A stretch of DNA of 63,477 nucleotides, filler included, from Folioceros fuciformis (Eukaryota), in assembly GCA_049999805.1 (NCBI GenBank). It is 11 parts of 11 records of this genome, joined end to end, with 100 filler letters (N's around TTAATTAATTAA, not from the genome) between each part and the next. Parts side by side here need not be neighbours in the genome. Positions count along the whole stretch, not along the records: positions 25,996 to 37,660 come from JBNGIO010001784.1; 10 more parts are not named here. One strand, written 5' to 3'. Both the position numbers and the translations under genes were made by a program. Each line of letters starts with the position of its first letter. Within the stretch, counting starts at the first letter, position 1. This document shows positions 1 through 63,477 of the stretch, piece after piece. The notes under the pieces were generated by a model, which saw only the letters and a program-made list of their open reading frames with translations, searched no databases and was not told the origin of the DNA.

Positions 1-2012
1 CCGCCCGCCTGGCTCCAACTCCGACCAGCCCTGCCGCCCAGCCATCCCTATGCTGGCTCTGAGCTTTGCGCGCAAGTCCCGCAGCCTGTTTGGCTGTCTG
101 CCTGCTTGCCTCCTGATCCGGCAAGCCAGCCAGACGTCGAGTCGGCTGCTCCTGCTGCGCTTCGGGCTGCTTGGCTGCTGACGGGCCCGGCTACCTGCTG
201 TCCCTTGGGCCTGCAACCAGCCGACCCGTTGGATCCAGCCAGGACCCCAGCCCAGACCTGGACCCGGCCTGCTACACCTGTGGATCCCGAATAGGCCGCC
301 GCCAACGCGGCCTGCCTCAGCCCTGCTTCACACCTGCCTGGGCCTGCCATTGACTGCCCCGGCGACCTGCACAGGCCGCCGGGTCCACATCCTGCTCATC
401 CACATCCTTATTAGGAGATCTGTTAATAAGATGCACTGCAGTAAACACTGCTTCTACCCAAAATCCGTTAGGCAATCTAGAGTTTGACAATAAACTACGC
501 ATCCTCTCCTGGATGGTCCTATTCATCCGTTCAGCCACAACATTTGGGGGAGGAGTATACGGGGCAGTCAATTCTCCCTTAATTCCCTTGGAATCACAGA
601 ATGACTGGAAAGCCTTCGTTACGTTCTCTCCACCATTGTCTGTCCTTAGACACTTTAGTTGGAGGCCAGATTGATTCTCCACAAGGGTGACGAATTTCTG
701 AAACACTATTAGAACATCATCCTTTTAAACCAACACCTTGTGTGAGAAATCATCTATAAAAAGTGACAAAAAAGGATGCACCGCCTAATGATACAGTGGG
801 CATAGGTCCACACACGTCATCATGAACCAATTCAAGAGGTTTACTTTTGTATTTACCTCTTGCTCCATGTGGTGACTTCGTCTGTTTCCCATACAAACAG
901 TGCTCACACATAGAGAAATCGGAGAAGTCAAAAGCAAGGACGTAACCAAAACGAGATAAGATCTTCATTCCTTTTTGAGACATATGTCCTAACCGACAAT
1001 GCCACAAGGAAACATTTGGCTGTTCTGTTACACAAATCACATGATCCTTAATAGTGGTTACCTAAAGTAAGTGCAAAGTAGCACACTTCGCTCCACGAGC
1101 TAACATAAGAGAACCTTTCAAGATCTTCCAAGAATTATCCCCAAACCAACAGTGGTAGCCAACGTAATGCACCTGCCCTGCGCTAATCATGCTTTTTGTC
1201 AACTTCGGAACATGTCTAACATCCTTTAGTATGAATGAAGGTCCGTTGTCAAACCTCAGCTGCACATCACCAACGCCTGCAATCTCACATGCGTAGTTAT
1301 TTCCAAGCCGAACACATCCTTTCCTAGTAGCATCATAAGTGCTAAACCACTCCCTATGCGGAGTAACATGGAAAGATGCTCTAGAGTCAATTATCCAATT
1401 AAAGAATAAGTGACTATCCACGGCTGTCAATTGTACAGAATCGAAGGAAGAAGAGATAAAAGCATCTCCATCATCAACAGAATTCACTTCGTCAGACTTG
1501 ATACTTGGACTTGCCTTGTTGTTGTTCTGCTTCTTCTCCTTTCCTTTGTCCTTCTTGAACTTCTCGCAGTCCCTTCTGATGTGACCCTTTTTGTGACAAT
1601 AGTAACACTCAACATTTGTTACAACTACGAGATTTGCTACGGGAAAGACTTCACTCCTTGTACTTCCCCTTTGAAGTGGACCTTCCTCTCACCATGAGAG
1701 CATTGGAACCCGCGCTGGGGCAAGGCCTGGCGCCCCGTGCCCTGCGGCTGGCGTGCTCGGCGCCTCGCGCCCCCGGGGCCTAGTGGCGCCCTCCTCTGGA
1801 GCCTGGCACCCAGTTCCTTCTTGCTGCCTGGCTCCCACTCCCGCTCTGCACTTCCGCTGCTACGACCTGAGCACAGTGGACCTGGAGCCCCTGCACCCCG
1901 GGCAGAGGGTGGCTGCACACGGCCCCCTGAGATGCTTGTGGCCTTCACTTCGAAGCCTTGCGTACCTTGTCCGCAGCACTTACAGGCATCACCATCTTGC
2001 TCCACAACCTGG

Positions 2013-2024
2013 GCTTTGATACCA
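2013..2024 (-). promoter_or_regulatory. Primer-binding site (tRNA-iMet type) of the Copia element
   Basis: The plus strand GCTTTGATACCA reads TGGTATCAAAGC on minus, 2 nt from the CA end of the LTR. Confidence 0.85.
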
Positions 2025-2026
2025 GT

Positions 2027-2317
2027 TGAAGGATTGCTAGAGGAGCCACAGAGTGAAGGAGGAGAAGAGGAAGCAAGGAGGAGAGGAGAAAAAGAGGTCT
2101 CACACTCTCACAATGTCTCTATTGCAAGGGAGCTCAAGGGGGTATTTATACCCTTTAGAAGAGCTCCCAAGGAAGCTTCACAAGAAGTGCACAGGAAGCT
2201 GCGCAAGAAGCTTCCTACATATTAGCTTAAGCTAATCTAAACAAATGATACTTAACTAGACACTAATCTTAGACTAAACACATTAGTCTAAGCACATTGG
2301 GCTTTAATAACCCTACA
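2027..2317 (-). repeat. 5' LTR of the Copia element (family A)
   Basis: Reads TGTAGGG...CCTTCA on minus, contains a TATAAATA box and abuts the PBS. A related copy lies at 55925-56212. Confidence 0.8.
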
Positions 2318-4900
2318 CTTCCTTCCCACGTAAAGGTATAGCGCGCTCCAAACATCCATGCCCGGCCAATCAACACATAATACCTAGGAGCTTTTTGTTT
2401 GATGACCACAGAGTCCATGAGGTATGGAATGGTACAAATATGGGTCAGCACTCCAGTTATCTCTCCTACAGGTGCTATCCTAGACATGTCCGCGACTCGC
2501 AGCACCTTAGCTGTGTGTTTCATCTCCAGCCCCAGCTTCCGAGCTGTGTCCTCCATCATGATGTTGACCTAAGAACTAGTATTCAAAGGTACCTTCTTGA
2601 TTACACACCCTGAGATCTCTATCTGCAACTCTGTAGAACCTTGATCAGCCATGGCCACTAGGTTCACAACAAGTGGCTTCTATTTTGGCTTGGGGAGACT
2701 CCGCTTCTTCTTGGGCTGGGCTGCCTTCAATGCTTTTTGAATTTGCTGGCGGTATCGCGGATTGTCTCTGAGAAGCTGTCCAAATCTTATCATGAACTTC
2801 TAGTCCATGATAGCCTCCGCCAGATTGAAGGTCTCATCTACCCGTGCTCTCCCCTTCTCAAGGCTTGCACTAGCCCGCGTTTCAGCAACCGCGGTAGCTC
2901 CTTCAGGTGCAGTGGTTGTGGAATCAGGATGACCAGTAACTGGTACAGATAGAATAGTTGGGGTCTGCTCTAGTTCCTCTCGGATCATCCATCACTTTCT
3001 TTCAAACATATGGCGAAAACCCTAACTCATCCATATTTTTATTCTGAGGGTTTTTTGCCAAATCTCGCGACTCCGTTTTTGCTCCATCTGGACTTCATTG
3101 TTTTTGCACATCGCCATTGGCATTTGCTGCGATGCTCGTGCCTCGCTTCTCATCCTCCAGATCCGCACGATCGCTCAGTGGACCGCTTGGCTTGGTCGCT
3201 CCACTTTTCTTCAGCTGTTCAACCTCCCGTCCTTCACTGCTGTATGAAGTCGAAGCGTCCTCATCTCCAGATGTGTCGGGAACTATCGTCCAGCCCTTCT
3301 TCTCTTTCTTCCCTCGCTCTCCCCTCTTGAGGGCGTCTGCCTTTCGGTTGGTGTCCCGCGTCTCACTTCGCGTTGGAACAGCCATAGTGGGTGTCTCCTC
3401 ATAGTACCCACTGTCCAGGTCCTCCAAGCCCTCCAGACTCATCAACATGTTGGCTTCAGCGTCCTCCCACACGGCCATGAGCGCATCTTCGACGTGCATT
3501 GCTGGTGCTGGATTTTGTCCCATAGGTGGTTGGGTTTCTGTGACTGGAGGTTGAGCAATTCTCACATGCTTCTTTGGTGACTGGCAAAGAACACTGCCTG
3601 CCACGTGCCTTGGTTGCTTGCAGTCCACACATAGCCTCACAAAATCGCCGCTCCCTTGACGAGTTGTTGAAGGACAACTACTTGCGAGATGCCCAAATCC
3701 TCGGCAGTTGTAGCACTGGATAGCATTCAGCTATCCGGGGTTCCTTACCATCTGATTTTGCATACCCATGCCAACAAGATTTCATAGATTCGGGGGGTAT
3801 GGAGTCTTTGGGTACCCAAAATTTGGCATTGCCTCTTGAATTTGGTATGTGTCTTCCAGGTACATCTCTTCCTCCCCTTCCTCGTAGTCCAGCAGTTGCA
3901 CCTTCATCTACGGGTAGTTTGATTTCGAGTGCCCCTAGTGCTCGCAAGTTGAACAAAAAAGATTCGCCTGTGCACTCATAGTAACTCTTGGCCTCTCGTG
4001 GTCCTGCACAACATTGATATGTAGCTTCTCCAATTTGGCCATCATCTCTGCCATCTTGTTCCCTTGGTGTTCCACTTTCTTGGCTGATGTCTCTACTTCC
4101 TTTCTCGCATGCTCGGCGTCCTTTCTTGCGCTTACGACCTCCTGCTTTGCCTTCACCAACTCCTTCCCTCGAGTATGGTGCTTTTGTTCCGATTCGATTT
4201 TCGATCTCTTCTTTTCACTCTCTGGCTGCGCTCATCACCCAACGAATTTTCCTTCGAGCTGTTGTTGGTCTCTTCCATGAAGCTATCCAAGGAGTCCTTG
4301 GAAGAGCTTCCATCCTCCGTCGAATTGTCATCGGAGGATGAGGGGTACTTCTTCTTCTTCTTGGATTTCTTCTTGTCTCTCCATGCCTTCCTCTCGTCCT
4401 TCTTTGACTTCTTTCTGTCTTCCACATTGGACTCTTTATAGTTTAGGGCAGCCCTAATTGCTCGGTCCAAATCCTTCTCTGCTTGGAGTCGTATGTGCTT
4501 TCCCATTGCAGTGCCTAGGCCTCTAGCAAACCAATGTATTGCCATGAGCTTTGAATGAGGGCCAACATGATCACGCAAGCTGTGGAATCTTTCCACATAA
4601 GCCTACAGCGTCTCCCTTTGCTTCCTCCGTAATCTCTTGAGCTTGGACAGGACGTATCCCTCAACATCCACTTCTCGAAACCTCTTGCAGAAAGTTATCT
4701 TCAATGCCTCAAAGGTGGATGGAGGTGTGGCCGACTTGAGGTACTCCTGCTTGTACCACTTGGCTGCAGTTCCGCGCAAGACTCTGTAGAACAGCCAAAC
4801 ACGTCGCGCATCCCCTACCTCCTGGTTGGCAATTGTTAGCTGCTTAAAACACTCGACAAAGTCGTCAGGATCCTCGTAACCTTTCTTTTCCCCATACAGT
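2318..4900 (-). mobile_element. Degenerate Ty3/Gypsy gag-protease region, interrupted at 2317/2318 by the Copia LTR
   Basis: Gag-like segment around 4450-4900, zinc knuckles (CYNCRGFGHLAS near 3700 and CVDCKQPRH near 3630) and a retropepsin-like segment (MMEDTARKLGL...YYVLIGRAWM). The protease frame runs into the LTR at FTWEG|. Confidence 0.75.
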
Positions 4901-5322
4901 GGGTAAAGCTACTTAGTTAGTGGTTATAGCTACTGGAGTAGTGGTCAAAACTATCGTGACAGTATTTACAGGGACTATAGTAGTAGATGCAACTACCTCG
5001 TTAGGACTTACTACTATGCCCACAAAATTTGACTCGACTAAAGTTGAGCGAGGCAATCTGGAATGGAGATCAACTAACGGGATCGGATTGAGGTACTTGG
5101 GCCCAGATACCTCCTCCAAACCCGAGAGTTGCAAATCTAACTCAAATGAAACTTGACCTTCAGTTCCAAGCTGATTCCTCGTTTCTCTTCCTCGTCCAAG
5201 TGAACGATCTGATGACTATGAACTCCTTGTTGAGGTGTGCGTTGGAGTGATTTTTTGTTTTTTTTTGTTAAATCTAGTGTGAAATAGAGTCAGGGTGTGA
5301 GTAGGCGGAGGTATTTATACTT

Positions 5323-5422
5323 NNNNNNNNNNNNNNNNNNNNNNNNNNNNNNNNNNNNNNNNNNNNTTAATTAATTAANNNNNNNNNNNNNNNNNNNNNN
5401 NNNNNNNNNNNNNNNNNNNNNN
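5323..5422. other. Artificial contig linker N44-TTAATTAATTAA-N44 (others at 9009, 15101, 18392, 25896, 37661, 51319, 52928, 56213, 61772)
   Basis: The same 100-nt spacer occurs ten times. TTAATTAATTAA places stops in all six frames. Confidence 0.98.
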
Positions 5423-5907
5423 TGTTTGGTTTTGGCCTTCAAAGTCGTGTAGGCGCCAAAGGGGACGCACAACCTGTGTTTGTAAAAAATCCTAGAGAGA
5501 GGGGGCGTGTCCCCTTTGGTATACACGCCCCCTCTGGTATGCCATAAAGAGACATTACTCTACTAATCACTCCCACTATGTGTTTGGTTTCTGTGCATGT
5601 TGACAAGATCTCTACCCCATTTTTATTTTCAGCACTTGGACAAACCTTGATAAACCAAGGTCACGTGTTTGTATGTACATGTACGGGTCGTGAGTGACGA
5701 CTAGCAAGCACAAATCGGAAATTCACTGTCAACACTTCCACATCGCTCGAAAGTCTATAAACAGAAACGGAGGAGATGCGGCTCCTCTACCTTCTGAGGC
5801 AGAAAGAGAGCAGCATCAGCTGCTGACAAAACCCCTGATTGATCACCACTGATACACGCAAATCATTCATGGCATTCGAGGGTCATAGCTCATTGCATGC
5901 AAATCCA

Positions 5908-6804
5908 TCAGTGCCAGTGATGGGTGACAACCCACTTGGTGCGAAATTTCCAATGGGAAAGCCTATAAACCCCGTCAGTGGTGACAAGAATTCTGGAGGA
6001 GAACCCGACATACGACCTCTCATTCACGTAATCCGACAGCTTCAAACCGGAGTATTGTAGGTACAGCTTCGCCTTCTTCTTATCGGGCTTCCCGTTAGCA
6101 GAGATGTTTTGAAACTTCACAGACAGATACGCCTTCCTGGCATCGTGATCGATGAACACCCCAATCTTCCGATCAATGAAGCTCAACCCGTGCCACAGGA
6201 AGCTGTCCACAACGGACTCTACGTTGTTGATGTCCAGTCCAACGTGTGGAATCTGCCGAGCCCAGGTCTCTTTCGCCACGCGGGACGTGTCGATCTCCAT
6301 GGCCACGGTCTTCGTCTTCTTCCCGCGCACCGACTTGCCCATCGCGGGATCGATCTCAAACAAGTCGAGACTCTCAAGCCCGCTGTTCCCCACGTTTTGG
6401 TTGGGGGTAATGGCAAAAGTGAACCCCCCACCGAACAGCATCCGCATGGTCCATTCGCTGTCGCGGTCGAAGTTTATCACGTACTCCGTGGAGAAAGAGG
6501 CCGCGAACCTACTCTTGTTCATGTATAGCCGCACCTTCTTGTTATACGAGTAGCGCACGGAAAACACTTCGGAGAACAAGATTTCGCCGGGTGGGTTGGA
6601 CGGAGAGCACAATGGGGTCACTGCGGGGCCTGCGTTGAAGCTGCAGTTCAGCGCGGAGCTGAAGGATGGGTAGGAGAGACTCACTCCCTTGGGCAAGCCG
6701 AGTCCCTTCCGATGCCGTCTGCTAGCCGCGGTCCCAATGCCGCTGCTTCCAACCACAAGCTACGCCACAAGGGCCAGTTGCACGGTGAGCCACACCGCCT
6801 TCAT
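5908..6804 (-). pseudogene. Intronless legume-type (L-type) lectin domain gene with an in-frame TAG in the predicted signal peptide
   Basis: Motifs GFTFAITP, VAMEIDT, HVGLDIN, YVGFSS and SHWKF. From ATG 6804 it reads MKAVWLTVQLALVA*LVVGSSG, with TAG at 6762-6760; the frame then stays open to the stop at 5908. Confidence 0.75.
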
Positions 6805-7074
6805 TGTCTTCCTCGTCACTACCACAACCCACAGCAGATTGAGGCTTGGCAATGGTGTCAAGAATTCCTACCTAGGTGAGAAGGAAGGAGGATGGATGAG
6901 AGCTTACTTGCATGTCAACGTTAAGCGACAACGATTAGCTTTTACGGCAATGCCCGTGGAGAGCTGGTGAGTGGCTCCAAAATGCTACAAATTGATGTTT
7001 TACTTGAGGTCTAGGCTTATTTTGAAGGCACGTCTTAATTGTTAACATTCTATACACCCTAGAAACTAGCTAGA

Positions 7075-7226
7075 TAGCTTGTCGCCGGGTGTTCTCAAGT
7101 GCATGTTGTGAGCTAGCTATCTAGTTGGCTAGCTTATCGCCATGTGTTCTCAAGTGCATGTTGTGAGCTAGCTATCTAGTTGGCTAGCTTGTTGCCGTAC
7201 GTTGTCAAGTGCATATGTTGAGCTAG
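7075..7226. repeat. Tandem repeat, 55-bp unit, ~2.8 copies
   Basis: TAGCTT.TCGCC...TCAAGTGCATGTTGTGAGCTAG units start at 7075, 7130 and 7185. Confidence 0.85.
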
Positions 7227-7559
7227 TTTGTGCGTTGTTCCTTTAAAACAAGGTTCATGTTCCAGAACCAAGGGGATGTTCCTAACCAAATTGCAGGAGA
7301 TGAAGCTGAGGAGCAAATTTTCAAGCGAGGGAAAGGAATCACACTATGAGCCCCATTGGGCATAGAAGTGGAACGCAAAAATGGGGCATTGCACTCGGAG
7401 TAGAAGAGGCTCAAGTCGCTCAAGGTAATTCCGCATATGATTTTGACTTCTATTAGTTATGGAGCCAAAGATCTCCAAGAGAATGAAGCGACTAGACAAA
7501 AGAGCGCCCAAAAGAGCTCAATGCGAACCCAAATAGGATGCTAGCCTATCCATTGCTGA

Positions 7560-8482
7560 TTGGCGTCCTATCACCCTGCTTACCACAACTTACAAAGTGA
7601 TTGCTAAAGTTTTAGCGAACAGGCTCGAGCCCTTCCTAGATGAATGGCTAGAGGCGGAGCAACGGGGTTTCATCCAAAATAGGTGTATTCTAGACAACCT
7701 ATTGCTTTTGCGTGAGGCTAAGTATAACGCTCTATCTCATCACAAACCATTAGTGTTCCTTTCCTAAATTTAAGGCTTATGACTCTGTCGAATGGCACTT
7801 CCTTTGGGGATGTATGCGAAGCTTTGGGTTTGGTAACAACTTCTGCAGGTGGATCTCAATTCTCTGTGAGGATGCAGGCGCAATGGTCTCTGTCAACAAC
7901 TCTTTTACCGATAGGTTTGATATCACGCATTCGGTACGCCAAGAATGCCTGCTGGCGCCATTCCTTTTCATCATTGTCATTGACTTCCTCTTGCGAGCAG
8001 TCAAGCAAGACCCAAGGATAGAAGGTATTCAGAATCCCGATGGCTCGCAGCTATGTATCTCAGCATTTGCCGACGACACCATGGTATTCTCATCGACAAA
8101 TACGACTTCCTTAACAGCCATGCTCTCTCAGGTACAAATTTTTGGGCAGCTATCAGGATGCAAAGTGAATTGGAGTAAGACTAGGATGATGTGTATTAAC
8201 CTACAAGGGGAGCCACCCGCCTGCATCCGGCACATAGTGCGGGTCCAGCCCGGTTCGTCACTCAAGTACCTGGGCTTGCCGTTCCAGGAAGAGGATGAGA
8301 ATAAGGAGATTGGTAAATTTGTCTGCCTCCGGTTTATCCGGAAGGCAACCAGCTTACGTCTCTTGGATCTTAGTCTAGCAAGCAGAATTGTGGTCATTAA
8401 CCATATTTTGACCGCTTCCCTGTGGTATTACTTGTTCATGTGGGCTCTTAGCAAGGTGGATTTGAGGATGTTAGAGAAATAA
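7560..8482 (+). mobile_element. L1-type LINE reverse transcriptase fragment
   Basis: WRPITLLTTTYKVIAKVLANRL, QRGFIQNRCILDN, SVRQECLLAPFLF, SAFADDT and LKYLGLP, with stops and frameshifts. Confidence 0.92.
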
Positions 8483-9664
8483 CCATTGAGGGTTAATTCA
8501 TCCTAGCTACTTTAGGGTTACAACTATTATTTGTATATAACTCTTTTTGCTCCATTATTGAAGATGCTTTCTGCCTTTATCACCAACTACTTGCCTTTGC
8601 ATGTTAGCTTGCTTAGCTAGGTGCATGAGGCCTATTATTTACATGGTCTCAGAGCCTAATGCCTGATCTTCGTTGCTTGTGCAATGCCTCGTAGAAGGGA
8701 ATCCCATATATTTCCTGAGGTGTGAGGTGCATTTCGTGAGGTGTTTCCATACAATCACAAAGGAGCGCAATGGATTCTCCCAACACACAACGGACCTTGG
8801 AATCAATATCTTGATGAGTATCGTACCCAAATCCGTGCGCATTGGAAGAGGCAAGCACAAGAACAAAGACAGTATTGCAATCAACTGAGAGATTGCAAGG
8901 GGGAGTCATCATACTATCATCTTGGTCAAAATTCTAGACTACAATCGAATTCTAGACTTCAGAGAACTCGAAGGGATTCATCCATTTATGACACTTTGCA
9001 AAATTCCANNNNNNNNNNNNNNNNNNNNNNNNNNNNNNNNNNNNNNNNNNNNTTAATTAATTAANNNNNNNNNNNNNNNNNNNNNNNNNNNNNNNNNNNN
9101 NNNNNNNNCCGTACCCTAGCTAGGGCAGGGGTTGCGGCCACCCCCATCCCCTTCCCCTTTCTCCCTTTCTCCCTTCCTCCTTCATTTTCCTCTTGCCCCC
9201 TCTTCTTCTTATTCCCCTTCCCTCTCCATCTCTTTGTCCTGCTTCTTTTGATTCACGTTGCAGGTAGGAGGAGGGATCGCCAGTGATGGGACTGAATGTG
9301 TGCACAAGAGGAGGTTGAGGCGAGCTGGAGGATTTGGCCGATGCAAGGTCAAGCCTGCCTTCTTCTTCCTCCCGTTGATTTCTTGCCCCGTTCCTCTTTT
9401 GCCTTGTCCCGATTTCCTCCCCAATCCGCAATCCCATTGCTGGATCTGCCACCCCCGTTGCTGTCTTGATCCTCACTGCCCGGTGGTTGGGCGATTTGCT
9501 GTTTCCCCCCCATCGCAGCGCAGCGATCCCCCACGCTAGGCGCCGCTGTCCAGCCTTCTCCTCTCCAGCCTTGGTGGCTGGCTCAGCCACCAAGGGTGAA
9601 CAGTTGCAGGGGAAAACTTAGCGGGCAGCCATCCAGCAAGGAAAAGGCGGCGTCCGCAGATCTT

Positions 9665-10400
9665 TGAAGATCAGACATCCTCCGAAGTCTTAGGATAGTC
9701 TAAGAGGTGGTAGATCCTTGTGGTGGTAGGGCCAGCTCATTGGTGGCAGGATGTGCTAGAAGTCTAAATAAGTGGCTGGTGACAGCCAACTAGGCTAGTG
9801 GTCCTATTAAAATAATATTTGTCAAGTTAGAGAGAGGTGAAGTCAAAGAGAGAGAGAGGCTCCTATAAGATCAGGTGAGCCTGTAGGAGGAGGTAGTAAT
9901 TCACTTTGGGAGTCAGTCTGTCACTTCGTGAGCTCTTGGAGGTACTCTCTTCACGAGCTCTTGTGGTCTGTCCCTGCTTGGTTTAGGACCTGCATTGTGT
10001 TGCCAGTTGTGCAACGTCTAGTAGGATCATTAGGTGTAATGACCAGGGTGAAGGGGCTTGCTCCTAGCTCTTGATTGTAAAGGATGTGTCTTTCTCTCGA
10101 CCTGTCCACTCTTGTTCCCTGTTTGGACAAGTGCTGTAGGCCGGCCATGTTTCATGGCGTCTGGTAAGGTTGTGAGGAGGAGATATCCGAGAGGGGAGTG
10201 TGTTCCCTTCTTTCTTTTCTTTGGGGTTAGTCTAGTGACTCTTGCCGGGTAGGAGGAGTCAGTAGGGAAGTGTAGAAGGTAGTGGTGTCGTTGTTGGTGT
10301 TGGTACTGGAGCGAGAGAGTGAGTGAAGTGAGTGAGGGAAGTCGTAGGTCTGAGAGGTTAGGGTCGTTGTAGTGACTGGAGTAAGTTTGTGGGCACCAAG
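9665..10400 (+). repeat. LTR family B copy, 3'-truncated
   Basis: Close reverse-complement match to 14340-15100 and to part of 55298-55924. Probable TG start near 9665 and a TATA-like CTATAAGA near 9863. Confidence 0.8.
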
Positions 10401-11940
10401 TTTGTAGTTAGGTCTGGTCTAGATGACCTTAACCAACGTGGTCACTATTACTAACTACGGTCGCAATTCCGATGACGGCTGGAACACGAATTCCAATGCA
10501 TTGCATAAGTGAAGCTCAGATCATTGGTAGAACCAACTCAAAATTCCGCTCAACAAGCCACGATGTGGAGGGAGACATTTGTGGATTAATCAGGACAAAC
10601 CAATTGCAGAACATGGGAAGACAGCTGGATCTAATGCAAAAATCCAAAATGAGGGATCTATTGGAACCTCCAATTGTGGTGGCAACGCTGGTGTTGGTTT
10701 CAGTTGACGGTGGCAGGGTGAGCGATCGAGGTCAACACAAGAATCTAGTGGAAGGATTTCTCAAGGGGCTGGCCTTGGGTTCCTCGTACCAAAATGTGGG
10801 TGACGGAGTGGACTTCTTGCTGAAGAATCCACCTTCCATTAAAGTCTCGGTGTGCGCCAAGAGTCTGAAGTAAGTAAGTGTGTTAGGGGTGGTGTGATTT
10901 TAACAAGGTCTCAGCGTGGTGCATGGTGATTTAGATACTAGATATTTTGGTAGCTAGTTGTATAGGTTCTGAAAGGACACCAAATGTCGTAAGAAGTAGG
11001 GCCACCGTCCATAAAATGCTCCTAGCCGAAGTTAGACAAGACCACTTGTGGAGTGAAATGTTGTGTTCGGAGACACCACGAGGTCCACACTTACCCTCTA
11101 TGTCATTGCAGCCATGGGATTTGCTTCCAAGGGAACGATTTGTGCCAAGTAACACAGGCTTCTTCTACTACCGGCTCTTGACTAAGTTGGGTTCTACTTC
11201 TTACTGTCACTGCTACCTACTAGTTCAGCTACTTTAGTTTCCGGGTGGTCCAACTACCTCGGATCCTATTTGACAACCCTAGTTCCTACTCCGCAACCGT
11301 AGCTTAGGTCTCCTCTACCAATAGTGACCCCCATAATCGTTGCAGGTCCCACTCAAAGTCCTAACTAATAGGTTTTGGTGCCCCTATCGCTGCGGGTTTC
11401 TACCCCGGGCGCTTGTTCCCAAGCTTCCAAACTCACGAATCTAGTCTTGTTGGTCGCTATTCACACACGTTGTGACCGGCTTCAGGCCAACCGATCACCG
11501 CGTGTCAACCAGACTTCCTCGCAGTTGCGAGTATTAACCACACACACACATCCACACACATAGTTTTGTTGCACACTCGTTCCCCAAGGTCAGATCCAAG
11601 TACTCTCCTTTCCCCATGTGACAATCACAAACCCTCCACAATCTCTCAGCCTACTTCACACCATCGCCCCTCACCCCTCACAATCACCAGTGGGTCCTCG
11701 CAAACAACTTGATTCACTTACGAAACCTTCAGCCACCTAGCACTCCACAGCTCACGTAATTCTCCAGTTAGTTCAATCAGCTCTTTGCCTTAGTTTCAAA
11801 TCTCCTACCACATGCCTCGCGCCGCGTTTGGGCGTCGGCCACACTTTTCTCTCTTCCCTCCTTCTCCTCTCAACTTCTCCTTCTCCTCTTGCTCGTCTCA
11901 CTCACTCACTAATGTGGTTTTCGGAATGTAGCAAATGTCT

Positions 11941-12280
11941 TGGGGAATAGGGAGGGAAGGACCCTCCCGTGCCGTGGTTCTTGCGGATTTGTCCCCCTCA
12001 CCACTCACCATGGGGCAGTGGCCGACTTCTTTCAAGAGCTTCTCGCACACACAACCCTCCTCGGCAGCACGGGGATCTCAACCGGAAGGCAAACCTGCAC
12101 ACGTACTAAAATTTGAGCATGGTAGACTATTCGGGGAATAGGGAAGGAAAGAAATCCCTTCGTGCCGCAGTTTGTGCGGATTCGTCCCCCTCACCACCGG
12201 CCGCAGAGCAATGCCTCACGACTCTCCCTAAGAGCTTCTTGCGCACACTACCCTCCTTGGCAGCGCGGGGATCTCGACCT
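11941..12280. repeat. Diverged direct repeat pair (~145 bp units, period ~190 bp)
   Basis: GGGGAATAGGGA...CGTGCCG...TGCGGATT.GTCCCCCTCACCA...AAGAGCTTCT...GGCAGC.CGGGGATCTC at 11941-12083 and 12131-12280. Confidence 0.8.
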
Positions 12281-14101
12281 AGGAGTGTCTCCAAACAATT
12301 GCTAATTAGAGAGGCTCAATAGGCCTTTTTGTACAACGTATCAAGAGCGAGAGTCACAGCCCGCCATTAAGTCTAGTCTAAACAATCAGGTGCTCTTAAT
12401 TGCGAGCGATATCATGTCCAAGAAAGCATCTTCACCAAATCTTAGCTAACATTATTCTAAGATGCAATAAATTTTGGCCTATCTTAACGCCGCACTCACC
12501 TCCTATCCGGCCTTCGCGCTCTCCTTCCTTGGCAGCCAAATCCCCGGGCTCTCCTCCCTCTCTGCTGGTCAGGCAAGTCCTCCCATAAAGCCTCCACCTC
12601 ACTTTCATTGCCGCCTAACTTCTCCTACTTAGGCATGGGTGGGGTCTTCCGGGGAGTTCTCTCTCCTCCTTTCGCTCGTCTGCTGCTAAGGACCATTACG
12701 GGTTCTTGCTCTACTCAGGCCTATGCATCCTCTTTGGTGAGCTCCTCCAAGAGTGCCTCCGAGTAACAAGGTGTCGACCCCCATACCCAGAAGCAATGGG
12801 AGAAGCATCCCCTGCGGGTCCTCAGTTATAGATAGTAGGCCATGGTCCCTCCTATTTCCACACGCACATCGACAGTAAGGTTAAGTACATGGTCCCCATT
12901 CACATACATGCTAGGAATGTAAGACTCCTCATCCATGTGTTGTAATACAATGTGGCCTCTTGCTGCAGATGAGGTGCTTACCCCCTCCTCCCGCGGGCTA
13001 CCCCTAACTGTCTGTCTCTACTTTCTAAGGGTGCTAGGGAGTCCCTTGTCCCTCTAGCTGCCATTGTCTCCAGTTCGGTCCTCTTGGTGCGGGTGGCCAT
13101 TCCAACCACCCCGGTTGCTGGTTCCACAATTGTTGCTACTTCCTCGACCTTGGTAGAGCTTTCCTCTACTGGTGTGGTTTCTCTCTGACCGGTAGCGGCT
13201 TTTGCTACCTCGGTCATCGACCTTTTGCTTCATTTGACTTTCTCTTTCCCCTTGACTCGGCTTCATGCCTCATCCCGTTCCCGTTTGTAACGGACCGCGA
13301 GCTTTTGGACCTTCTCCACTGCAGCTATTTCCTGCTCCTGCGCCCTCAGCAACTCTTGCTGTATTTCTTGATTCGCTTCATGTACTTCCTTGACTTGAGT
13401 CTGGAGCAGTTCTTGCTAATCCTTCATTGCCTGCACTTCTTCCCGAGCCCGGTATACTTCCTCCTGTGCTTGCGCTTTCAGTGCACTTAGGGCCTATCAA
13501 GCTTCCTCTAATTGTTCCCATCTTGCCTCCGCTTCAGACAGCTTGGCCTCCACCTCCTCTTCTCCTTGTCCTTGCATACTTAGCCAGGTGAGCGCCAGTG
13601 CGGCCTAATCCAGCATATTCGCTTGTGCTCGGACCATGGCCGCTGTTAGGCCCGGCAAATCCACCTATTGAGGGGCGCCTCTTGTAGCCATCCCTCCGTC
13701 TAGAATCCCTTTTTCCAATAAGGTGCGTACCCTCGCCAATTCTTCTGCCTATAGGTTTGCCACCAGAGGGGTGCCCTTAAAGATCTCTTCCCATCCCGGG
13801 GAGAGTTCTGCCATTGGGGTCAGCCCTAATTTCCCTGCCACCTCAACAGGCTTTTCCTCCACGGCTGGCGTCGACTCATCAGGTTCTACGGAGGAAGTGG
13901 TTGATTGCTTGGCTCCTATTTTCCTAGCAATCTCCTGCAGCGCCAAGTTCGTTGTGGACCTGGTGACACGCGTGTTCACCTTCTTCCTCTTTGCAGGATT
14001 CTTCTTGCCAGCTCCTGCTTTCCGCTTTCTTTCTAGCAAGAACTTCCGCTTCCCGTTGCCCTGGATTCCTAGCTGCTAGACTTTGCCTCCTCCTTGGGCT
14101 C

Positions 14102-15100
14102 TGTGGAGGCAAAACCCCGGGCACTGATTGCCAACGGGTTCCACCTTTAGTGGCCACACTTATCCCACTGTCGTTGAGACATTGGGTTTCGTTCCCACGA
14201 AGGAGCGATGGGGTTCCTTGCTGCTATGGATGGAGGGTCGGACTTGATCAACTCGATGATGGATTCGAGGGCTCCCCTCCAGCTCCGATCAGGCGTAGGA
14301 CAGGCCTCGTTGTCCGGCGGTCAGCTGCATCTCTCTCGGTGCCCACAAACTCACTCCAATCACTACAATGACCCTAACCTCTCAGATCTGCGACTTCCCT
14401 CACACACTTCACTCACTCTCTCACTCCAGCACCAACACCAGCGACTAACAATGACACCACTACCTTCTACACTTCCCTACTGACTCCTCCTACCCGCAAG
14501 AGTCACTAGACTAACCCCAAAGAAAAGAAAGAAGGGAACACACTCCCCTCTTGGATATCTCCTCCCCACAACCTTACCAGACACCATGAGACATGGCCGG
14601 CCTATAGCACTTGTCCAAGCAAGGAACAAGAGTGGACAGGTCGAGAGAAAGACACATCCTTAAAATCAAGAGCTAGGGGCAAGCCCCTACACCCTGGTCA
14701 TTACACCTTGTGATCCTACTAGACACTATACAACCGGCAACACGCTGCCCGCGATCCTACCAGACACTGTACACCCGGCAACACGCTGCCTGCAATCCTA
14801 CCAGACACTGTACAGCCGGCAACACGCGGCTTGCGATCCTACCAGACATTGCACAGCCGGCAACACACTGCAGGTCTTAAACCAAGCAGGGACAGACCAT
14901 AAGAGCTCATGAAGAGAGGACCTCCAAGAGCTCACGAAGGGATAGACTGACTCCCAAAGTGAATGACTCCCTCCTCCTACAGGCTCAGCTAATCTTATAG
15001 GAGCCTCTCTCTCTCTGACTTCACCTCTCTCTAACTTGAGAAATATTATTTTAATAGCCTAGCCGGCTGTCACCAGCCACTTATTTAGACTTCTAGCACA
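14102..15100 (-). repeat. LTR family B copy with an internal 4 x 41-bp tandem expansion
   Basis: Begins TGTGGAGGCAAAACCCCGGG on plus (the CA end on minus), identical to 55298. GATCCTAC(C/T)AGACA...GGCAACAC units start at 14712, 14753, 14794 and 14835. Confidence 0.88.
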
Positions 15101-15609
15101 NNNNNNNNNNNNNNNNNNNNNNNNNNNNNNNNNNNNNNNNNNNNTTAATTAATTAANNNNNNNNNNNNNNNNNNNNNNNNNNNNNNNNNNNNNNNNNNNN
15201 TCTCATCCCTTGCCGATGCCTATTGCTCCTAGTTTTTTTTAAGGTACATATATGGTCCGTATACATACACCCATGTATTTTATACATATTGATAGGTATT
15301 TAATACATATATGGTATTCATATTCCCATATTCTTTCCTAATTTCCCTTTTCTATTTTCTCTCTTATTTTTCTGGATTTAATGCCAGGAATTCCGACTCT
15401 GCTCTTTCTCACCTACTTCCTTTCCTTGACATTCTAGGAATTGTCCCAGCACCCTAGGATTAGTTTTCAATGGCCGAGGGACCACTTTGGTTTTTGAAGT
15501 CTTGATTGTGCTCTCCGTGTCGTGTCCCCATGATATGTCACTCTTGTTTCCTCGCAAGACCCGACCATGCTTGCATGGTGTCTAGTAGGATTGTGGGTGG
15601 CGGCATGTT

Positions 15610-16018
15610 CTTCTTTGGGGTTAGTCTAGTGACTCTTGCCATGTGGGAGAGTCAATAGAGAAGCGTAGAAGGTAGTGGTGTTGTTGCTGGTGTTGGTGCT
15701 AGAGTGAGTGAGTGAGTGAGTGAAGTCGCAAACTTGAGAGATTAGTGACGTTGCAGTGGCTGGAGTGAATTTGTGGGCACCAAGAGAGATGCGATCGACC
15801 ATTGGATAGCGAGGGTTGTCCAATGCCTAATCGGAGCTAGAGGGGAGCCCTTAAATCTGTCATCGAGTTGATTGAGTCAAACCCTCCATCTATAGCAGAA
15901 AGGGACCCCATCACTCCTTCGTAGGAACGAAACCCAATATCTCAACGACAATGGGATAAGTGTGGACACTAAAGGTCGAACCCTTTGGTAAATAGTTGCC
16001 CGGGGTTTTGTCATCACA
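15610..16018 (+). repeat. Older, diverged LTR family B 3' fragment
   Basis: Runs from TTTGGGGTTAGTCTAGTGACTCTTGCC to CCCGGGGTTTTGTCATCACA, matching the reverse complement of 14102-14520. Confidence 0.8.
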
Positions 16019-17834
16019 AGCACCAAGGAGTGCTGGACAAGAAGGTTGTCCTACGCCTAATTGGAGCTAGAGGGGAGCCCTCAAGTATGTCACAATAGTA
16101 TGTGAGCTGTACAAGTGGCTAGGAAGTTTGTCCATGTAGTAGAGCATAGTTGTTGGAATGTGCTCTCTACATCAAGTGGACTATCCTAGGGCACTAACGT
16201 GAGGACTAACCGTGAGAGGCATCTAACACAATGTCAGTCAATGACTATGTGAGTTGTATAATTGTTGAGGAGGTTTGTCCAGGGGACAAAACATACTTTG
16301 GGCAAAGTTCTTGAGATCTGGTAAAGAGTCCTACGTCGTTGTTGTGAGGACTAATCGTGGAAAGCATTTGACGCGGTGTCAATTTGAGGGATTTGTCCAT
16401 GGGTTGGCAAGGAGTTTGACCTAACTATCTGTTTGACTGGCTATGACATAGGGGCCAAGGTAGGGCAAGGAGTGGACTGGATATTTGGGCGAGAGAGGTA
16501 GTAAGTGAGGTAGGCTCTCCATCCATCCCATCCATCTCAGAGAGAAAGAAAGAAAGAAAGAGAAGGACTCCGCCATTCCTTCGTGGGAATGAAACCCATT
16601 GTCTCGATGATCATGGGATAAGTGTGGCCACTACAAGCAGCCCAAGGCCCTGCCCCCTTCATAGGTGGTGAGGTGCCAAGGTTTTGCACCCACAACAAGT
16701 ATTTAACTTTTGGTTTGAGAGTACGAGGCACCAAAATTGCCTATATAATAAAAATATCACATAATTATGAAAAACCTTGATAAGTTGTGTGACAATACAA
16801 GTGTTATAATGTGTCAGTTATAATGGTTGTATGTTATGGAAAGTCACACCCAAGATAAGTCATTCATAGTAGTGTAAGGTAGGTTCATTTCAAAACAAAT
16901 GGGTACAATAAAGTGGTCAAAACAATCATTCTAGTATACTGTAGATTTGTCCTCAAGAAAACAAGGGTCTAGTAAAGTGGTCCAAATAGTTCTTCTTGCT
17001 CTTTCGACCATGATATGCTATCCTAGCAATTGTAAAACGATATGTGCATAATTGGCAAATTTTGCTGAAATGGACCTTACGTCAAATTTTTGGTTGAAAT
17101 CCTAGCTCTATATCTACGGGGGTCATGTTTTCTATGGAGATGGTTCAAAAATACAAGAAACATTTGCATTTAGAAGGGTTTATCATAGTCTACGTTTCTG
17201 TCGTAACCTTTCATATGTTGGAAGTCCTCACGGTCATAAAGAAAGCCATATATTAAGCTAGTAAAGTCGATTCAACATCATTTCCCTGACATGTCGAATG
17301 TCGTTTTCCTAGAAAGGAATGCACGTTCGTCTTGGGGGAACAGCGAGGAGCGGTGGGAAGCGAGAGAAAGCTACGGCGTGGCCTTAGAGGCCTGTGGCCG
17401 TGTTGGCGGGGGCTGTAAGGCCCTGCAGGCCCCTCGTGGCTTGCGGGCGGGTGGCGGCCCTCTCCGAGGCCGGGCTCCATGTAATGCTGGTTCGGGCGTG
17501 GCAAAAGGGCCTCGGTTGGGCGGGGCTAGGTTTGGCACACCCTAGGGGGGTTTGTCGCACTCCAATTTGCGGCCCTTCGATTCGGGTGGAGTTGAGTTTG
17601 GCAGATCTTTTGTCCTGTTTTTTTTTTATTTTCCTTGTGTTATGGTTTATTCTTGTGTTCAAAATTTCTGATTGGCTTGGAGATTTTTGGAGAGCTTTGG
17701 TTCCACAATGTTTCTACGTTTCGATATTTAGGGCTGGAAGCCTGAACTATGCAGGCAGGCTAGAGCTTACAGGTGTTTACTGTTGGTCTCTCTTTGGCAT
17801 TCTATTTTGTTCACTTATGGCACCTCATTCTTCC

Positions 17835-18391
17835 ATGCGGGCCAAGGATAGCCCGTGTCCTGTATGCAACATTTTGTTCAAAGGGGTTATGGGGATCATG
17901 TGTCACTTGGTTAAAGCAAACAAGGACTTTGATCGGACCCTTTGGGAGCTATAGGTAAGGGGTGCTTCTTCCATTGCTGCTATTCCTTCAGCTTCTCCTC
18001 TGGGCTTCACTTCCTCGCTAGAATCTTGGTTGTGGCTGCAAGCGCAGGCTCCTCATCTTTTGGCCCTTTATGAGACCCACCTTCCGGGGCCACGTATGTT
18101 TTAACGTCTCCCTAGGCGTTTGCATGACAATGTTTGTCTCGCATACAGGCAGCCTTGGTGGCTTAGAGAGCAGCTTCAGGCCCACTTCACCCCCCACCAA
18201 TTCGGGATTGCTACCTCGAGGGTTGTGAGGCAGTGGCCTTCAGGGTTAGAGCGGTCTTGGACCTGCATCTAGATTGGGTTGCCTTGCAAGTTAATGTGGA
18301 GAATGCCTTCAACACCGTCTCTAGGGTGGCTATTTTTAACAAGTTGAAGGTTGCTGCCGGTCGTTTGGAGTCTTGTATCCCCTTTGTCCAT
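17835..18391 (+). mobile_element. CRE-clade-like non-LTR retrotransposon remnant (N-terminal zinc finger plus RT start)
   Basis: CPVCNILFKGVMGIMCH at ~17856-17906, then QFGIAT..GCEAVAFRVRAVLDLHLDWVALQVNVENAFNTVSR at ~18198-18325. Confidence 0.7.
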
Positions 18392-18565
18392 NNNNNNNNN
18401 NNNNNNNNNNNNNNNNNNNNNNNNNNNNNNNNNNNTTAATTAATTAANNNNNNNNNNNNNNNNNNNNNNNNNNNNNNNNNNNNNNNNNNNNAACTTTGCC
18501 AGTAGACTGATATAATTTGTTCCCTCTGTGCATGTGGCTTACATTTTTATGTATTTTTCTGGTAG

Positions 18566-21500
18566 GAAATCACATTGCCATATTGGTCATGTGGGCACCA
18601 GTGATGCTCGTAAGTGCAGTTCATCTTCTTATCAACAGGCCTCCCTTGGTCTTTAATTGCAGTGGATGTCTTCGTCCTTATGCCTTTATGTATCTTGAAT
18701 ACTGTACAGATATACTTCATGGACATGCAGCTTTGGTACAGTGTTTTCTCCTCGTTTGTGGGAGCCCTTGTTGGACTCTTCCGCCATATTGGAGAGGTTC
18801 GTACTCTTAGCCTGTTGGCTGAGTGACTGAAGACTTCAAACCTGATGGTTAAAAGCATAGCCTGATGCGCAGTTGATGGTATTTCTTTATTTTTGCAACA
18901 ACTCATGTGCTCATTGTCTTTGAGGTTCTGTACTTGCAGATAAGGAGCGTGGCACAACTGGGAGAACGATTTAAGTTCTTTGCACAAATTTCGCAATTTG
19001 CACTTGTGGCCGAGAACAGTGTAAACGGGTCACGGTATGGCTCCAGCGATCTCTGATTTGGGTGCCTCTTTGCGTGATTGGGGATTCTGTCCCTCATGGT
19101 TTGCAAGATGGAATCGTTAGGGAGAAGCCCTTCATGCGCACCTGGAAGGAGTTTAGCAATAATCTGACGCGTGTCAAACTTCGATATGGGCTCCCGTGGT
19201 TGAGGCTCCAGGATGGCGACCTTGAACTGGTGCATTTCCATACTTGCCATCTATGTTAGAAAGAGTGCTTCAGGTTTCTTGAAGGTTGGATGGCTTGGCG
19301 GGGTAGTTTAACTAGGCGTGGGGGTGCTGACCACAGGAACCAGGAACCCTTGTTCTAACAAGGTTCATTATAATTTGGAATAAGATTCTGTCAATCTTTA
19401 GGGAGGAGGATATCATCAGTGACAGGTGGGATACACAACTTTTATCTCTTTTACACCTGTGTTCGTTTCTTACAGCTTTCAAGAAAAGGGTGCGATCTCT
19501 GTCACTATTTGCAAAGCAAAGCAATGCACTTATCATACCAAATAGAGGGCAAAACGATGGATGCTCATCACAGTGGAGATGCAGCCTGCCTTAATGGCTT
19601 CTTTTGATGTTGTGTCTTGGTTGGTGATAGGGAATTGGAGCTTCTGGAGATGCCTTCATCAGCGTGGAATATCCGTGTTGTACAGTGGCCAGGCATCCTG
19701 TTAAATAATTCGGTTGGTCTCTCGAGCGACCTTTTTCACCTAGTATCTAAGTAGTTTGTCTGCCCGCAGTATTGAGGGGTGTCTGCTCTGCAGGTATTGG
19801 TCATTCTTGGGCTACTTGAGAAGCACATGACGAAAGGTAAAGATGGAAAGGGCATATGGAGGAAGGTCTTGCAGAACAGGTACCAGAAGGCTGCATTACT
19901 TGAGAGTTATCAATCCATCTGCCACATCCTTCGCGGGATGGTGGTGCAGGGGACTCCAGAGCATACCCTCACGAAGATGATTTTGGAGGACATTGATTTA
20001 GCAATTGAGAACAGAAACTTCTTTGAGAAGTTTGAAGTAAAACGTCTGCACACAATTCACCAGAAGGTTGTGGAACTGGTGGAGGCCCTTCTCAAATGGA
20101 AGGATGGGAAAATAGCCAAGGCTAAGGTCTGATGTGCTTGTTTGTCTGTATTGGCGGAATTGTGAAATTGCATGCCAGTTGCTTCTGACTTGATGATGCG
20201 GCCTGATGTGATTCACAGGTAGTCACAGTTGTGCAGAATCTGTTCGACACTCTTATTCGGGATTTTCCTAGAGACCGGGGTGCTTACCCTTATAACAGCG
20301 TAGGCAATGGTCATGGTAACGTGTACCCTTTGAGAGCTGGTGGGCTGCTATTTGCAGCAGACGCTTCTCTCCAATTTCCAGCCAGCGAAGACACCTCCTT
20401 TTTCAAGCAACTGAAGCGACTACATACAACTCTGACCACGAAAGAGACACTTGCGAATGTACCACAGAATCTAGAGGCCAAAAGGAGGCTCGCCTTCTTT
20501 TCCAACTCAGTATTTATGCATATGCCTCGTGCTCCTCAGGTGGTCCTTGTTTGGAATTCAATCTTGGCTCTCTTCTTTTCGTTTGATTGAATCCTTACCA
20601 TCATGAGCGGCTGGTCCGGTGGTATGTGCAGGTTGATCGGATGCTAGGTTTCAGTGTCTTGACCCCTTATTACGAGGAGGCTGTCATGTACGGGGATGCT
20701 GAGCTAGAGGAGAAGACTGAAGACGGAGTGAGTACAATGTTTTACTTGAAAAAGATTTTCCCAGGTTTGTGCATGACCCCTCGATCGGATTGCAACTCAT
20801 GTTATTGATTGACCAAGGTGGCCTGAACCGACTTTATGGACGTACTCTTCAGATGACTGGAAAAATTTCGTAGAGAGAATGAAAACCACATACAATTTTC
20901 GTTCAGAGCGAGAGATTGAATCAACTGAAAAGGGCCTGTTTGAGCGTAGGCTGTGGGCATCTTACCGAGGACAGACCTTGGCACGAACTGTGCGTGGTAT
21001 GATGTATTATAGCAAGTACGTGCCACAAACATTTTCTTCATTGGTGTGCTGCAGTACTGAAAGATTACCAACTTTTGGGTGCCCTCTGTCAAGCTGGTGG
21101 GATCACATTCTCTGTCTTGGTTGGATGGGATCACAGGGCGCTGGAACTGTTAGCTTTTATTGATTGTGCATCAGAGTTGGAACTTAATGAAGCTCGGGAA
21201 GGAGGAGATCTGCAACGGTCAGGTGGTGCTGCGGACAGCACGTCCATGGGAGAACTTAGTGAGCGTCACAGAGAGGTTCATAGTGCTGCGGAAGAATATC
21301 ATGCAATGGCAGCGATGAAGTTCACGTATGTTGCGGCCTGCCAAGTATACGGGAAGCAGAAGGCCAAGAAGGCAAAGCAAGCAACAGAAATACAGTACTT
21401 GTTGAAGACCTATGAAGGGCTGAGAGTTGCTTACGTCGATGACAAAAATGGATCCTACTCTTCGGTTCTGGTAAAATACGACCGTGCCACACAGCGTGAG

Positions 21501-23845
21501 ATGGAGATTTACCGAGTAGAATTGCCTGGTCCATTGATTCTTGGAGAAGGAAAGCCTGAAAATCAGAATCATGCTCTGATCTTCACAAGAGGTGATGCAA
21601 TACAGACTATCGACATGAACCAGGTGCGATCCCAACACCTGTCCTTTCCCTCTTTGCTCGTGATTACTGATCTAGAGTACTCACCTCATTTTCCTTGATT
21701 ATGGTTCCAGGAAAACTACTTTGAAGAGGCTTTGAAGATGCGCAACCTTTTGGAAGAATTTCACACTGTCCATGGCAGAACAGTGCCAAGGATTCTAGGA
21801 GTGAGGGAGCATGTTTTCACTGGTGCAGTGTCGTCCTTGGCGAAGTTCATGTCTGCTCAGGAGACGAGCTTTGTGACACTGGGACAGCGTGTACTTGCAA
21901 CTCCTTTGAAAGTGCGTATGCACTATGGCCACCCGGACGTCTTTGACAGACTTTGGTTTTTGACTCGAGGTGGCATCAGCAAGGCTTCCAAAACGATCAA
22001 TATCAGTGAGGATATATTTGCCGGGTTTAACTGCACTGAACGTGGTGGAAATGTTACTCACCAGGAGTACATTCAGGTAAGTCTCGTAGTGTGCCCAGGC
22101 AGCAAACAGTTCCTGTGGCTTCATTAGTTGGTTGGTTGATTGGTTGGTTGGTTGGGTGACTCCTTGAGCTAATCGGACGAGTCATCTGTGACGATTGAGA
22201 CTTTTGTTGCCTCTGCTCTTGCAGGTTGGGAAAGGCCGGGATGTTGGATTAAACCAAATCTCCATGTTTGAGGGTAAAGTAGCGGGTGGAAACGGGGAAC
22301 AGGTTTTGAGCAGGGATGTTTACCGACTTGGGCACCATTTAGACTTCTTTCGGATGCTGTCATTCTATTACACAACAGTAGGGTTCTTTGTGAGCAACAT
22401 GACTGTGGTTCTCTGCGTCTATGCCTTTCTTTGGGGTCGAGTGTATTTGGCTTTAAGTGGAGTAGAATCGTCCATTGCGCATCTTGATAATAAGGCCATC
22501 TCCGCGTCCTTGAATCAACAGTTTCTGGTCCAATTGGGTATTTTCACAGCTCTCCCTATGGTTGTGGAGAACACCTTAGAAATGGGATTTGGGCAGGCTG
22601 CATGGCAGTTTGTTCTTATGCAGCTGCAGTTGTCATCCGTATTCTTCACGTTCTCTATGGGAACGAGGGCTCACTACTTTGGACGCACGATACTGCATGG
22701 AGGGGCCAAAGTAAGCTCCTAGAAGCCTACCCTTGTAGCATTTTCATGTGGTGAAGCCCCTGTTCGTGCGGTGCTAATGTATGCGGCATGTCTCATGCGC
22801 AGTATCGTGCCACTGGGCGAGGCTTTGTCGTCACTCACGAGAAGTTCGCTGAAAATTACCGTCTCTACTCTCGGAGTCATTTCGTGAAGGGGCTAGAGCT
22901 TGTTCTGCTTCTCGTTGTATACGAGTGTTTTGGGGTAAACAGTAGCTCGGTCGTATACATCCTGATAACAATTTCTAGCTGGTTCTTGGCATTGACATGG
23001 TTAATGGCTCCATTTGTGTTCAACCCCTCGGGATTTGATTGGCTGAAGACAGTGGAGGATTGGGAGGATTTCGGTCAGTGGATAATCTTCCGCGAGGTTG
23101 GATTTACTGACGCTAAGGTGAGCTGGGAAAGGTGGTGGGATGAGGAACAAGCCCATCTGAAGGACACTGGGCTTGTAGGCAAGGCAGTGGAAATTCTGCT
23201 CAACTGTCGGTTTTTCTTCTTCCAGTGGGGAGTTTGTTTCCGCCTCAATATCGCAGGTGGAAGGAAGGGTATAGGTGTGTACCTGATTTCTTGGGTCTAC
23301 CTGATTGTTGTAGCCGTATTAATAGGCATGTTCAACGTGTTGCGGGACAAGTATGGTGCCACACGGCATAGCTTGTACAGGCTGATCCAGCTGTTATACG
23401 CCGTGGGTGTGATATTGATCTTCGTTTTGTTGTCGACCTTGACAAACTTTGAGTTCGTTGATGTCTTCATTAGTTTTCTAGCTTTCGTTCCAACTGGATG
23501 GGCTCTCCTTCAAATAGCCCAGGTGGGTTGTTGATTGCTCTTGTTGGTGCTGTTTTTCGATTGCGGTGAGGTGTGCCCACTGGTATTAACAAGCGGTGCA
23601 CGCAGGTACTGAGACATCCGTTACTGGGAAGGAATACGAAAGTGTGGGGAATCGTAGTGGCGGTTGCGCGCCTGTATGAGTACGGAATGGGGGTGTTGGT
23701 CATGGTGCCGGTAGCAAGTCTATCGTGGCTCCCTGGCTTTCAGAACATGCAAACCCGAATAATGTTCAACGAAGCTTTCAGTAGGGGCCTGCACATCACG
23801 CAGATTCTGAGAGGGAAGAGCCCTAATTCCAACTTCACCTCCTAA
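18566..23845 (+). CDS. CalS: Callose synthase (1,3-beta-glucan synthase), GSL1/GSL5 (CalS11/12)-like; 5' part missing at the contig edge; about 14 GT-AG introns
   Basis: Exons encode WAPVML|IYFMDMQLWY, FREEDIISDR, EAKRRLAFFSNS, FSVLTPYY, LWASYRGQTLARTVRGMMYY, GEGKPENQNH, DMNQ, HYGHPDVFDR, SEDIFAG, VGKGRDVG and QTRIMFNEAFSRGL. TAA at 23843-23845. Confidence 0.96.
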
Positions 23846-26722
23846 CGTGTATTTAGCAGTGATAGGGTACAATGTAATCTTGCACCAGATAGCTGTGTTA
23901 CTCCTACAGTGAGACAATATTTGTCATACAGGCATTGGCAAACTGCCAGTATAAAATTGTTGAGCCGAAGATCACATATCTTATGCATTTGATCGTATGG
24001 AGTCTGTGCTGTCTGCAAGCGCATGTGAGGGAAGGAGAAACCACGTTGCAGGCCTTCCCTCTGCATGTGTTGCATGCTTGTCAGGCACCAACTCCCCACC
24101 GACTGGTATTGCGTAATAGTCCGGGTGAGTTCATAAGGCCAACCGTGAAGGGGTGGTGTACCCTTACACGCACGGTTACCCGGCGCAAGGCATTGAGAAA
24201 GAGGAGAGAAATTGGAAGGTATGTTGTCACCAAACCAAACCAAAGCTGAGTTGTCCAGCATGGACGGACGAGCGACTGGAGCTGGCCCCCGGCCGCGTGG
24301 TAGCTGAATGACTGCACAAGTGCGGCAAGGCAAAGGATGTAGGCACCGCGGCGGATGTGAGACGCCGACAAGCTAGGACACGTCCAAGGTAGAGTAGTGT
24401 AGTGGGAATTGGTGGGGGCGTGGGCAAATGGGCATGGCCGCATGGCGTATCCGTCCCTCCCTCGTCGCCGCGGAATGGATGGCCAAGTTTCCGCGTTTCC
24501 AGCACATGTTCACACGCGCAGCGCAGCCTTGACTCCGGACCTCTGGCTCCAACAGGATTCTCATTGGCTTGTCACCCGTCCGCCAGACCAGCCCGCTTCC
24601 TTCTCTGTACACACTGTTGTACTTTACTTTGAATCAGATCTCAATGCTGCTCCCTTTCCTTTTCTGTTGCCCTCCACCTGATAGGCCCAGCCCAGCCCAC
24701 CCGAGCCCAGTCCAGCCCAGGGCTCCTGCTCCTCTCCGGTTCCCGTCAGAGGCCCAACCTCCTGGCTGCCTCCGGATCTTATCGGGCTTCATACCTTCAT
24801 ACACACTATGCTCATGTCATGCTAGAGTATGCCTACATGTATACATACGCTGGCAGAGGCCGGAGGCAGGATATTCCAAGAGGAAAGAGTGTGTGATGAG
24901 GAGACCGGAGCAGCTTAACTAACAAGCGGATCCCCAGTCATAACAGCAGGCAACGGCAGGGGTGCAATAATGGTAAAAAGAAGGGCATCTCTGCGTGCTG
25001 CATCATGGCTTGCAATACCACGGCGTGCAGTGCAGTGCACCTCCATCCATCCTGGCTCCAGGCTGCCACACCGACGGCCACCCTTTCTTTTCCACTAGTC
25101 TAGCCCTGCCTCGCCTCGCCATCCTGCAAAAGCGGTGGCACTTCGGATGTGCACTGGACTGGACTGGACTGCATACCTACTTGTAACATGGGCGTGATGA
25201 GATTGGGCGTGAAGTTTGAAAGCATGGCCTGCCCTGCCCTGCCCCTCGATGTGATGCCCTGCATGCAAAGCATGTATGCACATGAACAGGCATCAACAGT
25301 ATCCACGACGTTACCCACCACAACGCAATGCAGTACAATCCAATCCAACACTCTTCACCCTTCCCGGAGCGAGAAACGCTAGATCCTGCACTAGCGTTAC
25401 TACCACTCTTGCATGTGCAGCTGAGTAATATCGGATAATACGGTCGCCTGTAGCATCTCTATCCACCATGTGGCGAAGGCGGAGCTTGATACCAGTGATT
25501 GTAGAGCACGCGCATAGTTAGGGCCTTGGCCTCCAAACGTAAACGCATTGGAGCATTGTAAGATAAGCGACGCTTTCTGGCAGCATCCGGAAAAGATGCG
25601 TCCAACCAGCCGACATCCCAGGCGGTAGCCAAAAACAGGGGCTGGAGAGGTAAATCGGAGGAGATGGCGAACGTGGGACCCGATGGGAATTGGAATTGGA
25701 ATTGGAATTGTTGTGCTGTGCTTTGTGCCCGGCCGCGGGCCAACGTAACCCTCCTTTTTTTTTTCCTTTTTCTTCTCTTCGTTTTCTTTTCTTTTCTTGC
25801 CTGGCTTTGCTCCTGGAGTCCCTACCGAATGAATCGAAATAGCGGAGTCAGAACCAGAGAAACCAGCCTGCCCTCCCTTTAAAGCTACATAGGTGNNNNN
25901 NNNNNNNNNNNNNNNNNNNNNNNNNNNNNNNNNNNNNNNTTAATTAATTAANNNNNNNNNNNNNNNNNNNNNNNNNNNNNNNNNNNNNNNNNNNNGAATG
26001 GAGGAGGAAGTGAGGGGGATGGGGGCGGCCGCAACCCCTGCCTCTAGCCCTAGGTAGGGAACGGCCTCTATGACCGTTTAGGCCAGGCAGGCAATCAGCT
26101 AGCCTGACGTCAGACCTTGACCCCTAACACTGACATACCCCGCATATTCCCGTTCCTATGTTCAGACCATTATTTTATTATTTTATATTATTCTGCTATT
26201 ATTTAATTATTTAATATTATATATCTTTAATTAATATTAAACTAATCACTAGACCTAGACTCAGACTTTCCCAACTCTATAGCCCAGTACCAGACTTAAA
26301 TTTTCCCAGGTCTGGGACCAGACCTGTACCCACTCTAATAACCAAACCAACTATTTCCTAGTCAATTAACCTAATAAGCACAAAGAAAAATAGGAAAAAT
26401 AACCAGAAAATAAAGAAAAATTAGGGAAAAGAAGTAGAAAAAGAAAACCAAACCATACCACTATTAACCCTTTTTCAACCAAAACAAACTACTACCCCAA
26501 ACTTTGGATGTTCACAGATTCTGACCCATAAGGCTCTTCGACAGCAGTTGCCGAATTCTCACCTTCTAAAACTAGAAGTGGATTCTGACCTCTAAGACAG
26601 ACAGCATAATTGACCCAATCAAAACTAAGTGCTATCTATTATCTTCTCTCAACACCCTACAAAAGTGGATTGGTCAGCTTCTAAAACCAAAAGCCTATTT
26701 CAGCTCATCAATCCACTCTTTA

Positions 26723-28781
26723 TCAATTGCCTATGTTCCACCTCACCGTCTTTTTCTTCTTATACACAACTTCCTCCAAACCAACATATCGTTTCAGTCT
26801 ATTTGTGCCCTCATTCTCAGCAAAAGTTTCCAACACTTGTTTCCGCTGAGGTTGTTCGTTTGCCTGTGCCACTAATTGTCTCACCTTTTGTTGAGTTTGC
26901 TCCATAATGGAGGCTATCCCAAAAGATAAATGTGAATGCTCAAATGCGGTATCACATACTTCAGCACATGCCGTTTTAATAAAATCCAACCGTTTTTCTT
27001 TTGTCATCTCCAATTCTGTCTTACATATTGGTGCCACCAAGGGGTTACTAGGCAAGATGATGTGTGGAGCTTCTTCATCCTGCATCCAAAAAGCCATAGC
27101 TAAGTTGTTGGTATCACTACTTTCAGCAACATACGCTCCATTTGTTTTTCCATTTTGCCTAGCTGCTGCTGCACCATCCTTGTATATGCCAAGGAGTTGT
27201 TGAACTTTCACTATATGCTTGCAGATGAAACCTTTGTTCCCCACTGGACATGAGCATGTAGCCCAAGGAGAGTAAACATGTTCAATCACATACCACAAGT
27301 TAGGGATAATTGAGCTGATAGAAATAGTTTCTGCACCTTTCATAGCGGTTTGCTCCAAAGCCTCCAGCTTCTTGTTATGCCTGTATCCCCCTTCTTTCGT
27401 GAAGTGTTGGTACTAATAATGTCGGGCAACCACATTCACTAATTGGTGTAGTAACCAATCTAGTCTACGGCCAGGCAAACTTGACTTGCTAAATGCTGCA
27501 CGTTCTTTTATAAATCTATGGAATCCTTTCAAAACTGAAGTTGTATGTTGCCTTGCATGAGGCAACATTCTAGCATTACACAACCACATATCTATAGTCT
27601 CTCCCCATTGGACCTTCATATATCTCACAAAGTCTTCTTCACTTGTTTCCCACTTGTCACAAAAATTGTGTAGCATACTTCTTCCTATGGAAACATACTA
27701 TGAAGATGTGCTTGCCCTTGTGACATACATAATATCCCCTAGCTCTACCCATATTGAAATTCGATTACTTTGAGAGTGCACTTTCTTCAATAAATTCCGT
27801 CTCCACGCTTTTCGCACATGCCACAAACATAATAATATAGGCATATTATGATTCCACACTGAGCGAATAGCAGAAATCTCTGCTTGACAATCATCAACAA
27901 GGAATAAACTAAGCGCCCAATCCTTGTTGATCTTTTCAACCTTCTTCCGTAAAGCTGAAAGCCACCTGACAAGTGACTCAGTAGTAGCATCTTTTGTAAT
28001 AGCCCATGCTACTGGAACACCGTTCAAGTAATGGTCAAAACCCATCACAGTGAATAAGTGGTAGCGATACTTGTTCAATCCTAAAGTTGCATCCATAGCT
28101 AGCACATTACCATTCCCATAAAGCAAAATGCAATTTAACATAAAAGGAGTTTGAATGCCCAAAGCGAAAGGTTAATTCTCGCTTGATTGGTGGAAGACTA
28201 TAGACGCATTTTGCTCCAACCACAGGGACACTGATGTGGCATGATCCAGGCCTAGCTTCTATTCACTAACTTCAACTTGTGTAAGTATATTGAGAACATC
28301 ATATCTTTGCACATGATCATCTCTTACTAGCTCATATACCTTTGTCTGATTGTTGATTCGGGCCGTAAGAACACCAATACCTGCAAGCTAGCCACACAAT
28401 GTTAATGCCTCCCTAAGTAATAAAACAATTTGCATACTTCAAACCTTCTTACCTAACATATAATGCAGTTGTATGCACTGTCAATACTGCATGGCGAGGT
28501 AAACTCCCCGGCCCCTTAGAATCCTTCTTGTAGAAGTTCGTAGGATGGGAACTTATAGCACTCATTCCCCCAATAAAGTCTCCCACACTAGAAAAGAGTA
28601 TATAAGCCACCTTCACATGTTTTTGCTGCCCTGGTGTCCTAGAATGGTCATATTGAGAAGAAACCCAGTTTAGGTCAGTATGGTTAAATAACCCTAATTG
28701 AGGAACGTGCACCACAAAAGGTGTGTTAGTTGGTAACTCTTCTAAGTTAATACAAGAACTCAAATCCATATTATTATCCAT
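26723..28781 (-). mobile_element. Mutator-like (MULE) transposase with SWIM finger, disrupted
   Basis: AMDATLGLNKYRYHLFTVMGFD...GVPVAWAI, FLVDDCQAE, LLCLWHV and SWIM CSCPVGNKGFICKH, split over several ORFs. Confidence 0.88.
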
Positions 28782-29474
28782 AAATCACATTTCCCTATCC
28801 CAAAGAGAAAAAACCCTAACCCTAATCTCAACTTTTAACCAAAATCCCTATCCCTAATCATAAGAGTGCTTGAAAGCAAAGATTAAATATGCCGCTCTAA
28901 ACTCACATCTCACGCTATGCAAATGACGGGAGTTCACATACCATAAGCTGGTGAGCCAGGGTGGTGCACTTGGGAGCCTTAAACAAGTATTATTAGTAAC
29001 GTGTAAGCGGGTAGGGACGAGCAGCTTTCTCATGTCCCGTGTTGCTGGTATGTAGTGCACTGGTGTCAAAACTTTTGGCCACCAATTCGAATTATGCATG
29101 ACTCACCATTAGCATGGTGATGGGCAAGGACATACAGAGATACATGTCGTGGCCGTGGATGGCCGTGCGGACACACGTGCTGGCCTTATGGCCATCGGGT
29201 ATCCATTTGCAAGCTGTTGGTCTGGGGCATGTACTTAGCAAGCGTAATAGTTGCTCCTATACCACATTGCTGGTCTAGGGCATGTTCTTAGCAGCGTAGT
29301 AGTTGCTCCAATGCCACGTCATGCCATGCTGTGCTGCAGAGGGCATTGGCATGCTTAGCGTCCCCCCCAAATATAGGGCCTACAGGACTAGACTATTTGG
29401 CCTTGAAAAAGGTCGCCATTTGCAACCTGGCGTATGGAGGATGTTGGTATGCCGATGCCCTCTGCCCGGAAGCG

Positions 29475-29857
29475 CTGGAAGTAGCGGATGGGCGGCCTCT
29501 TGCGTACTATACCATTCAGAAGGAGGCAACTCGACATCTTGTGTCGCGTTTGAGGGGAGGAATGTAAATTTTTGTGAAGAATCTGACTGGCAAAACATTT
29601 TAGTTCAAGTGAGAGCTCGGATACCATTGATAAGTGTTAAAGCAGAACTCATGACAAGCAAGGTCTTCCTCTTGACCGGCAGGGCCTTATCGTTGCTGGC
29701 GAAGGGTTGGAAGATCGTCGCAACCTCGCAGATTACAACATGCAGAATGGTTGCTCTTGCAATAGAGGGCGGTGATAGAATCGACATTTTCACAACCAAC
29801 ATTCAGGACAAAGGGGGCATTCCACCTGACCAGCAATGTCTGGTAAGCCGCTGGTAG
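29475..29857 (+). pseudogene. UBQ: Decayed polyubiquitin (parts of three head-to-tail units)
   Basis: DGRPLAYYTIQKEATRHLVSRLRGG runs directly into M*IFVKNLTGKT (ATG 29562, TAA 29565), then GLEDRRNLADYNMQ and IQDKGGIPPDQQCL, with frameshifts. Confidence 0.9.
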
Positions 29858-30272
29858 TACTCTGTCAGGTTACAATCCGTATGTAGCCACAAGGAATCTT
29901 CTTTTCATCTTTTCTTGACTTCGAGAGGTAGTTTCTGGAGTGGAGGAGGAGGTTAGCCCTGAAAATGACCTCCACATAGTGAATTAGCTTGATGGATGTG
30001 AAAGTGGCCTGTTGATGGGCTGCAATACTTTTCGAGCAAGAACCACACCGATATTTCACTGGTGTAGAAGATCTCCTGAGCGCTCAGTCTCAGGTATATC
30101 GCTCATTTCTGGCTTAAGGAAAGTAACAAGAACCTTGCACCAGAGATAAGTAGCTCAGCCTCCTGCAGTAGAGGTTCCGGTGCATGGAACAGTCAAAACA
30201 GAAAAAAGTCATTTCCTCCGCTTACATCCTTAGGCACTGGCTATTAGTCCAATATTCGAGCATCCATTATTC

Positions 30273-32657
30273 TCAAGGCCGACCTTTACAACTACAACAA
30301 CCGGATGCGAATCGATGCACACGGTAACCATCCCTCACAACAATGTTTCTCTGTTCAAGCCTTGACATGATCTCCGTGGAACTGTGGCAATCAATGCACA
30401 TCCGCAGGTTCTTTGTTACCACCATAGGTGTCCCAATCGGAGTGTTTAAGAGACCAAATGCCAGAGCTAGCTTTTCAGCATGCCCACAAAGCGCATCCTC
30501 CTTTTCCTTCTCACACAGTGGCTTCAACACCAACTTTGTGCGAGGTACGTGGCCTCCTTCCTGCTTCAGACGGGCATTTATGCTATCTACCTTGAACACA
30601 ATATCCTCCCTTCTTTCTCCCACCACAAATCTATGTATCTCCTTTTTCACCTCGATGGTTGCCACTGCAGGTTTCTTGTTAGCTCCTGCTGCCCGTCTCT
30701 GCGTTTCAATCCTGTCTACATCGGTCCACCTACCTGCATCTGCGTATGCATTGGCCATAAGCACGTATGGGGGCGCCTGCAGGGGGTCCAGCCGGACAAT
30801 GTTTTCAAAACACCACGTCGCCCTCTCTAGATCCCCATAACTTTTGCATGAATTCAGCAAAGACATCAACCCCACGACATCACTTTGCCCCTCACATGAC
30901 AACAGCATCTTCTCAGCCTCAAGTAACTGACCCGCACGCCCAAGAAGATCAATCATACACGTGTAATGCTCAATTGTAGGTTTGATGCCATGCTGTTCAC
31001 CCATGGAATTGAAGTACTTGCGACCCTCGTGGACCAGTCCCTCATGACTACATGCGACTAAGAGACAAGTAAAAGTAGCACCATCAGGCTGAATACCAGC
31101 AACTAACATCTCCTCAAAGCAAGCTAGCGCCTTGTGCCCTTCATCAGAAATACCATACCCAGAGATCAGGGCAGTCCATGTCACCACGTCCTTTGTGGCC
31201 ATGCTGTCAAACACCTGGCGTGCAGTTTCAAGTTCACCACATTTTGCATACATTTCCACCAGGCAGTTGCCCACCAATACACTATTCAGCAGTCCGCTTC
31301 CCACAATCTTTGAGTGCAACTGCCTGCCCTTCTGTAAAGCACCGGTGCTTCCACAGGCTTTCAGAAGGCAGGCAAAAGTAACATGGTCAGCCAAAATGAG
31401 GCCCTCCTTCTCCATTTGTCCGTACAGAACAAGTGCCTCCTGTCCAAGATCTTGCTGTGCATATGCTGCAATCAGCGTTGTCCATGTGACCACATCCTTT
31501 GTGATCATGCTGTCAAAAACCCGACGTGCATCTTCAAGTTGGCCAAATTTTGCATACCCAGCAATCAAGGCATTCCATGTCACCACATCCTTTGTCTTCA
31601 TGCTGTCAAAAACCTGCCGCGCATCTTTCAGTTCGCCACATTTTGCGTACATGTCAACTAGGCAGGTGCCAAGGAACAAGTTAACAGGAATGCCACTACG
31701 CAGTACATCACAATGCACCTTTCTGCCAGACTCCAAGTCTGTGGCCAATGCACACGCTTGAAGGGCAGCTAGAAAGACATGCGCATCTGCCTTCACCTCT
31801 GATATACGCATCTCATGGTACAATCGTATGGCCTCAGTAGGTTTTCCATGCTTAGCATATGCAGAGATTATGGAAAACCACATGAAGACATTTGGTCTGC
31901 CCACTCTGGTGAACACATCCATGGCCTCCTGCAGACTACCCCCGCATGCATACATGCGCAAGATATGATTCCCCAAGTACGCATCCGACTCGTACCCGAA
32001 TTTGACAGTGAGGTCATGAACTCGTCGCCCCACAACCAGATCCTTCTTAGCTGTACACAACTTAAGCACAGTGTAAAACAGAGATTGAGAAATAGCAGAG
32101 TGTGCCAGCGCCAGGGATTCCAAGGCTTCAACGGCCTCATAAAGCTTGCCCTGCTGACATAACATGCTCACGGTTACAGCCGTAACGAGGCCCATTTCCG
32201 ATCCAGCATTCCTGCCAGCTTCAGGCTTGCCTGAAAAGCTATACCCGGAAGGAGAGGGGGCATGACCCATCTGCACATCCAAGGAAACCAGCTGCTCATC
32301 AACCCAAGACGGCTTGAGCGTGCTATTCAACCACAGCACCTCGCCGGACCCCTTACGCCGGAAGTCAGGCGAACGGGAGCTATACTTATCTCGTCTGTTG
32401 TCCCACCACATGGTAGGATCCAAAAAAAATTGTTCCCACAAGTGTTCCTGCTCCTGGCGACGACCATCGCAGGTCAAAACGTCCACACCCACACATTTTC
32501 TCAAAAGTGGAAATGCTGAGCTCTTCAAACTGTTGCACCTGGAGGCTTGGTGGATTGCAGGGATTTGACTCCCAGAAGTGAGATGAGCAGGAGCCCCTCC
32601 AAGAATCCCTGAACAAGCACCAATTCTTTGGGTCCACAGTAATCCCCGCCGACGCAT
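30273..32657 (-). CDS. PLS-class PPR protein with N-terminal OSB-type PDF motif and C-terminal E1-E2-DYW:KP (GRP-type) domain; putative organellar U-to-C RNA editing factor
   Basis: Intact intronless ORF, open to 33029, with the likely start MRRRGLL at 32657. It contains WEQFFLDPTMWWDNRRDK...SPDFRRK...LWL, about 13 P/L/S repeats, KKPAVATIEV, HAEKLA, RMCIDCH and the C-terminus CCSCKGRP*. Confidence 0.95.
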   Translation of the reverse strand: MRRRGLLWTQRIGACSGILGGAPAHLTSGSQIPAIHQASRCNSLKSSAFPLLRKCVGVDVLTCDGRRQEQEHLWEQFFLDPTMWWDNRRDKYSSRSPDFRRKGSGEVLWLNSTLKPSWVDEQLVSLDVQMGHAPSPSGYSFSGKPEAGRNAGSEMGLVTAVTVSMLCQQGKLYEAVEALESLALAHSAISQSLFYTVLKLCTAKKDLVVGRRVHDLTVKFGYESDAYLGNHILRMYACGGSLQEAMDVFTRVGRPNVFMWFSIISAYAKHGKPTEAIRLYHEMRISEVKADAHVFLAALQACALATDLESGRKVHCDVLRSGIPVNLFLGTCLVDMYAKCGELKDARQVFDSMKTKDVVTWNALIAGYAKFGQLEDARRVFDSMITKDVVTWTTLIAAYAQQDLGQEALVLYGQMEKEGLILADHVTFACLLKACGSTGALQKGRQLHSKIVGSGLLNSVLVGNCLVEMYAKCGELETARQVFDSMATKDVVTWTALISGYGISDEGHKALACFEEMLVAGIQPDGATFTCLLVACSHEGLVHEGRKYFNSMGEQHGIKPTIEHYTCMIDLLGRAGQLLEAEKMLLSCEGQSDVVGLMSLLNSCKSYGDLERATWCFENIVRLDPLQAPPYVLMANAYADAGRWTDVDRIETQRRAAGANKKPAVATIEVKKEIHRFVVGERREDIVFKVDSINARLKQEGGHVPRTKLVLKPLCEKEKEDALCGHAEKLALAFGLLNTPIGTPMVVTKNLRMCIDCHSSTEIMSRLEQRNIVVRDGYRVHRFASGCCSCKGRP

Positions 32658-33497
32658 CCCCTGGGCCTGGAGCGACGCCTGGAACAGCGTAGGGCAACTG
32701 CCAGTGCTATGTGGAAACGGGATGCGAACATAGATGTACATATCATGGGTATCATCCTCCTTGTCGTCAGGGTATGATGTACTTTCTGTTGGGAAAGATG
32801 GGAAAGAAGAAGTACTTCTTTCTTTCCCATCTTTATAAATAATGCGAGCTCCATTCGTGAATCGTGAGAATGGTACAGAACAGGATATGTACGAAGGACA
32901 CATTTTAGTCAATTGTTCATATTTGTGCGCAGGCAGCGTCAAGTCATTGGATCTCAAAAACGTGCTGCCGCTGTTCGTAAGCTGCACCCGTTTCGCCACA
33001 TCTGATCCAATTATCCCAGGTCTCCACATTATTCGTGATGGGGATATTCCAGGTGCGGCTTATGACTCACTACTAGTCTTACATTAGTTTTTCCTGGGTA
33101 TCTATGAGTGTCTTGGCTTTTGATTCCTCATTTTCCTATTTCCTCTTTGGGAAACGAACCAAACCGGACCCTCCACCAAAGGGGACACACAATTTGGAAG
33201 AGACAAGAAGGGGAGGAAACACCGCCTAGCCGTTCTCTTTCTAGTTCCTCACTTCCACATCAACACTGCAATCTCGCATGAAAGCTTTCATGTCTACTTT
33301 CTATGGTTGGGGACAACATCTAATTGGAATATGCTTTACGGTTTGGGTTAGAGGCAACGCTCATATTAGGATATGCCTTGTTATCTATGAATCCTTTGTT
33401 TCCGTTACCAACTAATGTTGTGAGAGTGCAAATCTGGGGGCCCAAATGAGACAAGTAGGAAGAACATAGGCAAACTGGATCACAAGGTGATTGTGGT

Positions 33498-34655
33498 TTT
33501 TTTTATCGTGAAGAAAAGAATTTTGATTAATATTGTCATCCTCTTACAATACTAACGGGACCCCTGCCTATGTATTTACATAGCATGAGTACCATGATCG
33601 GGAGAAAAAAACCGACCTCGTGTCCAGCCCTCTGGACAGGACGCGGAAAATGCTCCCCATCACCTGATATTAGCGGACTACTAAGACCATCTAGACGTAA
33701 ACCTCAAATTCACCTGAGGGCCATGGGGGCTCACCTTCCCCAAGGGCATGCATGATTCCAGTGATTGTCATTCCCAATAACTAGGAAGACCGCCGACCTC
33801 CATTCACTCCGCTTGAACTGTTTTCGATGAGACTGCCTCAAACTTTTCGCCGCAATTAGTAAATGCTCCCAAATGCACCATAGTAGAGCCTTAGATGAGG
33901 CTGGCTCATTACCTCCATAGACCACGGTAGACCAGTTGACCCAAAGATGAAAAAGGCACGAAGACCATAGTAAACCCCACCATTGCGACTGAAGTAGAGC
34001 TTTGCCCTAGGTTGCATCCAACCCAAATAGGGTAGTTTGCTTCGTGATCCTGAGGCTGGTATCAGGGAGAATCCTTTGCAACCAACTACCCACCTCATTC
34101 CATATCTCTTGGGCAAAACTACAATGGAAGATCGTGTGTTGGCTTTTGTTTGGGGCACCATAGGTACACAGTCAATACTGGTCTTCTCCCGTAGCAACCA
34201 ACAACCCATCCCGACGATCCGTGTTAGGCAAACAAGCTTTAAAAAGCACCAAACCGTCGCCCTAAACCTTGGGAGGAATTCCTACTGACTTCCAAAGCAA
34301 CTTGATAGCTTTTCTTTGTTGCCGCACAGATAGCTATAACCTGGGAGCCATTGATTGCCGTTGCTTGAGTTTCTACGCTCGTACCATCCAAAGGAAGATG
34401 TCCGTTGTTGGAAAGTTGAAAAAAGACCGAAGGTTTACTGCCTTGCACCTTGGCCTCCTGGGCCATTTGTAGAGATTTGGTCTTAAGGTCAAATCCCAAT
34501 TTTTCGCAAGCCGAAACCAACATTGTATGGCTGACTTGTCCGAGGTTTGTGGCCCACTAGAACGTTCGACTTGAGTGCACCACCGCCCTGCGCGAACAAA
34601 CTTAGAGAGAACCGTGTGTTGAAATAGCACCACAGGCCTAGAAGGACTCCACAAT
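33498..34655 (-). mobile_element. Degenerate LINE 3' end (zf-RVT-like region) with short A-tail
   Basis: Minus-strand translation with stops gives LLWKSVGIPPKV, QHTIFHCSFAQEIW and CLFHLW. A T-run at ~33498-33505 matches a poly(A) remnant. Confidence 0.6.
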
Positions 34656-34659
34656 TCCT

Positions 34660-37529
34660 TACTTATGGTGCACAGGATGCTACATATATAGCCTTCAGGC
34701 GGGGCAACCCTCGATAAGGTAAGCCTTAGTCTCGAGGGTGCAATATCCTAGTATATCCTGATATATCCTGATAACACTTAGGTAATAGATAACTACGAGT
34801 TCAATATGGGATAATCTACACTATCCTAAGTGTTGTATGCTCTTAATAACAATTCAGTTAGAGCTTGATTTCTAACACTCCCCCTCAAGCTCAGACTATT
34901 TGTAACACTTCAAGTAGTTCACGAAAGTGTAAGAACTTATCTCTACCTAGCGACTTAGTAAAGATATCTGCTACCTGGTCTTCGGTCTTCACGTGTCGAA
35001 GATCTATCTTCTCAGATAATACCGCTTCCCTGATGAAATGATAATGTACTTCTATGTGCTTCAAACGAGCATGAAACACAGGATTAGTAGCCAACCTCAT
35101 GCTACTCATGTTGTCACAGTAGATTGTAACCTTGCTGTTCACTATATTTCCAAGATCATGTAGCAACTTCTGCAACCAAGCTGCTTCACAGGCTACCATT
35201 GCAGCTCCTCGATACTCTGCTTCTGTGCTTAACAAAGCAACTGTCGGTTGTTTCTTGCTTTGCCAGCTGATCATACTACTTTCCAGACTGAATGCATATC
35301 CACTGGTTGATCTTCTGTCATACTCACAACCAGCCCAATCAGCATCTGTATATCCTGTCAGTTCAAGATGCTTCCTATGCTCATAGAGCAATCCAAACTC
35401 AGTAGTTCCTTTCACATATCTCATGATTCTTCTAACTGCATCCAAGTGCGGTTTCCTTGGGTTCCGCATGAATTGACTAATCAGTCCCACTGCATAACTT
35501 AAGTCAGGACGTGTGATAGTCAAGTAGATCAAACTTCCGACCATCTGTCGATACATAGTCACATTTTACAGCTCAGCTCCTACATCCATTTGTAGCTTGA
35601 CATCATTCTGCTCCAATGGTGTATCCATCGCTTTGCAATCTGCCATGCCATACTTCTGCAACATATCCTTAGCATATTGTTTTTGGAATAGCCAGATTCC
35701 TTGAGGTGTAGACACCACCTCAATTTCTAAGAAGTATCTAAGTTCACCAAGATCCTTCACCTTGAACTCTTTTGCAGATTCGCCTTGACATCTGCAATAC
35801 CATCTACATCATCTCCTGTGATGATCAGGTCGTCAACATAAACGACAAGACACACTTGTCCTACCTTGGTCTGTTTTACAAACAGACTGTGATCTGCGTC
35901 TCCAATCACAAACCCTCGCTCCTTCAAATAGCTTGTGATACGAGCATTCCATGCTCTAGGTGCCTGTTTGAGTCCATACAATGCCTTCTTCAGTTTGCAG
36001 ACGTATGTTGGAAACTTAGGATGAACATAGCCTTCAGGCTGTTCCATGTACACTTCCTCCTGCAACTCACCATTCAAGAAGGCATTCTTGACATCCATTT
36101 GCCATAACTTCCATCCTTTAGCTGCTGCTAATGCTAGGTCTGTCCTTACAGTTGTCATCTTGGCTACTGGACTAAAGGTTTCCTCATAATCAAGACCATA
36201 TTGTTGTCCATATCCCTTTGCAACCAACCTGGCCTTGTAACGCTCCAACGTTCCATCTGACTTGAACTTCAGCTTGTACACCCGCTTAGAACCAATAGGA
36301 ACCTTGCCATCAGGCAATTGAACCAAATCCCACGTTCCGTTCTCAACTAATGCTGAGTATTCTTCATCCATGGCTTGACACCACTTATCATTTGTCAACG
36401 CCTCAGCAAGCTTGGTTGTCCCCTAACAAGCTGTGACCCTTGTCATATACGCATAATGTTGGGCATTGTATCTTGTATAGGTGTACCTGTCAATGGGTTT
36501 CCTAACCCTCTCAGAGCTCCTTGGTCTTGGTTCATTTTAAACCTACCTTGCATATTGTTGCTCCTTAGCACCTGGCGTTTCCACAGACAGAATGCCAAAC
36601 TCACTGTCAATGCTCTCACTACTTGAGGATTCATATCCCTCATTTCCAGTTTTGCTGTTTTCTACTCTCCCCCTCACTGACATATCCGGGTCAGTGGTCT
36701 TCGTTTTACCATTCTGCAGTCTTCCAGACCATGGATTCACCGTTGGTGATCCACCATTGGTCACATCCTCACTCTTTGCTGGAGTACTCTTAACAGTACT
36801 CTCCCCTATGGGTTCGTCATAGGGTAGTGCAACTGAGTTGCTATACCAGGAGGCTAACTCATCAAATACCACATCCCTGCTTATCAGGATCTCATGTGTG
36901 GATGACACATAACACTTATATGCCTTCCTATTTCATGCATACCCCAGAAAAACACTCTTCACTGCTTTAGGATCCAGCTTCCTACGCTTCTCATCAGGTA
37001 CATGCACATATGCAATGCACCCAAACACTTTCAAGTGCCTAATATCTGGCTTATAGCCATACAGTTTCTTAATTGGTGTAGCATCATGAATTCCTGCCGT
37101 AGGAGTTCGATTTAGTACGTACACTGCTGTCATCACTACTTCTGCCCAATAATCATTAGGTAAGCACTTCTCATTCAGCATTGCCCTTGCTGTTTCCATG
37201 ACTACCCTGTTCTTCCTCTCTACAACACCATTCTGCTGTGGTGTGTATCTGCAAGTCAGCTGTCTTCGTATACCATGATCTGCAAGATACCTATCAAACT
37301 CATTTGAGACATATTCTCCCCATCCGTCTGATCTTAGACAAGAGATGGAGCAGCTGAATTCATTTTCAGCATGCTTTTTGAAGTCCTTGAAAGACTCGAA
37401 CACTTCATCCTTATGCTTCAGTATGTACAGCCACGTGTACCTGCTGAAATCATCAATGAAGGAGACATAGTAGTGGGCTCCTCCAAACGATGCATTCTGT
37501 GAAGGACCCCATACATCAGAGTGTATCAA
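34660..37529 (-). mobile_element. Ty1/Copia retrotransposon 3' half (integrase, RT, RNase H, PPT, partial 3' LTR)
   Basis: IHSDVWGP...ERKNR (integrase), YKARLVAKG, MDVKNAFL and VYVDD (RT), YTDADWAG...KHIEVHYHF (RNase H). PPT GAGGGGGAG at 34878-34886 is followed by TGTTAGA at 34877. Only a few frameshifts. Confidence 0.96.
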
Positions 37530-37782
37530 TTGGACAAGGAGGGGGAATGAGCGAGTGCCTCCTTGGCCCTCGGGTCATTGAGAACATTAAGGACCAGGTC
37601 TGTAGGTAGGTGAGTGGGGTATGTCCTTGGCCTTTGGTGGTCCGGGACCCCTTAGGTCTCNNNNNNNNNNNNNNNNNNNNNNNNNNNNNNNNNNNNNNNN
37701 NNNNTTAATTAATTAANNNNNNNNNNNNNNNNNNNNNNNNNNNNNNNNNNNNNNNNNNNNGGGTGGGAGTGAGAGTGTCGGG

Positions 37783-39557
37783 ATGGCAACCGTGTCGCTG
37801 GCGCTGGACTGGACTCCCAACACCAACCACATCGGATTCTATGTCGCCAAGAAACTCGGCTTCTACGACAAATGCGGCCTGAACGTGGAGCTTGTGAGCC
37901 CGCACCTGGACAATTACTCGGTCACGCCTGCCTCGAAGGTCGCATCCAAGGCTGCCAGTACGCTTCTGCATCCTTTCCCTTGTCTGGCAAGGCCAATTGT
38001 TCCTGTGAGCATGGCTGGGAGCAAGAGATTTCCAATTTCCGCTCCGCGCACGAGCCGCTTGTGGCGGATTGTTTGCTGCTGCCTCTTCTGTGTGTGCCTC
38101 TGCTGCTGCTGTCCTGGATTCGGGACCTTCTAGCCGCGCATCTTGTCGTATTGTACGTTTACTGCCTCTTCGTGTGGTGCTGGCGATGGTGCGAATGTGA
38201 TTCAGCGTTCGCTCTGGCACCGTCGGAAACGGTTGTCAGCTATCACTTGCCGCCATTCCGTGACGATCGGCCGAAGCTGGTGGCGGTTGCGGCTTGCCTG
38301 CAGGAGGATCTCAGTGCAATTGGTCGGTTCTGTGGTTTCCTTCTTTCCTGCTCGGGTTGTGGAGCACTGGAGGGAGTTGAGCGGAGCGCTTGATGAAGTT
38401 AAATGCTTGTGTCGTCGCAGTTACGCTGAAAAGCAGTGGCCTGAGCCGGCCCAAGGATCTGGACGGGAAGGTATATGCGTCCTATGGTGCCCGGTTCGAG
38501 GGCCGGATTGTGCAGCGGCTTATCCAAGCGGATGGGGGGAAGGGGGATTTTGTAGAGTCCACGCCAGCCAAGCTTGGCATTTGGAACACTCTGCTTGCAG
38601 GGGACGCTGATGCAACTTGGATCTTCAAAGGCTGGGAGGGCATCGTAGCTGAGTTGAAGCATGTTGAGCTCAACGAGTTCACCCTCGCTGATTACGGGTA
38701 AACGCCAGGAATTTGTCTTCACTTGAAGGAGTTCGGAGAAGTTTGTAACTTCTGATGGTATCTCTGCGATGCAACTTCTGACAGTTGGTTCTTGGCTCTC
38801 GGATACAGTATTCCCTATGGATACACTCCTGTGGTTTTAGTGCATCCTGACACCTTGCGGTATATGCTGAACCTTCTCGCATCTTGTGGGCACCTTGTGT
38901 GCTTCAGGTCTTTCGTTTGACTCATGTTTTGGTTCAGCGATTCTCCAGATTTGGTCAAGCAGTTCCTCAAAAACTCTGCAGCAGGTTTTGAGTACGCCGC
39001 TTTGCATCCTGACCAGGCAGCCGCCCTCTTGCTTGTGAGCAACCCCTCACCAACTCTTCAGGACAAAGATGCTGGAAGTTGTAAGGGAATTGTGGGTTCA
39101 GTGCGCGCTTGGTTTGACTTGGTTCTCTCTTCAGGAATGTGCAAATGCTGAGAATCCTCGTCTACTCGAGCCTCTAGATCCAGCAGTGGTTTTGGAGGCG
39201 TCGCGACTGCTGTCAAAGCATTTTGTAGATTTAGCGGAAGGAGGTATTCTAATGGGGGCAACCCATCTTAGGTTTTATATCCTGGTTTGGTTGCGATTCT
39301 GCCTTATGATGGATCTTCCTCGTGTGGAAAATGCAGGTATGAAGTGGGGTATAATGGCTGTGTCTAAGTGGGAGAAGTATCTCGATTGGCTTGCAACAGA
39401 AGGTCTGCTCACTGACCGCATCCAGTCCAGAAATCCTGTGCCTGGAGAGAGTGTTTCTCTCGCGGAGCTTAGAGAAGGGAACGCAGGGACACAGATTCCA
39501 AGGGCTTTATTGGTTGTTACAAACTTATTCACAAATGATTTCTTACCTTCACATTGA
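37783..39557 (+). CDS. NMT1/THI5-like (SsuA/ThiY-type binding-protein fold) protein, 7 exons
   Basis: [67 protein letters not shown] and LFTNDFL. GT-AG junctions keep the frame (37957/38206, 38322/38421, last exon from 39337). Confidence 0.88.
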
Positions 39558-39697
39558 GCAAGATAGGTGGTAACACTTATTACAGAATTGCAAGGTAATA
39601 CTTGTCACAAAATTGTACTAGCAACAAATATAGTGTACAATTTTCAACAAATGTGTTGAATCATACACATCGTCTTGTTGATGGTTATTGAAACACT

Positions 39698-41871
39698 TCA
39701 GTTGCGCTTTTCCTTTCCAAAAAATTGTTTTCTCAGTTTCACTGCGCAGCAATAGTAAGCCGCCAGTAACTGCAACACAAGCACAACTGCGCACGTCCGG
39801 CATGGTGAGGAAGACAGCATTGTTTTGAACACGAACTCGAGTTGTTCTGGCCTTCTGAACATTAGGAAATACCAGAGAGAAGCCCGAAGCAGAGAATAGC
39901 CATAAAATACTTCTTATCCCACGGTAAATCTGTCTCAAGTGTGCAATGTCGATGAACTCCCTTCGACCGTAATGGTCTTCTCCCGAACTGTTGGGCTTGT
40001 AGTTGCGAGAGAGGAATCCTCTTCGTGAGCACAGGTTTGCCATTGACATCCCTAACTTCTGCTTTGATAATCGCTGGATTTGAATCCCACTCAAAATCTA
40101 AAGTCCCAAAGTTCTGCTTCCCTACAATACCATAAATCGTTGAATCACGTCAAGCAGTGAACTACTGGAACAAGCTATCCAAGCACATGATTCTGGCAAG
40201 CGTAGAGAAGCCCATACCGTAAACACACGATCGGTACTTGCACTCGCTGTTGTACACTCGCATCGTATTTGGCATAACCCAGGCCGAAAACCGTAACAGA
40301 AATGCCACAAACGATGGAACATTGTTCTCTACCGCTTGCGTTAATCCACTTGAAGTGATGTCATATAGAGGATAGCTAGTGGCACAGTCAAACCGATTGA
40401 TTTCGCCAAAATGCACGTCGCCGCTGATGAAGATGATTCCACTGACCTGCATGAACGAACAAGTCAGCATCATACATCCACGCTCCCTCCCGATTTCACT
40501 GGACTTTTTTCCTTGCACGTTCGATGACACTGCAGTGCATTCATCAAAATAAACTTACGTTGGTATCAGCGATCAGCTTCAAAAGTCGTGTGCGCTCATC
40601 TGGGAAGTTGCCCCAAGATTCTACATGGAAAAAAGGCTGAATTGTGGCTGAGAAGTTCGATAACACCTGCGGCATGAACTAAAACATTCAGAAAACTGAA
40701 ACGGACCTGATATCAGCTACGATAATCAGAAAACTACCTGGATCGACGATGCTATCAAGTTAACTTGTGCATTACTGCTCCTTAATTCTGCCTCAAACCA
40801 AGTCCATTGAACTTCACCGAGTATGTCCCCATTGCTCCGTAAGGGATCCCTGTGATACCTGGTGTCCAGAAGAATAACCTAAGTTGAAAGACTGCTTTAG
40901 AATAACTTTGTGACCATGTCAGAAATCAGACAAGTACTCCAGCACTACAAACATGATCCGCGACCTTTCCAAGTGGGTGAAGCACGTGTACTACCTTAAT
41001 TTGCTTCCCAACGGGCCCAAATGTGTACGAGGTATACACACCCTCCTGCCGTCGTCTGCATAGTGACATGGTAGTCAGGAACAGAACTGCTAACCCATAA
41101 GCTGCAGTAGAAAAAATGCGGGCATGTCATGCAGAGTTACCTTGGACTATTCCTCGGTTCGTCCAGAAAGTCAAGCATGTTCTTCTGACTGGTCTCTTTC
41201 ATATGAAACTCCTTTCCAGCATCATTCAGGCCATAGTCATGATCATCCCATGTACCGATAATCTGTCAAAACAACAACTTCATTATTTCCACAGGCAAAG
41301 GTTTCCTCAACAGGGATGGCAGGCTAGAAGCGAACACCGACAAGAAGAGTCAAGCACACCACATTCACCTTAGCTTTCTCCCTCAATTCCTTATAACCAG
41401 GGATGTTCTTGGCCTTATTGTACTTCCACTCCATCATCTCACTTGAAACGGGCAAGAACCGAGACTTCTTTTTCCATGGACCAATGTTACTGTCCTTCCC
41501 CATAAATTGAGTGGGGAGTTTTGTGTCTCCGTAGATGTTATCCCCTAGCCATATGAATAATTGTGGATCATACTCCACAATCGCTGTCCAAATTGGCTGC
41601 AAAGCATAGCAACAGCAACTGCTTCCGTAATTCCAGCAACTCGTGAGCGTCATCAGTCTCCACGATCAAACGAGAGAACGAGCAGGTCTAGGAAAAACAT
41701 TGCTCCAGGCGGAAGCCGAACCTGAGCAACGCTTTGATTCGCACAGGAACCAAAAGCAATTCTGGTGAACGGTTTTGGAACTTGCAGACTGAAGTCGAAA
41801 CACAAGCCTCCCTCCCAAGACGAAAGAATCAACACTGAAAGCGGAAGAAGAATACATGCCCTTATCTTCAT
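39698..41871 (-). CDS. PhoD-like alkaline phosphatase D family protein, multi-exon, with signal peptide and C-terminal hydrophobic segment
   Basis: [62 protein letters not shown] and [10 protein letters not shown]. Predicted stop TGA at 39700-39698. Confidence 0.92.
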
Positions 41872-42400
41872 GTCAAACTTCAAATCTCTCTCGAACGTCC
41901 CAGGTCAGACTTGATTTTGGGGCTCCACCCACCACACAGACGAATGTGCAGATATCCCAGACCTAGCTAATTCCCCGTCCTAGCTTCTCTTCCACAATGC
42001 AGCCATACGCGCCACACACTCTCGTAGTAGCCCTGCAAAGCCCGAATCCAAGTTCCGGAGAGGAAATACAGAAAGAATTGTGAAGATGGAATCGTCCTCC
42101 CGGCATTTGATGAGATGCGGATGCCTTGCCTCTTCTGCAAGCACCAAGTGGCAAGAACACGTTGTCAAATTATCTTACACCACAGAACAATTAACATCGT
42201 CCGCCCCAAATAACGGAACGGCCACTGGTCCTCAGCACATTGGATTGGATAATGCATCCCAAGCCCTAATGCCAAAACTACGAATCTTCTGGAACGACTG
42301 GTCCGATGATGTGCCTCAGGCAATTCGCGGCAACGGATTATAGCTGCCTTTTCAATATTGGCATTCTTGCTTATCGTTTTGCCGGTTTGTGGCCAGAGAA

Positions 42401-42889
42401 ATGGTGATGGCTGTGGCTATGGTTCCAACTGCAGGCTCGGCGTTTGTGACTGAAGCAACGTCTTGCGTCACAGCTCTGCAGGCCAAGGGAGCGTCGTCTG
42501 TGGCATTGTTCCGGTCCTGCTCAGGGTTTGGTGGAGATTCTTTGAGGCAGAGAAAATGTGTCATCGCAAGGCGACAGCCGAGGATGCCTGTAAAAGCGCT
42601 TGTCAAACAGGTTGATGTTTCCAAGGTTGTTCCGCAAGGGGAGAGAGTGCTGGTCCGGCTAGAAGAGGTTCCTGAGAAGAGCGCGGGAGGCGTATTGCTG
42701 CCGAAATCGGCTGCCAAGTTCGAGCGGTATTTGGTCGGCCAAGTTTTGGCGGTAGGGAGTGAGGTTTCGGCGATAGAGAAGGGCCAGAAGGTTGTGTTTT
42801 CGGATTTGAATGCTTACGAGGTGAATCTCGGAAGCTCCGGCAAGTTGTGCTTTTGCAAAGCAACAGACTTGCTGGCTGTGGTAGAGTGA
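42401..42889 (+). CDS. CPN10: Plastid 10-kDa co-chaperonin (GroES family) with transit peptide; coding region intronless
   Basis: Ser/Ala/Arg-rich N-terminus, then VVPQGERVLVRLEEVPEKSAGGVLLPKSAAKFERYLVGQVLAVG. Confidence 0.93.
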   Translation: MVMAVAMVPTAGSAFVTEATSCVTALQAKGASSVALFRSCSGFGGDSLRQRKCVIARRQPRMPVKALVKQVDVSKVVPQGERVLVRLEEVPEKSAGGVLLPKSAAKFERYLVGQVLAVGSEVSAIEKGQKVVFSDLNAYEVNLGSSGKLCFCKATDLLAVVE

Positions 42890-43208
42890 CGTGCGAGGCT
42901 CCTTGGTCGTGTTCTCTTCATGATAGACAATTTTGGACTTGTGGATGCACTATTTTGTTGCTGTGGACTTGCAATTTTGTTCTTCTGAATGTACAATTTT
43001 ATCTTCTGAACATGCAACTTCGATCTCCTGGATTCGAAAGAACTTGGATTTCGACACCTCATGCTGCTTTCTCATGGTTTTATCTTGATGTCTTAGATGA
43101 ACCTCCTACTCTTTTGACCCACGGCACGCTTCGGATTTGGAGTGTTTGTAAACAACTAATCGCACTATTAATAGTTCGGGAATGTCCCGAGACGAGTAGG
43201 ACTGCAAA

Positions 43209-45115
43209 TTACGATGTCTGCTTCACTTCGGTGGACAAGGTGGTGGACACCACCAAGCCATCCGCATCGAACGTACGAACTAGGCGCTTCCTGTGACCAG
43301 GCCTATCACTCCACGCAAACTCGAGGTAGAAGGACTGTGACTTTCCCACGCTTTTCCCCACACTTACAGGGCAGGTCAATGATACGCCTCCAGGTAGAAG
43401 AACAGTTTGAAGCCCGCCCTCGAACAGAAGGAGAGACTTGTTAACACTACCCACCAAGTTTACCGTCGCGGTTACCCCGGGACCGAAATTTGAGAGAAAG
43501 CCCTGCAAACGGATGACAGAAGGTCAGGCCCCTCACCATATAACTAGACCTGGTTGAGGACAAGTCGGGGAAGAGACTTACGGCAGATATAGAACCTTCG
43601 TCAGCAAGCTTGTATTCCACACTGACTTCTCCTTCTCGGAAAGTTGACCCATAGAGACCAGTTCGCTGCGTGATAGCACGGCCTGACCACTTACCCACCA
43701 AATCCTGCAGTCTTTCTGCAGGGGAATCCTGTACAGAACCCGACGTCATGAGCCAAGAAGAAGGTTCAGGGTAAGACAAGGTCACAAAATCATTAGAGAT
43801 TTATAAGGGTAAGAAGAGGAGGGAGAAAAAACAACTTCCCATCCACAGGAGGCGAAAAGGTCAGGGTAGTGGTAGTGTGAGCTGGCATACCTGGAACAGA
43901 ATACTACAACCTTCGCTCGCCTCTCCCGCTTCTTTGTGCTCACGGAAAACACCAACCAGGTCAACGAACCCCCGAGGATCTATAACATGAAATGCTCGAA
44001 GTCGATCTTCCCCATCGTCCGAATACAAGCAGCTTTCGCTAACTAGAGCCGGCCTGCGAGATGGAAGCTTAATCCCCCTGCAATAAAAACCACGCAAGGA
44101 ATTCAGAACTGCATGAAGAGGACAGATTGTGTAAAAAGAGAAGGCAGTGTGCATACTCTGGAGACTCGTCGTCTTCGTCATCGTCCTCCCCCAGGACTCC
44201 AGCACGCAGCACTTTAGTGAGCAGCTCTGCTGTCTGGTGTGAGGCCGTAAATGCTTTGGCACCGGGGAAGAACCCCATCTACAAGTGATAGAGCCCGTGA
44301 TGAGACACCGACGCACGCAGAAAGGGTGTGAGCACCGCCACATCAGACAGTTAGGCTGTTTATCTCACTAAGAGCTCGTAACAAAATCTGCACCTGCCGC
44401 CTGCTGAACGTCTCGTACGTGATGTCATCCAGCTTGACTTCAAACCACGGCGGCACATAATCATCTTCCCCCGTGAAGATCATAGACCTCGGTTGCTCCA
44501 CATTCATCCTGGAAACACACACACACACATTCCCACGGCTGAGAACCAAAACTCACTCAGTCGAATGCCTCTAACAAAGCAGCATTGTGAAACGAGGAAA
44601 CTCACGTTTGATACAGACTGCACAACTCCCCCCTCCCATACGAGTTGGAAGACAGCCGAGTCTGGATGCATTGAAGAGTACTTCCTAGCATGTCATATTG
44701 CTGTGCTGCAGCGATGGTACCATCGCATCAGACCACTGTGCCTGCACACTACTGTGCAGCAACCACAGAAGAAGCAACAAGGACATACTGTAAAGCTCCC
44801 GCGCCAAGACCCGATGTTGAGCTGAACAAACTCTTCAAAAGCTGCCGGATTAGGCGTCACCTCCCCTTCGTCATCCCCGCTGCTGCTGGAAGCCGCCTCC
44901 GAGGAGGCCGCCTGCGTGCAGCAAGGCACCTTGGGGCCCCTCCTTCCCGCCTGCTCCCTCACCTCCAACCCGAATCCAGAATGTGTCGCACTCTGGCATC
45001 CGGGCCGGACGTGGCTCAAAACCGTCAATGAAGGAGCCGCACAGGCACTCGCCACAGACACTGAGCTATATGCTCCCAACAGCTTGCAGGAGGACGCAAG
45101 CACCAAGGCGGCCAT
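43209..45115 (-). CDS. DUF3598-family, probably plastid-targeted protein, multi-exon
   Basis: FEEFVQLNIGSWRGSF, GFFPGAKAF, LRAGVLGEDD, KLPSRRPALVSESCLYS, LRAFHVIDPRG, GKWSGRAITQRTGLYGST, LLPGG and RKRLVRTFD. Likely start MAALVLASS at 45115. Confidence 0.85.
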
Positions 45116-45423
45116 TGCCGGAGCTCCAACCAGCCACCGCCTCGCCTCCAACGCCAGACAGCGTTGTATCAAAGTCTGGAGCTCGAGACGCGTCTCGTTG
45201 AGCCAACGAAGCCCTAAACTTCATCACGGAGCAACGAGCATCGGATGCAAATGCTTCAGGCCGATCTCGAATGCCGGGTGTCCATTGCCTTCACGACCCA
45301 CGGGCTTTGCTGAAATTCCTGCGCTCCCAGAATCGTTTTCACTCTTCACGCGCCGTGCTCGACAGCCTGATGGCTTGAGAATGCGCGTTCTTGGGAGTGC
45401 CCAGCGATCCAATCTCACAGGCG

Positions 45424-46581
45424 ATGTCCCGTGGTGTATCTGTGATGTCCGGGGGTGCTGGCAGAGCTGTGATCTCCGAGTACGTGGAGTCAGCTTCCTC
45501 GTCGAGGGTTTTGGAGAATCAGTCGAATTCCCGATTCTTGAAGCCACAGCCAAGCTACTACATTGATGAGGAGGAGTATGATTTGTGCCAGGAAGGAGCA
45601 GGAACGTGGTTGCGGGAGGCTCCTTCCCTGGAGGAAGTTGAGGAAGTGACTCTGGACCTCAAGACACACTATGTGCAGAAGTGAGTTGCATTCTTTGAAC
45701 ATTTTGCTGGATCCGTTTGCACCTGGGAGACTCTGTCTCGCGAGTGGAAGCTTGCTGTTAGTAAAGTCGTATTGTTTTTGCAGTCAGTGCGATTACGGTT
45801 TCAGAGATCAAACAGACAGTCAAGTTTTTCCTGGTGGACAGGTACTAGACTCGGATGAGGATGTGGCATCCATGGAACCTGCTGAGGATCTGCAGTTAAG
45901 TAGGAACTGGACTGGTTCATCACCAGATCGTGCTTTTGGTTATCCGCAGACCGGAAGAGGGGCTTCTGTAGTGGACCAGTGTGTGGACCTTCTTCAAAGA
46001 GATCCAGACGTGCAGGTGCGTTCCGTGTTTAGATTTCAAGCTTGTGGCTGGATATCTCCGTCTTCCCTGTCACTTATGCATGGCTATTCCCTCAGGCTGC
46101 CGTGGTGTCACTGGCCAGAGATCCCGCTGTCTGGGACGCTTTTGTGAAAAATGACAAGGTGCAGGAGCTTATGCGCAACAAGCAAATGAGGCTACCTCAG
46201 CTTGAAGGTGCTCACCTAGCTGATCGTGACAACACAGAACAGCAGTCTTATATTTGCAACTGACCTCACACTTTCTGCCATTATGGTTTTGCAGCACCTC
46301 CCTTAATGGAACCAGCAAGTCCCGACTGCACATCGCGAATCAACCCCGTGCTGATGGCACTACTGTGTGTGAAGAATGCTGTGTGGGACGTGATGGACAC
46401 CTTAATCGACATGGTGAACAGTGTCTTCGGTGTGGTGGACAGAAAGGTGTTTGGCGACAGAAATAGTGACCCTGTGGACAAGCCGCTCAAAGCCTGCATG
46501 GTGCTCACCATACTTGTACTTGCTCTGGTGGTCCTGAAGCGGAATCCAGCTCCTACTACAGTGACAGGGCAACTTCTTTAG
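45424..46581 (+). CDS. Conserved plant protein of unknown function (UCP012943-like) with C-terminal transmembrane helix, ~4 exons
   Basis: PSLEEVEEVTLDLK, VDLLQRDPDVQ|AAVVSLARDPAVWDAFVKNDKVQEL and terminal MVLTILVLALVVLKR. Confidence 0.75.
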
Positions 46582-47246
46582 AGTCCATTTCTTTGCAACT
46601 CTCGTCCAGAATGAAGCCTCCCATTGTTGAAGTCCTTTGTTGGACTCTGCAACTGCGTGTTTTCCTAAGTTAAAAATAGTGAAGAAAAAGACTTTATTAT
46701 ACAAGAACTAGGAAACCCTTTCGTTCAAGCATTGAAGGCAGTTGAACTGGAGAAACTAGTCCCACGTGTGGGAATTCGCGTATGTTGTCTGGACGGTTCA
46801 TGTTTGGAGCCAAAATTTCAAACTGAGCCGTCGTATAAGTCGGAGGGCGGGTCCCAACCTAGGGTTCAGTTGTTAACCTGGGTTCCTCCTGTATTTCATG
46901 GAGTGGTCTCCCTGCACTGCTCTTTGCAGTAGGTCATTCGCGCGCGGAGGAGGAGCGTCGCCTTCGCTCGACAAAGCGGCCCAGACCTTGCGCGAGGTGC
47001 TATATATGCTGCTCTCTGCCCTACTAATTCGCATTCTCAGTTTGCGTGCGCTTGATTACTGCGTCCTGCGTCGCTGCGAAGCGCTTGTCTGGCGCTTTTG
47101 TCGTGAGGAGGAAGGCCGTAAGGGTTTGCGAGCGTATGTTACTTGTGTCCCTTCCGGTTCTGGCTGGTTGGGACTTCTCGCCGCTGCGCTTTCTGAAATG
47201 TTGTTGTGCTTGTTTAAAGGTGTTTGCAAGCTAGGCCGGAGCAGCC

Positions 47247-47835
47247 ATGAGTTCTACCGGTGGTGGCGGCGGTGGACGGGGCAAGACCAAGGGCTCCAAG
47301 CCCGTCTCCCGCTCCTCTAAGGCTGGCCTGCAGTTTCCTGTCGGCAGGATTGCCCGGTTTCTGAAGGCCGGCAAGTACGCCGAGCGTGTCGGTGCGGGAG
47401 CGCCTGTCTATCTGGCGGCCGTTTTGGAGTACCTTGCTGCTGAGGTGAGGATCTTGATTATTGTGACCTATCGAACGGCGTTGCTGTCTGCGGGGTGTTT
47501 GTAGGATGAAAATAAGCTTGACTTTGGTACGGAAGCACGGTATCTGTACACTGAGTGGAGGCTGGTTACAAAATGTCATTTTCAATTTGGGCATGTGTCC
47601 CTCTATGTCGTAGGTGCTGGAGCTGGCTGGAAATGCCGCTCGAGATAACAAGAAGACTAGAATTGTTCCCCGCCATATTCAGCTGGCGGTGAGGAACGAC
47701 GAGGAGCTGGGTAAGCTGCTGGGGACCGTGACTATTGCAAGTGGTGGCGTGCTTCCTAATATCCATGCCGTGCTGCTGCCCAAGAAGACGAAGACTGGCA
47801 AGGGTGACATCGGGAGCGCATCTCAGGAGTTTTAG
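47247..47835 (+). CDS. H2AX: Histone H2A.X (exons 47247-47444 and 47614-47835)
   Basis: [14 protein letters not shown]...[19 protein letters not shown], with the C-terminal SQEF phosphorylation motif and a canonical GT-AG intron. Confidence 0.97.
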
Positions 47836-49344
47836 GTGTGCATAAGTTTTGCTAGCAGTCCTGTACATTCCCATCACCCGTCTAACTGTATTACTCATAA
47901 TTGATTACCCGGTCTGTGGAGGTATATTTTCCATCGCTCAGTTAGCAGTGTATGCAAGCTGTGGTAGACCTTCCTCTCTTTGTGTCTTGACACCGTGAGG
48001 TGGATATTAAGGTCTCTGTGTCTAGGGTCTTAGGTTATTGTGCTGATTCCGCAGGTTGCCACCCTTATTTTTCCGGGAGGTGCACTTGTTGCAGAAATGA
48101 ACACAGCTTTACCACTCAACACGCCGAAGACTGTGAGCTTCTGAGGTCGAAATTTCAAACGACGTCGGAATGGTTCGAGAATGGTGAAAGTGGCTCTACT
48201 GGGCGTGGTCCCCTTTTTCCTGCATGTAGAATGTGGAGACGTGGATTGTCAATGAACTCGATTTGGCTTGGTAGTTTATGGTGTGGGAGAAGGTGAACCT
48301 GAAGAGTCGAACTTTTGTATGCTTTTTCGTTGTCTGGCATAGATTTTCGCCTTAGTGCAGCTCGCCATCAGGACTTTTAGTCAGGCCCTCCACACGAAGA
48401 ACTGGTGGTGTCCTATATTATTTTGCACAAGGAAACCAGCAGAAACCATGCCCAATTCTACTCGTTGTCCAAAATCAAAGGCTTACTAGTAACACGAAGT
48501 TTACTTAAAAAGTCCTCGATGAATGTCAATGAGGTCGATCACTTTGTCCCTGGGGATTATGACTTGCGTACGTGGGCAACATCATGTGTTCGAGAGCTTT
48601 CTACATTTTGGTGGATTCACAGAGTATTTGTGTAACATCTTACAGTAAATTGTAAGGACTTGAGATGTATTATAAGAGAAGAGATTGGGAATAACTAGTA
48701 AGGCCCTTAAACTAGGGGACTAGCCTTCCTAAACTAGGGGACGTCTATAAACTAGGGGAATGGCCCTTTGATCAAGAATGTCGAAGTCACTATAGCAGAG
48801 GAGCTGAGCGTAGTAGAGTTTTAACTGCGCTCTAGCAGCCTACACCCCCAACTGCCAAGATACGGCCCCTACTTAAACCCATACTTAGCAAGGCTCAACC
48901 CAGAATTTCTTTAGGTTGGACATACTCAGTGTTCCTCGTCTCTTGGATTCATCCTCTCGTCTTCCTTGCCCTGCATAGCTAGTGAATGGACGTCACTACT
49001 GTATCTTCAAGTCTTCCTTGCTCATCGATGGAGGTAGCTAGTTTATCTTCTTGTCTTGCTGTAGCTTCTCGTTTTACCTCACAGTACATTTTTTTCCCAA
49101 GAATTAGAACTGTGGACGGGACTTGCAGGGCATGGAAATTCAAAGCAAGGGACATGCAAGAAAACTGTGTGCGGCTGCAATGGTATTCCTGAGTACACAT
49201 AGATTCTGACCGACTCTGCCACACAGCCTTCAGGCTGCCTGCAACAAATCTCTTTACACTGCTTCCTGCCAGCCATGGAAGACAGTTTTGGCCCCGACTA
49301 AGCTCCTTCCTGCTCCTCCTTTCTCTCATTTCCATGCCAGGATC

Positions 49345-50910
49345 TGGAACTGCCAGGTTCATGGCCTCCTTCCTGCTTCACACGTGCTTTCATGCACTCC
49401 ACCTGAAGAGCAACATCCTCCCTCCTTTCTCCCACAACGAATCTATGCACTTCCTTATTCACCTCAATGGTTGCCACTGCAGGTTTCTTGATGGCTCCCG
49501 TTATCCTTCTCTGCGTTTCAATCCTGTAAGCGTCGGTCCACCTACCTGCATCTGCGTAGGCATTGGCCATGAGCACATATGCAGGTGCCTCCAGGGGGAC
49601 CAGCTTGACAATGTTTTCAAAACACCATCGCCCTCTCTATGTCCCCATGACTCTTGCAGGCATTCAGCAAGGTCCTCAAGCCCACAACATTACCTTGGCC
49701 CTCGCATGACAAAAGCATCTCCTTTATTTCGTCTAAATGGCCTGCACGACCAAGAAGACCAACCATACAGGCGCAATGCTCAATAGTGGGTTTGACGCCA
49801 TGCTCTGTGGCCATGGAATCAAGGAATTTGCGACCCTCGTGGACCAGTCCCTCATGGCTGCAAGCGAGTAGAAGGCAGGTACATGTAGTAGCATCAGGTT
49901 GAACACCGGCAATCTAACATGTCCTTGAAAGAAGCTAGTGCTCTGCGAGCATCACCACAAGTAACATATCCAGAACTGAGGGCAACCCAAGTAACAACAT
50001 CCTTCGTGGCCATGCCGTCAAATACTGGCATGCAAGTTCCAATTCACCGCATTTTGCATACATGTCGACTGGGCAGGTGCCCACTGGTAGGTCACCCAGC
50101 AGTCCCCTTTTAACGATCTGTGAGTGCAGATCTTTCCCCTTTCGTAAGGCACCAGTGCTTTCACAGGCGTTCAGAAGGCAAGCAAAAATAAAATGGCTAG
50201 CCAAGCTCAGCCCCTCCTGCTCCATTTGTGCATGCCGAACAAGCGCCTCATGCCCAAGCCCTTGCTCAGCATAGCCGGCCATCAGCACCGTCCATGTTAC
50301 AACATTCTTTGCGGGCGCCAACAAACAAGTACACAGGAAAGCCACTGCGCAACACATCACAGTGCACCTTTCAGCCGGATTCCAAGCCGGCCGCAAATGC
50401 ACAAGCTTGCAGGGCGGCTACAAAGACGTGAGCATCCCCACTCCCTCCTGCCCTACGCAACTCACGGTACAGTCGAATGCCCTCCCCCGGTTTCCCATGT
50501 TTTGCATAAGATGAGACGACGAACCCCCACACGATAACATCCTGTCTGCCCACCTTGGCGAACACATCCACGCATCTCGTGGTACAGCTGTATGGCCTCC
50601 TAAGGCTTCCCATGTTTAGCAAGTGCAGAGATGATTGAACTCCAGGTGACAACATCTGGGCCGGCTACTCTGGTGAACACATCCATGGCCTCCCCCCCCC
50701 CACAACCTCCACTTGCGTACATCCTCAAGACATGGTTCCCCAAGTACGCATTCGAGTGGGACCCCAACGGGAGTTCAACGCTGAGGTCATGCACTCGTCG
50801 CCCAGCCACCAGATCCATCTTCACTGTACACAGTTCCAGCACAGTGCAAAGCCTCTAGACACACAGGAACAACAGACTCCGTGTGCTCCAGAGCTTCCAG
50901 GGCTCTAACA
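49345..50910 (-). pseudogene. Frameshifted, truncated PLS-PPR DYW:KP pseudogene, paralogue of 30273-32657
   Basis: Collinear fragments GRRVHDLSV, DMYAKCGEL, HGVKPTIEH, MANAYADAGRWTD and KKPAVATIEVNKEVHRFVVGERRED...EGGHEP. Homology stops before HAE/CxxC. Confidence 0.9.
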
Positions 50911-51869
50911 GACATGGTCGTAAGAAGATCCATGCATACCTGCAACATTTCTCCTTAAATTTGTCTGTCAAAATTTGATCATCATCCTGCCAGTCTCCGC
51001 AACTCCTTGCTTACTTCTCGCAAGAAAGAGAAAATGAGTTGCTTTTTGGCAAGGTATCCGAGGAGGACAACCTGTTATGCTTTCATCATAGGCTCAGTTA
51101 CTCCTTGTTACTGTACTCTGTTTACTATTTAGGGTCGTCTTAATGGGATCATTAATGGCATACAATTAATGATGCCGTGCCCGAAGGCAGACCGTGCACC
51201 CTAAACCCCCATGGCGCAGACAACAATAACGCAGAACAAAATTAAATAAATTATTTCAAAAAACACCTTTTTTCCCCCTTATTCTAATGTATCTTCATCT
51301 GATTGTTTTTCTCTAAATNNNNNNNNNNNNNNNNNNNNNNNNNNNNNNNNNNNNNNNNNNNNTTAATTAATTAANNNNNNNNNNNNNNNNNNNNNNNNNN
51401 NNNNNNNNNNNNNNNNNNACGGCGCAGGGCGTAAGGGTTGAGCAGGCACAAGGGAGTGGAAGACCTCCAAGGCGCGAGCGGTGGAGAGAGCTGGGCGAAC
51501 AAAGGAAGAGCCAGAGCGTGACCAGGACGGAAGAGTTCCGAGCCCGAGCGTGAGGGGAGGGGGACAAGCAGGATGAGGTCGCGGCCTGAACTGATTCCCG
51601 GAGCAGCAGCCTCTGGACAGGAGGGGGGACCTCCTGTCCCCCAAATCGACCTACTTTTGTGGCCCAATATGGAGCACTGGAGGTTCAGGGCAAGAAAGTT
51701 GGTGGCAGAGCGGGGTCTGACTTTTATGAGAACTACTGAGAAGTATAGGACGATAATGCGTAGAATCTAAATATAATAGATATATTAGATTATGCACATT
51801 GTGGCTTCCTGTACTCCTTAATAGTGACTTCTTTCATGAAAAATAATGCAACCAAAAATTATCAAAGAA

Positions 51870-52069
51870 GCTCCGATACCATGAAAAAACTACTAGGAAA
51901 GACATAGCAAACTTTTCAATGAATAATAACGATGATAATCATTAAGTTCACAAAGAGTTGTCCTTATATTCTAAACCCTAAGTGTTGCTACACATAACCC
52001 TTCGTTATATATATAACCCTAAACTAGGTAACTAGTGGCCGTGGTTATAATAACCCCTGGGGTTTAACA
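51870..52069 (-). repeat. Possible PBS (TGGTATCGGAGC) plus short LTR remnant
   Basis: GCTCCGATACCA is followed immediately by TG at 51882, with TATATATA inside. The far boundary is uncertain. Confidence 0.4.
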
Positions 52070-53027
52070 GCAGGGTATATGGGAGGTTGGCTGCCAAGAA
52101 GGTGTGCACGATGATCGCAAACCATACTACAATAACGTGACAGGATTATGGCTTCTCCAATCTGTATGGTAGTGTGGGGCATGATCATGCTACCGATGAT
52201 CATCAGTAACATAATCATTGGGAATTAAATGAAGTGCACTAGTGCAACCCCTTTCTTAATAAGGGTGGCTTAGCTATTTTTATGTCACATGATTATGAGA
52301 TTATAGCTCTACAAATTTGTGATGCAACCAACCAGTTGGAAATGAGGTCTCTGAGACAAAAGTCTTATATTATAAAGTGTATGCAAAAAAATGTGAAAAT
52401 GAGATAATAAAGTATGGGAAAAATGGGAGGAGGGACTTCATAATTTCTACCTTCTTTAGGTATCAATGCATCTAATGATGATTACGAGTAATAGAAAGAC
52501 TTCAAGTAATCTCCGCTTGATCTGAAATAATCAGCCTAGTTGTAACCTTGGACTAGGAATGAGCTCTCAAAAGAAAAAGAGTACATTGCCTTGCTAGAAC
52601 GAGTGCCTTGCCTAAGCATCGGCAAAAGCTTATGAAAAAAAGAGGATAAAAAACTATTGGGTGATGGAACCTTGTACAATCTTCATAAAATCTCAACACA
52701 ACAATCGTGTGGCATAGGCAACACCAATTACTAATATGTAAATGTGGAATTGTGAAGGGGCACAGCCTCGGTATAAGTAATAATACTTTTAGAAATATTA
52801 CTAGTTATTAATTGATGAAATCAAATATTTGACCAAAAACATTTTTATTATTATTCTTTTCTAAATATACCTTCTAACTATAACTCATTTACTTCACCTA
52901 GTTATGGCACTCGTGAAACCCTAAGTTNNNNNNNNNNNNNNNNNNNNNNNNNNNNNNNNNNNNNNNNNNNNTTAATTAATTAANNNNNNNNNNNNNNNNN
53001 NNNNNNNNNNNNNNNNNNNNNNNNNNN

Positions 53028-55297
53028 AGCTTAGGCAAAGATGGGGAGTTCTCTCTAGCCCTCCAGCTCTGTATATTCTTGTTGACTTGTGATTTGAATA
53101 AAGAGCAGCAGCAAGGGTGTTGGCTGCGAGTCCTCCTAGAAGAGGAGGGCGGGCTACTTGGAGGCCTAGTGCTGTGTCCGGTGTTTAAAACTGACCCTTG
53201 CTTTGGCTTCTAACTGCGTGGTTCTGCCCCACCCCATTGAAGGGGGTGTTACTTGTTGGTATCAGAGCATAAGTTAAAGCATCCTTGACTAGTACGCTAG
53301 TTAACGATGGCAGATCCTGCTGAGCCAGGCAGAGGAGAGAGGGTGCGCCGCAGGAAGGATAAGGCCCCGCTTACCGAAGCCGTTATGGAAGAGCCACAGG
53401 CGGATCCTCAAGTCGTGAGAACGACGGAGGAAGGAACTTCGGAGCAAAGGACCGGTACCACCATAGAGGACCAGTTCCAAAAAATCATGAGGAGACTTGA
53501 TGCTCTAGATCAAGAGATCAAAGGCAAATGTAGGCTCGTTGAAGAAGAGCCAGAAGAAGTGGAGCCCGAGCCTGAGATCAGTGCTCCTAAGAACGCCAAG
53601 AAGTTGAGATTGAGTGTTCCTACGCCTAAGAGTTACAAAGGCGAGCGTGACGTAGAGAAAATCAGTTCTTAGTTTTCCTCTTTGGAAGCGTATTTGGAAT
53701 CAAGCGGAGTGCCGCAAGACGAGTACTTGAAGCACGTCACGAACTTCTTGGACGAGTATGCTCTTACTTGGTGGAGGACTTACGTAGAGAACGTAAGGCA
53801 AGGCAATCGTAGAGCAACAATCTTCACATGGGCAGACTTCAAGGAAGTGCTGCAACTCTGTTTCCAACCAGCTAATGCTGCGAGTTTGGCGCGAAGGATG
53901 CTCGACAATGTCAAGCATACTGGAACTTTGCGGGAGTATGTGAGTGAATTCAGCTCTATTGTCTTGCAATGTCCTGAGATGCATGAGCAGGACAAACTCC
54001 ACAAGTTTACTACTGGCCTTAAGAGATGGGCTCAAAACAGGATTGCATTGACTAATCCTCAAACGTTGCAAGAGGCTATGGCAGCAGCAGATGCCATACC
54101 GGACATGTTTGTCCAGGAGGCTCCAATCTCCAGGGGGAGATATCCTAGATCTCAGGGTAGATCTAGAGGTAGAGGACGAGCCACCACCACTAGGAACAGT
54201 GCAACTATTGAGACTACCCCAGAAGCTGGGGTAGAGGTGATAATAGGAGTCGTGGAAGACGACATGTAGCGCCTACCTCTGGTGTATGTTATAGTTGTGG
54301 AGAGCAGGGACATTTTGCTAGAAACTATCCACATGCAGGAGCTCCCAACTTGAATCTAATGTTCGCAAATCCACCTGTTCCTAGAGCCAGAATCCAAGAG
54401 CTCCCTGAAGAGTCTAGGTGACGCCAGGGGCCACATGTTGTGAGGACATGTGGTGAGTCATCGAGTGTCAAGGATGACACTATTTCTAGTGAGGGTGGAG
54501 ACTTGATGTATATATGTGGCAAGATCAATGGCTTGGATGTTGAGCTATTGTTAGATTCTGCAGCCACCCATAATTTTGTGACTCCACGTAAGGCAAGAGA
54601 GCTTGACCTTGATTGGACTAAAACTTCCACGCCATATAGAATCAAGCAAGCTAAAGGAACTCTGCAATTTCTGGATGAATTGCATGGAGTAAAGCTACAA
54701 GTTGATGCGTGGCAAGGAAGTGTGAGTTTTACAGTCGTGGAGATGGATGACCATGATATCATCCTAGGTCTGGAGTGGTTGAGATCTAATGAAGTACAAA
54801 TGGATGTTAAGTCACGCACTATCGAGATATCCAGAAAGCACAAAGTGAGTTGTGCTAGCAGTAGCCAGAGGCTTGAGAGCGTATCAGTACAGCTGATTAC
54901 AAAAAGAGAGCTCAAGAAAGACCTCAGGAAAAAGAAGGAGTTATACTTGGTTGTACTCCAAGGACTAGAGGATGCTCTGGAAGAAGATTCCACAGAGGAG
55001 AAGGACATCCCAAAAGAAGTACAAGTTGTACTAGATGAGTTCAAGGACTTGATGCCAAATGAGTTGCCACCATTGCCATCTCGCAGAGTTGTGGATCATG
55101 AAATTGAGTTGAGGCCAGGGAGTACACCTCCTTCGAGAGCACCATATAAATTGTCACAAGATGAGTTGCAAGAACTCAAGCGACAACTATCCAACCTGTT
55201 GGCAAAGGGATATGTAAGAGTTTCTAAGTCTCCCTTTGGTGCGCCTGTATTATTCACGCGCAAAAAGAATGGAGGACTTAGATTGTGTCTGGATTAC
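53028..55297 (+). mobile_element. Ty3/Gypsy retrotransposon 5' half (LTR end, PBS, gag, protease, start of RT)
   Basis: PBS TGGTATCAGAGC at 53257-53268. Gag (YALTWWR...LREYVSEF, TAG at 53670), knuckle CYSCGEQGHFARN, protease LLDSAATHNF and RT SPFGAPVLF...GLRLCLDY, which breaks at 55297. Confidence 0.95.
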
Positions 55298-55924
55298 TGT
55301 GGAGGCAAAACCCCGGGCACTAATTGCCAACGGGTTCCACCTTTAGTGGCCACACTTATCCCACTGTCATTGAGACATTGGGTTTCGTTTCCACGAAGGA
55401 GCGATGGGGTTCCTTGCTGCTGTGGATGGAGGGTCGGACTTGATCGACTCGATGATGGATTCGAGGCCTCCCCTCCAGCTCCGATCAGGCGTAGGACAGG
55501 CCTCACTGTCCGGCGGTCAGCTGCACCTCTCTCAGTGCCCACAAACTCACTCCAGTCACTACAACGACCCTAACCTCTTAGATCTGCGACTTCCCTCACT
55601 CACTTGACTCACTCTTTCACTCCAGCACCAGCACCAGCATCTAACAATGACACCACTACCTTCTACACTTCCCTACTAACTCCTCCTACCCGGCAAGAGT
55701 CACTAGACTAACCCCAAAGGAAAGAAAGAAGGGATCACACTCTCCCCCACACCCCCTCGGATATCTCCTCCCCACAACCTTACCAGACGCCATGAAACAT
55801 GACCGGCCTACAGCACTTGTCCAAACAGGGAACAAGAGTGGACAGGTCGAGAGAAAGACACATCCTTTACAATCAAGAGCTAGGGGCAAACCCCTTCACC
55901 CTGGTCATTACACCTTGTGATCCT
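55298..55924 (-). repeat. LTR family B copy inserted into the Gypsy RT
   Basis: Near-identical to 14102-14720 and starts precisely after RLCLDY. Confidence 0.9.
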
Positions 55925-56212
55925 TGAAGGATCAGAAAGGGAGCCACATGATGAAGGAGAAGAGGAGAGGGGAGAAGAGGAGAGGAGAGGAAGAGAGGAG
56001 GAGAGGAGAGGAAGAGAGGAGAAGAGGAGAAAGAGAGGTCACAATGTCTCTCACAGCTCTCTCCCATCTCTCTCATCTCCCTTGAAAAGGGAGCTCAAGA
56101 AGGTATTTATACCCTGTAGAAAAGCTCCCAAGGAAGCTTCACAATAAGATCACAGGAAGCTTCACAAGAAGCTCACAGGAAGCTATGCAGGAAGCTTCCT
56201 AAAAATTAGCTT
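55925..56212 (-). repeat. Copia family A LTR inserted into the family B LTR
   Basis: TGAAGGAT...GAGCTCAAG...GGTATTTATACCC...AAGCTTCAC matches 2027-2230 and has an expanded GA-rich tract. Confidence 0.85.
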
Positions 56213-59200
56213 NNNNNNNNNNNNNNNNNNNNNNNNNNNNNNNNNNNNNNNNNNNNTTAATTAATTAANNNNNNNNNNNNNNNNNNNNNNNNNNNNNNNN
56301 NNNNNNNNNNNNTGTTTCTCAGAAATTAAACGTACAAAAATAATCATCGAGTATTGATAGTTGTGAACTTAATTTGGACATGGCCCAGTTCTTCCAAACC
56401 AAGGAGGCACGAAACAACATCCTAGGATACTTGTAAGATAGTTTATATGAACATCTACTTTATCTACTTGTTCATTATTATTATTAAATAATTTATTTTG
56501 ATTATGAATGCAGATATAAGTACATGTTACAATGGGTTTCGCCTGTGGAGCTACAAAGTAACCCCATCTTGGAAGGGACTTTGCGTTCAATTTGCCTAAA
56601 CATCGAGGCTTTCGCTCAACATGTTGCCACGAATGAAGTACGTTATTGTTTAATGAATGAATTATACACAAATTATTCAGTAATTAAATCATTGAGTTTA
56701 ATGGTACTGGTAACTGTTTTGCAGGAAAGGTATTTGCATGCCTTGGATGTGCAAAAGCACGAAGTTTGGAAACACTGTCAAGGACTAGGAAGACCTTTAG
56801 CTGAGTTTAAGTTAAAATACACTAAAATAAATTGGAATGAAATATAAGAAAATATAACATGGAGGGAAACAAGAACAAGAACATTGACAGGCAGGCCATA
56901 AATGCTTGAGTGATAATTTTGTGAGCGGGTGTGGATAGGGTGGGTTAAACCTTTTAGAGTTGACTAAGAAATAAAGTGTTTAATTTAATGTGAATTAATT
57001 TGGGTTGAATTGCTGTTTTATGGCACGGCCTTTTAGGCTTCATAATTAAACAGTACAAGTATAGTATTGTATTGTGGCACTGTGGGTGGAAAACGATATA
57101 TATATATATATATAGTGTGAAGTAAAAGAGGACAAAAATCGACACATGTGGATGGTGTTAGGATACATCTGGCAGCACACGTGGCAGCGCACAGATGTGT
57201 GAAGTGCGTGTGCTTGGGGACATGTGGTGAGGTCCATTGGCACATGCATTTATGTATGTACATATGTGTGTAGTGAGAGTATGGCGAAGGGGCGAGAAAA
57301 GGACGGGATGGAGGTGGGTGTGAAAAGGGAGGACGGAAATGGCGGCGGACCGGGGCCTGCGTTGACGAGGGAGGTTGGAAGGACCAGGGGGTTTGGCAGG
57401 TGAGGGCCAGGCAACGGAGTGGCTGGTGTCGGGATTGCAACATGCCAAGGGAAGGCGAATGTGAGTGAGTGATCGGATGAACCTGTTCCGTACAGAGGCA
57501 GGGGCAGGGGCTGGGGCTGGGGCTGGGGCATAGCAGCGCAGCGCAGGAAGAGGTGGAGGAGGAGGAGGAAGAAAAGCAGGGAGGAAGGAGGATTCACAAG
57601 TTGGGGCTTGTGGGGCGGGAGGGAGGTCGGCAGGTGTCCGTGCCAGCATTGGATTGGCTTCCGAGAGACGAAAGACTGAGTCTCCTCAGGTTGCTGGGAT
57701 GTGATGATGCCCACTGGCGAGGGCGAGGGCGATGGCGTCGGCGAGGCCCAGGGGGGAGTTGTGTGGACTTGTACCGTGCAAGTGGATCGTCATCGGGCTT
57801 GCATGTAGAGCCGAGAGTACGTGCGCGTGAGACACTTTTGCGCTTTCGGTCATGCGCGCATGGCGCTCATGGCGCTCATGGCGCCCATGACTCCATGACC
57901 TGGAGGATGCGGAGCGGGGGAGTTGCGGCGCCTGGAGTGTGGAGCCAGGCTCTAGAGTCCGGACAGCATGCGGGATCTGGATGCTTGCAGGCTAGGCTGC
58001 GTGTCCGGGAGGAGCGGCGTGCCGGCGAAGGTGCAGGGGAATTCGGGGGTGGGAAGAGGTGGTGCTCTGGTCAAGGCCAGGCGGGAGGCGCGAATCGCGA
58101 GGCAAGCATGTTGTCAACCTTGGCAAGCTCAGAGAGGCCAGGCCAGGCCAGGAAAGGGTGTGCAGAGCAGGGCAGGGCGGAGAGGCCAGGCGAGCCGGAA
58201 CATGATCCATCATGCGGAGTTTCTAGGAGGAAACCTGTCCGAGGACTCCTGCTCCTGCGCTGTGCTGCCATGCTTGCAAGCTCTGCCTGATGGGAGCGCT
58301 TTTCCTGTCCTGCTTTTGTCTAGTCTAGTGTAATCTAATCTACTCTGGCCTGGCCTCATGGCCCCTGCCCTGCCCTGCCCTGTCCTTGTCTGCCATGCCA
58401 TGCCATGCCCCCTGGCCTGGCCAGTCCTCCGTGCAGTCAAAATGCCAGCGAGATAACAGGCGAAGATGGATCAGCGTGCCGTGTCGGTGAATGGACCCTT
58501 TCACACAGCTGGCACCTTACGTCTCCACCTACTCCAACTTCCTCCCTGCTTTCCCCCCATCCGAGAAGCGCTTCCTTCTCACTCCTACTCCCGCTACCCT
58601 CCCTCTCCACCACAACTGCACTCGCACGACGCATTCCAACGCAGAGGCCATGCGTGTTGTAAGCCTCGATCATGTCATGCCCCGAGTCGTCTCAACCCCT
58701 CATGCCATCCCCCGCTTGACCATGACCAGGGTCCGTCAATCGTGCAACCCCTCCTCGCCCTACGCCTGCGCCTGCCCTTGTCCCTGCCACTGCCACTGCC
58801 CTGTGCCGACGAGATTAGAGTACATACGCAACCCCTTCCGGCTCCATGGCCACGGCGCTGCCACCTGAGAAGAGAGAAATCGGGAAAAAACAAGTGCAAG
58901 GCGGCCCCGAATCTCGAGATCCTGCCTGCGACATTCCACGGCGCCCCTTGCTCCAACATGTGCATTCGCCACCAGTGGCATCATCCCCTCTGCACTCTAC
59001 TCTACTCCGTTCGCCACTGCCTGCCTCCAAGTCTATACCCGAGCTCCATGATCCGCACAAACCCTTGCAACGCCATTGCAGCAGGCTGTGTATGCATGTA
59101 CATAGATAGGAGGGGAGGCAGGTCCGCATCTCCTCTCCTCTCCACTCCACTCCACACCAAGAGGCAAGGAAGCACCGGATCCCCCTTCGCTATGTCCATC

Positions 59201-59941
59201 CATAGAACGCACCCGCCAAGCTCGAGCGTGCGGACTCGGCCTGGCCCAGTTGCCGACAAGCTGTCGGGCAAGCAGCTTCCTGGTGCCTCCCTCACAAATT
59301 CCCAACCCTAAAAGTCGAATACACAGGCTCCATACCTCGTCTCCTCCGGGTACAGTAGTACCCCTCAACGTACAGCCCGTCTCGATCAACGCACCGGCGC
59401 ACATCACCCCCTGCCTGCGGCCTGCAGCAGGCAGGCGGCTCATAAAGGCGAGGCCCCACGGCCCTCCCGGTGCCGCTGCCTCGGCCTCTGCCTCTGCCTC
59501 TGCCGGTGCCCGCTACTCGCTACTCGCTCCCCGCTACTGGACGGGCCCCACATTTCTCGATTTCCGTTCCTGGGATCCGCTCATTTATTGCAGTTCCGCT
59601 TTTATTTCCGAAATGCCACCACTCGTGTGCCGAATGATTGCACAGCCCGCCGACGCACCATTTGCATACACATATACCACCACCATGCTTCCAAATATCT
59701 GCCCTAATAGGCATGAGGTGCGGAAGTGGGGCACCCTGGGGAGGGCTGGGCTGGGCTGGGCTAGCTTCCCTTCATCAAAAGCTTGCCGACATCGGCATGT
59801 CCTGTCCGCTGCACAGGGCTGGACTTTTGCGGCAGGCTTTGGCGCAGTCGGTTTCGCTTTGGTTACGTGATAATGCGAAACCGACTTGGAGGCCAACTGC
59901 AAACACAGGCTGCGCTGCACTGCACGGCAAGGCAAGGCGAG

Positions 59942-59982
59942 GCACAGCACAGCACAGCACAGCACAGCACAGCACAGCACAG
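59942..59982. repeat. (CACAG)n pentanucleotide microsatellite; (TTGCA)/(ATCGC) arrays at ~60708-60800
   Basis: Directly visible tandem pentamers. Confidence 0.9.
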
Positions 59983-62886
59983 TCTGCTGCTCCGTGCCAC
60001 AAACCAAAACCCTAAACGACGCCACCAGCAAACAGCAAAGAGCAAGAGCAGCAAGAGGGACGTGAGGGGGCCGGCCAAGGAGGAAGGAAGGAGGAAGGAA
60101 GGCAGCAAGGAAGCAGGCGCGGAGGGATCCTTGACACGGCCAACCACCTTCACCGCGGAACAAGACAGCGACAACAAGAAACGAAACCATAGGAAACGAG
60201 AAGGGAACTCCGGGACGAAACGAAAGCCAAGTACTGTATGCATGCATTTCTTTTACCAGGTGGGAATAAAATTTGTTAGACATGTGTGTACCGGAGGGAG
60301 TGTCCACAGCACTGCACAGCGCAGAACAGCAGAGCAGAGCACAGCACAGCTGAGAGCTGCAGCTGCATTGATACATGGCGTACCTACATGTGGGGTGGTG
60401 GGAAGGGGAAGCACAGCCCGAGTAAAACGTGGCCGGTAGCTGCTTCACATCAGATGCCTTCTCCCTCCTGGCTTCCTTTCTCCTTTACAGCACGTGCGGG
60501 GGCGCACCATTCTCACCGCTCCGGATAAACGTCCACGTCACGCACCTCGGTGGCGCGGACCCTGGCCCGGTGAATCCCGGGCCGCCACCTCGCCGACGCG
60601 GGATCGAATCACGCACGCTGCAAAAAAACTCTGCGTGCCGTGCTTCGGCATTTAATCTTGACGCGCTCTCCCGGCCCGTTCGTCCCTCCGTTCCCGTTAG
60701 GATCTGCTTGCATTACATTGCATTGCATTGCATTGCATCGCATCGCATCGCATCGCATCACATCGCCATCACATCGCATCGTACCGCATCCTATCGCATC
60801 GCCCGACCCCGCCCGCCCTAACGGATTCCGTTTCTCCGTAGATGCTCACATTAGATTAGGCCGCACCGGGCCCCCCTTGCTTAATTAATGCGCGGAGTGA
60901 AATGATATGACACGACTTGGCCTGGCCCGACCCGGCCCGGCCTGCCTGCGATTACGTAGTCAAGTGAAAGTGAACATTTCCCTTCTGACTGCGCATTGAC
61001 CCACCCATCAGCGTGACATGGATGATGATACACATAGGAGAGCAAGGTCCAGGGTGCAGGGTGCAGGAAGGAAGGAAGGCTGGCTGGCTGGCTGGCTGGC
61101 AGGATCTCTCGTCGCCTCCGTCCATGCCGGGACTCGAATAACTATGAGAGTTGTGAGAGCACAGTGACTGAAGAGTCAGTGAGAGTGAGTAAGTGAGTCA
61201 GTCAGTCATCAGTCTCCATGAGTACAGTACAGCACTGGCTCTGTATGGTATGTAAAGTACCCAGATCGGGGTGTGGTGTGGGCTGTGGGCTTCTCCTGGG
61301 TGTGTTCAACACAGCCCCTTTTGACTCGCTGCCAGATTGGTGTGTGTGGTATGTGTGGATGGATGGTGGTCGCCCCAAGGAAAAGGGAAAGGGAAGAGGA
61401 AGATGACTGCACTGGTTCCGGCTTCCATCGCCTCCACGTTAGCCGTTGCTCTTTGTTGCTTAATTAGTTAGTTAAGTACGGTGGTGTTCATGGGACAGGA
61501 TGACTGTGTTTTGTGATGTGGGTTTGGGATTGGTGTGACGGTGGCTGGGCTGGCTGAGTGATGGGTGAGGGAGGGAGGGAAGGAAGGAGGGAGAGAAGGA
61601 AGGAGGGAGAGACATGGCCACGCATTGCCCACATAACACACCCGTCCCGAATCCAACTCTCTGTGTGGCCCGGCCCTGGTAACTTTGTCCTGCCAGAGAT
61701 AGGGAAAGGGAAAGGGAAAGGGAAAGGGAAGGAGCAAGGGCGGCAGCGGGAGGGACTCGGTAGGGGAGGGANNNNNNNNNNNNNNNNNNNNNNNNNNNNN
61801 NNNNNNNNNNNNNNNTTAATTAATTAANNNNNNNNNNNNNNNNNNNNNNNNNNNNNNNNNNNNNNNNNNNNGTCCAGGCAAGCGAGCGCACGTAGTGTTC
61901 TGAGGGTGTGGGTGCAGATGGTGGCTGCTCCGTGACTAGAATTTCGGGGACGAATCAGGAGGAAGAGCCTCGCCGAGTGGGAGTTGAGCTCCCCAGCTAT
62001 CCCCGTGACAATTGCATAGAAGGGTGAGAGAACTGGAGGCCAAATCCGCGAGTCTGGAGTGGAAGAGGGTAACCCTTCCCTTAACCTCTGGTGATCCCAC
62101 CTTTTTCCCAAAATATAGAGAGAGGAGAAGGCCCTGGCTCAATTTAAAAACCCTCAAAGATAGACTGGATAGTTCCTCGCCTGACACTAAGCAATCTATT
62201 ACCAAATATAAACAGAATATCCAGAAAAACATCAATGAAGTTGCTGATCTTTTGAGGTTTATGGACCCTAAGCTTTAAAGAGTAGAGGCTGGATGCTCTC
62301 ATTCAGTAACTGATCCCTCAGCACCATGAATTCTTCCGTACAAAGGAGCGAAGCGAGAGCAGCAGGAACAATACTTGTTCATATTCGAAGTGGTGCATTT
62401 CCACTTGCATCTCTTCCATACTGCTTTCCGTGTTATTGTGAATGGTGTACCTAACCTATCGTTTCACATGGACAAGACACGACGGTTAGGTTTTCGTTTT
62501 TAAGAAAGGTCTCTTTTGAACATGAAACTTCTTTTAAGTTTTTAGGGTTCTTTTCTACTTACCCGTTCACACTAGACCTGGATGACATGCGCAGGACTAC
62601 GTTGTTCATATGACTCCGCACTTTCGTTGCTGGCTCTTCCTCTTTAGATCATATACCCCGAAAAAATGGTATATCTTCCACATCCTACGCATAGTAGTTT
62701 GGTTTTATTAATTTCTTAGAGACCAAACCAGTCATCCACTCCCATAATGCATAAGTGTACTCACCTGTTGTTCAGGAACCATAGTTTCTTGATGCTCGTA
62801 GGTACCTTATGACCTCAACCTCTCAGTTGGATACGTTGATAAGAAGCTTCAACAGTTTAAGTTTGCAGCTTGCACTCAACACAAGC

Positions 62887-63096
62887 ATGGCAAACCATGT
62901 CTCGTTTAGTTCTGATGTCAAAGATAAGGATAGGTTTAGAGGTACTGGCTATTCTATCTGGCGAGTTCGAATGAGAACTATTCTCACAGCTCAAGGTGTT
63001 TGGTCTAGTGTCGATGGTTCCTTTAAGAAACCTGACCCACAAACCAAACCTGATGAATTTGCCAAATGGAAGCATAACAATGGTGCTGCAATGGCG
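62887..63096 (+). mobile_element. Copia gag N-terminal fragment
   Basis: RFRGTGYSIWRVRMRTILTAQGVWSSVDGS...KWKHNNGAAM, then unrelated sequence. Confidence 0.75.
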
Positions 63097-63477
63097 TGCA
63101 AACAAAAAGGGGTGTGGACACCCTCACAAAGGGCCTACCTAGTAGGATTTTGTTTGGCCTCCCTCGTTATTGGAATTAAGATTAATAAAGCAATAACGTG
63201 TTGATACGAAGAAGGCTGCCTATGTGTGCCTCACGACTTGGCAAGCGTACGACTATGTGCGCTGGAACCCTACTGTAACGTGACGCTTGATCGATGAGAA
63301 CCACAATTCATTTGAGGTTCTACGGCCATGGGAAGCTCCGACGTTGTGGGGTGGTGGCCATGTCATAGGCCCCTCCAGAAAAATAGGGAAGAAAATAGGA
63401 AAGGGGAAATTAGGAAAATAAAAAGAAAAGGAATACGGGGGTACGTATATGGTATACGTATCAGTACGTATTAAATA

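Follow-up and report, generated by a model that had tools for sequence, protein, structure and literature searches.

An intact gene in Folioceros fuciformis for a PLS-class PPR protein with a GRP-type DYW:KP domain and an N-terminal PDF-like motif

The PPR-DYW:KP gene lies on the minus strand of the window, which is the whole 63,477-nucleotide stretch of DNA analysed (11 parts of the Folioceros fuciformis assembly GCA_049999805.1, joined end to end). Its longest open frame (30273-33029) encodes 918 amino acids and a stop codon without the need for an intron. In the minus-strand translation the protein ends in CCSCKGRP, and the stop codon is at 30273-30275. This frame is an intact, intronless nuclear gene for a PLS-class PPR protein with a DYW:KP domain. 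Two plus-strand open reading frames overlie the DYW domain (30343-30840 and 30480-30830) and were rejected, as they merely reflect the PPR frame read in antisense.

The in-frame ATG at Met125 (32655-32657, minus strand) is more likely to be the true start codon than Met1, judging from motif positions in relatives. Met125 is favoured because the PDF-like motif near the N-terminus would then begin at about residue 66, which is comparable to its beginning at residues 58, 80 and 46 in the related proteins P0004, P0012 and P0011, respectively. With this start, an Arg/Ser-rich stretch would be a putative transit peptide. For codons 1-124 of the 918-codon frame no relatives are known, and they may be non-coding.

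The domains of the protein occur in the order that is characteristic of PLS-class editing factors, with E1, E2 and a DYW-type domain after the closing P2, L2 and S2 motifs, according to both Pfam and a manual parse. Pfam families PPR, PPR_2 and PPR_1 match the frame with E-values from 1e-59 to 1e-29, E_motif matches amino acids 731-793 (E = 3.5e-14), and DYW_deaminase matches with an E-value of 8.4e-31 and a score of 106 bits, compared with a cut-off of 24. Because this last match is so strong and shares one frame with strong PPR and E-motif matches, it is not due to chance. The PPR array (amino acids 280-717; 30879-32192, minus strand) comprises 13 motifs in the arrangement P-L-S-P-L-S-SS-P-L-S-P2-L2-S2. 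It is followed by the PPR-like motifs E1 (amino acids 718-751) and E2 (amino acids 752-785), which together span 30675-30878 on the minus strand and overlap the Pfam E_motif match. The motifs were parsed manually rather than by PPRfinder and checked by script, and their lengths sum exactly to residue 918.

The final 133 amino acids (786-918; 30276-30674, minus strand) constitute the DYW:KP deaminase-fold domain. The initial annotation covered 30273-30690, a range that consists of the stop codon, this domain and the final five residues of E2. Its description of the domain agrees with the translated frame throughout. KKPAVATIEV occupies the place of the PG-type K.PG.SWIE, so that Lys786 and Pro787 are residues 1 and 2 of the domain. 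The segment after FVVG is indeed short: a phmmer alignment with the synthetic PPR-DYW protein 9kfx places a four-residue gap at the s-h-p-q of 9kfx, and one residue is regained afterwards, which makes the domain 133 amino acids long, compared with 136. The zinc-site sequence CGHAEKLA...NLRMCIDCH is read as had been described, and the protein ends in Gly-Arg-Pro (30276-30284, minus strand) instead of Asp-Tyr-Trp, an ending that defines the GRP subgroup (PMC9478123). DYW:KP domains are defined by their KP box (PMC11332814 and PMC9478123). They are 132-133 amino acids long and lack the xHP of the 136-amino-acid PG domain (PMC11845758 and PMC9478123), and their HxE(x)nCxxC signature has Ala or Cys after the His instead of Ser (PMC11845758). 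By its sequence, the domain is a DYW:KP variant of the GRP subtype with all hallmarks present.

All seven zinc ligands occur within the 133-amino-acid domain, with roles assigned from OTP86 (H892/E894, C920, C923, H924, H947, C954 and C956; PMC7611903). His850-Ala851-Glu852 (domain H65, A66 and E67; 30474-30482, minus strand) supplies a ligand of the first zinc, the KP-typical Ala and the catalytic Glu. Cys878-x-x-Cys881-His882 (domain C93, C96 and H97; 30384-30398, minus strand) supplies two further ligands of the first zinc and the first ligand of the second, whose other ligands are His905, Cys912 and Cys914 (domain H120, C127 and C129; 30288-30317, minus strand). Lys873 (domain Lys88; 30411-30413, minus strand) is the active-site lysine. 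Lys88 is essential for U-to-C editing by designer KP proteins, and because it is also conserved in PG domains, it is necessary without discriminating KP domains (PMC11845758). In an alignment of 46 proteins, all 18 invariant columns are kept in the PPR-DYW:KP protein, including alignment columns H98/E100 and K121.

Two other positions bear on the subtype. Met877 (domain M92) within NLRMC stands where PG domains have Val95, a feature described in PMC9478123; it is a weak discriminator, as some proteins with HSE also carry Met. Glu886, four residues after CxxCH, stands where a Lys usually pairs with the C-terminal Asp. At this position, five proteins with GRP endings have E, Q, T, E and E, and Lys is found in 10 of 10 DRH and 2 of 2 DRP proteins. 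PMC9478123 describes the joint loss of this Asp-Lys pair in GRP proteins, which Glu886 and the GRP end match. In our reading, the Lys replaced by Glu886 is the 'K103' of that paper, although counting from the C-terminus gives 104.

The protein and its 120 best matches were compared. HxE...CxxCH is found in 119 of these 121 proteins, and in 80 of the 119 it takes the form HSE and occurs together with PG and a DYW-like end. The other 39, including the PPR-DYW:KP protein, combine HAE, HCE or HVE with a KP-like box and an end other than DYW. A tree was inferred with IQ-TREE (LG+C20) from 60 DYW domains, comprising all 39 KP-like rows and 21 hand-picked rows of the 80 with HSE. The split between KP and PG domains has support of 99/86, with the PPR-DYW:KP protein on the KP side, where one HSE protein (P0096) is also placed. 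Five members, including the PPR-DYW:KP protein, form a GRP clade (100/97) that is nested within a DRH/GRP clade of 17 members (97/81) and 20 members (99/97). This tree of the protein's best matches groups the domain with KP and GRP proteins and not with DYW:PG. Its terminal branch is not long (0.32, compared with a median of 0.25). Over the last 279 amino acids, identity to the nearest relatives is only 55-66%, and domain identity to any fetched relative is at most 71%. The fetched relatives include no orthologue usable to show purifying selection. An ESM Atlas search with amino acids 730-918 returned only generic Streptophyta clusters of DYW and E-motif proteins.

The last 166 amino acids were modelled by AlphaFold2 with a pLDDT of 94.6. 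The best match in the PDB found by Foldseek is 9kfx, a synthetic PPR-DYW protein with RNA (E = 9.5e-19, TMq 0.84), and further matches are the OTP86 DYW domain (7o4e and 7o4f; 7o4e at E = 2.8e-10) and DYW1 (7w86; E = 1.4e-09). The sequence search also found 9kfx, the OTP86 DYW domain and DYW1. The model predicts a cytidine-deaminase fold with the DYW-specific gating insertion, and the ligands of a putative second zinc site are present. Sequence features, phylogeny and predicted fold thus agree with the earlier classification of the domain as an intact GRP-type DYW:KP domain.

The closest known counterparts of the PPR-DYW:KP protein are hornwort GRP proteins, a subgroup that PMC9478123 attributes to Gerke et al. 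2020, and the designers KP2 and KP3, which were built from them. Published descriptions, rather than an alignment, indicate that it shares with hornwort GRP proteins, KP2 and KP3 the KP box, a 133-amino-acid domain without xHP, HAE, Lys88, NLRMC, the GRP end, the change from Lys to Glu at the partner of the missing Asp, and a PLS array with P2-L2-S2-E1-E2. What sets it apart is that it is a natural protein, with an array of 13 motifs of its own and a PDF-like motif near the N-terminus. DRH proteins, which include the template of the designer KP1, share the KP box, HAE, Lys88 and domain length, and are sister or paraphyletic in the tree. However, they retain both members of the pair of C-terminal Asp and Lys, where the PPR-DYW:KP protein has Gly and Glu. 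DYW:KP proteins of ferns and lycophytes (Ceratopteris richardii KP509_18G024700, Adiantum and the template clades of KP4-KP6) have a KP-type box, HAE or HCE, NLRMC and non-DYW ends in common with it. They are 42-47% identical over the last 279 amino acids, have WK.P or WKK. boxes and CEI, FDC or FEY ends, and the named fern proteins fall outside the DRH/GRP clade of the 60-domain tree. DYW:PG factors (OTP86, DYW1 and 9kfx) share the PLS-E1-E2 architecture, the catalytic Glu and the active-site Lys, and the model predicts a common deaminase fold with a gating insertion and two zinc sites. In contrast to these factors, which lie across the 99/86 split, the PPR-DYW:KP domain has KP for PG, is three residues shorter, has HAE rather than HSE and Met rather than Val before CxxC, and lacks the DYW end.

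The PDF-like motif comprises 73 amino acids (190-262; 32244-32462, minus strand) and appears to be of the type that is repeated in OSB proteins. OSB proteins bind single-stranded DNA in organelles and carry a motif of about 50 amino acids with a conserved Pro-Asp-Phe after an OB fold (PMC6963530). An exhaustive phmmer search with the N-terminal motif found 595 representatives at E ≤ 1e-3, and Pro-Asp-Phe is invariant in 16 of 16 aligned rows. In three of 30 scanned matches, copies of the motif come after an SSB domain, which is the OSB architecture of PMC6963530. The 73-amino-acid segment thus probably belongs to the repeat family that follows the SSB/OB-fold domain in these three matches. However, the PPR-DYW:KP protein, a PPR editing factor, carries the motif only once, at its N-terminus, and lacks an OB fold. 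Pfam has no model matching the motif, a word-index search with the 73 amino acids gave no match, and Foldseek comparison of its model with the PDB gave no match at E ≤ 0.001 (seven at E ≤ 10). The motif is N-terminal in three of the five GRP-type proteins examined, and its presence on a PPR editing factor is an architecture not found in the literature searched.

The gene sits amid fragments of MULE/SWIM, copia and gypsy transposons. A degenerate paralogue is located at 49355-50845 (minus strand; identified by tblastn and open-reading-frame pieces, with a Pfam PPR match at 49938-50417), 19 kb from the gene as counted along the joined window. It matches amino acids 320-829 in four frame-shifted pieces of 55-75% identity (tblastn) and lacks approximately amino acids 456-510 and the whole catalytic core (amino acids 830-918). 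The broken frame and missing core mark this paralogue as a pseudogene, and it is the only other copy that tblastn finds in the window. Elsewhere in the window, a callose-synthase exon (22192-22719, plus strand) shares 75-81% identity with nearly all land-plant matches listed, from mosses to angiosperms alike; three weaker rows are 61-71% identical, and the best match, at 81%, is a transcriptome protein. The listed matches favour no particular lineage and include no close named relative. The window also contains a Cpn10 gene.

The sequence features, the model and the analogy to characterised designers make it probable that the gene encodes an organelle-targeted PLS-class PPR factor of nuclear origin, whose DYW:KP domain most likely converts U to C. 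We infer organelle targeting, the RNA target and the U-to-C direction in vivo. The 13 PPR motifs and E1/E2 would lie along one single-stranded organellar transcript, with one motif per nucleotide and S2 facing nucleotide -4, so that the DYW:KP domain could act on the pyrimidine at position 0. The catalytic zinc would be held by His850, Cys878 and Cys881, with Glu852 and Lys873 in the active site, and the second zinc would be structural. The PPR code relates nucleotides to position 5 and the last position of P and S motifs. With this code, the predicted target is 5'-Y(-14) n n G(-11) U(-10) G(-9) n U(-7) G(-6) n G(-4) n n n U(0), a prediction that draws on 7 of the 13 motifs only. A Schiff-base model has been proposed for the U-to-C reaction (PMC11332814).

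Published work bears out the earlier statements that DYW:KP variants occur in lineages with U-to-C editing (hornworts, lycophytes and ferns), that DYW:KP designers perform U-to-C editing and that the GRP ending is typical of hornworts. According to PMC9478123, GRP and DRH are the two hornwort subgroups, and in E. coli the GRP-based KP2 and KP3 reached U-to-C editing levels of about 26% and 22%, respectively, and 0% C-to-U editing. Together with the tree, this assignment of GRP proteins makes the gene indirect evidence for a hornwort origin of the window. The DRH-based KP1 gave 0% editing in both directions in the same source, and the fern-based KP6 also edits C to U in human cells and in vitro (PMC11845758). 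A KP domain is therefore no guarantee of U-to-C editing, an activity shown for the designers KP2, KP3 and KP6 only (PMC11845758 and PMC9478123). Natural KP proteins were still unassayed in February 2025 (PMC11845758).

Perhaps, instead, the gene is intact but non-functional: it would have arisen by recent duplication, lie unexpressed or already redundant in transposon-rich surroundings, and be on its way to becoming a pseudogene like its neighbour. The frameshifted and truncated paralogue, the transposon fragments on the flanks, and the failure to find an orthologue above 71% domain identity among the fetched relatives are all compatible with this possibility, as is the size and fast turnover of the family, which has 1,583-2,308 PPR genes per hornwort genome (PMC13386178). 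However, the 918 codons are uninterrupted, whereas the roughly 1.5 kb of the paralogue contain three or more frame shifts. Moreover, the protein retains all 18 invariant columns of the 46 aligned proteins together with Glu67, Lys88 and the full set of zinc ligands, and its end branch of 0.32 is not long against the median of 0.25. Such decay is consequently unlikely.

It is less likely still that the protein is an active C-to-U or dual-direction editor rather than a dedicated U-to-C editor. In its predicted fold, its zinc site and its catalytic Glu the domain matches C-to-U DYW:PG enzymes, KP6 performs C-to-U editing in human cells and in vitro (PMC11845758), and single substitutions can flip the direction (PMC11845758 and PMC11332814). 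However, GRP-based KP2 and KP3 had 0% activity on a C target in E. coli (PMC9478123), and C-to-U editing becomes dominant only once Lys88, which is present here, is replaced (PMC11845758). In addition, the domain has HAE in place of HSE and lacks both the PG box and the DYW end. RNA binding by the PPR array without catalysis, as a stabiliser or as the specificity partner of another deaminase, might be suggested by the inactive designers KP1, KP4, KP5 and KP7 (PMC9478123) and by the extra N-terminal motif of a nucleic-acid-binding type, but it is very improbable because full conservation of catalytic and zinc residues is unexpected in a non-catalytic domain.

Under the preferred reading of the protein as a U-to-C editing factor, the PDF-like motif might be a functional second single-strand module of some seedless-plant PPR factors that holds or releases RNA during the crosslink-prone U-to-C reaction, a speculative and rather doubtful proposal. 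Designer KP proteins stall as RNA-protein crosslinks in bacteria (PMC11845758 and PMC11332814). If the proposal is true, natural GRP proteins could finish catalytic turnover where designer KP proteins fail in bacteria.

The gene is a well-formed, ordinary member of a large family already described. This family was described in 2020, and the catalytic domain is within the published GRP pattern throughout. Designer editors have already been built on GRP templates, and GRP is the only hornwort subgroup with working designers (PMC9478123). U-to-C editing is the one pyrimidine transition without a characterised natural enzyme. Consensus-designed KP proteins alone have been assayed, which makes any intact natural GRP-type protein a reasonable first candidate for biochemistry. 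The value of the gene lies in its clean annotation and in the example it offers of an editing factor with a PDF-like motif near its N-terminus.

The PPR-DYW:KP open frame lies at positions 30273-33029 on the minus strand, and its 918-residue translation ends in ...CCSCKGRP followed by a stop codon, so the GRP C-terminus reported in the initial annotation is present in the translated frame. The range noted there, 30273-30690, is the 3' end of this frame. In it, Pfam recognises PPR-type repeats of five families (E values from 1e-59 to 1e-29), an E motif at residues 731-793 (E 3.5e-14), and, at residues 826-916, the DYW deaminase family (E 8.4e-31; 106 bits versus a cut-off of 24). The GRP-type domain in this frame is far beyond chance. 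Over the last 279 residues, the best identity to any database protein is at most 66%. No similar protein was found for the first 124 residues of the long frame, which begins at 33029. The codon for Met125 is at 32655-32657 (minus strand), with an Arg/Ser-rich stretch downstream, and a start there would place a conserved N-terminal motif at about residue 66; in relatives, this motif is at residues 58, 80, and 46. Met125 is thus the likelier start. Measured per 3 kb, the G+C content of the window ranges from 0.41 to 0.59 and is close to 0.48 over most of its length, which is loosely compatible with the value of roughly 0.5 for Anthoceros angustus reads (PMC7027989).

Residues 280-918 were parsed into motifs by hand and checked by script. 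Their order is P-L-S-P-L-S-SS-P-L-S-P2-L2-S2-E1-E2, followed by a terminal domain of exactly 133 residues, and the motif lengths sum to the full protein length. With the second lysine of KKPA as position 1, the domain includes K1 P2, H65 A66 E67, K88, M92, C93, C96, H97, H120, C127, C129, and G131 R132 P133. Roles can be assigned to these residues from the homologous OTP86 crystal structure (PMC7611903): H65, C93, and C96 are predicted to bind the catalytic zinc, E67 to act as the proton shuttle, K88 to be the DYW-specific active-site lysine, and H97, H120, C127, and C129 to bind the structural zinc. Across 46 aligned KP and PG proteins, no substitution occurs at any zinc-ligand position, at E67, or at K88. 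The C-terminal 166 residues were modelled with AlphaFold2 (mean pLDDT 94.6, pTM 0.86), and the top PDB match of the model is 9kfx, a synthetic PPR-DYW/RNA complex (E 9.5e-19, TM 0.84). Its further best matches are the OTP86 DYW domain in both states and DYW1, and the next after DYW structures are bacterial cytidine-deaminase toxins at about 1e-4. Because the model is confident and has these matches, the predicted deaminase fold of the terminal domain holds.

The sequence KKPAVATIEV at the PG-box position and the zinc signature CGHAEKLA...NLRMCIDCH are both present as initially annotated, and the short segment described after FVVG appears in a phmmer alignment as a four-residue gap opposite s-h-p-q of 9kfx. 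When the window protein is compared with its 120 best database matches, 119 of the 121 proteins match HxE...CxxCH. These divide into 39 with HAE, HCE, or HVE, a KP-like box, NLRMC, and non-DYW ends, including the window protein, and 80 with HSE, a PG box, and DYW-like ends. Five proteins in the set end in GRP (the window protein and the matches P0002, P0004, P0005, and P0012), and the fourth residue after CxxCH in these is E, Q, T, E, and E, respectively. A lysine is kept at this position in 10 of 10 DRH and both of two DRP proteins. By our own reading, it corresponds to the residue called K103 in PMC9478123, which our count places at 104. According to that source, the C-terminal Asp hydrogen-bonds a conserved Lys, and GRP proteins lack the Asp and have Glu in place of the Lys. 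Both changes are found together in the sequence of the window protein.

A maximum-likelihood tree of 60 domains (IQ-TREE, LG+C20+F+G4) included all 39 KP-like proteins and 21 of the 80 HSE proteins, hand-picked for spread. The window domain groups with KP rather than PG domains (split support 99/86), where it and the four other GRP domains form a clade (100/97). This clade is nested within DRH/GRP sequences at two levels, 17 rows (97/81) and 20 rows (99/97), and the named fern KP proteins, from Ceratopteris and Adiantum, fall outside this wider DRH/GRP clade. The closest relative of the window domain is 71% identical over 138 columns. Sequence features, tree, and predicted fold all support the GRP-type DYW:KP classification. 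The match P0096 has HSE together with a KP-like box (WKKAG.AYIE) and is the single HSE row on the KP side; it is a possible PG/KP intermediate.

The N-terminal PDF-like motif (residues 190-262; 32244-32462, minus strand) is conserved over about 60 residues as W..FF.DP..WWDNR..K.....PDF+.K.....LW......P.WV. A word-index search with this motif gave no match; exhaustive phmmer retrieved a repeat family of 595 representative proteins at E<=1e-3, 169 of them at E<=1e-10, many with 2-13 copies. An alignment of 16 rows shows no variation at W, P, WWD, R, K, PDF, P, and W. The motif lacks a Pfam model, and when 30 of 150 listed matches were scanned with Pfam, eight proved to be PPR proteins that carry it N-terminally, one was a kinesin, and three had the motif after an SSB domain. 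Eighteen could not be placed convincingly in any Pfam family, and two of them had only scattered, mostly sub-threshold matches. The order in the three SSB proteins is that of OSB proteins, whose architecture is an SSB domain with PDF motifs (PMC6963530). An AlphaFold model of the motif is confident (pLDDT 90.4) and comprises a helix, short strands, and a helix; nothing in the PDB matches it at E<=0.001. Among the window protein and its 120 best matches, 4 of the 39 KP-like proteins (three of the five GRP proteins) and 1 of the 80 HSE proteins carry the motif, and because both groups contain it, it is not KP-specific. The literature searched contained no link between the PDF motif and PPR editing factors, and one review with both terms uses PPR only for RNA polymerases. 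The motif on editing factors is the sole element whose description we could not find in print.

The gene neighbourhood is transposon-rich. Retrotransposon fragments are at 1065-3730 (minus), 7754-8479 (plus), 35760-37574 (minus), and 53673-55570 (plus), and include Pol beta-barrel with zinc knuckle, RVT_1, copia-type RVT_2 with integrase, and gypsy-type gag with aspartyl protease. A DNA-transposon remnant adjoins the PPR gene: MULE transposase and SWIM zinc-finger ORF fragments (26726-28171, minus) lie about 2 kb downstream of its stop. A dead paralogue at 49355-50845 (minus) matches residues 320-829 in four frame-shifted pieces (frames -3, -1, -2, -3; 55-75% identity); it keeps the KP box and ends within the domain, and the catalytic core (HAE...CxxC...GRP) is absent. 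A short N run at about 51370-51420, seen as X in translated ORFs, is an assembly gap. Ordinary plant genes include a Cpn10 co-chaperonin ORF (42344-42886, plus) and a legume-lectin-domain ORF (5911-6759, minus) that may be a piece of a lectin receptor kinase. Callose synthase exons (21003-23531, plus; Pfam Glucan_synthase, three ORF pieces) are closest to the callose synthase 12 type. One exon shows 75-81% identity to almost every listed land-plant match (ferns, mosses, a liverwort, a lycophyte, and angiosperms), with none of the named ones standing out as close, and three weaker listed matches are at 61-71%. For the PPR protein, the ESM Atlas assigns nothing narrower than Streptophyta.

Architecture, residues, clade, and predicted fold of the window protein are direct observations. 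We infer that the protein is expressed and targeted to an organelle, where its 13 PPR motifs would bind one transcript with S2 opposite nucleotide -4, and the KP domain would then convert the U at position 0 to C; this is its most likely function. In the PPR code, G is read by T/D, U by N/D, and a pyrimidine by N/N. For the P and S motifs, leaving out two P motifs (A/S and F/D) and all L motifs, the code gives a predicted target of -14 Y, -11 G, -10 U, -9 G, -7 U, -6 G, and -4 G.

[quoted passage not shown] 2020 (as cited in PMC9478123). From this published placement of DRH and GRP, together with the tree, a hornwort origin of the window is likely. PMC9478123 also reports that, in E. coli, U-to-C conversion by the GRP-based designer proteins KP2 and KP3 reaches about 26% and 22%, respectively, with 0% C-to-U, and that the DRH-based KP1 is inactive. 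Lys88 is reported to be essential for U-to-C editing, and its replacement to yield C-to-U editing (PMC11845758). U-to-C editing by the window protein would be a reasonable expectation. Four hornwort genomes are reported to contain 1,583-2,308 PPR genes (PMC13386178). The window gene is an ordinary, well-preserved member of this very large, already described family, and the use in programmable editing proposed for it is an idea already realised by designer proteins derived from GRP proteins.

Follow-up and report, generated by a model that had tools for sequence, protein, structure and literature searches.

A predicted U-to-C RNA editing factor of Folioceros fuciformis carries an N-terminal PDF motif of the OSB type

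The Folioceros fuciformis genome (GCA_049999805.1) contains an open reading frame that joins a PDF motif, known from OSB proteins, to an RNA editing factor of the PPR-DYW:KP type. The gene is almost certainly intact, intron-free and nuclear, and its product can be identified with the same high confidence, part by part, as a PLS-class PPR-E1-E2-DYW:KP protein of the 'GRP' subtype. Homology searches identify the motif as a true homologue of the OSB PDF motifs, and the collected protein sequences identify the N-terminal PDF as a widespread accessory module of PLS-type, editing factor-like PPR proteins in non-seed land plants. PDF motifs and DYW:KP editors are each already known; among the collected proteins, the two are combined in this one alone.

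The gene is located on the minus strand at positions 30273–32657 of the window (the whole stretch of DNA that was analyzed, 63,477 nucleotides in length), in the part that comes from JBNGIO010001784.1. The coding frame consists of 794 codons and a TGA stop codon (30273–30275) without the need for an intron, and it translates to 794 residues and a stop with zero interruptions. Given this open frame, the Pfam matches and the residue reading described below, the sequence-only reading was correct in placing the PDF motif and the PLS-E1-E2-DYW:KP region in one uninterrupted ORF. An intron-less structure is typical of PLS PPR genes. The first-ATG ORF covers 30273–33029 (minus strand, 918 residues), and the stop-to-stop frame covers 30273–33059. 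Because no stop codon closes the frame between this point and an earlier ATG at 33029, the ATG at 32657 is regarded as a putative start. The in-frame upstream stretch (32658–33029, minus strand; 124 codons from the earlier ATG) is not PPR-, PDF- or OB-like in Pfam and HMM searches and is probably a 5' leader rather than coding sequence. No contig from the matching public runs lies on 32797–33529 and next to none on 32671–32796, but these pieces are 146–443 nt long and are not evidence on the start site. The flanks of the gene are occupied by transposon remnants, with a copia-type RVT_2 and integrase at 35.8–37.6 kb and a MULE transposase at 27.7–28.2 kb. An LTR search beside the copia remnant yielded no direct repeats of at least 80 nt.

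The PLS-class PPR array spans residues 157–593 (30879–32189, minus strand) and contains 13 motifs of 31–36 residues. In a manual table that was used along with Pfam, the motifs are arranged as P1-L1-S1, P1-L1-S1, SS, P1-L1-S1 and P2-L2-S2, with approximate boundaries (±2 residues). Pfam detects PPR (1.3e-59) and PPR_2 (2.7e-56) in the 918-residue frame, and a sequence search of the PDB matches the synthetic PPR-DYW protein 9kfx (8e-193). The array is followed by the E1 motif (residues 594–627; 30777–30878, minus strand) and the E2 motif (residues 628–661; 30675–30776, minus strand), both assigned by Pfam and the manual table. The Pfam E_motif match (3.5e-14) spans E1 and E2 and covers profile positions 1–63 of 63. 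The C-terminal DYW:KP deaminase-like domain (residues 662–794; 30276–30674, minus strand) is 133 residues long and is recognized by Pfam as DYW_deaminase (8.4e-31). It opens with KPAVATIEV, in which a KPAVA box replaces the PG box; KPAxA is the consensus of the KP box. The zinc-binding HxE...CxxCH signature is present as HAEKLA at residue 726 and CIDCH at residue 754, and a CSC is also found. Position 88 of the domain is occupied by Lys, and the C-terminus is GRP, not DYW. On this reading of the residues, all of the catalytic and zinc-binding residues of the domain are in place. KP-type domains differ from DYW:PG in the PG box, in an Ala within HxE, in a length of 132–133 residues, in the conserved Lys88 and in a C-terminus other than DYW, which is GRP or DRH in hornworts. 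The HAE sequence, the GRP ending and the 133-residue length are KP-type traits, and a GRP subgroup is reported from hornworts, according to the accessible part of PMC9478123. Lys88 is described as essential for U-to-C activity in the accessible part of PMC11845758. The DYW:KP architecture therefore marks the protein as a candidate site-specific organellar U-to-C RNA editing factor.

The N-terminal region preceding the array is composed of a presequence, the PDF motif and a linker. Residues 1–60 (32478–32657, minus strand) form a basic, Ser/Gly/Leu-rich presequence with 8 Lys/Arg, 9 Ser/Thr and a single acidic residue (Asp/Glu). By composition only, this stretch is transit peptide-like, in agreement with the earlier description of the N-terminus, and it is a putative organellar targeting peptide. 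The PDF motif begins only about 12 residues past the presequence. Its core, residues 73–119 (32301–32441, minus strand; LWEQFFLDPTMWWDNRRDKYSSRSPDFRRKGSGEVLWLNSTLKPSWV), was matched by phmmer, an OSB-only HMM and BLASTP, and the HMM envelope extends over approximately residues 61–133 (32259–32477). The 47-residue core contains 9 Phe/Trp/Tyr and 8 Lys/Arg residues and is accordingly rich in aromatic and basic residues. It matches the pattern W..P..WWDNR..K.....PDF.HK.....LW.....P.WV over about 50 residues with the core kept except at His36, which is replaced by Arg. Thus, the motif reads RRK at a place where the His of K-H-K is found in 91% of PPR-linked PDFs. A six-frame scan with the PDF HMM detected one PDF in the window. 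The motif is connected to the PPR array by a 37-residue linker rich in Ser, Gly, Pro and Ala (residues 120–156; 32190–32300, minus strand), which is probably a flexible tether.

The relationship of the motif to OSB proteins was assessed using an HMM built solely from PDFs of OSB-type proteins (196 motifs from 80 proteins). With this OSB-only HMM, the ORF reached 74.1 bits over residues 68–129 (HMM positions 3–63 of 64), whereas the highest score among 1000 shuffled sequences was 2.3 bits. This result supports the OSB-type identity that had been proposed for the motif. In a BLASTP comparison, Populus OSB1 shares 47% identity with the motif region over 66 residues (E 1e-18). A phmmer search of 1.84 billion representatives with residues 60–135 retrieved 604 proteins at E≤1e-3 and 173 at E≤1e-10, including proteins that NCBI names OSB1 and OSB3. 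Pfam includes no PDF model and returned nothing for the N-terminal part of the 918-residue frame, and a PDB sequence search with the PDF found no relative (best E 0.42). The lack of a PDF model in domain databases is probably why large fusion surveys of editing factors omit the motif. The search for an OB-like domain used an HMM that started from two proteins with the names OSB1 and OSB3 and was extended by one round of the listed matches; it gave no match in the six frames of the window, including the ORF (best score −5.6), and Pfam found no SSB domain in the ORF. Since the ORF contains no OB fold, the protein is not an OSB.

In addition to the window's protein, 59 PDF-PPR proteins were collected, all with one to three PDFs N-terminal to the PPR array. 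The 54 proteins with a named source derive from Diphasiastrum (42 rows), Sphagnum (7), ferns (4) and Selaginella (1). None of these 54 comes from a seed plant, consistent with the earlier statement that angiosperm editing PPR proteins do not normally carry the motif. The architecture is common in these lineages and is not a rarity. Because the PDF occurs on dozens of PPR proteins from mosses, lycophytes and ferns, it is a widespread module and not a one-off. Public annotation describes these proteins only as hypothetical or as PPR proteins, and a full-text search of main articles found no published description of a PDF in PPR proteins. When the window's protein is included, the PDFs lie N-terminal to the array in 60 of 60 proteins, with the last PDF ending at or before residue 343, and two to three tandem copies are present in 26. 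The DYW domain is of the DYW:PG type in 16 of the 60, not recognizable in 43 and of the DYW:KP type in the window's protein alone, so the special link between the PDF and U-to-C editors implied at the outset is not supported. Full DYW_deaminase domains are found in Diphasiastrum P0198 and P0210 and Sphagnum P0240 and P0242. The database matches also include PDF-only proteins with tandem arrays of 4–13 copies.

The whole-protein alignment profile of 209 positions includes a PPR-like stretch, at about positions 146–187, that matches designer PPR proteins. For this reason, its E-values and the PPR share of its matches (49 of 52) are skewed in favor of PPR proteins, and the assignment of a PDF to these matches rests on the PDF-only and OSB-only HMMs. 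With a crude PPR-motif HMM, none of the 139 non-PPR matches turned out to be a further PPR protein. A word-index search with the motif region matched only P0004, and one with residues 40–330 matched nine PPR proteins, with PDFs in P0004 alone. With so few matches, the database is evidently poor in close relatives of the source organism. Close relatives of the PPR array (P0182–P0186) lack a PDF.

The PDF core is defined in the HMM by W9, P16, W19, W20, D21, R23, K26, P32, D33, F34, K35, K37, L43, W44, P50 and W52. These residues are equally conserved in 91 PPR-linked and 202 OSB-linked PDFs and are held at 90–100% in the PPR-linked copies, which come from mosses, lycophytes and ferns. The equal conservation argues that the same biochemical function may have been kept and that the motif would be part of the mature protein. 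In a FastTree tree of 395 rows, which is poorly resolved for a motif of ∼60 residues, the PPR label needs 10 changes, compared with 15.8 after shuffling. An AU test on a 36-row subset, likewise limited to the ∼60-residue motif, gave a p-AU of 0.163 for one origin of the PPR-linked PDFs, which neither rejects nor shows such an origin. In four public runs, position 32382 inside the PDF-coding part is covered by 45, 94, 86 and 66 contigs of at least 85% likeness, and the differences shared by these contigs shift codons towards the family consensus. The contig depth and the shared differences indicate that close relatives of the PDF-coding stretch are multi-copy in those samples. None of the listed contigs bridges the PDF and the first PPR motif, but pieces of 146–443 nt have no bearing on whether the two share one mRNA.

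We propose that the PDF functions as a sequence-unspecific single-strand nucleic-acid anchor that acts in cis on the editor, a reading to which we give an even chance. In this scheme, the PPR array would recognize RNA sequence lying upstream of the target U, with the chemistry left to the DYW:KP domain. A flexible linker of ∼37 residues would hold the PDF at the array end facing the 5' side of the RNA, and the PDF would contribute sequence-unspecific binding of single-stranded nucleic acid in cis. The sequence-only reading had likewise suggested unspecific single-strand affinity or a nucleoid or R-loop tether as possible roles. In reviews, the PDF is considered responsible for ssDNA binding and is sufficient for it in AtOSB1 (PMC6963530, PMC4166229, PMC6451138). 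The anchor could operate in two ways. The PDF may clamp the RNA 5' of the PPR footprint and raise affinity or the on-rate, which is conceivable but short of likely and is weakened because AtOSB1 and AtOSB2 reportedly prefer ssDNA over RNA (PMC4166229). With slightly lower probability, it may hold the editor on the ssDNA of transcribing nucleoids, where the editor would meet nascent RNA. According to the accessible part of PMC9478123, the designer proteins KP2, KP3 and KP6 are active in U-to-C editing in E. coli and in human cells although they contain no PDF; the motif is therefore dispensable for catalysis. The RRK of the window's copy, in place of the common K-H-K, also speaks against the anchor.

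Instead of binding nucleic acid, the PDF might be a protein–protein or oligomerization module that links an editor with other editors, with OSB proteins or with some further partner, an option also raised in the sequence-only reading. In the absence of DNA, both AtOSB2 and AtOSB3 elute as tetramers, with the responsible domain unstated (PMC6451138), and seed-plant editing factors operate in multi-protein editosomes, as described in the accessible part of PMC13386178. However, the reviews assign ssDNA binding to the PDF itself, and its conserved core shows the aromatic and basic character of single-strand binders. Moreover, the PDF-only arrays of 4–13 copies suit a repeated nucleic-acid-binding unit better than a dimerization domain, and we consider such a module unlikely. 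The PDF could also be a relic that contributes nothing to the mature editor, either removed along with the targeting peptide or retained passively from an ancient capture of an exon or domain. The short distance to the 60-residue presequence, the function of designer KP proteins without a PDF (accessible part of PMC9478123) and the PDF-free relatives P0182–P0186 fit a relic. Targeting peptides, however, are unconserved in sequence, in contrast to a core held at 90–100% in 91 copies, and the tandem duplication to two or three PDFs in 26 of the 60 proteins also speaks against a relic, which we judge improbable. The least probable view, a silent recent retrocopy or pseudogene whose architecture currently serves no function in F. 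fuciformis, could draw on the intron-less gene between transposon remnants and on the 22 matching public runs, none of which is on record as RNA (contigs, kind guessed), but it is opposed by the fully open 794-codon frame and by catalytic residues, zinc-binding residues and a PDF core that are all in place.

The cis anchor that we favor could be extended into a broader reading, although we hold this to be quite unlikely. In this extension, the PDF would be an ancient built-in single-strand anchor that is needed for efficient in vivo editing in hornworts, mosses, lycophytes and ferns and was given up in seed plants upon the emergence of trans-acting MORF helpers. In the accessible part of PMC13386178, MORF is described as a factor that acts in trans and is confined to seed plants. 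The complementary spread of MORF and of the PDF-PPR proteins (0 of 54 from seed plants) fits such an ancient helper but does not show it. If the extension is true, the weakly active designer DYW:KP proteins would be expected to gain in U-to-C editing once PDF copies are grafted on them.

The fusion links two organelle systems that are usually treated apart, OSB-based genome maintenance and PPR-based RNA editing, through a shared nucleic-acid-binding motif. To our knowledge, programmable U-to-C RNA editing can be reached only through PPR-DYW:KP proteins. Designer KP proteins are inefficient for reasons left unexplained in the accessible part of PMC9478123, and the PDF, as an extra module conserved on natural editors, is an obvious subject for study.

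The window's protein resembles several known systems in part. It shares with OSB proteins a PDF motif of ∼50 residues and putative organellar targeting, and OSB proteins contain one to four copies of the motif. In OSB proteins, however, the PDFs are located C-terminal to an SSB-like OB fold, whereas the PDF of the window's protein is N-terminal, is preceded by no OB fold and is followed by a PPR-DYW editor. The RRM-PPR fusions, ORRM proteins and MORF helpers are similar in that a general binding or helper module serves a PPR editor, but the module is an RRM or MORF and not a PDF. RRM-PPR fusions have been catalogued across plants in PMC13386178, the accessible part of which contains 0 occurrences of the words OSB and PDF. 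The other PDF-PPR(-E/-DYW:PG) proteins share the presequence, one to three PDFs, the PLS array and the E motifs with the window's protein, but their DYW domain is of the C-to-U type (HSE, ending in DYW) or absent. No natural KP protein had been characterized by 2025, according to the accessible part of PMC11845758. The hornwort 'GRP' PPR-DYW:KP proteins and designer KP2 and KP3, as presented in the accessible part of PMC9478123, have the PLS array, P2-L2-S2-E1-E2 and a 133-residue DYW:KP domain with HAE, Lys88 (PMC11845758), CxDCH and GRP in common with the window's protein. The designer proteins begin at the PLS array, with an N-terminal PDF unmentioned in that part of the source, whereas the window's protein places a PDF motif ahead of the array.

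The open reading frame at 30273..33029 (-) encodes 918 amino acids counted from its first ATG (928 codons stop to stop). From the ATG at 32657, a putative choice of start, it continues for 794 residues without a break, in agreement with the uninterrupted frame described in the sequence-only reading. The resulting protein, P0001, contains a PDF motif at residues 73-119 (window 32301-32441) and a 37-residue, Gly/Ser/Pro-rich linker that connects the motif to the PPR array. Pfam matches on the ORF (PPR, 1.3e-59; PPR_2, 2.7e-56; E_motif, 3.5e-14; DYW_deaminase, 8.4e-31) agree with the motif order read manually (P1-L1-S1, P1-L1-S1, SS, P1-L1-S1, P2-L2-S2, E1, E2), and both support the PLS array and E1/E2 motifs proposed earlier. 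Pfam assigned no family to the N-terminal 150 residues of the ORF. The transit peptide-like character noted for the N-terminus holds for composition (8 Lys/Arg, 1 acidic and 9 Ser/Thr in residues 1-60), which suits a putative organellar presequence; its targeting role stays putative. In the PPR code, T/D specifies G, N/D specifies U and N/N specifies a pyrimidine. Under this code, the sequence predicted for the P and S motifs, upstream of the target, is roughly ..Y..GUG.UG.G.

DYW:KP domains were reportedly defined in Gutmann 2020 and Gerke 2020. The last 133 residues of P0001 start with KPAVATIEV, contain HAEKLA and CIDCH, carry Lys at position 88 and end in GRP. One study describes a highly conserved Ala as the middle residue of HxE in KP proteins and divides hornwort KP proteins into 'DRH' and 'GRP' subgroups, named for the final three residues (PMC9478123). 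U-to-C activity needs Lys88 of the 132-133-aa KP domains, according to another study, in which the activity of natural KP proteins is still unknown (PMC11845758). Because its KP-type residues, Lys88 and GRP ending match these published criteria, the P0001 gene qualifies as a well-formed candidate for U-to-C editing within the GRP subgroup, a membership suggestive of a hornwort-like source. The DYW:KP assignment is thus borne out by the KPAVA start, HAE, Lys88, CIDCH, GRP end and 133-aa length.

Judged from sequence comparison, the N-terminal motif is a real PDF motif, homologous to those of OSB proteins. When residues 60-135 were compared by phmmer with 1.84 billion cluster representatives, 604 proteins reached E<=1e-3, of which 173 also reached <=1e-10 and 19 <=1e-30. 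Among the best 150 of the 604, which were examined, are the NCBI-named OSB1 of Populus (P0035, 2.8e-23) and OSB3 of Chenopodium (P0006, 2.8e-49). BLASTP against P0035 gave 47% identity over 66 residues (E 1e-18), with a second match to the other PDF of that protein. An OSB-only HMM was built from 196 PDFs of 80 listed proteins with an OSB-type OB-like N-terminal region. As the HMM comparison suggested by the sequence-only reading, it scored 74.1 bits on the ORF (i-E 2.8e-25; residues 68-129, model positions 3-63 of 64), against 2.3 bits for the best of 1000 shuffles of P0001. Six-frame scanning of the whole window found a single PDF and no OB-like domain. Pfam holds no model for the PDF motif and gave only weak SSB matches on named OSBs; a PDB sequence search with the motif found no relative (best E 0.42). 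At residues 100-102 (window 32352-32360), P0001 has Arg-Arg-Lys in place of the family Lys-His-Lys, whose His is present at 0.91 in PPR-linked and 0.74 in OSB-linked PDFs. Review statements on the OSB PDF motif are said to go back to Zaegel 2006. According to reviews, OSBs carry one to four PDFs, each of 50 aa, C-terminal to their OB-like fold; ssDNA binding is attributed to the PDF, and AtOSB1 and AtOSB2 prefer ssDNA over dsDNA or RNA (PMC6963530; PMC4166229; PMC6451138).

In these searches the fusion of PDF and PPR is widespread, and it is not confined to U-to-C editors. The best 150 of the 604 phmmer matches comprise 80 OSB-like proteins, 11 PPR proteins (Adiantum, two; Ceratopteris; Pteridium; Selaginella; Diphasiastrum, two; Sphagnum; Logan assemblies, three) and 59 that are neither, namely short fragments and arrays of PDFs alone, with at most 11 copies. 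In two fragments, P0146 and P0133, the start of a PPR motif follows the PDF. A profile search of a 5.8-billion-protein index, limited to proteins of 712-2030 aa, gave 52 matches, 49 of them with PPR Pfam domains; the others were P0002 (Kingdonia), P0221 (Cuscuta) and P0241 (Leersia). The search profile included a PPR-like stretch, so its E-values are not PDF-only and its matches are biased to PPR proteins; the 50 new proteins were therefore re-scored with a PDF-only HMM. This identified 48 as PPR proteins of the PLS type that carry 1-3 PDFs N-terminally (Diphasiastrum complanatum, 40 rows with 39 locus tags; Sphagnum, 6 rows; JGI, 2 rows), and the OSB-only HMM recovered 91 PDFs in the PPR set.

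The PDF-PPR set, shaped by search design and database proteome content, comprises 60 proteins including P0001. One PDF is found in 34, two in 20 and three in 6, always N-terminal of the PPR array (60/60), with the last PDF ending at aa <=343. Sixteen have a DYW:PG C-terminus (HSE, ending DYW), P0001 alone has DYW:KP, and the 43 without a recognisable DYW are E-type or truncated models. Pfam detected PPR, E and DYW_deaminase in P0198, P0210, P0240 and P0242, and PPR and E in P0195 and P0231. The proposed pairing of PDF with DYW:KP thus stands for P0001 itself but not as a tie to U-to-C editing (16/60 DYW:PG versus 1/60 DYW:KP). As expected from the earlier remark that angiosperm editing PPRs normally lack the motif, none of the 54 organism-named PDF-PPR proteins comes from a seed plant; with searches that were not exhaustive, this argues only weakly that seed plants lack the fusion. 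The Pteridium protein is recorded under a name of the kind given to contigs from de novo transcript assembly, from which we infer that PDF and PPR share a single mRNA in this fern. The databases searched seem to lack most hornwort proteomes, since the closest relative is just 54% identical within the motif.

PDFs also occur outside OSBs and PPRs as free-standing repeat proteins, because proteins of nothing but tandem PDFs were found: P0003, P0007, P0011, P0013 and P0014 consist of 4-11 PDFs after a short N-terminus, and one of them belongs to the volvocine green alga Astrephomene gubernaculifera. Angiosperm models (the P0036, P0047, P0221 and P0002 group) combine PDF with a kinesin motor (Coptis), with 'ICR2' and SSB (Striga) or with a Ty3 capsid and SSB (P0221, Cuscuta), or contain 13 PDF stretches matched by phmmer, 12 by a stricter count (P0002, Kingdonia). 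Such draft gene models probably reflect either the merging of adjacent genes or recent duplication.

Trees inferred from the ~60-aa motif have poor resolution. PPR-linked PDFs group beyond chance expectation, with 10 changes of the PPR label versus 15.8 in shuffles (0/500 as low). FastTree places the P0001 motif together with 9 PPR-linked PDFs in a group of 11 rows (support 68), and a quick IQ-TREE run unites 10 of 16 PPR-linked PDFs in one clade (SH-aLRT 81). An AU test on 36 rows (14 PPR-linked PDFs and every third of 66 others, excluding the long-branch rows P0122_d1 and P0055_d2) did not reject a single clade (p 0.163). One ancient capture of the PDF by PPR proteins is possible.

Contigs of four public sequencing runs (X1, X2, X4 and X18) were placed on window 29773-33529. 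Thousands, at 85-99% likeness, cover the PPR-DYW part and also the PDF-coding part, each too short to join the two physically. At 32382, inside the PDF, an alternative letter is common to 45, 94, 86 and 66 contigs, respectively. The best-supported codon differences in the motif are one synonymous change, the replacement of Ser117 by Ala, and a change at the third position of codon 92, a site with Lys or Arg as family consensus. Sequences close to the PDF-coding stretch are therefore multi-copy in these samples, as would be expected if many paralogous editors carried a common PDF module.

The aromatic and basic PDF core is equally conserved in PPR-linked and OSB-linked copies, which argues for a biochemical function retained in the mature PPR protein. 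PPR arrays bind RNA with the N-terminal end toward the 5' side. The PDF, on its 37-residue linker, would therefore lie at the footprint's 5' edge, where it may act in cis as a sequence-unspecific anchor for single-stranded nucleic acid, a reading to which we give an even chance. An RNA clamp is a tentative form of this anchor; a ssDNA or nucleoid tether enabling co-transcriptional editing is a slightly less favoured one. Against the anchor stand the RRK in place of KHK in P0001, the preference of OSBs for ssDNA over RNA (PMC4166229) and designer KP proteins that edit without any PDF (PMC9478123). A protein-interaction or oligomerisation module, in line with the tetramers that OSB2 and OSB3 form (PMC6451138), is unlikely. 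That the PDF is a relic or a cleaved segment is improbable given the equal conservation of its core, and a silent retrocopy, with the frame intact from 32657, is more improbable still.

Directly 5' of the PPR gene is a Ty1/copia-type remnant (33800-37600, -) with RVT_2 (35760-36422, -; 3.6e-60) and integrase rve plus SH3_retrovirus (36936-37574, -; Pfam); an LTR search of 32600-40500 found no direct repeats >=80 nt. On the 3' side, a Mutator-like element or FAR1-type gene (26726-28171, -) contains a MULE transposase domain (27701-28171, -; 6.1e-14) and a weak Pfam SWIM zinc finger (26726-27412, -). The ORF at 29303-29857 (+) ends in a ubiquitin-like stretch (..IQDKGGIPPDQQ..), and an X18 contig continues at 29841 with letters reading IFAGKQLEDG. 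Pfam had no match on this ORF; an exon of the ubiquitin family, interrupted by an intron or a break at that point, is the probable reading. A 1,3-beta-glucan (callose) synthase is represented by exons at 21003-23531 (+; PF02364, 3.5e-36 and 2.7e-32) and, together with the other neighbouring genes and elements, identifies the window as nuclear plant DNA. Also present are a legume-lectin domain ORF (5911-6759, -; 4.5e-26), an RVT_1 reverse-transcriptase fragment (7754-8479, +; 5.4e-20) and a retroviral-type aspartyl protease ORF (54506-55570, +; RVP_2 2.2e-11, gag-asp_proteas 4e-11), which is another retroelement remnant.

Public databases list PDF-PPR proteins as 'hypothetical' or 'PPR-containing'. 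In a full-text literature search, just three papers used 'PDF motif' in connection with organelles and none tied it to PPR proteins; an earlier mention may exist. The PDF module is directly testable on poorly performing U-to-C designer editors. A survey from 2026 of domain fusions in editing factors across the plant kingdom contains 0 occurrences of 'OSB' and 'PDF' and places MORF in seed plants only (PMC13386178). PDF-PPR proteins, found here in non-seed plants, and MORF have complementary distributions.
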